A DNA stretch of 35,744 nt, taken from Candidatus Coatesbacteria bacterium. GTDB lineage: Bacteria > JAFGND01. A model generated the notes under the pieces. That model was not told the origin of the DNA. It did not search any database and worked only from the letters and a program-made list of their open reading frames with translations. Numbering within the stretch: position 1 is the stretch's first letter; each line of letters starts with the position of its first letter. The position numbers were made by a program, and so were the translations under genes. Shown piece after piece: positions 1 to 35,744 of this stretch. The stretch is from contig JAFGND010000067.1 in assembly GCA_016927185.1 (NCBI GenBank), positions 1-35,744 of the forward strand, in the 5' to 3' direction.

Positions 1-45
1 AAAAAAAAAAAAAAAAATAGATTGTCAAGGATTTTTTATTCTCTT

Positions 46-193
46 TTTAATCTAGCCCCTAGACATGATGGACCAGAAGAAAGTGTAAAAGAAATATTTT
101 CCCTGGAGTTACCCAGAAAAAACTTCTCATCAGTACTTCTATCAACATCTCTTCTTCATATATCATCTCCTCATATATAGGGGCTAGATTAAA
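46..193. repeat. Perfect 16-bp inverted repeat pair (REP/MITE-like) enclosing 116 bp
   Basis: TTTAATCTAGCCCCTA at 46-61 and its exact reverse complement TAGGGGCTAGATTAAA at 178-193. Confidence 0.7.
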
Positions 194-301
194 CTTATTC
201 TCTAAACTTCTTGACTTTTTATACAAGCAATTTAACACCTTAGACACTTTTACTAATTCTGGGAGCAGTTTACCTGAGCCTTATTAAAAAAAGAGAAGAA
301 T

Positions 302-1912
302 ATGTTAAATAAAAAAGTCAAATGCATGCTGATTCAGCCTAAATTTTCAAATAACAGCTTCTGGAATTATACTGAAGTCTGTAAACTAACCGGGGCAAAA
401 TATCCAGCTGCACCATTAGGATTGCTTACTGTGGCGGCACTTCTACCACAAAGTTGGGAATTCAAGCTTATTGACGAAAATGTTTCGGATATCAAGGATG
501 AAGAACTTGACTGGGCAGATATAATACTCACAGGTGGCATGCTGCCACAACAAACTTCAATACTCAGAATTATAGATATTGCTAAAGAAATGAGAAAACC
601 TGTTGTCGTTGGGGGACCTGATCCAAGTTCCCAGCCTGATATATATGGAAAAGCTGACTTTTTGGTACTTGGTGAAGCAGAAGTTACAATAGAAGCCTTT
701 CTGAATGATTTATCCAGAAACCGGGAAAGTGGAGTATATTTTCCTGACCGTAAATCAGATATGGAAAAGTCAGTAATTCCAAGATATGACCTTATAGATT
801 TCAGGAACTATCTGCACATCGGAATTCAGTATTCACGAGGATGTCCTTATAATTGCGAATTCTGTGATATCATCGAAATGCTGGGAAGGAAGCCTAGAGC
901 TAAAACCTGTAAGCAGATTGTAAGCGAGCTTAACTCATTATATAATCTTGGTTACAGGGGACATATTGATTTTGTGGATGACAATTTCATAGGTAACAAA
1001 TGCAAGGTTATGGAAGTGCTTGATGAAATAGCAAAATGGTCTAAAGAGCATGATTATCCTTTTTATTTCAGTACTGAAGCATCAATCAACCTTGCAAAAG
1101 AAGAAAAACTGCTGGAACTTATGGAAAAAAGCGATTTCAGATATGTCTTTATTGGCATAGAAAGTCCTGATAATGAAGTTCTTGAAAAAGCCCAAAAGAA
1201 ACAGAATGTAGAAGTATCAGTTAAAGATGCTGTAAGGATTTTATCATCTCATGGAATGGTTGTTAATGGTGGTTTTATACTCGGTTTTGACAATGAATCA
1301 AGTAATATAGCAGATAATATGATAGATCTTATACAGGATAGTGGTATATGCATGGCAATGGTTGGTACATTATATGCTCTTCCTAACACGCAGCTAACAA
1401 GAAGATTAAGAAAAGAGGGAAGACTTTTCAATAATTCACTGAAAATTGAAGATTCTTCTGTGGATATTGATCAGATAACTAGTGGTCTTAACTTCATTAC
1501 TTCAAGATCCCGTATCAATATAATAAATGATCACATAGACATACTTAAAAAGATATATGATCCTGTAATGTATTACAAAAGGATTTATAAAACTGCACTT
1601 AATATCAAGCCAACCTATAAAAATAAACCAGGATTTCTTAAATTGATGAAACTGGCTTTGGGATTTTTAAGAGTATGCACAAGCATTGGACTGAACAGGA
1701 AAACCAGATTGCTGTACTGGAACACACTCTTGAAAGTGATCTTGAAAAATCCAAAAGCTGTTGAAGTCTCAGTCAATCTTGCTGCAATGTATCTGCATTT
1801 TTCCAAGCAGAATAATTTCGTTATAAAATCACTTCATGAAAAAATAGAAACAATAAAGATGCATGGCGAAGAAAAGTATAATCAATTGATGCTAAACGGT
1901 CTTAAAACATAG
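302..1912 (+). CDS. Cobalamin-binding radical SAM protein (DUF4070/HpnP-like family)
   Basis: N-terminal B12-binding motifs (PLGLLTVAALLP, VVVGGP, GEAE), SRGCPYNCEFC CxxxCxxC motif, FVDDNF, FIGIES, GFILGFD. Confidence 0.88.
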   Translation: MLNKKVKCMLIQPKFSNNSFWNYTEVCKLTGAKYPAAPLGLLTVAALLPQSWEFKLIDENVSDIKDEELDWADIILTGGMLPQQTSILRIIDIAKEMRKPVVVGGPDPSSQPDIYGKADFLVLGEAEVTIEAFLNDLSRNRESGVYFPDRKSDMEKSVIPRYDLIDFRNYLHIGIQYSRGCPYNCEFCDIIEMLGRKPRAKTCKQIVSELNSLYNLGYRGHIDFVDDNFIGNKCKVMEVLDEIAKWSKEHDYPFYFSTEASINLAKEEKLLELMEKSDFRYVFIGIESPDNEVLEKAQKKQNVEVSVKDAVRILSSHGMVVNGGFILGFDNESSNIADNMIDLIQDSGICMAMVGTLYALPNTQLTRRLRKEGRLFNNSLKIEDSSVDIDQITSGLNFITSRSRINIINDHIDILKKIYDPVMYYKRIYKTALNIKPTYKNKPGFLKLMKLALGFLRVCTSIGLNRKTRLLYWNTLLKVILKNPKAVEVSVNLAAMYLHFSKQNNFVIKSLHEKIETIKMHGEEKYNQLMLNGLKT

Positions 1913-2023
1913 ATAATATTGATAAAAAAAGTTTATGAAGTTCAGCTAATCCAATTGGAAAACTACTTTTACCTGGCAGGAAATCAGATTTCTTATTTCT
2001 ACCAGGAGACTTGCTTCAAATAA

Positions 2024-2050
2024 AAAGGATTCAGTTTTACTGAATCCTTT
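2024..2050. terminator. Probable bidirectional intrinsic terminator
   Basis: Perfect 12-bp inverted repeat AAAGGATTCAGT-ttt-ACTGAATCCTTT with A/T tracts, between convergent rSAM and gdh genes. Confidence 0.8.
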
Positions 2051-2075
2051 CTTAAAGACAATGGCTGAATTGTCT

Positions 2076-3332
2076 CTATGGAAATATTCCTCTTCTCTTG
2101 TAAACATTTTCCAATGCTCTCAAGGCAACAATGTAAGCTGCTGTTCGCCAGTCAGTATTGAACTCCCTGGATACATCTCTTACTTTGTCATAAGCATCAG
2201 ATAGTTTCCTGTATAGCTTATGATCCACTTCATCAAGATCCCAGAATTCACTTCTCTTGTTCTGCAACCATTCAAAATAGCTTACAACTACTCCTCCGGA
2301 ATTGCACAAAATATCTGGAATTATATCAATACCTCTCTTGAAAAGTATCTCATCTCCTTCTGGAGAAGTAGGTCCATTTGCTCCTTCTGCTACAAGCTTT
2401 ACATTAATCAATGGAGCAGTTTCTGCATTTATCTGATTTTCAAGTGCTGCTGGAATGAAGATATCAGCATTAATTTTCAAGAACTGATCACTTTTTATTG
2501 AATCAGCTTTAGGATAATTTTTCACTCCATTTTCCTTGCTTACAAAAACTGCAAGATTATCTGGATCTATTCCTTCAAGATTGGCTATAGAACCAGTAAC
2601 ATCCTCTACAGCAATAAGTTTTGCTCCATAACCTTTCAGCAATCTTGCAGTCCATGAACCTACATTACCAAATCCCTGAACAATATAAGTCGCTTTTGAT
2701 AAATCGAACTTCTTGTCTGTAGCCCATTTTTCAATCATATAGACTACACCCTGACCAGTTGCCTTGTCTCTTCCCTTGCTTCCTCCTGCTTCTATAGGTT
2801 TTCCTGTTACAACATGAATGGAGGCCTGCCTTATGGAAGCTGGAACAGTAGAAAGATAAGTATCAAGTATCCATGCCATTATCTGGGGATTGGTATTGAC
2901 ATCTGGAGCTGGTATATCATATTCCGGACCTATATTATTTCCCAGAGCATAAGTAAAACGTCTGCTTATTCTCTCTATCTCGGTTTTTGAATACTGTGTC
3001 GGGTCAAAAGCAATACCTCCTTTTGCTCCACCATATGGTATTCCAGTAATGGCAGATTTCCATGTCATCCATGTAGCAAGTGCCCTTACTTCATCAAGAT
3101 CAACAGCAGGATGAAAACGCAATCCACCTTTATAAGGACCCAGGGCATTGTTATGCTGCACTCTGTAACCAGTGAAAACCTCAATTCTCCCGTCATCCAT
3201 TTTCACAGGAAAATTGACAACGAATTCATTGGTAGTCTGTGACAATATTGCTTTTATGTTCTCATCAAGTCCCATCATATCAGCAGCTTTTCCAAACTGC
3301 CTTCCCACATTCTCGTACAAACTCGTTTCCAT
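2076..3332 (-). CDS. gdhA: Glutamate dehydrogenase (Glu/Leu/Phe/Val dehydrogenase family), 418 aa from METSLY
   Basis: GYRVQHNNALGPYKGGLRFHP, GGAKGG, DIPAPDV, QGFGNVG, EGANGP, GGVVVSYFEW. Start moved from 3482 to the ATG at 3332 (GGAGG RBS; removes overlap with the upstream gene). Confidence 0.93.
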   Translation of the reverse strand: METSLYENVGRQFGKAADMMGLDENIKAILSQTTNEFVVNFPVKMDDGRIEVFTGYRVQHNNALGPYKGGLRFHPAVDLDEVRALATWMTWKSAITGIPYGGAKGGIAFDPTQYSKTEIERISRRFTYALGNNIGPEYDIPAPDVNTNPQIMAWILDTYLSTVPASIRQASIHVVTGKPIEAGGSKGRDKATGQGVVYMIEKWATDKKFDLSKATYIVQGFGNVGSWTARLLKGYGAKLIAVEDVTGSIANLEGIDPDNLAVFVSKENGVKNYPKADSIKSDQFLKINADIFIPAALENQINAETAPLINVKLVAEGANGPTSPEGDEILFKRGIDIIPDILCNSGGVVVSYFEWLQNKRSEFWDLDEVDHKLYRKLSDAYDKVRDVSREFNTDWRTAAYIVALRALENVYKRRGIFP

Positions 3333-3375
3333 TTTATTCCTCCTTGTTACACTCAGTAGTGCAACGAGAAAATTT

Positions 3376-3690
3376 TTACTTGTATTCTTCACAATGCCAG
3401 ACTCCACTTTCCGGTTTTGGAAAAGTGCAATCTTCCCTGATTGAACAGGTTTTGCATAAACCTTTGTATGCTGGATCAGCATAATTGAATTTGCTTGTTT
3501 CTTTTTCCTCTTTTACAGTTTCGATGCTTGTAAATTCAATGCCTTCAAATTCATCACATTCTATGATTGGCTTGCTTTTTGGATATGTGCATTCATTTAA
3601 TCTTTTGCATGTGGAACATAATCCTTTTTTATCCTTTGGCTTTGCAATCAAGTCTACCTTTTTCCTTTTCATGTCTCTCAAGTTTAACAT
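3376..3690 (-). CDS. Small protein with two tandem Cys4 repeats (putative metal-binding)
   Basis: Repeats KGLCSTCKRLNECTYPKSKPIIECDEF and KGLCKTCSIREDCTFPKPESGVWHCEEY. AGGAG RBS before ATG 3690 (alternative start 3705). Confidence 0.8.
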   Translation of the reverse strand: MLNLRDMKRKKVDLIAKPKDKKGLCSTCKRLNECTYPKSKPIIECDEFEGIEFTSIETVKEEKETSKFNYADPAYKGLCKTCSIREDCTFPKPESGVWHCEEYK

Positions 3691-3722
3691 TTGAACTCCT
3701 TTCATTATTCAATAAATAATAG

Positions 3723-3739
3723 AGCAAAAAGTATGCCAA
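3723..3739 (-). promoter_or_regulatory. Sigma-54 (-24/-12) promoter for the Cys4 protein-gdhA unit
   Basis: Minus strand TTGGCATACTTTTTGCT = GG-N10-GC, matching TGGCAC-N5-TTGCW. IHF-like TGTCAATAACTTA at 3755-3767; the NtrC-type gene is adjacent. Confidence 0.8.
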
Positions 3740-3849
3740 CATACTTTTAATTTTTAAGTTATTGACATGCATATAATTATGAAAAAGGGGAGTTTTCATT
3801 GCAGAGAGGATATTGGGGAATTTTGAACCAGTGAGGAGAAAATAATCAA

Positions 3850-5208
3850 TTAATCTATTTTATTCTCGTCAATTTCCTTCAACTTCTCCTTGAGAGTTTT
3901 CCTGTCTATTCCCAGTATCCTTGAAGCTTTGGTTTTATTGTTGTTTGTAGTAGATAATACATTCAATATATATTCTCTTTCAACTTCCTTAAGGGTTTTT
4001 TCACAAGATGACTTGAACTCAAGGCAGTAGCGCATATGGATAGGTAAATCAGTTACTTCAATCTTGTCTGTATCAGTCATTACTACAAGCCTCTGAATTA
4101 TATTCTCAAGTTCTCTTACATTTCCTGGCCATGAATATTCCTTGAGAATTGTCAAGGCATTATCTGATATAACTATACTTTCTTTCCCTGCTTCCTTTGA
4201 ATATTTTTTTACGAAAAAATTGATTAGAAGCAAAAGATCATCCCCTCTTTCCTTTAATGCAGGAAGTTCAATTGAAATAACGTTCAATCTGTAAAATAAA
4301 TCTTCCCTGAACATTTCCTTCTTTACAAGTTTCAGAAGGTCCTTATTGGTAGCTGCAATAATTCTTATATCAACTTTCCGGGGAACTCTTGATCCAACCA
4401 TGTAAATTTCCTTGTCCTGCAAAACTCTAAGTAATTTAACCTGCATTGACAAACTTGTTTCCGCTATTTCATCAAGAAATATTGTTCCTCCATCTGCTGT
4501 CTGGAAGAATCCTGCTCTTGTCTCTTTTGCTCCAGTAAATGCTCCCTTCATATAACCAAACAACTCACTTTCAAGCAATTCTTCAGGAATTGCACCACAA
4601 TTAACCGGAACAAAAGGTGATGAGCTTCTCTGACTGTTATAGTGAATGGCTCTCGCTATAAGTTCCTTGCCTGTCCCGCTTTCACCTGTTATTATTACGG
4701 TTGCCTGAGTCATTGCAGCTTTTCTTACATTATTCAGGACATTCAGCATGATTTCAGAATTTCCTATTATCCCGTTAAGCGGTGTATAGTCAGCTTTCAG
4801 ATTATTCACTTTTCTTCTCATACTGAGTTTTTCAAGAGCCTGCCTTACTGAGAGAAATAATTCCTCATCAGTAAATGGTTTTGCAAGATAATCCTCTGCT
4901 CCTATCTTCACTGCTTTTACTGCACTTTCTATACTAGCATAGCCTGTAATAACCATTATCTCAGTATCTTTGTAATTCTCTTCTACGAACCTTACCAGCT
5001 CAATTCCTCCTACCCCTGGCATCTTCAAATCAGTTATTACAAGATCAATGCGTATATTATTCATAACTTCTATTGCTTGATTTACTGATTGAGCAGTATG
5101 AATCTCATAACCCTTGGATACCAGATTCCTTCTTATCACTTCAAGTGTATCTTGAGCATCATCCACTATGAGTATTTTCTGTTTTTTACCTATAGCACCC
5201 ATAATCAA
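3850..5208 (-). CDS. Sigma-54-dependent NtrC/AtoC-family response regulator (REC-AAA+-HTH)
   Basis: ILIVDD, ITDLKMPG receiver; GESGTGKE Walker A; GAFTGA; FLDEI; WPGNVRELEN; C-terminal Fis HTH. ATG start probably 5202. Confidence 0.95.
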   Translation of the reverse strand: MIMGAIGKKQKILIVDDAQDTLEVIRRNLVSKGYEIHTAQSVNQAIEVMNNIRIDLVITDLKMPGVGGIELVRFVEENYKDTEIMVITGYASIESAVKAVKIGAEDYLAKPFTDEELFLSVRQALEKLSMRRKVNNLKADYTPLNGIIGNSEIMLNVLNNVRKAAMTQATVIITGESGTGKELIARAIHYNSQRSSSPFVPVNCGAIPEELLESELFGYMKGAFTGAKETRAGFFQTADGGTIFLDEIAETSLSMQVKLLRVLQDKEIYMVGSRVPRKVDIRIIAATNKDLLKLVKKEMFREDLFYRLNVISIELPALKERGDDLLLLINFFVKKYSKEAGKESIVISDNALTILKEYSWPGNVRELENIIQRLVVMTDTDKIEVTDLPIHMRYCLEFKSSCEKTLKEVEREYILNVLSTTNNNKTKASRILGIDRKTLKEKLKEIDENKID

Positions 5209-6902
5209 TCTTCCTTCTTTGGCAATAAAATCTTGAACTCTGTCCCTGAACCAATTTTGGAAATAACTTTTATTACACCATCATGATTCGTAATTATTCC
5301 ATGAACAACTGATAAACCTAAACCGGTTCCCTGCCCAGTTTCCTTTGTTGTGAAAAAAGGAACAAAAATCTGTTTCTGTATTTCTGATGTCATCCCTGTA
5401 CCAGTATCCCTTATACTTAGAAGAACCTTATCCTTGAATGGTCTTGTTGAAATAGATATCTTGCCTCCACCAGGCATTGCCTGTATAGAATTTACAAGCA
5501 GGTTTACTATTACCTGACTCATCTGTGAAGGATCCACTACAACATCCGGAAGATTTCTTGAAAGGCTTTTTTCCAGTTTAATTCCTTCCTTGCTGCATCT
5601 TGACTCTATAAAAAACAGGTTATCTTCTATGATCTGGTTAAGATTCATTTCTTTTTTAACAATAGGTACCTGCCTTGCGAAAATAAGCAGTTTTTTGACA
5701 ATTTCTCTTGCATGAAGAGAGGAATTTATTATCTTTTTAATATCTTGCGAAGCTTGTTCAGGAAGATAAGGACATTTCATTGCGAGCTGGGCAAATCCAA
5801 GTATGTTTCCTAATGGCTCGTTGATTTCATGAGCAACACCTGATGCAAGTTGACCTAATGTTGCAAGTCTGTCAGCATGCAATAGTTGCTTATAGAGAAC
5901 ATCTTTTTCATTTTCAGCTTGTTTTTTCTCAAACTCTATAGATATTGCCCTCGATATAGTATTAAGTAGATGTTTCTCTTCCTCAAGAAAGAAATCACCT
6001 TCAAGATTCTCCTTGTTATTGTAGAAAACCTCTACATATCCTTTTTTCTGTCTCTTGATGCTGATATCAGACCTCAGCTTTATTTCACTTTCAGTGAATT
6101 CCCTTGATTTTACTGAATAATCATCTATTACAATTCTGGCAGAAAGGTTTTCTGGAAATTGAAATGCAGAAGAGATCTTGTCAACAGTTTTCACTAGTTT
6201 GTTCCTTAGGTTCATATCATCTTTTTTCATTATTTCATCTATACTATACAAGCATGCAAGTTCCTTTATTCTTTCTCTCAGTGCTGATTGGGCTCGTCTG
6301 TCAGATATGGAGAAACCCATGGATTCTGCAAAATCCTCATAAAATCTTATGCTTTTCTTCCTGAAAAAGTCTTTCTGTCTTGAAAAAAGGCTAAGGATGC
6401 CAACATCTCTTTTATCTATAAGAAATGGAATGAAAATGCATGATTCACTATCCTGATTTACTTCAAAGCCTGAATATGTTTTCCTTATATCTTTAATGCA
6501 TGAAGAAATATCTTCTATGAAAAAAGTTCCCTTTTCAGATATATTCTTTCTGTTAAGTTTCAATTTCCTTAAGACAAGATCTTTATAGAATTCCTCCTTG
6601 TCCTTCAAGAAAGTTATGCAGGGAAAATATTGCTTTGAATCTATTCTCATGCTTTCGAATTCATTAAATGAAAATGAGAAAGAATCGCTTTTTTCTATCT
6701 TGAAAATATATGCTTTCTTTCCCTGGGATACCCTTATTTCAAGCAGGAAACAGCCTGTAAAATCGATAATCTTTCTCGAAATCACTTTCAAAAAATCAAT
6801 TCTTGGTGTTCCCAGATTTGCATATCTCAATATCTCACTTGATAATCTGTAAAGATTCAGATATGCCTTGTTATTGTTATCAGAGAGATCTCTATTATTC
6901 AT
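5205..6902 (-). CDS. Cytoplasmic sensor histidine kinase with GAF-like N-terminus (NtrB-like)
   Basis: H-box GVAHEINEPL, N-box NLLVNSIQAM, DTGTGM, PFFTTK, GTGLGL; no clear TM segment; overlaps the regulator start. Confidence 0.92.
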   Translation of the reverse strand: MNNRDLSDNNNKAYLNLYRLSSEILRYANLGTPRIDFLKVISRKIIDFTGCFLLEIRVSQGKKAYIFKIEKSDSFSFSFNEFESMRIDSKQYFPCITFLKDKEEFYKDLVLRKLKLNRKNISEKGTFFIEDISSCIKDIRKTYSGFEVNQDSESCIFIPFLIDKRDVGILSLFSRQKDFFRKKSIRFYEDFAESMGFSISDRRAQSALRERIKELACLYSIDEIMKKDDMNLRNKLVKTVDKISSAFQFPENLSARIVIDDYSVKSREFTESEIKLRSDISIKRQKKGYVEVFYNNKENLEGDFFLEEEKHLLNTISRAISIEFEKKQAENEKDVLYKQLLHADRLATLGQLASGVAHEINEPLGNILGFAQLAMKCPYLPEQASQDIKKIINSSLHAREIVKKLLIFARQVPIVKKEMNLNQIIEDNLFFIESRCSKEGIKLEKSLSRNLPDVVVDPSQMSQVIVNLLVNSIQAMPGGGKISISTRPFKDKVLLSIRDTGTGMTSEIQKQIFVPFFTTKETGQGTGLGLSVVHGIITNHDGVIKVISKIGSGTEFKILLPKKED

Positions 6903-7303
6903 TTTCAGCCATTCATCTTATGGAAGTTAAAAACAGTGGCTTTTGTTTTTCAGAATATCACCTTGAATCAGCTGCAATTAAGTCAAGGATTTTAGACAGG
7001 TCTTTCCAGTTAGAAGATCGCTTTGCAAAATGATAATGTGCTATCTCAGTTTCTTTCTGCCTTAATCCATTCCATCATATTCAAAGCCTTTCAATCTGTC
7101 TTTCCAGTATTCATTATCATTAAGCACTGCCTGATTATGATGATCATGCAAAAAATAAGTACTCATGACTTCACATCATTCACAAATATGATTGATTGCT
7201 GCATCCTGCTTTATTATTTCATAATACTGCATGATTTTCAACTTTCCTCTTGTCTTTTTAACAAGGCATAAAGGAACTGTTCTTGTCAAATGAAAGGAAA
7301 TTC

Positions 7304-9949
7304 ATGAATATTATCGGGATCAAGGCACTTCAGGGAGCCAATTACTATTTCGAGGAGCCTGTAATAATGATGACACTGGATATAGGTGAATGGTGCAGAT
7401 ATAACAGTTCTGATTTCAAGGAATTCACTCTTAAACTAAAGGAAATGCTGCCAACACTATCCGAACATCATTGCAGTGAGGGAATGAAGGGAGGATTGCT
7501 TGCAAGGATAGATGAGGGAACCGGATTCGCTCATATAATAGAACATGTGGCAATAGAACTTCAGAATATGGCTGGCATAGAGGTTGGTGCAGGAAAAACA
7601 AGAATTCATGAAGAACCTTCCATTTTTCACGTTGTCTATAGATATATTGATGATGAGTCAGGCATTTATGCAGGCAAAAAAGCTGTTTATATTGTGGAGT
7701 ATATACTTCATAGCCTTGAAAATATGCCTGAAGGAATTGAACGCAAGATAATTGAAAAACCTGATTTAGAAACGATTATAAATGAGATAACAGAGATAAA
7801 AGAGGAATTCACTTTAGGTCCTTCTACATCTGCAATAGTTGCTGAAGCAAAAAGGAGCGGAATCCCTGTGATCAGACTGGACAAAAAATCGCTTGTCCAG
7901 CTCGGTGCAGGCAAGTTCGCAAGAAGAATAAGGGCTACTGCTACTGACATGACGAATATAATCGCAGTGGATACTGCAGAGATACCATCGCTTGTGCAAT
8001 CAATTCTGGATAAGTCTGGGATACCCATTATTCAGACGAGAGTTACAGAAAATGTTGATGAGGCAATAAAAATAGCAGAAACCATAGGCTTCCCGCTTGT
8101 TGTAAAACCATATCTGGGACAGAAAGGAAAGGGAATAACACTTAATGTAAGAAATGAGGAGGAGCTTAAGAGTGCATATTACAGGGCAAGAAGCTTTACT
8201 GAGCTTGTGATTTTGGAGGAATACATAGAAGGATTTACTTACAGGTTTCTTGTGATAAACGGGAAAACTGCTGCTGTTGCAAGAAGAACACCTGCTTCCG
8301 TAATAGGAGATGGAGAACATACAATCTCTCAGCTTGCTGATATTGAAAACAAGAATCCCAGACGCGGAAGTGGTGACAAACCTCTTGGCAAGATAGTACT
8401 TGATAACGAGTCTGATTTCCTTTTGAAATCAAGAGGTTACAGGACTGACACAATACTGAAACAGGGAGAACAGGTATCACTTCAGATAAGCTGTTCACCT
8501 GCATTGGGAGGTTATTCTGTTGATGTTACCAAAATGGTTCATCAATCTAATTGCTATTTCGTTGAACGTGCGGTAAAAATTGTTGGACTGGACATTGCAG
8601 GTGTTGATGTTGTTGCACCTTCAATCAGGGAATTCTTCAAGGAAACTGGAGGAAAAATACTGGGGGTCTCAACTTCTCCTGACTTCAGACCTCACATCAA
8701 TCCAGCAGAAGGACAGGGCAAGAATGTAGCAAAATCTGTCATAGATATGCTTTTCCCTGAAGGCAGTAATGCATGGATCCCGCTTATTGCTGTTGCAGGA
8801 ACCTCAGGCAAGACATCTACAAGCCACATGATTACTCATATATTGACAAGTCTCGGAGAAGATGTAGGACTTGCATCTTCAGAGGGAATTTTCATGGGAA
8901 CAACGAAGATAAAAGAGGGAGACAGCTCTAATGCTAATGGTGCACAGACTCTTCTTCGGGATCCAGAGGCAGGTTGTGCTATAATAGAGGTATCCCATGA
9001 GTCAATTGAAGATGAAGGGCTTGGTTATCAGAAAGCTGATGTTTCAGTTCTTCTCAATCTTCATGATGAGTATAATGACAGAAACAGTGAAAGGACAGAA
9101 TATCTCAAGAAGCTTGTCATCAGGCAGACAGAAGATTGGGGAATAGCAGTACTTAATGCAGATGATGACCTTGTAAGCTCTTTCGCGAAAGAGATAAGAA
9201 ATGAGATAATATATTTCTCGTCTAATGAAGATAATCCTGTATTGAAGGAGCATCTTGACAAGGATGGAACACTGGTTTTATACAAAAACGGGGAGATAAT
9301 AGTCAGACAGGGAAATGATTCAACTATCCCGCTTGCAAGGATATACGAGCTCCCCTTCACGCATTCGGGGAAAGCCTCATGGCAGATATACAACTCGCTT
9401 GCTGCAGCCGCTTCAGTACTTGCACTTGGAAGGATAAGCGAGGGGAGATACAAGACTGGAAAAGGAAGAGTCTGGAAGCCTGCAGATCTTCATTTCGGAA
9501 TGGTTAGCTTCTATCCTTCAATAAATGATATCCCGGGTCTTTTAAACTATCTCAAGATAGACGGGCTTGAGATATTTTTTGACAGGGCAATAACAGAAAT
9601 TTCAATGGAATATGTTTTCAATTTCATATCAAGACAATTCACAAAGAACAAGATGCTTCTCGCTCCATTGAAGCCTCAAATCAACAGCAGTTTTATAGAC
9701 AGCATTTCAAGAAAAGCTGTTTTGTTGTTTGATAGAATTCTGCTTTTTGGAGATATAGAAGAAAGCGAATGGTATACATCGCTTTACGAAAAAAACTCAT
9801 CTAAAATTACTGTATACAAGAAAGAACAGGATGCTCTTGATGAGATTTCAGGAAAAATAGACAGGGAAGCTCTTATGCTTTATGTTACAGATAATCCGCG
9901 TAAATCTGCTGTCTTGCTGCTAAAGCTTCAGGAGAAACTTGGAAGCTAG
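7304..9949 (+). CDS. cphA: Cyanophycin synthetase-like protein (CphA architecture, divergent)
   Basis: N domain (GANY; HCSEG...EGTGFAHIIEHVAIELQ), ATP-grasp (LGPSTSAIV, LVQLG, PLVVKP, GLDIAGVDVV), Mur-ligase-like domain (IAVAGTSGKTST, VLNADD). Several catalytic motifs are altered. ATG at 7304 has an AAAGGA RBS; alternative TTG at 7283. Confidence 0.78.
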   Translation: MNIIGIKALQGANYYFEEPVIMMTLDIGEWCRYNSSDFKEFTLKLKEMLPTLSEHHCSEGMKGGLLARIDEGTGFAHIIEHVAIELQNMAGIEVGAGKTRIHEEPSIFHVVYRYIDDESGIYAGKKAVYIVEYILHSLENMPEGIERKIIEKPDLETIINEITEIKEEFTLGPSTSAIVAEAKRSGIPVIRLDKKSLVQLGAGKFARRIRATATDMTNIIAVDTAEIPSLVQSILDKSGIPIIQTRVTENVDEAIKIAETIGFPLVVKPYLGQKGKGITLNVRNEEELKSAYYRARSFTELVILEEYIEGFTYRFLVINGKTAAVARRTPASVIGDGEHTISQLADIENKNPRRGSGDKPLGKIVLDNESDFLLKSRGYRTDTILKQGEQVSLQISCSPALGGYSVDVTKMVHQSNCYFVERAVKIVGLDIAGVDVVAPSIREFFKETGGKILGVSTSPDFRPHINPAEGQGKNVAKSVIDMLFPEGSNAWIPLIAVAGTSGKTSTSHMITHILTSLGEDVGLASSEGIFMGTTKIKEGDSSNANGAQTLLRDPEAGCAIIEVSHESIEDEGLGYQKADVSVLLNLHDEYNDRNSERTEYLKKLVIRQTEDWGIAVLNADDDLVSSFAKEIRNEIIYFSSNEDNPVLKEHLDKDGTLVLYKNGEIIVRQGNDSTIPLARIYELPFTHSGKASWQIYNSLAAAASVLALGRISEGRYKTGKGRVWKPADLHFGMVSFYPSINDIPGLLNYLKIDGLEIFFDRAITEISMEYVFNFISRQFTKNKMLLAPLKPQINSSFIDSISRKAVLLFDRILLFGDIEESEWYTSLYEKNSSKITVYKKEQDALDEISGKIDREALMLYVTDNPRKSAVLLLKLQEKLGS

Positions 9950-10113
9950 CTTAATGTCTTGACACAAGCCCAGACAAGCTTGCCCTGTCCGAGATATTCG
10001 TCATAGCAATCTTCTTCAGCTTTTGCATAATATGAATAATCAGCGCAGGTAAGAGCAGTTTTCTCGAAAGCTTTTTCGCTTCTTATTACCGGTTTCGTAT
10101 ATCTCTTCAACAT
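9946..10113 (-). CDS. 55-aa putative RiPP precursor peptide MLKRYTKPVIRSEKAFEKTALTCADYSYYAKAEEDCYDEYLGQGKLVWACVKTLS
   Basis: Hand-translated (below the ORF-track cutoff). AAGGAG RBS, YxKPxI leader motif, three Cys, paralog at 35487-35650. Stop codon overlaps the cphA stop (CTAG, 9946-9949). Confidence 0.82.
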   Translation of the reverse strand: MLKRYTKPVIRSEKAFEKTALTCADYSYYAKAEEDCYDEYLGQGKLVWACVKTLS

Positions 10114-10179
10114 TTCTCCTTTTAATTACATGAAGGTGAAAGCAAATAGGATTATCTTTTGTCAATCCAAAATTTCATG

Positions 10180-11199
10180 TCATTTCAGGAATTCCCTTCC
10201 TTCCAGCATTCTTTTTCTTCTTGTGAAAGCATGGAAAACACCTCTAATTCCACCATAAATGAATGCGAAATTCCTTGCAATCTGCATAAGCATTGCAAAT
10301 AACGGGAATATTATGCCTTTTTCTCTTTTTATCCAGAATATGAAATAACTGATATTCAAAATGAAATATGCAAGAAACGGTATGAATGCCAGTTTTGGTA
10401 AAAACACTATCAGCATTATGAATGATGGAATAAGAAGCATCGTCATAAGAAGATTGAGGGCAACCTCAGGCATATTTATATCCTTTGTCTTCATGACCTT
10501 GTCCCTGGGGAAAAGCAGTGATATTATCGCTCTTGAAGTGCCCCTTCTTGCCTTCTGTATCATGAGGTCTCTGAAATTCGTCCTGTCTATATGCGGCATT
10601 CTGCTTTCCTCGAAAACCTTTATCCTGTGCTTTCTGGTTATCTCAAGTGACATCAACGTATCATCACCGCTTGCAATTCCCTGCATTATTATGGACTCAG
10701 GAGCCTTTCTGTCCAGAAGCACATCTTTCCAGTAAATGCAGTTACCTGTTGCAAGAACCGAAGCATCCCTTATCTGATTCTTGAACCAGAGGTAGAACTG
10801 GTCTCCTATTGCGAATCGGTTTATGCAGTTTTTCATGTCATATGGTTCATAAATACCGCCAACTCCACCATAATCTCTGCTGAGCTTACTCACAAGAAAT
10901 GAAAGCCAGTCAGGATGAGGTACACAATCTGAATCAGTGAATGCAATTATCTCCCCATTTGCATTCCTTGCTCCTTCCTGTCTTGCCTCTGCAGGACCTC
11001 TGTTTTCAGGCATCTTGATGTATCTTGCATTATAATTCTGGACAATTTCTAAAGAATTATCCTTCGAGCAGTCATCCACAACAATAACTTCGAATTCTGG
11101 ATAATCTTGCTTGAAAACTGCATCAAGACACAGTTTCATTGTCTTCTCTGCATTATACATCGGAATTACAATTGAAACCAGAGCCGGTTTTTCAGGCAT
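10180..11199 (-). CDS. GT2-family glycosyltransferase with C-terminal membrane helices
   Basis: VSIVIPMYN, VVDDCSKD, NRGPAEAR, AFTDSDC DxD motif; hydrophobic C-terminus; 8-bp overlap with the rSAM stop. Confidence 0.92.
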   Translation of the reverse strand: MPEKPALVSIVIPMYNAEKTMKLCLDAVFKQDYPEFEVIVVDDCSKDNSLEIVQNYNARYIKMPENRGPAEARQEGARNANGEIIAFTDSDCVPHPDWLSFLVSKLSRDYGGVGGIYEPYDMKNCINRFAIGDQFYLWFKNQIRDASVLATGNCIYWKDVLLDRKAPESIIMQGIASGDDTLMSLEITRKHRIKVFEESRMPHIDRTNFRDLMIQKARRGTSRAIISLLFPRDKVMKTKDINMPEVALNLLMTMLLIPSFIMLIVFLPKLAFIPFLAYFILNISYFIFWIKREKGIIFPLFAMLMQIARNFAFIYGGIRGVFHAFTRRKRMLEGREFLK

Positions 11200-12271
11200 T
11201 GAAATATTCCCTGTAGACAGGTTTCAATAGTCTCTTATAAAGTTTCGGATTCATGAGAACATTTGCAAAAATAGCGCATTCCCACGAACATGGAGGGCAA
11301 TATCCCTTCTTTATCCTGTCTGAAATCCCCTGAGCCTGTTCGCTTTGAAGCAGCTTCCCGAGATCCATGTCATAATCCTTCAAGTTTCCCATTTCCGGTG
11401 GACGAAGTTCACAAGGAAGAACAGCCCCGTTCTCCCTTATTATTATCATTTTCTCTCCGCAGACGCATGGGATAGCCATTTTGTTTGCTTCCCTGCTTTC
11501 TGCAACAATTTTTGTATTGAGACTGTACATTGCCCTGATTACTCCTGAAAATGGTTTTCTCTCCTTCGGTTTTCTCTTCTTCAAGAGATAATCAACTGCA
11601 GCAAGGTATTCGTGCACAGAAACATCAGCTACTTCTGGTGTCCTGCTATCCAGCCTTGCAAGAGCGATATTGTGGTTATCTGGCTTGAAGTCCTTGTCAA
11701 CAGCATCAATAATTTTCTCCATCTTGTGCTTGTTGCTGCTTGTCATTGCAGTTGTTATATCAAGAGAGAACCTTGGATACTTTATCTGCATTGTTCGCAG
11801 GTCTCTGAACAGCATGAACAAATCCTCATAGAGATTTGGAATACCCCGAAGTTCGTCATGATCCGTTCCCACTCCATCCACTGAAAACTGGAATTTTATG
11901 AAGATATTCTTTCTCTTTTTCACCATTTTCTCTATATTATCGAACATCCTGTCTCTTAAAGTGCCATTTGTAGGAATTACAAACAGTCTAGTGCCTGACA
12001 ATTTATGGAATGCAGAAACTATTTCAGGCAGATCATTTCTAAGGAATGGTTCTCCCCCGGTAAGGGTGACATACTGGAAATACTTGTATTTGCTGCACAT
12101 CTGCTCTATCTGGGAAAGATTGAGTTCTTCTTCACCATTATTGAGTCTGTTCCAGTAAAAGCAGTGATGGCATCTTGCATTGCAGCGCGAGGTTACGAAG
12201 AATATCAGATATGAGACATTCTTCGTGAAAAGCGCATTATGTATAAATTTTGTCCTGTCTATAAAGTTCAT
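11192..12271 (-). CDS. Radical SAM protein with SPASM/twitch-type C-terminal Cys domain
   Basis: CNARCHHC, LTGGEPFLR, TNG, SVDG; C-terminal CVCG...GAVLPC...CPPCSWEC. Confidence 0.9.
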   Translation of the reverse strand: MNFIDRTKFIHNALFTKNVSYLIFFVTSRCNARCHHCFYWNRLNNGEEELNLSQIEQMCSKYKYFQYVTLTGGEPFLRNDLPEIVSAFHKLSGTRLFVIPTNGTLRDRMFDNIEKMVKKRKNIFIKFQFSVDGVGTDHDELRGIPNLYEDLFMLFRDLRTMQIKYPRFSLDITTAMTSSNKHKMEKIIDAVDKDFKPDNHNIALARLDSRTPEVADVSVHEYLAAVDYLLKKRKPKERKPFSGVIRAMYSLNTKIVAESREANKMAIPCVCGEKMIIIRENGAVLPCELRPPEMGNLKDYDMDLGKLLQSEQAQGISDRIKKGYCPPCSWECAIFANVLMNPKLYKRLLKPVYREYFNA

Positions 12272-12369
12272 GTTTCTCTTTTTAATGCATATATGCTAAT
12301 AATGCTTGAAATATTGCAAGAGAAAACTGAGATTACTTGTTTTTTATTCTAGCAGATTGAGGATTAATC

Positions 12370-12506
12370 AAGGGGCTAAACCCCCTTGCTATCCATTGAA
12401 TGGGAGAACTAACTGCAACAGGTTAGAATTAATTGCTACTGATACTTCAATAGTCAGGGATTCACAGTTTTAATTTATGCTAGTAAGGGGCTAAACCCCC
12501 TTGCTA
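12370..12506. repeat. Two identical 22-bp palindromic REP-like elements
   Basis: AAGGGGCTAAACCCCCTTGCTA at 12370-12391 and 12485-12506; each folds as AAGGGG/CCCCTT. Confidence 0.8.
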
Positions 12507-13067
12507 CGTTAATTCTTCCTTCAATATCTCTATCCTGTTCATATCTAATTCATTCCAGTCATGAAGCCTTATCCAGTTCTTACCCTCTCCTTCAGAGTTG
12601 CATAATTCGTCCCCAAGCAGTATGCCAAGAATATTCAGGTTCAATGCAAGCTTGATATCACTTTCCTTGTCGCCTATTACAATGCTTCTCTTCAAATTTA
12701 TGTCAAAGTCCCTAACTGCTCGTTTCACAAGACCAGGTTTCGGTTTCCTGCACTTGCAATCCTTGAGATAAGGGAAGAAGCCTTCCTGGGGATGATGAGG
12801 ACAGAAATAAAACCCGTCTATATCTGCACCTTCAAGTCTGACAAGCTCAAGTATCCTCAAGTTTACCCTTACTACATCCTCTTCAGTGAAATAGCCTCTT
12901 GCAACACCACTTTGATTGCTGACTATTATAATAAGGTAACCTTTGTCATGAAGTCTCTTTAGTCCTTTTGCAGCATCAGGCATGAGAACGACCATATCGG
13001 GACTTGAAATGTATCCGAAATCAATATTTACTGTCCCGTCTCTGTCAATGAATGCAGCTTTTGTCAT
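12504..13067 (-). CDS. gmhB: D-glycero-D-manno-heptose 1,7-bisphosphate phosphatase (HAD IIIA)
   Basis: FIDRDGT, SNQSGVARG, CPHHP, CKCRKPKPG, IGDKESD. Confidence 0.88.
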   Translation of the reverse strand: MTKAAFIDRDGTVNIDFGYISSPDMVVLMPDAAKGLKRLHDKGYLIIIVSNQSGVARGYFTEEDVVRVNLRILELVRLEGADIDGFYFCPHHPQEGFFPYLKDCKCRKPKPGLVKRAVRDFDINLKRSIVIGDKESDIKLALNLNILGILLGDELCNSEGEGKNWIRLHDWNELDMNRIEILKEELT

Positions 13068-14290
13068 CAAGCTCCGAACTTGAGAAGCCTTCCAGCATGT
13101 GCCATTGCTAGACCTATAAGCATCTCAGATGGCATTTGCCCCATTCCTCCATGTTCGCATGCTTTTTCAGTGAATACTTTCTGGTCATCAACTCTGACAA
13201 GCTTCCCGTTTATAAGAGTTGGGACCGGATGAAAACTGTGGCTTTCCATAATGCATGGGGTAGAATGATCCGCAGTAACCAGTATCACAGCGGGTTTAAG
13301 GGCAGCTATTCTTGGTATTACTGTATCAACTTCCTCAATTACATGCACTTTTGCATCAAAATTCCCATCCTCGCCATAACTGTCTGTCTTTTTTATATGT
13401 ATGAAAAAGAAATCATAATCTTCATAATGCTTCTGAAGAGTATCAATCTCTGCTGAAACAGTTTCTCCAGCAATTTCAAGCAACTCCATGCCAGTAAGTG
13501 ATGCCAGTCCCCTGTACATGGGATAAACTGCAATTGCTGCACTTCTCATTTTGTATGTTTCCATGAAAGTTGGAAGTGGATGATATGCATCAAATCCCCT
13601 CATCAATATGGCATTAGCTTTGGGTTCATCTGACAGAACTTCACTTGCTTTCCCTATGAACTTGTTTACCAGTCCTGCAGTATGAATTGAAGCCTTGTCA
13701 GTCTCATCTGTTGATACTGCAGGAAGCGGTTTCTTGCCAGTCACCTGTGGATCAGTATCTATTATGGAGCCCCCAAGCCCTTCACCCCTGAATACAACCA
13801 TTGCCCTGTGCTCTTTCACTGCCTTGACCAGGATTTCAACTCCTTCTACTTTTATTGACGAAAGTTTCTCTACAAGTCTTATGCATTCCTCTGTGGATAT
13901 TCTTCCTGCACGCCTGTCAGTAATAACTCCATCTTTGTTTATTGTTGCAAAATTGATTCTCGATGCAATATCACCTTTCTTAAGCAGGAAACCGGCACCA
14001 AGTGCCTCCAGTATTCCCCTTCCTATAACTACATCTACTGGATTGAAACCGAAAAGACCAAGATGACCTGGACCTGAACCTGGTGTTATGCCGTAATCAA
14101 CTGGGTGACATAATCCGCATGCTCCAGCTGCAACGAGATTGTCAAGATTCGGTGTCTTTGCCTTTTCAAGAGGAGTTTCAGAGTATTTGCCAGTTGCAAG
14201 GTCTCCCAAACCATCCATTACCAGATAAACTATTTTACCGCCTTCCTGAGCCAAAGACTTGAGAAGTTTCTGTCTCTTGCTGAGCTCCAT
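13067..14290 (-). CDS. apgM: 2,3-bisphosphoglycerate-independent phosphoglycerate mutase (ApgM type)
   Basis: MDGLGD, TPLEKAKTPNLD, PGSGPGHL, GRGILEALG, DRRAGRI, TDSYGEDG, TADHSTP, HSFHPVP. Confidence 0.92.
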   Translation of the reverse strand: MELSKRQKLLKSLAQEGGKIVYLVMDGLGDLATGKYSETPLEKAKTPNLDNLVAAGACGLCHPVDYGITPGSGPGHLGLFGFNPVDVVIGRGILEALGAGFLLKKGDIASRINFATINKDGVITDRRAGRISTEECIRLVEKLSSIKVEGVEILVKAVKEHRAMVVFRGEGLGGSIIDTDPQVTGKKPLPAVSTDETDKASIHTAGLVNKFIGKASEVLSDEPKANAILMRGFDAYHPLPTFMETYKMRSAAIAVYPMYRGLASLTGMELLEIAGETVSAEIDTLQKHYEDYDFFFIHIKKTDSYGEDGNFDAKVHVIEEVDTVIPRIAALKPAVILVTADHSTPCIMESHSFHPVPTLINGKLVRVDDQKVFTEKACEHGGMGQMPSEMLIGLAMAHAGRLLKFGA

Positions 14291-14407
14291 ATGCCCTCCT
14301 TGATGTCAGTGTTGAAATCCAGCCAAATACTTTGAAGCCAGGAAACATATTCTCAAATAAGGTGTCAAGCAAAGAGCATCTGTTTCCTGAATGATTTTCA
14401 AGACTTG

Positions 14408-15325
14408 CTAATGTGCGATGAAATTCATGAAATTGTCTATCACCTTATCAACAAGAGGCTTTTTTATGGTTCTATCAATCCAGTGCCTGGGAACATCCCT
14501 GTAATAAAGTCCTGCAAGCCCACCAGTTATTGCTCCAACACTGTCTGAGTCTTCCCCAAGATTTACTGCAGCAAGCATTATTTCCTCACAGTTTCTGCCA
14601 TTCAGAAAGGACCAAATAGCAGCTTCAAGAGAATGAATGCTGTAACCTGATGATGATATCTGATCCTCTACAAGCTGACTGATGCTGCCATCAAGGATTC
14701 TCTCGAAATGGCTTATTTCATGATTGTTGTGATAAGTCTTCATGAATTCCTCACAAGCCTTCTTGTAGGCAAGCATTTTAGTCTCACCCTTGAGAAGATA
14801 TCTTCCCAGCATAAGATAGAATGCACATGCAAGAAGAGTTCTCTTGTGGGCATGAGTAATTGATGAAACTTCATTTGATATTACCAATGCATTTTGCAAT
14901 GGCATGCTGTCAGTAAGAAAAACCAAGGCTATCATTCTCATCAGGCTTCCATTCCCGTTATCGAATTCACCATTCAAGCCACTCTGATAAGGGCTTATGC
15001 CTTTCTTCAGGTTTTCCATAGCTTTCCTGGTTGTGTTTCCTATATCAAAAGCTGTTCCAATAGGTGTCATATACCCCTGTTCATACCACTTGAGAAATCT
15101 TTCTGCTACATGATTTACATCATAACCTCTTCTTGTAGTGAGACTTTCCGCGAGACACAAAGTCATGGAGCTGTCATCTGACCATGTTCCTGCTGGACCG
15201 AAATGTGAATCTTCTATGTCAGTAACAGGAATCATGTCTTTCTTGGGTATGGTTGAATTCTTCAATCCAAGCATGTCACCTGCAACAACTCCCCACAAGC
15301 TATTGTAAACAGTGGATTTGTCCAT
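14408..15325 (-). CDS. ADP-ribosylglycohydrolase (DraG/ARH family)
   Basis: GDMLG, WSDDSSM, FDIGNTT, NGNGSLMR, THAH, NLGEDSDS, GGLAG. Confidence 0.92.
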   Translation of the reverse strand: MDKSTVYNSLWGVVAGDMLGLKNSTIPKKDMIPVTDIEDSHFGPAGTWSDDSSMTLCLAESLTTRRGYDVNHVAERFLKWYEQGYMTPIGTAFDIGNTTRKAMENLKKGISPYQSGLNGEFDNGNGSLMRMIALVFLTDSMPLQNALVISNEVSSITHAHKRTLLACAFYLMLGRYLLKGETKMLAYKKACEEFMKTYHNNHEISHFERILDGSISQLVEDQISSSGYSIHSLEAAIWSFLNGRNCEEIMLAAVNLGEDSDSVGAITGGLAGLYYRDVPRHWIDRTIKKPLVDKVIDNFMNFIAH

Positions 15326-15597
15326 GCTTCTCCTTTCTCCTATCTATTTTAATCCTGCTCACTCATAAGCAACTGATTGTCAACAAAATATACTGCTTGA
15401 TATATAGAAGCATCTTTAATAAAGATTTTCTTGACTATCATGATTTAAGCTGCTTTGTTTAGCAAAAAAAAGTCAAGGATTAATTGAAAATTCTTAATTG
15501 CATTCATGGAATATATATGTAATTCATTTGACAAAAAAGCATTTCTTGAGTTAATGGCTTTGTAATTACGTGAGGTTAATATAAAAGGGAGGAAGAG

Positions 15598-16773
15598 ATG
15601 TCCTGTAATATTTTCGTATATTTGGTTTTACTTACAATCATAACTTATTCCTTTGCCGAAGTGGATTTCTCTAAATCTGGAACATTCGATTATGATTCGC
15701 TAACCGTATCTATACCTGGAGATGGTGAAACAATGAGTAATTCCATGATATATCATCCATGGGATAACGGTAAAGTACCGGATCAGGCTAAACCATGTCC
15801 CATAGTGGTTTTCGGACATGGATGGCAAATGCCTATAGACAGGTATAACAGTTATGCAAGACATCTTGCCACATGGGGATATATCGTCGTTTTACCCACA
15901 TTTTCCAATCCGGTTGTGAATCCTGAGCATGAAAGACGCTCCAGATGTCTCATTGCTGCAGCAAGATATATAGTAAATCTTAATAACCAGTCTAGCAGCA
16001 GATTATTCAATGCAGTAGATACAGACAACTGGGGATTTGCTGGTCACAGTCTTGGTGGTTCACTTTCTTTGCTTGCAGCATCACTTTATGGAGTCCAGCT
16101 AAGGGATTCGCTTCATGCAGTTGTTTCTTTCAGCGGACCCAAAACAACTCCGGATACCCAGGAAGAGAACATTTTATGTGCAAAGATGATTCTGGGCGGG
16201 ACAAAAGACAAGATATGCGACTGGATTCAGATGAGAGCTGATATGTGGGACAAAGCAAAGAAACCTGGTGTTTTCGCTATTATTAAAGGTGCAAATCATA
16301 ACCAGTTCATGGATTATTCCACTCCACTGGAGGACATCTTTGATGGAAAGGCAGACATAAACAGGTTATTGCAGCTGAAACTTGCAAGAAGACATATGAC
16401 AGCTTATATTGAACGATACCTTAAGAATGATAAATCCAAATGGAATTACAGCTTTTGCTATGGAGATTCCATGAAAGGAAGCAGCTATATGGATACTGTC
16501 GAAACAAGGGAAGACGAGATGGGCTTCAGAATGAATCTCATGGCAAAGTTATTGCCTGACAGGGATTTTTCGGTTTCTCCAAATCCAGTAAAATATAGTT
16601 GCAATTTCAAGGGATTTTACGGGAAGGTTTACATCTATGACTCAATGGGGAAACTTGTTGATATTCATTCCACAAAGACTTCCTGGATACCTGACAGGAA
16701 ACTCAAAAATGGAGTCTATATAGCAAGTTCTGAAAACGGGAAAAGCAAGATCTTGATTATTCTGAGAGATTAA
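15598..16773 (+). CDS. Secreted alpha/beta hydrolase (chlorophyllase/dienelactone-hydrolase-like) with T9SS-like C-terminal domain
   Basis: Signal peptide; VVFGHG, ATWGYIV, GHSLGG nucleophile, GTKD, GANH; C-terminal SPNPV...IYDSMGKLV...NGVY. Confidence 0.8.
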   Translation: MSCNIFVYLVLLTIITYSFAEVDFSKSGTFDYDSLTVSIPGDGETMSNSMIYHPWDNGKVPDQAKPCPIVVFGHGWQMPIDRYNSYARHLATWGYIVVLPTFSNPVVNPEHERRSRCLIAAARYIVNLNNQSSSRLFNAVDTDNWGFAGHSLGGSLSLLAASLYGVQLRDSLHAVVSFSGPKTTPDTQEENILCAKMILGGTKDKICDWIQMRADMWDKAKKPGVFAIIKGANHNQFMDYSTPLEDIFDGKADINRLLQLKLARRHMTAYIERYLKNDKSKWNYSFCYGDSMKGSSYMDTVETREDEMGFRMNLMAKLLPDRDFSVSPNPVKYSCNFKGFYGKVYIYDSMGKLVDIHSTKTSWIPDRKLKNGVYIASSENGKSKILIILRD

Positions 16774-16795
16774 TTAAACCTCTTTCAGGCAATTG

Positions 16796-19036
16796 CTATT
16801 TTATCTTCCAGATAATTATACTGCCATCCTTGCCAGCTGAAAACAGCCTTGTTTCATCTTTTGTCAGGCAGAATGAATCAATATATGTAGAATGTCCTGT
16901 CATTGAATGAAGGAGATGAAATACTGGACTTGTTTCAAACAATAATATGTCTCCCTTCTCGAAACCTGCAAAGAAACTCCTGTCCTTCAGGAATTTGAAG
17001 CAGGTTGCAGAACCAGACTGTGAAATGAAAGTATGAATTTTCTTGCCTGAAGCTGTTTCGTATAAAATGAAACCTTCGTCAATAGAAACAAGAAGTAGCT
17101 GTCCATCATCAGAAAAAGTTACAGGGCTGTTACCTTTCAAGGTGGCAATGGTTTTCTGGGTAGTAAAATCAACAAGCATGACTTTGTCACTTTCTTCAGT
17201 ATATGCAAAATAGTGATTGTCATTTGAAAAGGTTGCTGAATAAGTATAAAGCATATTCAGTTCTTCCCAGAAGGTATAATTCTGCATTTTTATATTGGTT
17301 ATATTTATTTCCCTTGCTGTTTCAAGATCAATAATAGTTGTAGGTTCAGGAATGCCTTCCCCTGGCTCTCTTGTTCTTTCTCTCAGAACTGCATATTTTT
17401 CATCAGGTGACATTGTTATAACTTCTTTTTTAGGAATTTCCTTCAATGTCCTTCCAGAAGCCATTTCTATTATCCTTGCATCTCTAGTTGTCTCGTCAAA
17501 ACCTATGAAATTCATTATAATCTTCTTTTTGTCAGAAAGTATTTTTATGTAATTATAGAAATTGCCTTCTTTTGTCTCGAATACTGGTGTTACATTATTT
17601 CTTCCTGACACAAGTTCAGCAGATTCAAGGACGATTCTCTGTAATGTATCCTGTACGACAGCTGCCATATAGCATTCCTCGCCAAAGAATCTTACATCAC
17701 CATTACTTGCCTCCTGGTATTTCTTCAACATCTTGTCATTTTCAGTATCCCACAATACAAGATCCCAGTATTCAGAACCTTCCTGATACACATGAATAGA
17801 AGAAGTGAGGTATTTACCGGAATCAGAAATGTTTATCTTGTTAACTCCTCCTATTGAGACTCCCCAGTAGCTTTTCAGGAATCTTGCATCCTGTACAGTC
17901 TTCTGTTCTGCATTCCATATGCTTATCTCATAATCAGACACGGTAGCTATCTTGTTGTTGTTTATGAAAGCCAGCTTGTCCGGATTATCATTGTTTCCTG
18001 GAAGGGATTTATGTATTTTCCATGTTCTTGTGTCCCAGATGTTTATAACGCCATAACTTGATGGGGTAGCCATAAGCAAGCCATTTTCAGAAAAACATAT
18101 ATCTCCCATATCGCTTCCATATTGACTTTCAACATCAGAATCAAGCTTCCTGTCATTCTTTCCCTTGCCTATATCCCATATATAGAGCTGATTAGTGATA
18201 ACTCCATCTGCATTGTAAAACATACCTATTGTCAGTATTTTTTTTAATGGCAAGAATGCGTATGAATTAACCCAGAATCCTTCTTCTCCCCTTATATTCT
18301 GTTCAGGTTTTATTGTCTTGTCATGCTCCAAGTCATAAATCATTATTTCATAATCATTCCTTATATCAGTACAGGCAAGAAGCTTGTTATCATCTGAGAA
18401 TGCAAAAGGAGATGAGCCCTTTAGTTTCATGATTTGCCTTTTGCTGGCAATTTCCCATATAATGAATGTCGAATCTTCTTGTGAATACACAAAGAATTTC
18501 TCATCCCTTGAAAATCCTGTTCCATTATTACTGTAACCATAATAGCTACTCCTGAAAGTATGAATGGCATTTCCTGTTTCTATATCCCATAAGGCAGCAC
18601 TTGAAGCAATATATCTATTTCTTGGTGATATAAGAAGAGGATTTGTAAATTCAGAATTCTCCACCTGTCCATCCAGTTTCCTGTAAACAGACAAATCATG
18701 AAGTCTTGCAATAATTATTGTCTTTTCTGTTGTATCCCTGTATGCAATGATACTTCCATCACTTGATACGGTAAGATAAAGATATCTGTCATTAATTCTT
18801 GTTCTTCTTATCAAGCCTGTCTTTGTGTCATAACCGCAATCCATGCAATACCTGAAAGCTGGATTTGAATCATTCCCGGTTGTACCTTTGCAGCATGAAA
18901 AGTGAGTATCATCAGATTTTTCAAAACTGCAATTCCTGCATTTCCTCTCATTATCATTGTTTGCGAAATTGCACAAGGGACAATACCAGGCATATATGTA
19001 GCTTATCCACAACAAGAGTACAATAATATATCTCAT
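16796..19036 (-). CDS. Secreted WD40/beta-propeller protein with N-terminal RanBP2-type zinc finger
   Basis: Signal peptide, then WYCPLCNFANNDNERKCRNC; many WD/WE/WN repeats; terminal GHSTYI...SAGKDGSIIIWK. GGAGG RBS before ATG 19036 (track start 19051). Confidence 0.85.
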   Translation of the reverse strand: MRYIIVLLLWISYIYAWYCPLCNFANNDNERKCRNCSFEKSDDTHFSCCKGTTGNDSNPAFRYCMDCGYDTKTGLIRRTRINDRYLYLTVSSDGSIIAYRDTTEKTIIIARLHDLSVYRKLDGQVENSEFTNPLLISPRNRYIASSAALWDIETGNAIHTFRSSYYGYSNNGTGFSRDEKFFVYSQEDSTFIIWEIASKRQIMKLKGSSPFAFSDDNKLLACTDIRNDYEIMIYDLEHDKTIKPEQNIRGEEGFWVNSYAFLPLKKILTIGMFYNADGVITNQLYIWDIGKGKNDRKLDSDVESQYGSDMGDICFSENGLLMATPSSYGVINIWDTRTWKIHKSLPGNNDNPDKLAFINNNKIATVSDYEISIWNAEQKTVQDARFLKSYWGVSIGGVNKINISDSGKYLTSSIHVYQEGSEYWDLVLWDTENDKMLKKYQEASNGDVRFFGEECYMAAVVQDTLQRIVLESAELVSGRNNVTPVFETKEGNFYNYIKILSDKKKIIMNFIGFDETTRDARIIEMASGRTLKEIPKKEVITMSPDEKYAVLRERTREPGEGIPEPTTIIDLETAREINITNIKMQNYTFWEELNMLYTYSATFSNDNHYFAYTEESDKVMLVDFTTQKTIATLKGNSPVTFSDDGQLLLVSIDEGFILYETASGKKIHTFISQSGSATCFKFLKDRSFFAGFEKGDILLFETSPVFHLLHSMTGHSTYIDSFCLTKDETRLFSAGKDGSIIIWKIK

Positions 19037-19393
19037 TTTTCCTCCATACATTTCTTGCTCAAGATTTAACTAACATCTAAGATGTCAAGCATGAAGTATT
19101 AATTTCTTTTTTATTGAAATCAATCATTAATTTAAAAAATTCTGGAAATGAAAATCATGGAAAATATTATCATCACTGCATTTCTATGAAACACAGGCAA
19201 GTATTTCAAAATAAAACTTCCTGTCCTCTTTTTTTTCTTTATGTTTTTTCTTGACAGAAAGAAAGATAATATTACCATATAAATCAGAAGGCATAGCCTT
19301 GAAACAAGGAGGTATGACAGCTTTCCGAATATTCTTATAATTTCTTGTATATCAATAAGTTAGAACGATAATAAAAATAAGAAGGAGGGTACT

Positions 19394-20932
19394 ATGAAAG
19401 CCATAATATTTATCATGATTCTGCTTTTATGCAGTCTGCTTTTCGCTACTCCAGGCGATCTTCTATGGAGATATAAATCACCAAGTCAGATATGGACTCT
19501 GGTTTGCTCGTCCAATGACAAAGTTCATTTCAGCAGTGGTAATTATCTCTATACTCTTGAAGCAGATGATGGGGCATTCAGATGGAGATATCAAGCTGGA
19601 GGAACTGTTGCTCATCCTGTAGTTTTTGGACATATGGTTCTTGTTGGAAGCTATGATAACAGCCTTTATGTTCTTGATGCAAGTGATGGTTATCTTATAT
19701 TCAAATATACTACTGGTGGAGATGTAAATGCCCCTCCATGCGTATACGATAACATTGCATATTTCGGTAGCAGTGATACATACTTGTATGCAGTAGATAC
19801 GAATGATGGCAGATTAATATGGAGATACAAAACAGGTGGAGCAATCCTGGGTTCAGGAACCTGCTATTCCAATGGACTGGTTTTCGTAGGAAGCAGAGAC
19901 ACTTATTTTTATGCAGTAAACTCCATTAATGGAGAACTGGAATGGAGATTCAAGACTGGAAACCAGATAGAGACAACTCCTCATGCGAAATATGGTGTTG
20001 TATATTTCGGTAGTGATGACAATAATATATATGCAATTGAATGCGAAACAGGGAAGCTTCTCTGGACTTATCATGCAGGAGGAGGTTGCTCTGATCCCTA
20101 TGTTCTTTATAATAATCTCTACATTGGCTGTCTAAACAGATATATGTATGCATTGAATATTGATGATGGAAGTGAAAGATGGAAGTACCTTACAGGAAGC
20201 GAAGTACGTTCCTCACCATGCGCTACTGATAGTGTCGCATATGTTGGAAGCAGCGATACTTATTTTTATGCTTTCAATACTGCAACTGGAAATCCAAAAT
20301 GGACATACAAGACAGGAGGCGTAGTAACTTCTTCACCATGCGTACTGAAAGGTAATGTTTATATAGGTAGTAATGACACATATCTTTATGCTTTCGATGT
20401 AGGAGATCCAAGGATAAGAGTGACTTCACCAAACGGAGGAGAAAGTTGGGAAGTAGGCTCATCTCATCAGATAAAATGGGTTTCAACTGAGATTGATTCT
20501 GTAGTAATCGAATACTCAACAAACAATGGAAATGACTGGCTATTCGTTGCAAGATTCACAGATGAATATGAGAATTATAACTGGACAATACCCAATACTC
20601 CATCAGAAGAATGTCTTGTAAGGATTTCAGACAGGAGTGGAAACCCACAGGATGCAAGCGATAACTTATTCACGATTTACAGAACAACTGGATTTGAAGA
20701 TGGTAAAACCACAAGAAAAATGCCAGTCAAATTCAATGCATCTCCAAATCCATTCAGCAATTCGCTTCAATTGAATCTGCCGGCAAAAGCCTCAGTATAT
20801 TCGCTTTCTGGTCAGTTTATTTCCTCAATTGGAAAGGGAAATCATATAATAAACACAGATAAATGGAACTCAGGGATTTATATCATCAAATGTGGCAACG
20901 AATACAAAAGAGTGATAAAAATAAGCGAATAG
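19394..20932 (+). CDS. Secreted PQQ-like (BamB-type) beta-propeller repeat protein with Ig-like domain and T9SS-like CTD
   Basis: About 8 repeats of W-x-Y-x-TGG...SSP...VYxGSxDxxxYA; IRVTSPNGGESW Ig-like module; C-terminal ASPNPF...GIYII; AGGAGG RBS. Confidence 0.88.
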   Translation: MKAIIFIMILLLCSLLFATPGDLLWRYKSPSQIWTLVCSSNDKVHFSSGNYLYTLEADDGAFRWRYQAGGTVAHPVVFGHMVLVGSYDNSLYVLDASDGYLIFKYTTGGDVNAPPCVYDNIAYFGSSDTYLYAVDTNDGRLIWRYKTGGAILGSGTCYSNGLVFVGSRDTYFYAVNSINGELEWRFKTGNQIETTPHAKYGVVYFGSDDNNIYAIECETGKLLWTYHAGGGCSDPYVLYNNLYIGCLNRYMYALNIDDGSERWKYLTGSEVRSSPCATDSVAYVGSSDTYFYAFNTATGNPKWTYKTGGVVTSSPCVLKGNVYIGSNDTYLYAFDVGDPRIRVTSPNGGESWEVGSSHQIKWVSTEIDSVVIEYSTNNGNDWLFVARFTDEYENYNWTIPNTPSEECLVRISDRSGNPQDASDNLFTIYRTTGFEDGKTTRKMPVKFNASPNPFSNSLQLNLPAKASVYSLSGQFISSIGKGNHIINTDKWNSGIYIIKCGNEYKRVIKISE

Positions 20933-20936
20933 AATG

Positions 20937-20965
20937 ATCTCCTGCAAGAAAAACTTGCAGGAGAT
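20937..20965 (+). promoter_or_regulatory. Perfect 12-bp hairpin containing the RBS of the downstream gene
   Basis: ATCTCCTGCAAG-aaaaa-CTTGCAGGAGAT; the 3' arm contains AGGAG ahead of ATG 20973; no U-tract. Confidence 0.6.
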
Positions 20966-20972
20966 AAAATCA

Positions 20973-22415
20973 ATGAAGATACTTCATTTTTTGATTATAA
21001 TTCTTCTCTTCAAGGCTTCTTATGCATGGGAGCTGCAGTTCGGATCAGATACTTTGTATGATGAAGGAAGAGCTTCATGCAAGACATCAGACAATGGTTA
21101 TATAATAACAGGATCTTCAGGGAATTTCCTTAATGCAGAGCTTGACCTGTACATGCTTAAATTAAATGGCAATGGAGAGCTGCAGTGGGAGAAAAGAATT
21201 GGTGGCGAACTTGAGGAAAGAGGCTGGACAATAACTGCAACAACAGATGGTAATTTCATAATATCAGGTCTTACAAAATCAAAAGGTCATGGCTCAAGTG
21301 ACTTTTATACTATCATGATGGATCTGAGAGGAAACATTATTTTCGAAAAAACATATGGTTCTGAGGAATATGAAAGATGCTATTCAATAACTAATGTATC
21401 AGATGATGGCTTCATAATGAATGGCGTCAAGGGAACAGGATATGTTTATGTAGTGAGAATAGACAAAGAAGGATCCGTATTATGGGAAAAGACATACGGT
21501 CCTCAGGATGAATTCAATTACGGTAGATTTACAATAGAGACTTCTGATGGAGGTTTCATAAATTGCGGTGCTGCAAATCACTATTCATCATCTCATGGTG
21601 ATGCATACATTTTCAAGACTGACAGGAATGGCAATCTCTTATGGGAAAAATTCTTAGGTGGAGACCAATGGGATAATGCCTTGTGTGTAAGGCAAACAAG
21701 GGATAATTGTTATATCGCAGGAGGTTATACATTCTCATTCGGTTCTGGAAATGGAGATTTTTATGTAATAAAGATGGATTCTTCTGGAAATGCAATATGG
21801 GAGAAAACATATGGAGGTGAAAAAGGAGAAATCTCGAATTCCCTTGTTCTGACAGAGGATGGTGGTTTCATAATGTGCGGATATACAGAGAGTTATGGAA
21901 AAGGGGGAGAAGACGCATTCGTTGTAAAAGCTGATTCATCAGGAAATCTGGTATGGCAGAAAACTTTCGGAGATACTCTTGATGACTGGTTTCACAATGT
22001 TTTCAAGGAAAGCGATAATGTTTATACACTAACTGGAATTACTAACTATGTCAAGAACAGTGATGCAACTGGTGATGTATTCTTTGTTAAGATAGACGGG
22101 AATGGAAGCATGATAAATGAAAGAAGGATAATAACCAGAAGAAAGATTCATCCTTGCAGTTTCCCGAATCCTTTCACAGATAAAACTTACATAAGATTTC
22201 ATCTGCTTTCATACGGAAAAGTCACTGTTACCATATATGATATCACTGGTAAATTTGTTGCAAAATTATGTGACAAATATATGGATAAAGGAAGTCATGA
22301 TATTATATGGAATGGCAAGGATTTCAGGAAAAATGAAGCAGGAAATGGTATATATTTTTATGAAATAATCACAAACTTGAAGCATGAATCAGGAAAAATC
22401 CTTCACTTTAAATAA
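20973..22415 (+). CDS. Secreted beta-propeller repeat protein with FlgD-Ig/T9SS-like C-terminal domain
   Basis: Repeats of DGGFIxxG...D-x-Y-x-x-K-x-D-x-x-GN-x-x-WEKTYGG; C-terminal FPNPF...IYDITG...WNGKD...GIYFY; signal peptide from MKILHF (track start 20934). Confidence 0.85.
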   Translation: MKILHFLIIILLFKASYAWELQFGSDTLYDEGRASCKTSDNGYIITGSSGNFLNAELDLYMLKLNGNGELQWEKRIGGELEERGWTITATTDGNFIISGLTKSKGHGSSDFYTIMMDLRGNIIFEKTYGSEEYERCYSITNVSDDGFIMNGVKGTGYVYVVRIDKEGSVLWEKTYGPQDEFNYGRFTIETSDGGFINCGAANHYSSSHGDAYIFKTDRNGNLLWEKFLGGDQWDNALCVRQTRDNCYIAGGYTFSFGSGNGDFYVIKMDSSGNAIWEKTYGGEKGEISNSLVLTEDGGFIMCGYTESYGKGGEDAFVVKADSSGNLVWQKTFGDTLDDWFHNVFKESDNVYTLTGITNYVKNSDATGDVFFVKIDGNGSMINERRIITRRKIHPCSFPNPFTDKTYIRFHLLSYGKVTVTIYDITGKFVAKLCDKYMDKGSHDIIWNGKDFRKNEAGNGIYFYEIITNLKHESGKILHFK

Positions 22416-22918
22416 TCTATTAATATTATTATTCCTGAAAAAGACTTGAAAATACTTGAATTGATAAGCACTCTCAGTATCAGATTTGCATATACTCCTG
22501 CAAACAAATCATCACACATTATTCCAAGACCACCAGGAAGATTTTGTGCCTGAAATGCTGGGAATGGCTTTATTATATCAAGAAGCCTGAACAATATAAA
22601 TCCAGTGACAATAACAGGTATTGTCTTTGGAAGGAACAGATATGTTACTGCCATCCCCAGAACCTCATCGATAACTATTATCTGAGGATCCTTGTCATTC
22701 AACGATCTGGCAGCTATCCATGAGAAGACTGTTCCAAGTATGAATAAAATGCATGTTATAACAAGTAAATTGAATTCAGCATTGCTTTCATCACCTGCTC
22801 TTGGATTATATAGTATCAGATACAGAATTGATGCTGAAAGAGAACCGAAAGTTCCTGGAGCAACTTTTATATATCCAATTCCAAAAAAGGTTGAGAAGAT
22901 GAGAGATAAGTATTTCAC
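22403..22918 (-). CDS. pgpA: Phosphatidylglycerophosphatase A
   Basis: APGTFGS, DPQIIVIDEVLG, FRLLDIIKPFP, GGLGIMCDD. Confidence 0.93.
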   Translation of the reverse strand: MKYLSLIFSTFFGIGYIKVAPGTFGSLSASILYLILYNPRAGDESNAEFNLLVITCILFILGTVFSWIAARSLNDKDPQIIVIDEVLGMAVTYLFLPKTIPVIVTGFILFRLLDIIKPFPAFQAQNLPGGLGIMCDDLFAGVYANLILRVLINSSIFKSFSGIIILIDYLK

Positions 22919-24360
22919 TTCAGACTTGAGAGGTATTCTTTCAGGAGCTCATCAATTATTGAAGGATCAGCCTTCCCTTTAGTTGCTTTCATTACCTGAC
23001 CAATGAAAAAACCATATACTGCTTCTTTTCCTGAAATGTATTGTTCCTTGACTTTCGGATTCCCTTCTACTGCGTTAATGACAAGTTCTCTTATGAAAGA
23101 TTTGTCACTAATTTGCTTGAGTCCTTTTTCTTCGACAATTTCCTTTGCTTTCTTGCCAGTTTCAGCCATCAGTGGAAGTATCTCCTTGCCAGTTGCTTGT
23201 GAAATCTCTCCCCTGCATGCAAGTTCTACTAGTTCCACAAGATCAGCTGGACCTATTGCGGGATTCCTGATATCAAGATTTTTCTCTTTTATTACCCTCA
23301 GATATTCTACAAGAAGCCAGTTAGCCAGTTCTTTTTTATATTCTGTAATTGCAGCTCCTTCCACGTAGAACTGAGACAATTGCTTGCTTGCGAGTAATTC
23401 ACTCGAAATATAGTCACTTAGATTATATTCCCTTTTGAAAGTCTCCTCTATTTCCGATGGAAGAGCTGGCATATTCTCTTTCACTATCTTCTTCAGCTCA
23501 TCTGATATCCTTACTGGAATGAGATCCGGTTCAGGAAAATAGCGATAATCTTCAGCTTTTTCCTTTCTTCTTAGTAGTCTGGTTTCAGAAATCCTCTCAT
23601 CCCATGTTCTTGTTTCCTTGAATATCATTTCCCCTTTCTCTAGCATATCTATCTGCCTTTGCGCTTCATAATCAATTGCCTTTCTGACATTGGAAAATGA
23701 ATTCATGTTTTTTATCTCTACTATTACACCATGTTCCTTTTCATTCCTTGCCACATCAATATTCACGTCACATCTTAATGCTCCTTTTTCCATATCTCCT
23801 GAACATACTTCAAGGTATTCAAGAAGTTGCTTTAACTTGTTCAGAAAAAGATATGCTTCCTCTCCAGAATGCAAATCTGGTTCAGTGACTATTTCAACCA
23901 GGGGAATTCCTCCCCTGTTGTAATCAATGTATGAAATTCCCTCGTCTTGCTCATTCTCAGGATGAAAATTTTTTCCGGCATCCTCTTCAAGATGAATCCT
24001 CCTTATCCTCACTTCAAAATGCTCTCCTTTATCTCTTGGCACTTTCAATTTTCCATCGGTGCAGATCGGATTCTCGTATTGAGTTATCTGATAACCCTTT
24101 GGCAGATCCGGATAGAAGTAATTTTTCCTTGCAAAATAAGCAATTTCCTCTATCCTGGATTTTGTTGCAAATCCAAGTTTCAATGCATGTTCCAGAGCCT
24201 TCTCATTAGGTACAGGAAGAATTCCCGGATAACCAAGACATACAGGACAGATGTTCCTGTTAGGGATGTCTCCATAATTGTTTGGGCATCTACAGAACAT
24301 CTTGCTTTCAGTAAGAAGCTGAGCATGAATTTCAAGACCTATGGTTATAATGAACTCCAT
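22915..24360 (-). CDS. gatB: Asp-tRNA(Asn)/Glu-tRNA(Gln) amidotransferase subunit B
   Basis: IGLEIHAQL, RKNYFYPDLPKGYQITQY, HLEEDAGK, LRCDVN, EIKNMNS, DYRYFPEPDL. Confidence 0.97.
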   Translation of the reverse strand: MEFIITIGLEIHAQLLTESKMFCRCPNNYGDIPNRNICPVCLGYPGILPVPNEKALEHALKLGFATKSRIEEIAYFARKNYFYPDLPKGYQITQYENPICTDGKLKVPRDKGEHFEVRIRRIHLEEDAGKNFHPENEQDEGISYIDYNRGGIPLVEIVTEPDLHSGEEAYLFLNKLKQLLEYLEVCSGDMEKGALRCDVNIDVARNEKEHGVIVEIKNMNSFSNVRKAIDYEAQRQIDMLEKGEMIFKETRTWDERISETRLLRRKEKAEDYRYFPEPDLIPVRISDELKKIVKENMPALPSEIEETFKREYNLSDYISSELLASKQLSQFYVEGAAITEYKKELANWLLVEYLRVIKEKNLDIRNPAIGPADLVELVELACRGEISQATGKEILPLMAETGKKAKEIVEEKGLKQISDKSFIRELVINAVEGNPKVKEQYISGKEAVYGFFIGQVMKATKGKADPSIIDELLKEYLSSLK

Positions 24361-25889
24361 CAGATTATTTCGCTTTCATTCTTTTTCAAAGATTCATTAA
24401 TAGCTGGAGTTCTTGGAGTAACTTCAATGAAATCAATTTCCTTCAGATCCTCCCTGGGTTTCACACCAAGCTCAACCATCTTCCTTGCACTTGGCAATAC
24501 TGTTCTCTGAAGGGAACCGATCATGTCATTGAATTTCTCGACAGATGATTTCAGATTTTTCTGCATGCCAAGAAGGTGATTGCAGAAAATGTTTATTGCA
24601 TCATGGAGTTTTTTTCCTGCCTCACTTATCTCTTTTGCATTCTCTGCAAGTTGTTCCTGTCTCCATCCAAGCGAGATAGTCTTCAGCAGACCTACAAGGG
24701 TAATTGGTGTGGCAAGAAGTATTTTCTTGTTTATTGCATCTTCAATAAGATTAATATCTTCCTGAATCGCAGCAAAATAATATGCCTCACCCGGCATGAA
24801 CATGATAACAAACTGGGGAGTAGGAGTAATATGTTCGCAATAAGCTTTCTGGCTAAGCTTGTTAATATGAGATCTGATAGCTTGTACATGACTTTTAAGA
24901 AGCTCTCTCTGCTCATCTGGATTGCTTGTTTCAGATATTTTTAGATAAGCATCCATCGGCGCTTTTGCATCTATTGCTATCTTGTTGTTACATGGCATGG
25001 TAACAATCATGTCGGGTCTCAGTTTTCCTTCTTCTCCCTGTATTGTTTCCTGCTCTGCATAATCAATATGTTCAGTCATTTCAGATAGTTCAACAACACG
25101 CTTCAATGTAATTTCTCCCCATCTTCCTCTTGCTTCAGGTCTTTTCAGGGCATTCACAAGCTTGTTTGTCTCATTCCTGAGATTCCTGCTGTCATCGTGC
25201 ATCATCTTTATCTGTTCCTGGATTGCACCATAGGCTTGCACTCTTTCTTTTTCCATCTTCACGAAGTATTCCTGAGATAATTTCAGAGAATCTGAAATGG
25301 GTTTTACAAGATTTTCTATAGCTTGCTGTTTTTTCTCAAGATCCCCTTGTGATTCAACATTGAGCTGCTTGAATCTTTCTGAAGCAAGCTTCAGGAATTC
25401 CTCATTGCTTATCTTCAGTACTTCTCCTCCTATGGATTTGAAAACATTAACAAGTTTCTCTTCTGCATCCTGAAGAATTCTCTTTTTTTCCTCGAACTCA
25501 GCCTCTTTTGTCATTAATTTTGCCAGTTCCTGCTGCAAATCCTCCTTTGTTCTCTGTAGCGATGTAATCTGGTTTTCAAGAAGATTAATTCTTTCATTCT
25601 TCTCCTCTATCTGAATCTTGATTTCAGATACAGTTGCCGAAACAATCCGTTCTGCAGAAAGACTTTTCTCTGCCTGCAAATACATCTCCCTAACTTTCTT
25701 GAGCTCATCCTCAACAACCTTCATCTTTAAAAGATTATCAGTGTTCTGATTCTCCATGTAAGTCTTTTCCTGAACCATCCTTGAAAGGTCATTCTGCATG
25801 TTGTTTTTATAAATCCTGAAGATAATGAATGAGGCAGCAGAGCAGAGAATTACACCTGCCAGCAAGCCAAGCAGCAGATTTTCTACCAT
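24360..25889 (-). CDS. rmuC: DNA recombination protein RmuC
   Basis: N-terminal TM and coiled coil; RGRWGEITL, LRPDMIV, IDAKAP, FVIMFMPGE, ATPITL. Confidence 0.92.
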   Translation of the reverse strand: MVENLLLGLLAGVILCSAASFIIFRIYKNNMQNDLSRMVQEKTYMENQNTDNLLKMKVVEDELKKVREMYLQAEKSLSAERIVSATVSEIKIQIEEKNERINLLENQITSLQRTKEDLQQELAKLMTKEAEFEEKKRILQDAEEKLVNVFKSIGGEVLKISNEEFLKLASERFKQLNVESQGDLEKKQQAIENLVKPISDSLKLSQEYFVKMEKERVQAYGAIQEQIKMMHDDSRNLRNETNKLVNALKRPEARGRWGEITLKRVVELSEMTEHIDYAEQETIQGEEGKLRPDMIVTMPCNNKIAIDAKAPMDAYLKISETSNPDEQRELLKSHVQAIRSHINKLSQKAYCEHITPTPQFVIMFMPGEAYYFAAIQEDINLIEDAINKKILLATPITLVGLLKTISLGWRQEQLAENAKEISEAGKKLHDAINIFCNHLLGMQKNLKSSVEKFNDMIGSLQRTVLPSARKMVELGVKPREDLKEIDFIEVTPRTPAINESLKKNESEII

Positions 25890-27412
25890 CCTGCTATTTC
25901 CTTTATTGATTTTGAAAGAAAGTCAAGTATATCAGAAGAAGTTATTCCAAGCATTCCAAGCTCAGAAGCTGCCATGTTTCCTGCATGTCCATGTATATAT
26001 ATTGATTCTGCAATAACCTTTTCACTGAATCCGAACTGAGCAATGAATGAGCCCAGCAGACCTGCAAGTACGTCTCCACTTCCTGCAGTAGCCATTCCCT
26101 GATTTCCTGCCTCTGTAAAAATGATTTTTCCATCCTTATTTGCAAGCATTGTTGGCATTCCCTTGAGAAGAATAATAGCATCAAGTTCAGATGAAAGATC
26201 CTGAATGTCTCTTATTATACTTATCTCATCTTTTGCCAGAAGCTTTCTGAACTCACCTCTATGAGGTGTCAACAATCTCTTGTAATCCTTCTTCTTCAGC
26301 AATTCCCTCAGATCATTGCTTGCTGCAACAAGATTAAGTGCATCAGCATCAATGACTAGGGGACAGCTTGCAAGAGACAGGACATCATTAAGGAAATATT
26401 CAGTTTCAGTTGATACTGTAAGCCCTGGACCTGCTATGATTGAATCATAATGCTCCAATTCAATATCAGATATCGATTTGCCGTCGAATGTTCCATTGGT
26501 TGAATGAAGACCGTGTACAAGCAGTGATGGATTGAAGGATTTACATATGCTTTCAATGCAATCAGGAACGAACAAGCGAACCATGCCACATCCGCTTTGA
26601 AGTGCAGCAGAAGCTGTCAATACAGCAGCACCACTATAGGTGGAGCTCCCTGCAAAGATTGCAATTTTGCCGACACTGTATTTGTGGGCTTGAGGAGATC
26701 TCTTCGGAATTGCTACATCATCACTTTCGAAAAGAGAGAAAGGGGTATCTTTCAAGAATTTCTCAGGAAATCCAATGTCAGCAATCTTTATCTTGCCTGC
26801 ATATTCCCTTGCTGGAGGCAGGATAAGCGGGATTTTCAATGCCCCCATTGTGACTGTCATGTCTGCATTGAACACAGCATCAGATACTGCTCCCTCTTCT
26901 CCATTAATTCCAGTCGGCATGTCAACTGCTATTTTCCATGCATTTGTATTATTAATCTGTCCAAGAAGAAGACAAAAGGAGCTCCTCAATGATCCTTTTA
27001 CCCCTGTTCCAAGCAAAGCATCTATTATTATTGTGAAATCATCAAATGGTAGATAATCGAAGCCAAGTTCCTCATCCAGGAAAAGTATTTTTATGCCAAG
27101 TTTTTTTGCCAATTCATAATTATAACGGGCATCCTGCGTGAATTTCTCTTCATTTCCCATTACATATATATTAAGGTCTTTCGGCTTCCTGAATGAAAGC
27201 CATCTTGCAACTACGAATCCGTCTCCTCCGTTATTGCCTGTTCCACAGAATATTGCAATGTTCTCGGAATCAACATTACCCTTTTCACTTAGTATCTCCT
27301 TATAAATGCTGTAACCTGCCATTTCCATCAGGCACTTGCTCTCTACACCTAAGCCCTCTATAGTCTTTTTATCAATATCCTTCATGCTTTCTGGCAAATG
27401 AACAGGTTTCAT
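25883..27412 (-). CDS. nnr: Bifunctional NAD(P)HX epimerase/dehydratase (YjeF, NnrE-NnrD)
   Basis: LMEMAG, GTGNNGGDG, IDALLGTG, AVDMPTG, GPGL, IDADAL, TPHRGEF, ATAGSGDVLAG. Confidence 0.94.
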   Translation of the reverse strand: MKPVHLPESMKDIDKKTIEGLGVESKCLMEMAGYSIYKEILSEKGNVDSENIAIFCGTGNNGGDGFVVARWLSFRKPKDLNIYVMGNEEKFTQDARYNYELAKKLGIKILFLDEELGFDYLPFDDFTIIIDALLGTGVKGSLRSSFCLLLGQINNTNAWKIAVDMPTGINGEEGAVSDAVFNADMTVTMGALKIPLILPPAREYAGKIKIADIGFPEKFLKDTPFSLFESDDVAIPKRSPQAHKYSVGKIAIFAGSSTYSGAAVLTASAALQSGCGMVRLFVPDCIESICKSFNPSLLVHGLHSTNGTFDGKSISDIELEHYDSIIAGPGLTVSTETEYFLNDVLSLASCPLVIDADALNLVAASNDLRELLKKKDYKRLLTPHRGEFRKLLAKDEISIIRDIQDLSSELDAIILLKGMPTMLANKDGKIIFTEAGNQGMATAGSGDVLAGLLGSFIAQFGFSEKVIAESIYIHGHAGNMAASELGMLGITSSDILDFLSKSIKEIAGW

Positions 27413-27414
27413 CT

Positions 27415-28329
27415 CTATCCCTTCATCAATGTCAATAAGGTTATTTCAGGCTGGCAATTGAAACGCACTGGAACAAATATCATCCCAATTCCCCTTGATA
27501 CATATACCCAGAAATCCTTCTGCTTTATCAATCCCTTGCAGTATTTATCTCCATATCTTGTTGGCAGAATGGGAGCTCCAATTAACGGCAAAATGACCTG
27601 ACCTCCATGAGTGTGACCTGATACTACAAGATTTACCATTCCATTGCCTATTTCCTCTGCCCATTCAGGATTATGGGATAGTACTATCTTGAATTCATCA
27701 CTGCTGTATGGAGAGAGAAGTTTTTCTGCATCAGAAGGTTCCTCCCACCAGTCTCCAGCACCAATCAGTCTTATATAAGATTTTTCTTTCATGCTGATAT
27801 CTGGTGAAGAATTGCTCCCATAAGATTGTTCCTCTTTATCTTTTTCCGTATATGATTTATCCCTGAAAATTTTTATGCTTCTATTGGTCAAATCAGTTAT
27901 ATCAGATTTAATCATCTCTTTTCTTACTAGTTTGCTTCCAATCCAGTGGTCATGATTCCCAAGAACTCCATAAATGCCATACTCAGCCTTCAAATCCTTC
28001 ATTATCTTGAAACAAGGTTTAATGTACTTCTTGTCATCATAAATATAATCACCTAAAGCAAGTATCAAATCAGGTTTCAGCCTGTTTACTTTTACTACAA
28101 CATCCTTAAGATAGTCAGTTCCTACATATCTGGAATGATGCAAATCAGTTACAAGTGCTATTGTAAATCCCGAAAAATCTTCAGGGAGCTCCTTGAAAGT
28201 AAGAGTTTCCCTCTCAATTACTACTGAATAAGGTTCAATGAATCTTGCATATCCACTGAGAGCAAGACCGCTTGTTATCAATGTACCAGCGGAAATGAGA
28301 AAAGACCTTCTTTTCAATCCAAGTATCAT
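27415..28329 (-). CDS. Calcineurin-like metallophosphoesterase (YkuE/YaeI family) with twin-arginine-like N-terminus
   Basis: DLH, GD, GNHD, SHNP, GHTHGGQ, SRGIG. KRRSFL motif; the ATG at 28329 overlaps the birA stop (ATGA); track start 28386. Confidence 0.9.
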   Translation of the reverse strand: MILGLKRRSFLISAGTLITSGLALSGYARFIEPYSVVIERETLTFKELPEDFSGFTIALVTDLHHSRYVGTDYLKDVVVKVNRLKPDLILALGDYIYDDKKYIKPCFKIMKDLKAEYGIYGVLGNHDHWIGSKLVRKEMIKSDITDLTNRSIKIFRDKSYTEKDKEEQSYGSNSSPDISMKEKSYIRLIGAGDWWEEPSDAEKLLSPYSSDEFKIVLSHNPEWAEEIGNGMVNLVVSGHTHGGQVILPLIGAPILPTRYGDKYCKGLIKQKDFWVYVSRGIGMIFVPVRFNCQPEITLLTLMKG

Positions 28330-28907
28330 ATCAGATAAATCCCTTCTATCTCCTTCTGGAAATAATCTGCTTTTTGCTCCATCCATTCAGTCCTTTTCTC
28401 AATCCACAATTCAAGCAGTTTGCCATAAATCTCATCAATATTATATGTTGACTTTTTATAATCAAGTAAGCTGGTAAACATGTACTTTTCAGGAAATGTA
28501 TTATTGATATTAATACCAAGACCTGCAATACTCCATTCAAGCTTTTCCCCCTGTATTGAACTTTCAACAAGAGCTCCTGCCAGTTTTTTACCATTAAGAT
28601 AAAGATCATTAGGCTTCTTGATTTTAACAGGTATATCATAGGATTTCATTACAAGCGAAGCTATGTAAATAATCCAGAGCGAATAGAGAGAAAGATGTGT
28701 AATGCTTATATTCCTGTCAAGTACTGAGAAATAAAACCCGCCCTTCTCTGATATCCATTTGCTGCTTCCCTTTCCTCTGCCTTCTGATTGAAAAGCCGCT
28801 CTAACAATTACTTTATCTTTCTCTGGATGAAGTCTTGCAAATTCCTTCAGAAAAGTATTTGTAGAATCAACTACAGAAAGAGTTATTAGTGTCCATGACC
28901 TGTCCAT
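28326..28907 (-). CDS. birA: Biotin-[acetyl-CoA-carboxylase] ligase (no HTH domain)
   Basis: VDSTN, QSEGRGK, KKPND, KKLAGALVE, GLGININ. Start uncertain (28907 or 28928). Confidence 0.87.
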   Translation of the reverse strand: MDRSWTLITLSVVDSTNTFLKEFARLHPEKDKVIVRAAFQSEGRGKGSSKWISEKGGFYFSVLDRNISITHLSLYSLWIIYIASLVMKSYDIPVKIKKPNDLYLNGKKLAGALVESSIQGEKLEWSIAGLGININNTFPEKYMFTSLLDYKKSTYNIDEIYGKLLELWIEKRTEWMEQKADYFQKEIEGIYLI

Positions 28908-30037
28908 ATGGCTTCCAGGGCATACCAAGCTTTCTTTGGTCTCACTTTATCAACATAACTGTCTTCATTCTGATTATTTTTCTCTATATAACATATACCG
29001 AAGAATTCATAATTTGCAAAATTGTCTGGCTGGGTTACAGTTGTATATCCAAACCTGTAATCCTGTTCAGACATGCTGCCACCATACCACCATCCATCAC
29101 AATAGCTGTTTATAAATCCACCAATTACTACATATTCAGCAGCTTCAAGGGAATTAGCATATTGACCAATCCATCTTGATTGTGTTTCTTCATCTGTTTC
29201 CCCGCCTGTTTCTGTTGTCTTGAATGAATCAATACCATATTCTGTAACGCATATAACCTTGCCTGATCTTCCGAATGCATTGGAAGCCTGACCTATAGGC
29301 CATCTGCCATCTGAGATGTTTATACCCCAGCAGTCAAGATAAGCCAGTTCTTCGTCAGAAGCTGAGAATTCCTTTTTTCCTATTTCCTCAATGCCGTAAT
29401 TGGCAGTCATAATTATATGCCCTTTTCCGGAATCATCCACTTCCTTTGCTGTTTTGGTAAGAAGAGCAAGCAGTTTGTACCAGTCTTTCCTGTCTCCCTT
29501 GTAATCCCTGTTAATGTTATTGCCTATACAGAAGCCAAGTAATCCATCATGATATTTGTATCTGACAACATATTCAATTAGTTCAGCTCTTATGTTTTCC
29601 TGGACAGAAGGGTTTCCAAGATTGGTTCTGGGGTCAACTGGAAAATCAAGGATTACATATATCGGTAGTGAATGATAGTTATAAGCTGCATCAAGCAAAT
29701 TGCTTGAAGATACCTTCAATGGAACCCTTATTGAAGTTGTTTTAATGCTTCTCATACTCTCAAAATCGCGATCTAGTATGCTTTTATCTTCAAGATAAGG
29801 CATGTCACCAGGAGCATATCCTATTGGAACTGGATTGTAAATGAAACCTCTTATAATATAACGCTGACTGTCAATATATAAAATCCTGTTTTTTATTGTT
29901 ATCTTTGTTGGAGGAGCTGTGAAAACTGCCGTTGTATCAGATAATTCATCCCATGCAGGATCATATGTATGGAAGTTATCGGCACAACCTGATACAATAA
30001 TGGCAATAAAAAAAACAATAAGTGTTATTCGTAACAT
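28886..30037 (-). CDS. Lipoprotein with clan GH-A (GH2-like) TIM-barrel domain
   Basis: Lipobox VSGC after the ATG at 30037 (AAGGAG RBS); IRGFIYNPVPIG, RDFESM, IGNN, TEYG, DGWW, EFFG; track start 30154. Confidence 0.68.
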   Translation of the reverse strand: MLRITLIVFFIAIIVSGCADNFHTYDPAWDELSDTTAVFTAPPTKITIKNRILYIDSQRYIIRGFIYNPVPIGYAPGDMPYLEDKSILDRDFESMRSIKTTSIRVPLKVSSSNLLDAAYNYHSLPIYVILDFPVDPRTNLGNPSVQENIRAELIEYVVRYKYHDGLLGFCIGNNINRDYKGDRKDWYKLLALLTKTAKEVDDSGKGHIIMTANYGIEEIGKKEFSASDEELAYLDCWGINISDGRWPIGQASNAFGRSGKVICVTEYGIDSFKTTETGGETDEETQSRWIGQYANSLEAAEYVVIGGFINSYCDGWWYGGSMSEQDYRFGYTTVTQPDNFANYEFFGICYIEKNNQNEDSYVDKVRPKKAWYALEAIWTGHGH

Positions 30038-30231
30038 AAAGTGATTTCGCTCCTTATAAAACTCAATAGAAGAACCAGAAATACCCATGAATAAGTCAAG
30101 TCTTTTCAGGAATGACAAGTAAGAATCATATGCAAATGCTTCTAATGAGCTCAAGTTAATATTTTACTTGACAGAGTATAACGTCTTGAGAACCAGCTTG
30201 AAAACCCAACTGAAGAAAGAAAGGAGAGTTT

Positions 30232-31431
30232 ATGCTTGGAGAAGCTGGAAGCAGGAGTGCAAGTGTGCGTTCTGATTGCTATATACTATTCAATTCTGAA
30301 GGTAACGGAAGGGAAATTAAACTGATAAGCAAAGTCCAGATCATGTATGGAAGAAGTATAATAGCACTTGTGAATGAAGTGCTTGATTTCTACAATATTG
30401 CAGACTGTACCGTACAAATAGAGGATCAGGGAGCATTACCTTTTGTTATTGCGGCAAGAATGGAGTGCGCGATTAAAAGAGCTTTACCGGATACTGAGAA
30501 TGAGTTCCTTCTTCCACTGCATAAAAGTTGCTGCTATCTTTCAAATAGAGACAGATTCAGAAGATCACGATTATATCTTCCTGGAAACCAACCAAAATTT
30601 TTCGTAAATGCTGGGCTTCACTGTCCTGATGGTATTATACTGGATCTTGAAGACAGTGTTGCCCCTTCAGAAAAGGATGCAGCAAGAATTCTTGTAAGAA
30701 ATGCATTGAGGGAAATAGATTTCAAGGGTGCTGAAAGAATGGTCAGGATTAACCAGGGCAGCATGGGTCTTGTTGATCTGGAGGCAGTTATACCTCACAA
30801 TGTACATCTTGTATTGATCCCGAAGGCAGAGAAAGCTGAGGAAGTTCAGCTTGTGGATGAAACAATAAGGCAAATGGTTCAGGACAGGGAAGTATTCCTT
30901 ATGCCCATAATAGAGAGTTGCTTAGGAGTAGAAAATGCATATGAAATAGCGAAGTCTGCCACTTCCATTGTTGCAATTGCCATAGGTCTGGAAGATTATA
31001 CTGCTGATCTGGGAACTCCCCGTTCTGAAGATGGCCTGGAGAGTTTCACTAGCAGAAGCAGGATTGTTAATGCTGCAAAAGCTGCAGGGGTACAAGCTAT
31101 AGATACAGTTTATAGCGATGTTGGAAATATGAAGGGATTATATGAGGATGTCAAGCTTGCCAAAAAACTTGGTTTCGAGGGAAAAGGTTGCATTCATCCA
31201 AGACAGATACCTGTAGTTCATCAGGGATTTGAACCTGACGCAAGGGAAATAGAGAAGGCATGCAAGATAGTCAGGGCTTTCCAGATTGCAAGCGATCAGG
31301 GATTGGGAGTAGTCTCTCTTGGAACTAAAATGATTGATCCACCTGTAGTCAAGAGAGCTATAAAGATAGTGGAAATAGCAAGGAAAATGAATTTGATTGA
31401 TGAAAACTGGATGGAAGGAGGTGCATTGTAA
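30232..31431 (+). CDS. citE: Fused citrate lyase acyl-carrier (CitD-like) and citryl-ACP lyase beta subunit (CitE)
   Basis: N-terminal EAG...RSDC...SKV..MYG..I...DQGALPFVIAAR (CitD-like), then RRSRLYLPGN, DLEDSV, IIES, GLEDY, GKGCIHPRQ, MIDPP. Confidence 0.88.
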   Translation: MLGEAGSRSASVRSDCYILFNSEGNGREIKLISKVQIMYGRSIIALVNEVLDFYNIADCTVQIEDQGALPFVIAARMECAIKRALPDTENEFLLPLHKSCCYLSNRDRFRRSRLYLPGNQPKFFVNAGLHCPDGIILDLEDSVAPSEKDAARILVRNALREIDFKGAERMVRINQGSMGLVDLEAVIPHNVHLVLIPKAEKAEEVQLVDETIRQMVQDREVFLMPIIESCLGVENAYEIAKSATSIVAIAIGLEDYTADLGTPRSEDGLESFTSRSRIVNAAKAAGVQAIDTVYSDVGNMKGLYEDVKLAKKLGFEGKGCIHPRQIPVVHQGFEPDAREIEKACKIVRAFQIASDQGLGVVSLGTKMIDPPVVKRAIKIVEIARKMNLIDENWMEGGAL

Positions 31432-32984
31432 TGGAAATGATAAAGAATGCAATAAACAGATATGTCCCTGCCCTGGTAAATGGCAAGGCAACAATTCCTT
31501 ACAAGGGAATTGGCAAGCATATACCGACTGGAAGAAAAGCAGCTCCCCCTATTGCCACATGCGCTCATTATCCATCTGACGGGAATAAGCTTGTCTCGTC
31601 TATAAGGGAAGCTTTGGAGAAATGTGAATTGAGAAGTGGTATGGTAATAAGTACGCATCATCATTTCAGGGATGGTGATCTGGTAGCTAATATAGTTTTC
31701 AAGGAAGCTGAGAAAATGGGTGTCAAAGACCTGGTATGGTTTCCATCAGCATCTTTCCCATGCCATGCACCAATTATAGAGCTTCTCGAGAATGGCGTAA
31801 TACATCATATAGAAGGCAGTCTTAACGGTCCGCTTGGTGATTTTGCCTCTAGAGGCAAGATGAAAGGGACAGCTGTTCTCCGTTCACATGGAGGGCGATA
31901 CAGAGCAATCCAGGATGATGACATACATATAGATATTACAATAATAGCAGCACCCACATCAGATCCTTTCGGTAATTCCAATGGAGTTGAAGGACCATCA
32001 GCATGTGGCTTGCTTGGTTTTGCACTTGCAGACAGCCAGTATGCAGACAGGGTGATTGTAGTTACTGCTAATCTTGTTCCGTTTCCATGCATTCCATGGC
32101 AAATTCAGGGAAATTATGTTGATTATGTTGTACAGATTGACAGGATAGGAATTCCTGAAAAAATAGTTTCAGGAACAACACAAATAACCAAAAGTCCTGA
32201 CAGGCTTCTGATTGCAGAGATGACAACCCAGTTCATGGTAGAATCTGGAATTGTTCATGAAGGTTTTTCAATTCAAGCAGGTGCTGGAGGAGTTTCTCTG
32301 GCGGTAATCGGACAACTCAAGGAATACATGAAGGAGAAAAATATTCATAGCAGATTCATGAGAGGAGGTTCAACTCAATACCTGGTAAATCTCCTTGAAG
32401 AAGGTTACACAGATTATATTCTCGATGGACAGACTTTCGATCTTGATGGCGTACGCTCTATGAGGGAAAACCCAAGACATGTCTGGACATCACCTTTTAC
32501 AAGCTACAATTATCATGGGAAGGGTAATTTCGCAGGGATGATTGATGCAACAATTCTAGGGGCAACAGAAATAGACCTGAATTACAATGCAAATGTAGTG
32601 ACACATTCAGATGGAAGGTTGCTTCACGGGATAGGAGGCTGGCAGAATTGCCTGTTTGGTAAATGTGTCATACTTACCGTACCAAGTTTCAGAGACAGGA
32701 TTCCCATCATACTTGATGAAGTGACAACAGTTTGCGGACCTGGAGATTTGATAGATGTCATTGTAACAGAAAGAGGAATTGCCATAAATCCGAGAAGAGA
32801 GGATTTGCTGGACAGTTTGAAGAATACACATCTTCCAATAAGGACTATTGAAGATCTGAAGGCAGAAGTTGAGGATATATGTGGAGGAGTTCCTGATAAA
32901 CCTGAGCTTTCAGACAATATCATTGCTGTTGTTGAATGGGTAGATGGTACTCTAATAGACAGCATAAAAGCCATTAATGATTAA
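31431..32984 (+). CDS. citF: Citrate lyase alpha subunit (citrate CoA-transferase)
   Basis: STHHHFRDGD, RSHGGR, QAGAGG, LGATEID, NANV, VTERGIAINP, DGTLID. Confidence 0.92.
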   Translation: MEMIKNAINRYVPALVNGKATIPYKGIGKHIPTGRKAAPPIATCAHYPSDGNKLVSSIREALEKCELRSGMVISTHHHFRDGDLVANIVFKEAEKMGVKDLVWFPSASFPCHAPIIELLENGVIHHIEGSLNGPLGDFASRGKMKGTAVLRSHGGRYRAIQDDDIHIDITIIAAPTSDPFGNSNGVEGPSACGLLGFALADSQYADRVIVVTANLVPFPCIPWQIQGNYVDYVVQIDRIGIPEKIVSGTTQITKSPDRLLIAEMTTQFMVESGIVHEGFSIQAGAGGVSLAVIGQLKEYMKEKNIHSRFMRGGSTQYLVNLLEEGYTDYILDGQTFDLDGVRSMRENPRHVWTSPFTSYNYHGKGNFAGMIDATILGATEIDLNYNANVVTHSDGRLLHGIGGWQNCLFGKCVILTVPSFRDRIPIILDEVTTVCGPGDLIDVIVTERGIAINPRREDLLDSLKNTHLPIRTIEDLKAEVEDICGGVPDKPELSDNIIAVVEWVDGTLIDSIKAIND

Positions 32985-33900
32985 TGAGGAAGAAATAATA
33001 CATAGCTGCGGCTTGCCCGTAAGGCAAGTCAAAGTGCTTAAGGAATTCAAGGCTTTCATGAATCTGGAAAGGGGAATGAGCAAGCTAACAACTGAAGCTT
33101 ATTTGAGAGATGTAATCAGATTTTTGAAACCCTTGAAAAAGGACTTGTCATCTGTAAAACCAGAAGAACTGGAGAAGTACATACATTTCCTGTATGATCT
33201 AGAGCTGGCAGCAAGTTCCATAAACAGGAACATCTCCTCGCTGAAATCCTTTTTCAAATTCCTTGTAGAAGAGGATCTACTGACAAACAATCCTTCAGCA
33301 AATCTTAAAGGACCAAAACTGCCTGAAAAACTGCCTCATGTACTGAGTATAGAGGAAATGCAACGCTTGCTTGAGATACCTGACATGAAGCAGATAACAG
33401 GAAGGCGTGACAGGGTTATGCTTGAAACTGCATATGCATGCGGATTGAGGGTAACAGAACTCATCAGCCTGGGAACAGATAACCTGTGGCTTGATGAAGG
33501 TTTCATTAGAATTGTAGGAAAAGGCTCAAAGGAAAGACTGGTTCCAATTGGAGATGAGCCAAAAGAGCTTCTTGCTGAATTTATATTAAGAGACAAGCCT
33601 TTGCTTCAGAAGGATCTTGCAAGCAAGAGAATATTCTTTAATGCACATGGCAGGGAGATTACAAGATTTGGATTCTGGAGAATACTGAAATCTTACATCA
33701 ACAAGGCGTCTCTTCCGGCAGAAACTTCTCCTCACACTCTCAGGCATTCATTTGCTACGCATCTCCTCGAGGGAGGAGCTGATCTGCGTGCAGTGCAGGA
33801 GATGCTAGGACATAGCGATATAGGAACAACACAGATATACACACATATAGATAAGGAATATATACGTGCAGAATACAAGGCATACCATCCAAGAGCTTGA
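32977..33900 (+). CDS. xerD: Site-specific tyrosine recombinase XerD
   Basis: RDRVMLETAYACGLRVTEL, GKGSKERLVP, SPHTLRHSFATHLLEGGADLRAVQEMLGH, TTQIYTH, YHPRA. Confidence 0.93.
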   Translation: MINEEEIIHSCGLPVRQVKVLKEFKAFMNLERGMSKLTTEAYLRDVIRFLKPLKKDLSSVKPEELEKYIHFLYDLELAASSINRNISSLKSFFKFLVEEDLLTNNPSANLKGPKLPEKLPHVLSIEEMQRLLEIPDMKQITGRRDRVMLETAYACGLRVTELISLGTDNLWLDEGFIRIVGKGSKERLVPIGDEPKELLAEFILRDKPLLQKDLASKRIFFNAHGREITRFGFWRILKSYINKASLPAETSPHTLRHSFATHLLEGGADLRAVQEMLGHSDIGTTQIYTHIDKEYIRAEYKAYHPRA

Positions 33901-34726
33901 AAATAAAACTGACCTGATTTATCTAATTCTGCCTCGTTCTTTGAAGGAGCTGACAAGGACAGCAGTGTTTCTTGTTATTGCGTTTTCAGCTTCTTTCCTG
34001 ACATATTATTTTTCTACAGGACTGGTTCATGAATTGTCAGTTATTGTAGATTACAACAGGACAATCAGAAGCAAGATGGATGAATCCTCCATAATATTAA
34101 TGCTTCTTGAAAGACTGAAAAGCAGGCAGATGATATCCGAACTTCCTGCAGAGATGAAAATAAATGAAAACAATATAATGAGTTATATTGGCTGGGAGAT
34201 AATGGAAAGAGATGAAAACAGCACGAAACTCAAGCTGAAAATTATTACAAAGGACAGGAATTTTATAGAAAGAAACGGCAAGCAAATAATAGAAAAGGTT
34301 GTCAGGAATTACAATGAATGGTTCATGTTAAGGCATGAAAGCAGGAAAGCAAGTATTGAGGATCAATATAATGAGATATATTTCAATTATTCTGCAAAGC
34401 TGGAGAATTTTCTTTATCCGCTTCTTGAAAGAAATCCGGGAAGACAGGAATTGCTTGACAGCCTTATACAGAAACAGACTGCAGATTCCAATATAGTGGT
34501 ATTTTTAGCTGATTTTTATAAAAAGCAGCATTTCTATATAAGTTATAACAAAATGCCTGCCGAGGTTTTTTATTACAAGCACAGTGATATAAAGAAAAGA
34601 ATTGCAGGAAAGGGAAGAAAACAGAATATAATAATTCTTCTGACAATAATATTTTCTGCACTCATTTTCAATGGTTTCATGAAATATTTTGATATAAAAA
34701 GAGACAGGGGGAACAGGAATGTATAA
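33866..34726 (+). CDS. Hypothetical membrane protein with N- and C-terminal TM helices (Wzz-like topology)
   Basis: Long ORF with hydrophobic segments AVFLVIAFSASFLTYYF and IIILLTIIFSALIF flanking a soluble region; start uncertain. Confidence 0.6.
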   Translation: MQNTRHTIQELENKTDLIYLILPRSLKELTRTAVFLVIAFSASFLTYYFSTGLVHELSVIVDYNRTIRSKMDESSIILMLLERLKSRQMISELPAEMKINENNIMSYIGWEIMERDENSTKLKLKIITKDRNFIERNGKQIIEKVVRNYNEWFMLRHESRKASIEDQYNEIYFNYSAKLENFLYPLLERNPGRQELLDSLIQKQTADSNIVVFLADFYKKQHFYISYNKMPAEVFYYKHSDIKKRIAGKGRKQNIIILLTIIFSALIFNGFMKYFDIKRDRGNRNV

Positions 34727-35327
34727 ATTAATAGTAATTTTAATGATCATATTGCTAATAGCAGGTTGTGCATCCATATCCAGAGTACATCCAAGGAGAA
34801 TGGATTTGAGGGAATTTTCCATAAATGATACACAAGTTGACAGAGACAGGATACAGCCTTACAGGGAAGATGATTATCCTTTTGATAAAAGGCTTTATAC
34901 AGATGAGAATATAGAGATTTCTTGCTGGACAGATGGAAGACGGTTTCTTTTCTATCTTGAGAACAAGACAAAAAGCGATATTAAATTCACATGGAATGAC
35001 TGGGAGTATCTGGATCCAAAAGACATGTCGCTGAAGGTGATTGGTAATGATGTTCAAAGCAAATCCAAACAGAATCCCGAGACAATTACTGTGCTTTCAG
35101 AGCAGAAAAGGACTTTCTGGTTTGCACCAGTTGTATTCAAGATGGATGAAAAAACCAAGCAGAAAGTGGCAATAGTATATACCAAGGGATTGTTTCTTGA
35201 AGAGGATTATGGCAAGGACATCTTGATAAAAGCTGTATTCACTATTAATGGAGTGATAAGAAATCTAAGATTCAAATACTGGATAGGGGAGGAAACAAGC
35301 ACTCAGGAAAAAAAGGACGATTTTTAA
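34719..35327 (+). CDS. Hypothetical lipoprotein
   Basis: Signal peptide MYKLIVILMIILLIAGC with lipobox IAGC; 8-bp overlap with the upstream ORF. Confidence 0.78.
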   Translation: MYKLIVILMIILLIAGCASISRVHPRRMDLREFSINDTQVDRDRIQPYREDDYPFDKRLYTDENIEISCWTDGRRFLFYLENKTKSDIKFTWNDWEYLDPKDMSLKVIGNDVQSKSKQNPETITVLSEQKRTFWFAPVVFKMDEKTKQKVAIVYTKGLFLEEDYGKDILIKAVFTINGVIRNLRFKYWIGEETSTQEKKDDF

Positions 35328-35486
35328 ATTACTTGGTAACCTCCTTTGTCAATTTTTTAGTGCTTCCATAAAGGAACTTTTGAATATAATTTAAAATTGG
35401 TGAACTACCATGCTTTTCAATCATCTATCTGAAGTAAAATCATTGAATATTAAAAGGAAGTTTGTAGTTTTCCAAAGGAGTAAAAA

Positions 35487-35650
35487 ATGAAATCATACAT
35501 GAAACCAGTAATAATTTCTGAAGCAATTTTAGAAAAGTAGCACTTCTTTGTATTGATTATATATATTATACCAAGGACTATGAAGGTTGCAAAGATGATT
35601 ATTTAGGAAGAGGAAAAGAACACACTATTTGTGCAGAATTATCAAGTTAA
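35487..35650 (+). pseudogene. Frameshifted paralog of the 9946-10113 peptide (pseudogene, sequencing error, or -1 frameshift gene)
   Basis: AAAGGAG RBS; frame 0 reads MKSYMKPVIISEAILEK* (TAG 35538-35540); the -1 frame from 35537 reads VALLCIDYIYYTKDYEGCKDDYLGRGKEHTICAELSS*. The joined 54 aa align without gaps to the first peptide. Confidence 0.8.
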
Positions 35651-35744
35651 TCAGCTTTAGAAACTAAAAAATAAATCAGTATTAACTTCCAGTAGAAAAG
35701 GCTTTTCTTTAGTAGAATTGTTCAATTTTTAACCTCACCCCGTC

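Follow-up and report, generated by a model that had tools for sequence, protein, structure and literature searches.

An eleven-copy family of YxxP-leader, cysteine-containing peptides in a Candidatus Coatesbacteria genome that is probably not matured by the radical SAM–GT2 pair beside one copy

In the genome of a Candidatus Coatesbacteria bacterium (assembly GCA_016927185.1, contig JAFGND010000067.1), a small unannotated ORF follows the genes for a radical SAM (rSAM) enzyme and a GT2 glycosyltransferase, which raises the question of whether the ORF encodes a RiPP precursor and, if so, whether these two enzymes are its maturases, as the initial annotation had proposed. The window (the whole stretch of DNA analyzed, 35,744 nucleotides) contains the three genes on the minus strand, as confirmed by the ORF listing with translations, together with the following features.

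12504–13070, minus strand: GmhB-like HAD-IIIA heptose-bisphosphate phosphatase, upstream of the rSAM gene (NCBIfam match)
11192–12271, minus strand: radical SAM/SPASM enzyme, 359 aa (Radical_SAM and SPASM)
10180–11199, minus strand: GT2 glycosyltransferase of 339 aa, hydrophobic in its C-terminal region (Glycos_transf_2)
10114–10179, minus strand: spacer of 66 nt from the GT2 stop to the peptide ATG, with AAGGAG at 10121–10116
9946–10113, minus strand: precursor-like peptide, 55 aa, from the ORF listing, without Pfam or NCBIfam match
35487–35647, plus strand: second peptide gene copy, frameshifted, at a distance of 100 nt from the contig end

The rSAM and GT2 genes overlap by 8 bp (11192–11199). 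The AAGGAG element lies just 2 nt ahead of the peptide ATG and 5 nt from the second codon, TTG (10110–10108); because the paralogs begin with M-K-x-Y in the alignment, TTG 10110 may be the true start, giving a product of 54 aa in the same frame. The leader comprises approximately residues 1–22 (KRYTKPVIRSEKAFEKTALT), and the core contains Cys23, Cys36, and Cys50 (C-x12-C-x13-C), with Ser as the last residue. On the peptide strand, the 66-nt spacer shows a single weak promoter-like match (10178–10151) and no terminator-like site, so that co-transcription of the peptide with the GT2 gene on the same strand is plausible. The coordinates, strands, overlap, gap, AAGGAG element, and cysteine spacing all agree with the initial annotation, and its caveat that no RRE, peptidase, or exporter lies within the window was borne out by domain searches. 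In the frameshifted copy, MKSYMKPVIISE is read in one frame and the remainder (…KVALLCIDYIYYTKDYEGC…ELSS) in another.

Eleven dispersed copies of the peptide gene, including the one under study, occur in the genome, and the DNA similarity between them is limited to the ORF. Ten copies, excluding the frameshifted one, could be aligned and compared; they share 14 invariant columns, among them Tyr5, Pro8, Cys23, Cys36, and Cys50, and pN is lower than pS in all 45 pairs (median pN/pS, 0.41). Given the ten further copies and the uniformly lower pN, the ORF is more than a chance reading frame; it is a real gene under selection, of the Cys/Tyr-rich, YxxP-leader RiPP-precursor type originally proposed. 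The family is characterized by a YxKPxI…FE(K/T)TALxC leader (consensus from the alignment and profile matches, KxYxKPxIxSExVxEKTALxC), at least three cysteines, and a C-terminal serine. None of the other ten copies adjoins an rSAM–GT2 pair (0 of 10 in the neighborhood survey).

Leader and core are equally conserved among the copies, an unusual pattern for RiPP precursors encoded many times in a genome, and the neighbors of the copies are heterogeneous, with 5 of the 11 copies adjoining genes for secreted PQQ_2 β-propeller T9SS cargo proteins. Both observations would suit small, folded, cysteine-stabilized proteins that remain unmodified (for example, secreted or regulatory mini-proteins), the N-terminus being part of the fold. 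We nevertheless regard this explanation as highly improbable, since in other phyla the leader alone recurs in front of otherwise unrelated cores and lies by PqqD, rSAM, and kinase genes (see below), the sequence itself contains no signal peptide, and the invariant C-terminal Ser fits the substrate rule reported for HprK-like peptide kinases (PMC6993621).

A profile search of 1.84 billion representative sequences gave 19 matches, of which 13 are proteins of 53–74 aa with the same build as the window peptide and two (62 and 109 aa) have only the leader and the C-terminal part in common; the family is thus nearly confined to this lineage. A search with the leader profile alone in 400 other genomes identified 10 small ORFs in seven genomes, all from phyla other than that of the source. 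These ORFs share a KxYxKPxIxSExxFEKTALxC-type leader and, at the other end, a Cys close to the C-terminus and Ser as the last residue, the …FETxALxC motif and the terminal Ser being present in all ten. For 7 of the 10, one or more proteins of a recurrent cassette (PqqD chaperone, SPASM radical SAM enzyme, HprK-like kinase, and PF14907 nucleotidyltransferase) are encoded within about 2 kb, as follows.

G272: HprK-like, PqqD, peptide, rSAM, NTP_transf_5
G014: HprK-like, PqqD, rSAM, peptide, signal-peptidase-like
G323:C326 and G169:C207: rSAM adjoining the peptide
G164 and G318: peptide, HprK-like, NTP_transf_5 (in G164, additionally an rSAM–PDZ protein upstream of the peptide)
G323:C53: HprK-like adjoining the peptide

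A pair of the window type was found beside none of the ten leader-type peptides. A cassette of the same composition is present in the genome under study, divided between the contigs C107 and C50.

C107:3280–4440: NTP_transf_5 (PF14907), 106.7 bits
C107:4506–5174: HprK-like gene (HprK_rel_A, 23 bits only)
C107:5171–5449: PqqD-like discrete recognition protein (RRE; PF05402, 63 bits)
C107, cut by the contig end: rSAM/SPASM gene
C50, start: SPASM C-terminal piece (ScmF positions 293–340)
C50, after the SPASM piece: 66-aa peptide with a KYSKPQI leader and seven Cys
C50:382–741, after the 66-aa peptide: S24/S26-like, signal-peptidase-like peptidase (Peptidase_S24, 22.7 bits against a cut-off of 23.3; sigpep_I, 24.7 bits against 47)

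The PqqD-like gene, which is absent from the window, was thus found by the genome-wide search that the initial annotation had suggested. An iterated search groups the HprK-like gene of C107 with kinase-like genes that adjoin leader-type peptides at five other loci, and a second PF14907 copy is located on contig C91. In blastp comparisons, the cassette rSAMs from elsewhere align with the C107 rSAM over its length (E, 4e-27 to 6e-37), while only about 85 core residues match the window rSAM (E, about 1e-6). However, their best match in this genome is an rSAM on contig C99 (E, 3e-60) in a polysaccharide-export locus, so that rSAM similarity alone fails to identify the maturase.

The interaction of the C107 PqqD-like protein with the window peptide was modeled with alignments made by ourselves. 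The predicted complex scored 0.49 (best of three controls, 0.02) and passed a mark that 116 of 157 solved complexes also pass, as do 2 of 215 mismatched pairs. Among scores of 0.60 or below, the passing cases comprise just 18 of the 157 solved complexes, together with both of these mismatches. The runs agreed in at least 76% of contacts, with a partner pLDDT of at least 45. Because RRE–leader complexes have already been solved, the pass may mean likeness only; the model weakly suggests that the C107 protein could bind the leader of the window peptide.

With regard to the adjoining pair, the window rSAM scores 58.9 bits against Radical_SAM and 22.3 bits against SPASM (cut-off, 21.5), and the GT2 scores 128.5 bits against Glycos_transf_2. 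The GmhB-like phosphatase (NF006506, 149.8 bits against a cut-off of 178; TIGR01662, 112 bits, above the cut-off of 44.6) provides a sugar-nucleotide context for the pair. Relatives of the rSAM number 565 at E ≤ 1e-10, including GT2–rSAM fusions of 615–629 aa and, among the closest, a protein 60% identical to it, and a relative is present in 69 of 401 sampled genomes; the module is spread across phyla, archaea included. At 14 of 29 loci, a window-like GT2 gene lies within 1.5 kb of the rSAM relative. The neighbors of the related modules include short GT2s, PMT_2 GT-C enzymes, epimerases, methyltransferases, B12-rSAMs, carbamoyltransferase, GT4, and DegT, in agreement with the earlier caveat that similar pairs occur in glycan loci. 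The same adjacent or fused pair is found in these glycan/envelope loci, with 30–38% identity to the window rSAM and up to 35% identity to the window GT2 over its full length (L055 and L056); they differ from the window in lacking the peptide, a precursor-like ORF being found beside none of 13 related pairs, an outcome that the initial annotation had itself named as refuting. The window rSAM and GT2 therefore look like a separate, widespread two-gene sugar-handling module that is sometimes fused.

The original proposal, in which the window rSAM/SPASM enzyme cross-links the peptide and the GT2 glycosylates it, draws on the operon-like layout, the SPASM domain, and MftF as the best NCBIfam match of the GT2 (95 bits). 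The layout is also kept in a strain-level relative from another study, which at 98% identity is not independent. We consider such a self-contained system very unlikely. The window rSAM has no N-terminal RRE, its CxxxCxxC motif beginning at residue 30; the ten other peptide copies and the 13 related pairs lack the combination, and the fused forms and wide phyletic spread of the module stand against a peptide nearly confined to one lineage. With 69 rSAM domains encoded in 2.99 Mb, the probability that one or more of eight peptide loci would fall within 1.1 kb of an rSAM gene is, by our estimate, about one half. The mycofactocin analogy (MftA, MftB, MftC, and MftF), based on the common set of peptide, SPASM rSAM, and GT2, also failed: the GT2 scores 95.4 bits against MftF (TIGR03965; cut-off, 280), the MftC model (TIGR03962) is absent among the best 25 of the 64 families matched by the window rSAM, and no MftB-type RRE or PqqD-like gene was found in the window. 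MftA ends in Gly-Val-Tyr, whereas the window peptide ends in Ser. Altogether, the RiPP-precursor part of the initial annotation holds, and its maturase assignment probably fails, because a different cassette accompanies the leader elsewhere and the relatives of the pair occur without peptides.

We consider it somewhat probable that the peptide is a RiPP precursor matured in trans by the C107/C50 cassette, the adjoining rSAM–GT2 pair being a separate sugar or glycolipid module. In this scheme, which we infer also for the other copies, the Y-x-x-P motif of the leader would be bound by the discrete PqqD-type protein of C107, the cysteines would be cross-linked by the SPASM rSAM encoded beside it (its gene being split between C107 and C50), and a serine, probably the C-terminal one, would be phosphorylated by an HprK-like kinase. 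The phosphoserine may be further decorated by the PF14907 nucleotidyltransferase, and the leader would be cut off by the small signal-peptidase-like protein of C50. The window module would act on a sugar or glycolipid, downstream of the GmhB-like phosphatase, and its adjacency to the peptide may reflect chance or the known preference that peptide genes of this type show for glycan loci. Several observations weigh against maturation in trans. In the assembly, the cassette adjoins none of the 11 copies, and its in-cis precursor shares with them only Y-x-K-P-x-I and the Cys spacing, without SE..FEKTAL; 3 of the 10 leader-type peptides elsewhere have no cassette gene within about 6–8 kb; and the genome contains about six HprK-like paralogs as candidates for the kinase acting on the peptide.

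The view that the system matches no recognized class was too strong, because a similar leader, YxxPxVLxHQxIxFETxxS, has been described for linear polyphosphorylated peptides (LPP; lppA-K-B-S-D-N of Paenibacillus alginolyticus; Nat Commun 2026), and the cassette resembles the SynChlorMet models. The LPP clusters, as described in the main text of that report, encode a stand-alone RRE, a kinase resembling HprK, an NTP transferase, and an SpI peptidase, in capsule loci (PMC13381572). In both leaders, Y-x-x-P-x-[V/I] appears to precede an F-E-T-type motif; when the two are compared by eye, the positions of Y, P, and [V/I] coincide, and F-E-(K/T) of the present family is two residues nearer to P. 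The tie to polysaccharide loci is also shared, and the discrete RRE and the NTP transferase have counterparts in the PqqD-like and PF14907 proteins of C107, the latter likened to LppN/PsmN by kind only. Judged from sequence, the present system differs in its SPASM rSAM, an enzyme not mentioned in the main text on LPP (PMC13381572), in precursors with at least three cysteines, and in the dispersal of 11 precursors. Furthermore, the conserved serine is C-terminal here and is Ser3 of the core, the phosphorylated residue, in LPP, and neither C107 nor C50 showed an exporter, MsbA-like or otherwise.

The YxxP leader with a PqqD-type B1 protein and the C-terminal Ser, the site of HprK-family phosphorylation, are also features of the lasso peptides paeninodin and pseudomycoidin (PadeK/PsmK, PsmN); PsmK is reported to phosphorylate the C-terminal Ser and PsmN to place hexose on the phosphate (PMC6993621). 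The invariant Tyr5 and Pro8 and the C107 PqqD-like protein correspond to the former pair, although this protein scores only 41 bits against lasso_PqqD_Bac (cut-off, 80). For the lasso leader protease B2, Transglut_core3 (PF13471) gave a single match that, at 17.6 bits, stays under the cut-off of 26, and unlike in lasso systems an rSAM enzyme would occupy the place of the cyclase. The same kinds of proteins as in the cassette, namely HprK-related ScmC (TIGR04249), PqqD-like ScmD (TIGR04248), and the SPASM rSAMs ScmE (TIGR04250) and ScmF (TIGR04251), constitute SynChlorMet, for which our literature search found no paper. These models are among the best NCBIfam matches of the cassette, with scores far below the cut-offs (ScmD, 31.9 against 100; ScmE, 92.6 against 400; and, with the C50 fragment, ScmF, 21.6 against 400); by these scores, the cassette proteins are related to the SynChlorMet families but not members.

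It is also conceivable, though unlikely, that the PqqD/rSAM/kinase cassette matures the peptide and the adjoining membrane GT2, possibly assisted by its rSAM partner, then attaches a sugar to it or elaborates one, the phosphorylated serine being one conceivable site, so that the adjacency would be functional. The 66-nt, terminator-free, same-strand arrangement is consistent with this, as are reports that IgtG, a membrane GT2 with four predicted TM helices, glycosylates a lasso-peptide Ser and that glycocin GT2s S-glycosylate Cys (PMC11912497). LPP and paeninodin clusters are located in capsular polysaccharide loci, and the authors suggest possible modification of the peptide by nearby sugar genes (PMC13381572). 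Leader-type peptides of G080 and G014 likewise lie among Wzy, DegT, GT2, PIG-L, and Glycos_transf_4 genes, and HprK-like paralogs of the present genome adjoin GT-C, GT2, GT9, and Wzy_C genes. On the other hand, an rSAM–GT2 neighbor is found at only 1 of the 11 copies and near none of the ten leader-type peptides elsewhere; G164 has both pair and peptide, yet 28 kb apart, and many genomes carry the pair without a profile match to the peptide.

A wider reading, which we hold to be quite unlikely, is that glycan assembly uses the Ser-terminated peptides as acceptors or primers, on which a phosphoserine-linked glycan would be built by the nucleotidyltransferase and membrane GT2s; the window GT2 would then take part, its rSAM partner modifying the sugar. 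If true, this would explain the interleaving of peptide genes, six HprK-like paralogs, and sugar genes in the genome, as well as the occurrence of the cassettes in polysaccharide loci elsewhere and the 11-fold multiplication of the precursor.

Three co-oriented genes on the minus strand, with the 8-bp overlap, the 66-nt gap, and the unlisted 55-aa ORF described in the initial annotation, were confirmed in the window.

Genes of the rSAM–GT2–peptide locus
11192–12271, minus strand: radical SAM protein (rSAM), 359 aa, an ORF call
10180–11199, minus strand: GT2 glycosyltransferase, 339 aa, an ORF call overlapping the rSAM gene by 8 bp
9946–10113, minus strand: peptide ORF, 55 aa, 66 nt beyond the GT2 gene

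Because an AAGGAG motif (10121–10116) lies only 2 nt ahead of the peptide ATG, codon 2 is TTG, and the paralogs begin with M-K-x-Y, the TTG may be the true start, giving a 54-aa product in an unchanged frame. In Pfam, the rSAM matches Radical_SAM and marginally SPASM (22.3 bits; cut-off, 21.5), the GT2 matches Glycos_transf_2, and the peptide has zero matches. Both enzymes fall outside every curated NCBIfam family, the top matches being TIGR04053 for the rSAM (68 bits; cut-off, 395) and MftF for the GT2 (95 bits; cut-off, 280). The CxxxCxxC motif of the rSAM begins at residue 30, leaving no space for an N-terminal recognition domain, and a PDB sequence search with this protein returned only SkfB, MoaA, and one further chain (E ≥ 3.6e-5). 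A gene for a GmhB-like heptose-bisphosphate phosphatase lies upstream of the rSAM gene on the same strand, and the remaining window content consists of housekeeping genes. Rfam and tRNA scans of 9500–13200 gave zero matches, and two metatranscriptome runs yielded zero contigs over the window region. A contig from another study spanning 9300–12399 was discounted as independent synteny, being too similar to the window (~98% identity).

On the plus strand, a cyanophycin-synthetase-like gene (7283–9949; 750 bits, slightly below the curated cut-offs of 850–877) converges with its 3′ end on the peptide gene, whose stop codon it overlaps by 4 bp, and citrate lyase genes (30232–32984) include an ACP/MdcD-like acyl-carrier domain fused to the N-terminus of the β-subunit (HpcH_HpaI), followed by CitF. 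In the intergenic region upstream of the rSAM gene, a 22-nt G+C-rich hairpin, AGGGGCTAAACCCCCTTGCTA, occurs at 12371–12392 and 12486–12507; these copies, spaced by 115 nt, are the only ones in the assembly and match nothing in Rfam or tRNA searches. In contigs from two other metagenome studies the hairpin stretch has ~9 times the flanking depth, and in one contig a joint at this stretch goes back by 115 nt, with loose ends continuing the unit, which points to a longer tandem array of ~72 conserved and 43 variable bases per unit.

Searched in six frames, the assembly that contains the window (2.99 Mb, 109 contigs, 93% complete) yielded ten more copies of the peptide.

Further peptide copies in the assembly
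Contig C18: two copies
Contigs C16, C90, C100, and C70: one copy each, with AAG in place of ATG on C90
Contig C6: three copies in tandem
Window, 35487–35647: one frameshifted copy

Fourteen columns are invariant in a 10-copy alignment (K3, Y5, P8, S12, E13, E17, L21, C23, Y29, C36, G42, G44, K45, and C50). Since pN is lower than pS in all 45 copy pairs (median ratio 0.41, with synonymous sites mostly saturated) and the DNA similarity among copies ends at the ORF borders, the copies are protein-coding genes under purifying selection, and a repeat element is ruled out. The ORF missed by gene calling is a real precursor-type gene, as had been proposed. A profile search with the family found 19 matches among 1.84 billion representative proteins, 13 of which are 53–74-aa proteins of the same build as the window peptide and two of which (62 and 109 aa) have just the leader and a C-terminal K...C...S in common with it; these relatives are nameless metagenome proteins, mostly on short contigs (3.2 kb for P0131, the closest relative of the window peptide, and 24 kb for P0129). 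Large repeat proteins among the matches were set aside (P0121, P0134, and P0136, in which only short repeated motifs match the profile, and the 1231-aa P0138). Pattern scans gave zero relatives in genome contigs and two loci in metagenome contigs, of which the one examined (L019) was rejected, its match sitting inside an unrelated 127-aa protein, and a protein-atlas look-up gave only unnamed clusters with scores under 0.9.

None of the other ten copies adjoins an rSAM or GT2 gene. Their neighbors are mixed, including DnaJ with adenylate kinase; TusA, cysteine desulfurase, and a Se/S carrier protein; a STAND-type ATPase; and a ParE toxin. Five of the 11 copies adjoin genes for secreted PQQ_2/BamB-like β-propellers with T9SS tails (C90, C100, and C6; window 19394–22415 is noted with them). 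At L054, a locus from another phylum, a PQQ_2 propeller gene directly adjoins a GT2–rSAM pair.

A 22-member family profile run over 400 other genomes, all from other phyla because the set contains no second genome of this phylum, matched with positions 1–24 only and picked out ten small ORFs in seven genomes. All ten have the form ...(K/R)xYxKPxIxS(E/Q)xxFETxALxC..., with a Cys near the end and a terminal Ser.

Genes around the leader-type peptides in genomes of other phyla (by genome, with contig where a genome has several)
G272: HprK-like kinase, PqqD, peptide, SPASM rSAM, and PF14907 nucleotidyltransferase, in a single row
G014: HprK-like kinase, PqqD, rSAM, peptide, and a 113-aa signal-peptidase-like protein
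G323, contig C326, and G169, contig C207: rSAM directly adjoining the peptide
G164: peptide, HprK-like kinase, and PF14907, with an rSAM-PDZ protein upstream of the peptide
G318: peptide, HprK-like kinase, and PF14907, with a 373-aa PDZ protein of zero rSAM match in the place of the G164 rSAM-PDZ protein
G323, contig C53: HprK-like kinase
G169, contigs C105 and C4: no cassette genes
G080: no cassette genes; peptide flanked by an NrdG-type activase on one side and by GT2, DegT, and Wzy genes on the other

Genes of this cassette thus stand at seven of the ten loci and a window-type rSAM–GT2 pair at none; alignment of the cassette rSAMs to that of the window is limited to ~85 radical SAM core residues (E ~1e-6). 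It appears very improbable that the window peptide is simply an unmodified mini-protein.

The window's own genome has two PqqD (PF05402) matches above the cut-off, on C107 (63 bits) and C21 (28 bits). In C107 (6.3 kb), the stretch 3280–6302 carries PF14907 (106.7 bits), HprK-like, PqqD, and rSAM/SPASM genes, the last truncated at residue 289, where the contig stops; all four have counterparts in the G272 row. The first 70 residues encoded in C50 (2–741) correspond to the C-terminal SPASM part of the relatives (~302–336 of 369; 293–340 of 353 in ScmF), and are followed by a 66-aa ORF (MKEKYSKPQI...) with seven Cys and a terminal Thr, a 119-aa S24/S26-like peptidase, and a kelch propeller. The ends of C107 and C50 have no sequence overlap. 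The order rSAM, peptide, peptidase is common to C107/C50 and G014, and it is most likely that the two contigs abut and that the cassette was divided by the assembly. The in-cis precursor of C50 shares with the 11 copies Y-x-K-P-x-I and the 15-residue P-to-C spacing, and lacks SE..FEKTAL. When the C107 PqqD and the window peptide were modeled as a complex (custom-made alignments; runs sharing at least 76% of contacts; partner pLDDT at least 45), the prediction scored 0.49 against 0.02 for the best of three controls, and weakly suggests that the two may bind; of 157 solved complexes 116 reach the mark used, as do two of 215 mismatched pairs, with 18 of the 157 and both of these mismatches at 0.60 or under, and the score may reflect likeness only, since RRE–leader complexes have already been solved. 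Similarity among rSAMs was rejected as a criterion for the maturase, because the top own-genome match to the cassette rSAMs, on C99, sits in a polysaccharide-export locus without PqqD. In C21 (570–4664, L091), the weaker PqqD-like gene directly precedes a gene for a 1246-aa adenylate-cyclase/AAA_16/TPR protein, which resembles the kinase/cyclase fusion of TOMM systems (243 bits; cut-off, 706); a T9SS-tailed PQQ_2 propeller comes before this pair.

The cassette proteins have SynChlorMet families (ScmC, D, E, and F; NCBIfam) among their top matches, far below the cut-offs. It was only in 2026 that RRE, HprK-like kinase, nucleotidyltransferase, and SpI peptidase were characterized as a peptide-tailoring set, for linear polyphosphorylated peptides (LPP) of Bacillota, whose final product is described as not yet known (PMC13381572). 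The LPP precursor leader is YxxPxVLxHQxIxFETxxS (Nat Commun 2026, PMC13381572); RRE binding requires YxxP, and several phosphates are placed on one serine by the kinase (PMC13381572). In a lasso system, PsmK phosphorylates the C-terminal Ser of the precursor, and attachment of one or two hexoses to this phosphate requires the nucleotidyltransferase PsmN (PMC6993621). The present family appears to have the same leader logic and accessory enzymes, with its FE(K/T) motif two residues nearer the proline than in LPP, and it has an invariant C-terminal Ser but adds a SPASM rSAM and cysteines; the main text of the LPP paper leaves radical SAM unmentioned (PMC13381572). Literature searches found nothing on the SynChlorMet cassette, on an HprK plus rSAM RiPP, or on radical SAM with PqqD, HPr kinase, and precursor peptide, and only one unrelated phosphonate paper on PF14907 with radical SAM.

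At E ≤ 1e-10, 565 proteins are related to the window rSAM, one of them 91% and another 60% identical and the others ~30–38%. By source names they belong to Acidobacteriota, Omnitrophota, Chloroflexota, and DPANN archaea; three are GT2–rSAM fusions of 615–629 aa. A relative at E ≤ 1e-25 occurs in 69 of 401 sampled genomes, and among the 29 best loci, 14 have a window-like GT2 within 1.5 kb of the rSAM, with full-length GT2 matches (34–35% identity) directly beside the rSAM at L055 and L056 and a 744-aa fusion at L059. Nine such loci are surrounded by sugar or envelope genes (short GT2s, PMT_2 GT-C transferases, epimerases/dehydratases, methyltransferases, B12-binding rSAMs, a UDP-galactopyranose-mutase-like flavoprotein, a carbamoyltransferase, GT4, DegT, and YfhO). 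No precursor-like small ORF was found in the flanking gaps of 13 related pairs, and a genome-contig scan with the window rSAM gave one weak, irrelevant locus only. Its paralogs in the same genome, on C22 and C94, have neither GT2 nor peptide alongside; the C94 paralog (36421–37515) is 30% identical, and its gene overlaps dxs (1-deoxy-D-xylulose-5-phosphate synthase) at the dxs 3′ end, which hints that this branch may have a lipid or isoprenoid role.

The initial annotation proposed the adjacent rSAM and GT2 as maturases of the peptide in a candidate self-contained three-gene system. The genome is unusually dense in such enzymes, with 69 radical SAM and 18 SPASM domain matches in 2.99 Mb; in a rough estimate (gene length, ~1.2 kb; observed distance, 1.1 kb), a random point lies that near an rSAM gene in ~8% of cases, and at least one such neighbor over eight peptide loci is expected by chance about half of the time. 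Together with the lack of the pair at leader-type loci, of precursor-like ORFs at related pairs, and of either enzyme beside the other copies, this makes the maturase assignment probably wrong, and the self-contained system, whose compact arrangement is real, quite improbable.

We consider it rather likely that the window peptide would be matured in trans by the C107/C50 cassette, and that the rSAM–GT2 pair would be a separate sugar module; we infer all of the chemistry. Additional tailoring of the peptide by the neighboring GT2 is unlikely, yet has precedent in IgtG, a membrane GT2 that attaches sugar to a lasso-peptide Ser (PMC11912497), and in the suspicion of the LPP authors that neighboring sugar genes modify the peptide (PMC13381572). 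About six HprK-like paralogs in this 3-Mb genome (C38, C54, C11, C35, and C70), several beside glycan genes, also favor it: they neighbor TMEM260-like GT-C and GT2, GT9 heptosyltransferase and Bac_transf, and Wzy_C and PEMT-like methyltransferase genes, and one is separated by 2.7 kb from the peptide copy on C70. On C35, the kinase paralog scores as a true HprK_rel_B (436 bits) and adjoins a CofD-like gene.

The case shows that, where a genome encodes 69 radical SAM domains, finding one such gene beside a small Cys-rich ORF is insufficient as proof of a RiPP cluster. The rSAM–GT2 module, widespread, sometimes fused, and unstudied, merits its own substrate assignment. In this candidate-phylum genome, LPP-type leader logic would be combined with a cross-linking radical SAM enzyme and with 11 copies of a Ser-terminated peptide rich in Cys and Tyr, which offers well-defined substrates and a small number of enzymes for testing.

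Follow-up and report, generated by a model that had tools for sequence, protein, structure and literature searches.

A frameshifted, probably pseudogenic copy marks an 11-copy family of likely RiPP-type precursor peptides in a Candidatus Coatesbacteria genome

The stretch at positions 35487-35650 of the window raises the question of whether it is a second working gene for the small peptide encoded at 9946-10113 or the remnant of one, and of what kind of peptide family the two would represent. The window analysed is the whole of contig C106 (35,744 nucleotides) of genome G000 (3.0 Mb, 109 contigs, 93% complete); C6, C16 and the other C labels used below, up to C107, are contigs of the same genome. 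A sequence-only reading had described the stretch as a second copy with its own ribosome-binding site and as strong support for the other copy being a real gene. The homologous sequence is real, and a ribosome-binding-site-like GGAG is present at 35477-35480 on the forward strand, 6 bases before the ATG, with the same upstream word in the C16 and C100 copies. The 164 bases are not one open frame, however, so that the stretch supports the other copy as a decayed paralogue and not as a working gene. The ATG at 35487 opens frame 1, and the first piece (35487-35540, forward strand) carries the YxKPxI motif, ends in L-E-K and stops after 17 codons at a TAG (35538-35540). The second piece (35537-35650, forward strand) continues in another frame through 37 core codons to a TAA (35648-35650) and holds the three Cys, the YY, the G-x-G-K and the final Ser. 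No ATG, GTG or TTG was found between the previous stop in that frame and the core, and the open reading frame listing contains none of 45 or more residues at 35487-35650. The peptide first reported here is a reconstruction across the loss of one base. The loss is most parsimoniously placed in a run of four A at 35533-35536 (forward strand) because Glu16, invariant in all 10 intact copies described below, is then kept; the paralogue at C6 509-670 has five A at the same codons.

Read across the break, the flagged copy aligns without gaps to the 9946-10113 peptide with 27 of 54 identities (X at the break), or 28 when Lys is counted at the break as had been done before. Shuffles of that alignment gave a mean of 3.7 and a maximum of 13 identities, and none of 100,000 reached 27. 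Both peptides have the three Cys at the same spacing and four core Tyr, as had been stated. DNA identity is 80% to the C16 copy and 62% to the other window copy, and about 50 bases of 3' flank are held in common with the C90 copy. Promoter and terminator scans around either window copy returned nothing beyond chance. When the flagged copy's in-frame core was used in a word-index protein search, no candidate came up, a result that does not in itself show the absence of an intact orthologue.

The 3' end of the contig falls inside a repeat, and the window stops there. This palindromic repeat, of which the start is seen at 35668-35744 (no strand assigned), is found elsewhere 3' of secretion-tail gene ends. 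Both window ends (35668-35744 and 1-73) carry repeats common to many other contig ends. Two genes 3' of a tyrosine recombinase gene, at 33866-35327, had no Pfam match at E 0.1; the product of one has 286 aa and hydrophobic ends, and that of the other is lipoprotein-like and has 202 aa.

A break in a homopolymer about 200 bases from a contig end could be a sequencing or assembly error in an intact gene, and the 56% of X1, a possible source run, that was examined did not span the break site. Eight sequencing runs from four studies hold parts of the region, and no RNA run is listed among them. Contigs from two of these runs, X2 and X3, which belong to one study independent of X1 and are about 97-98% identical to the window, were compared over 34600-35744. 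The X2 contig (35028-35643) differs by 11 letters with no gaps, and the X3 contig (35180-35739) differs by 19 letters with gaps only at 35665, 35712 and 35725; both span the break, and neither has a base inserted there. An error is therefore scarcely credible: the frameshift is genuine and common to a second strain. In the second strain, the listed changes to the coding sequence comprise 35555 G>A (Asp24Asn, where conservation is 90%), 35570 A>G (Thr29Ala, assigned to the orthologous contig by distance from the contig end, since paralogue contigs show the same letter) and 35621 C>G (His46Asp). All three are non-synonymous, and three listed differences are too few for a test.

A peptide search of G000 recovered 11 copies, two each on C106 and C18 (among them an intact one at C18 31181-31345), three on C6 and one each on C16, C90, C100 and C70; the earlier description of a second copy was right in kind and understated in number. 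Family members are Cys- and Tyr-rich peptides of 54-56 residues. Nine copies are intact with an ATG, the C90 copy has AAG where the ATG is expected, and the flagged copy is frameshifted; the 10 copies counted as intact for conservation and pN/pS are all except the frameshifted one. The family leader reads YxKPxIxSExxFEKTALxC, with Y4, P7, E12, E16, L20 and C22 invariant in 10/10 intact copies, and YxxP is found in these and in the broken copy. The core is as conserved as the leader: C22, Y28, C35, G41, G43, K44 and C49 are invariant, the spacing is fixed at Cys-x12-Cys-x13/15-Cys with a YY motif, and nine of the 10 intact copies end in Ser. Over codons 2-44, pN was below pS in 45/45 pairs of intact copies (median ratio 0.43; the pairs are not independent), and by this codon comparison the family is under purifying selection, as had been suggested for checking. 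The same inequality held over these codons in 10/10 pairs that include the broken copy, which was therefore under constraint during most of its history. Six copies have PQQ-repeat beta-propeller genes next to them, and several lie near contig ends; duplication in the repeat-rich surroundings of secretion-tail beta-propeller genes is the likely route by which copies spread and are lost. On C6 the three tandem copies are followed, 19 bases on, by a P-loop protein gene (L010:1-108) that the contig end truncates.

The simplest reading of the flagged copy itself is that it is likely a pseudogene. Its core has no start codon of its own, and the C90 copy provides a second case of degradation. Databases call an internal ATG for the C90 copy (L004:1489-1653), by which the Tyr of YxKP is lost (record P0030). 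The start, the GGAG and the frameshift are nonetheless all kept in the second strain, which fits a functional short product as well. Such a product would be a 17-residue leader that occupies the RRE and tunes or inhibits the pathway. The comparison comes from the linear polyphosphorylated peptides (LPP; lppA-K-B-S-D-N; Popov et al. 2026, PMC13381572): the flagged copy stops immediately after L-E-K, which aligns, by analogy, with the LPP leader end F-3/E-2/T-1, and in the available text of that article intact and cleaved precursor both co-purified with the RRE. The listed strain differences number none in the first 17 codons and three in the core, although over 51 and 111 bases this is not significant. 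The leader-only form is absent from every other copy, and in the C6 509-670 paralogue, whose longest run is the A stretch at codons 16-17, 8 of 159 single-base deletions give a 17-residue product; the corresponding count is 27 of 159 for the C70 copy and zero for the other seven copies tested. The truncated product thus equals the predicted leader, yet mutation bias at the A-run explains this as well as function does, and retention as a leader-only gene is considered quite improbable.

The break could also be bridged in translation, by programmed -1 frameshifting of ribosomes at GAA-AAG ahead of the UAG, which would restore a low level of full-length precursor. One tRNA-Lys slip from AAG to AAA would yield exactly the read-through peptide, and the break is common to two strains. 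Programmed -1 frameshift genes have a slippery site and a stimulator conserved in homologues. Here the only slippery element is an A_AAG tetramer; no canonical slippery heptamer and no GGAG were found in the 40 bases around the break, and the fold 3' of it is not unusual (-7.4 kcal/mol over 63 nt, against -4.4 to -12.5 for the 10 intact paralogues). G000 encodes both tRNA-Lys(CUU) and tRNA-Lys(UUU), and tRNA-Lys(CUU) damps A_AAG slippage. The reading frame is unbroken in all 10 other copies, three of which share the GAA AAG codons, and the second-strain core carries the Asp24 to Asn change. Programmed frameshifting is accordingly most improbable, and the pseudogene reading is retained.

For the family as a whole, relatives were sought at several depths. 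The intact window copy found only itself in a word-index protein search, and a single peptide matched none of 40 other genomes; a 28-row profile matched six of 400, all over the leader only, the comparison genomes (the 40, and those listed of the 400) being kin to G000 at domain level only. Pattern matches of the 10-copy alignment to metagenome, genome and viral contigs numbered 274, 89 and 153, and none was confirmed. Searching 1.84 billion representatives with a profile yielded 19 matches: 11 full-length short peptides from other records, two leader-only relatives, two own copies and four long proteins, the last left out as proteins of 450-1854 aa matched over short repeated stretches. One match, P0004, differs little from the C70 copy. 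The family thus has homologues in other metagenomes. In three JGI loci of related organisms the peptide lies among unrelated genes, on contigs of only 1.5-1.8 kb.

A DNA pattern for the 19-residue leader, YxxPxhxxExhFExxALxC (h, hydrophobic), designed from the family, was found at no fewer than 124 loci in GTDB genomes, mostly of Acidobacteriota and also of Elusimicrobiota and Armatimonadota; these loci are not independent. The 6-kb flanks of 79 of the matches listed contained a radical SAM gene of the C107 type in 54 cases, an RRE in 42, an HprK-like gene in 38, an S24/S26 peptidase of the C103 type in 33 and NTP_transf_5 in 14. As background, 192 twelve-kb tiles of G000 held these radical SAM, RRE, HprK-like and peptidase genes in 10, one, two and one cases, respectively. 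The two query sets together detected at least three of RRE, radical SAM/SPASM, HprK-like kinase, S24/S26 peptidase and NTP_transf_5 in 52 of 78 flanked loci, and radical SAM/SPASM in 55 of the 78. Ser ends 117 of the 118 distinct foreign peptides among the matches listed, a residue that the pattern did not require. The foreign cores (n = 118 listed) span a median of 18 residues from the first Cys, against 33 in the G000 family; 94 have two Cys and none has YY. Because the cores differ, the chemistry cannot be carried over to the G000 family. When a profile of the foreign leaders was run against 113,859 G000 frames, nine intact copies ranked first and the first piece of the broken copy came next (E 1.7). 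Since the pattern was drawn from the family, this match is partly circular; that objection does not apply to the neighbours or the final Ser.

Among the matches listed, the sole foreign genome locus matched over nearly full length (positions 3-53, E 6e-7) is that of G041, with the gene order kinase, RRE, radical SAM, peptide. After the G041 precursor, a 553-aa frame (L152:7987-9648), by eye a peptidase-domain fusion, had no match to the queries. Precursor and radical SAM cassette lie on separate contigs in both G169 and G323. No description of the radical SAM/kinase/peptidase cassette was found in the literature covered, and a bioinformatic account may exist elsewhere.

G000 contains two RREs and all five enzyme classes, away from the peptide copies. 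In line with the earlier remark that the flagged copy has no adjacent maturase, none of the 11 copies shares a contig with any of the eight cassette genes checked, and processing in trans is, for that reason, what we infer; the multi-copy family of the earlier proposal is confirmed, and its leader is linked to RRE/radical-SAM cassettes elsewhere. One enzyme set is compact: on C107, NTP_transf_5, HprK-like and RRE genes are followed by a radical SAM gene cut by the contig end, and on C50 a SPASM C-terminal piece is followed by a Cys-rich peptide gene and an S24-like peptidase gene. The C107 cassette likely continues on C50, as suggested by the two halves of one SPASM domain on contigs without overlap. 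The C50 peptide (L141:180-380) has 66 residues, seven Cys, a YSKP start and GGAGG upstream, with no Pfam or NCBIfam match. Its leader is different and went unrecognised by the foreign-leader profile even at a threshold of E 20; the compact C107-C50 cassette therefore likely has its own substrate. The C50 peptidase (L141:382-741) is S24-like with Cys at the catalytic Ser position; in the leader-linked loci this position is Ser in 61 of 63 peptidases and Cys in two.

The second set is scattered and comprises an RRE (C21 570-872), a radical SAM protein (C99 14957-16099, downstream of a Wzz-like gene), HprK-like proteins on C38 and C54, NTP_transf_5 on C91 and a peptidase (C103 28699-29268) that scores 38.5 bits against TIGR02228 (cut-off 51.85) and has G-x-S-M-x-P and H-R. 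No candidate precursor was found beside these enzymes. By bit score the leader-linked enzymes favour the scattered set for radical SAM (57/60), kinase (53/54) and peptidase (45/62), the RREs tie at 26 to 26, and NTP_transf_5 favours C107 (13/15). As a test for the cognate set these scores were rejected, since in the control the C99 protein also beat the C107 protein in 20 of 23 loci chosen by C107 itself, whatever the leader; the scores therefore reflect divergence and not leader match. A quick tree (33 rows, hand-chosen from 50 loci enzymes plus others) placed C99 and C107 in one unresolved clade with the leader-linked radical SAMs. The scattered set is favoured by parsimony because it has no precursor of its own, and on that ground it is given an even chance of being, alone, the family's partners. 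The C107-C50 cassette alone is an unlikely partner, and the remainder falls to both sets or others. On C10 (9412-9549, minus strand), a 45-codon frame with a YIKP start, five Cys and no GGAG may be chance or a third leader type. G000 overall has 70 radical SAM and 14 SPASM matches in 3.0 Mb and one tRNA-Sec. A link to SbtM was rejected, as SbtM is described in the available part of PMC9204691 as acting on GGUG selenocysteine peptides of Geobacter.

The window itself offers another pair of enzymes. The intact copy at 9946-10113 (minus strand, 55 aa, GGAG upstream) is convergent with a cyanophycin-synthetase-like gene and lies directly downstream, on the same strand, of genes for a GT2 protein (10180-11199) and a radical SAM/SPASM protein (11192-12271), together spanning 10180-12271. 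The 888-aa cyanophycin-synthetase-like protein (7283-9949) scores 750 and 744 bits, the cut-offs being 877 and 850. That the two upstream enzymes serve as the family's maturases is suggested by their position and by one of the 79 leader-linked loci (L055), which has a radical SAM protein matched to the window enzyme at 125 bits, beside GT2 and NTP_transf_5 genes. The window radical SAM falls outside the clade of leader-linked radical SAMs in the quick tree (support 93), however, and scores below C99 in 57 of 58 comparisons; a phmmer search found no homologue of the window GT2 in the 79 loci. In the JGI locus L155 the peptide is likewise convergent with the end of a cyanophycin-synthetase-like gene, with unrelated genes and neither radical SAM nor GT2 upstream. 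The two enzymes are probably not the maturases sought, and it is very improbable indeed that they act on this family.

Alternatively, the family could consist of small unmodified cysteine proteins, metal-binding or disulphide-bonded, with the leader likeness a relic. The core is as conserved as the leader, in contrast to the prochlorosins, whose scattered precursors have variable cores (as described in the available text of PMC10783134), and the copies share no contig with the eight cassette genes checked. Against this, the invariant leader positions and the final Ser match cassette-linked precursors, and in G000 RRE, kinase-like, peptidase and radical SAM genes are retained at scattered sites, none with a precursor as its neighbour. 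No confident fold came from AlphaFold2 modelling of the peptide (mean pLDDT 54.7, pTM 0.25), which is weak evidence either way. No named family was matched in NCBIfam by nine intact copies or in PHROGs by 10/10 copies. Pfam gave only DUF19 (E 0.025) for one of the two copies scanned, a PDB sequence search a single hit (E 0.27), and the ESM Atlas hits were all below 0.9 and unnamed. An unmodified protein family is thus improbable, and the intact copies are likely RiPP-type precursors modified by enzymes encoded elsewhere, with the flagged copy a likely pseudogene among them.

For the precursor reading, a pathway may be sketched by analogy. A radical SAM/SPASM enzyme would modify the three-Cys, Tyr-rich core. 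Thioether or Tyr cross-links, suggested by SPASM maturases in general, are guesses only for the Cys/Tyr core here. A stand-alone RRE would bind the YxKP motif and present F/L-E-K to the peptidase, and an S24/S26 SpI-like peptidase would cut after F/L-E-K (residue 17), making residues 1-17 the leader, by analogy with LPP in the available text of PMC13381572. An HprK-like kinase may phosphorylate the C-terminal Ser, and an NTP_transf_5 protein may decorate that phosphate, by analogy with pseudomycoidin (available text of PMC6993621). Candidate partners are the RRE on C21, the radical SAM on C99, the kinase-like protein on C38 or C54, the peptidase on C103 and the NTP_transf_5 protein on C91. A bolder joint version, in which a fully disassembled RiPP pathway (ten precursors whose Tyr/Cys core belongs to no described family, with enzymes lone in separate operons) coexists with a compact other-leader cassette while the flagged copy is kept as a leader-only peptide that titrates the RRE, is highly improbable.

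What is new here is the frameshift common to strains, the likely continuation of the C107 cassette on C50 with a different precursor, and the second, scattered enzyme set. The flagged copy is probably an ordinary pseudogene, and its value is as a marker of the precursor family. Because peptides and enzymes are not neighbours, cluster-based mining would miss this family, which may offer ten natural substrates for a widespread radical SAM/kinase/peptidase cassette. With its two RREs and two leader types, G000 would allow a direct test of leader discrimination outside Bacillota.

Among the closest known systems is LPP, for which the available text of PMC13381572 gives the consensus YxxPxVLxHQxIxFETxxS and reports YxxP as essential for RRE binding. 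A YxxP RRE motif followed by an F-E motif is common to both, and the four LPP classes, a stand-alone RRE, a kinase of the HprK-like type, an SpI-like (S24/S26) peptidase and an NTP transferase, are all present in G000; the C103 peptidase has the catalytic Ser and His of the SpI-like type. The LPP consensus itself is not matched: the G000 leader is two residues shorter between YxxP and F-E and carries Lys/Arg in place of Thr-1 and Leu in place of the Ser3 phosphosite. The G000 core is Tyr-rich with three Cys, the precursors and enzymes are unclustered, and leader-linked loci carry radical SAM/SPASM, whereas the words SPASM and rSAM are absent from the main text of PMC13381572. The phosphorylated and phosphoglycosylated lasso peptides paeninodin and pseudomycoidin, as described in the available text of PMC6993621, resemble the family in a YxxP-type leader with an RRE, in an HprK-family kinase acting on a C-terminal Ser such as that of the G000 family, and in an NTP transferase needed for hexose addition. 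They differ in that the G000 cores are Cys-rich, the cassettes contain radical SAM and S24/S26 peptidase genes, and PF13471, the lasso B2 protease, had no match in the 93% complete G000. For the macrolactam cyclase of lasso peptides, G000 has six Asn_synthase matches, none of which shares a contig with a copy or an RRE. The G000 RRE, kinase-like and radical SAM/SPASM proteins weakly match the SynChlorMet models (NCBIfam TIGR04248-TIGR04251) ScmD, ScmC and ScmE, all below cut-off (31.9/100, 21.6/125 and 119.5/400, respectively), and the peptides match no NCBIfam model. Prochlorosins, in the available text of PMC10783134, likewise have many scattered precursor genes, some alone among unrelated genes, but with a lanthipeptide synthetase, a Nif11 leader and highly variable cores where those of G000 are conserved. 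Like the RRE-dependent radical SAM/SPASM RiPPs, the family combines a short precursor bearing a putative RRE-binding leader motif (YxxP) with RRE and radical SAM/SPASM genes in the same genome (two RREs; C99 and C107). Outside LPP, lasso peptides and SynChlorMet by these tests, the family is best called a variant of the RRE-dependent radical SAM peptide systems.
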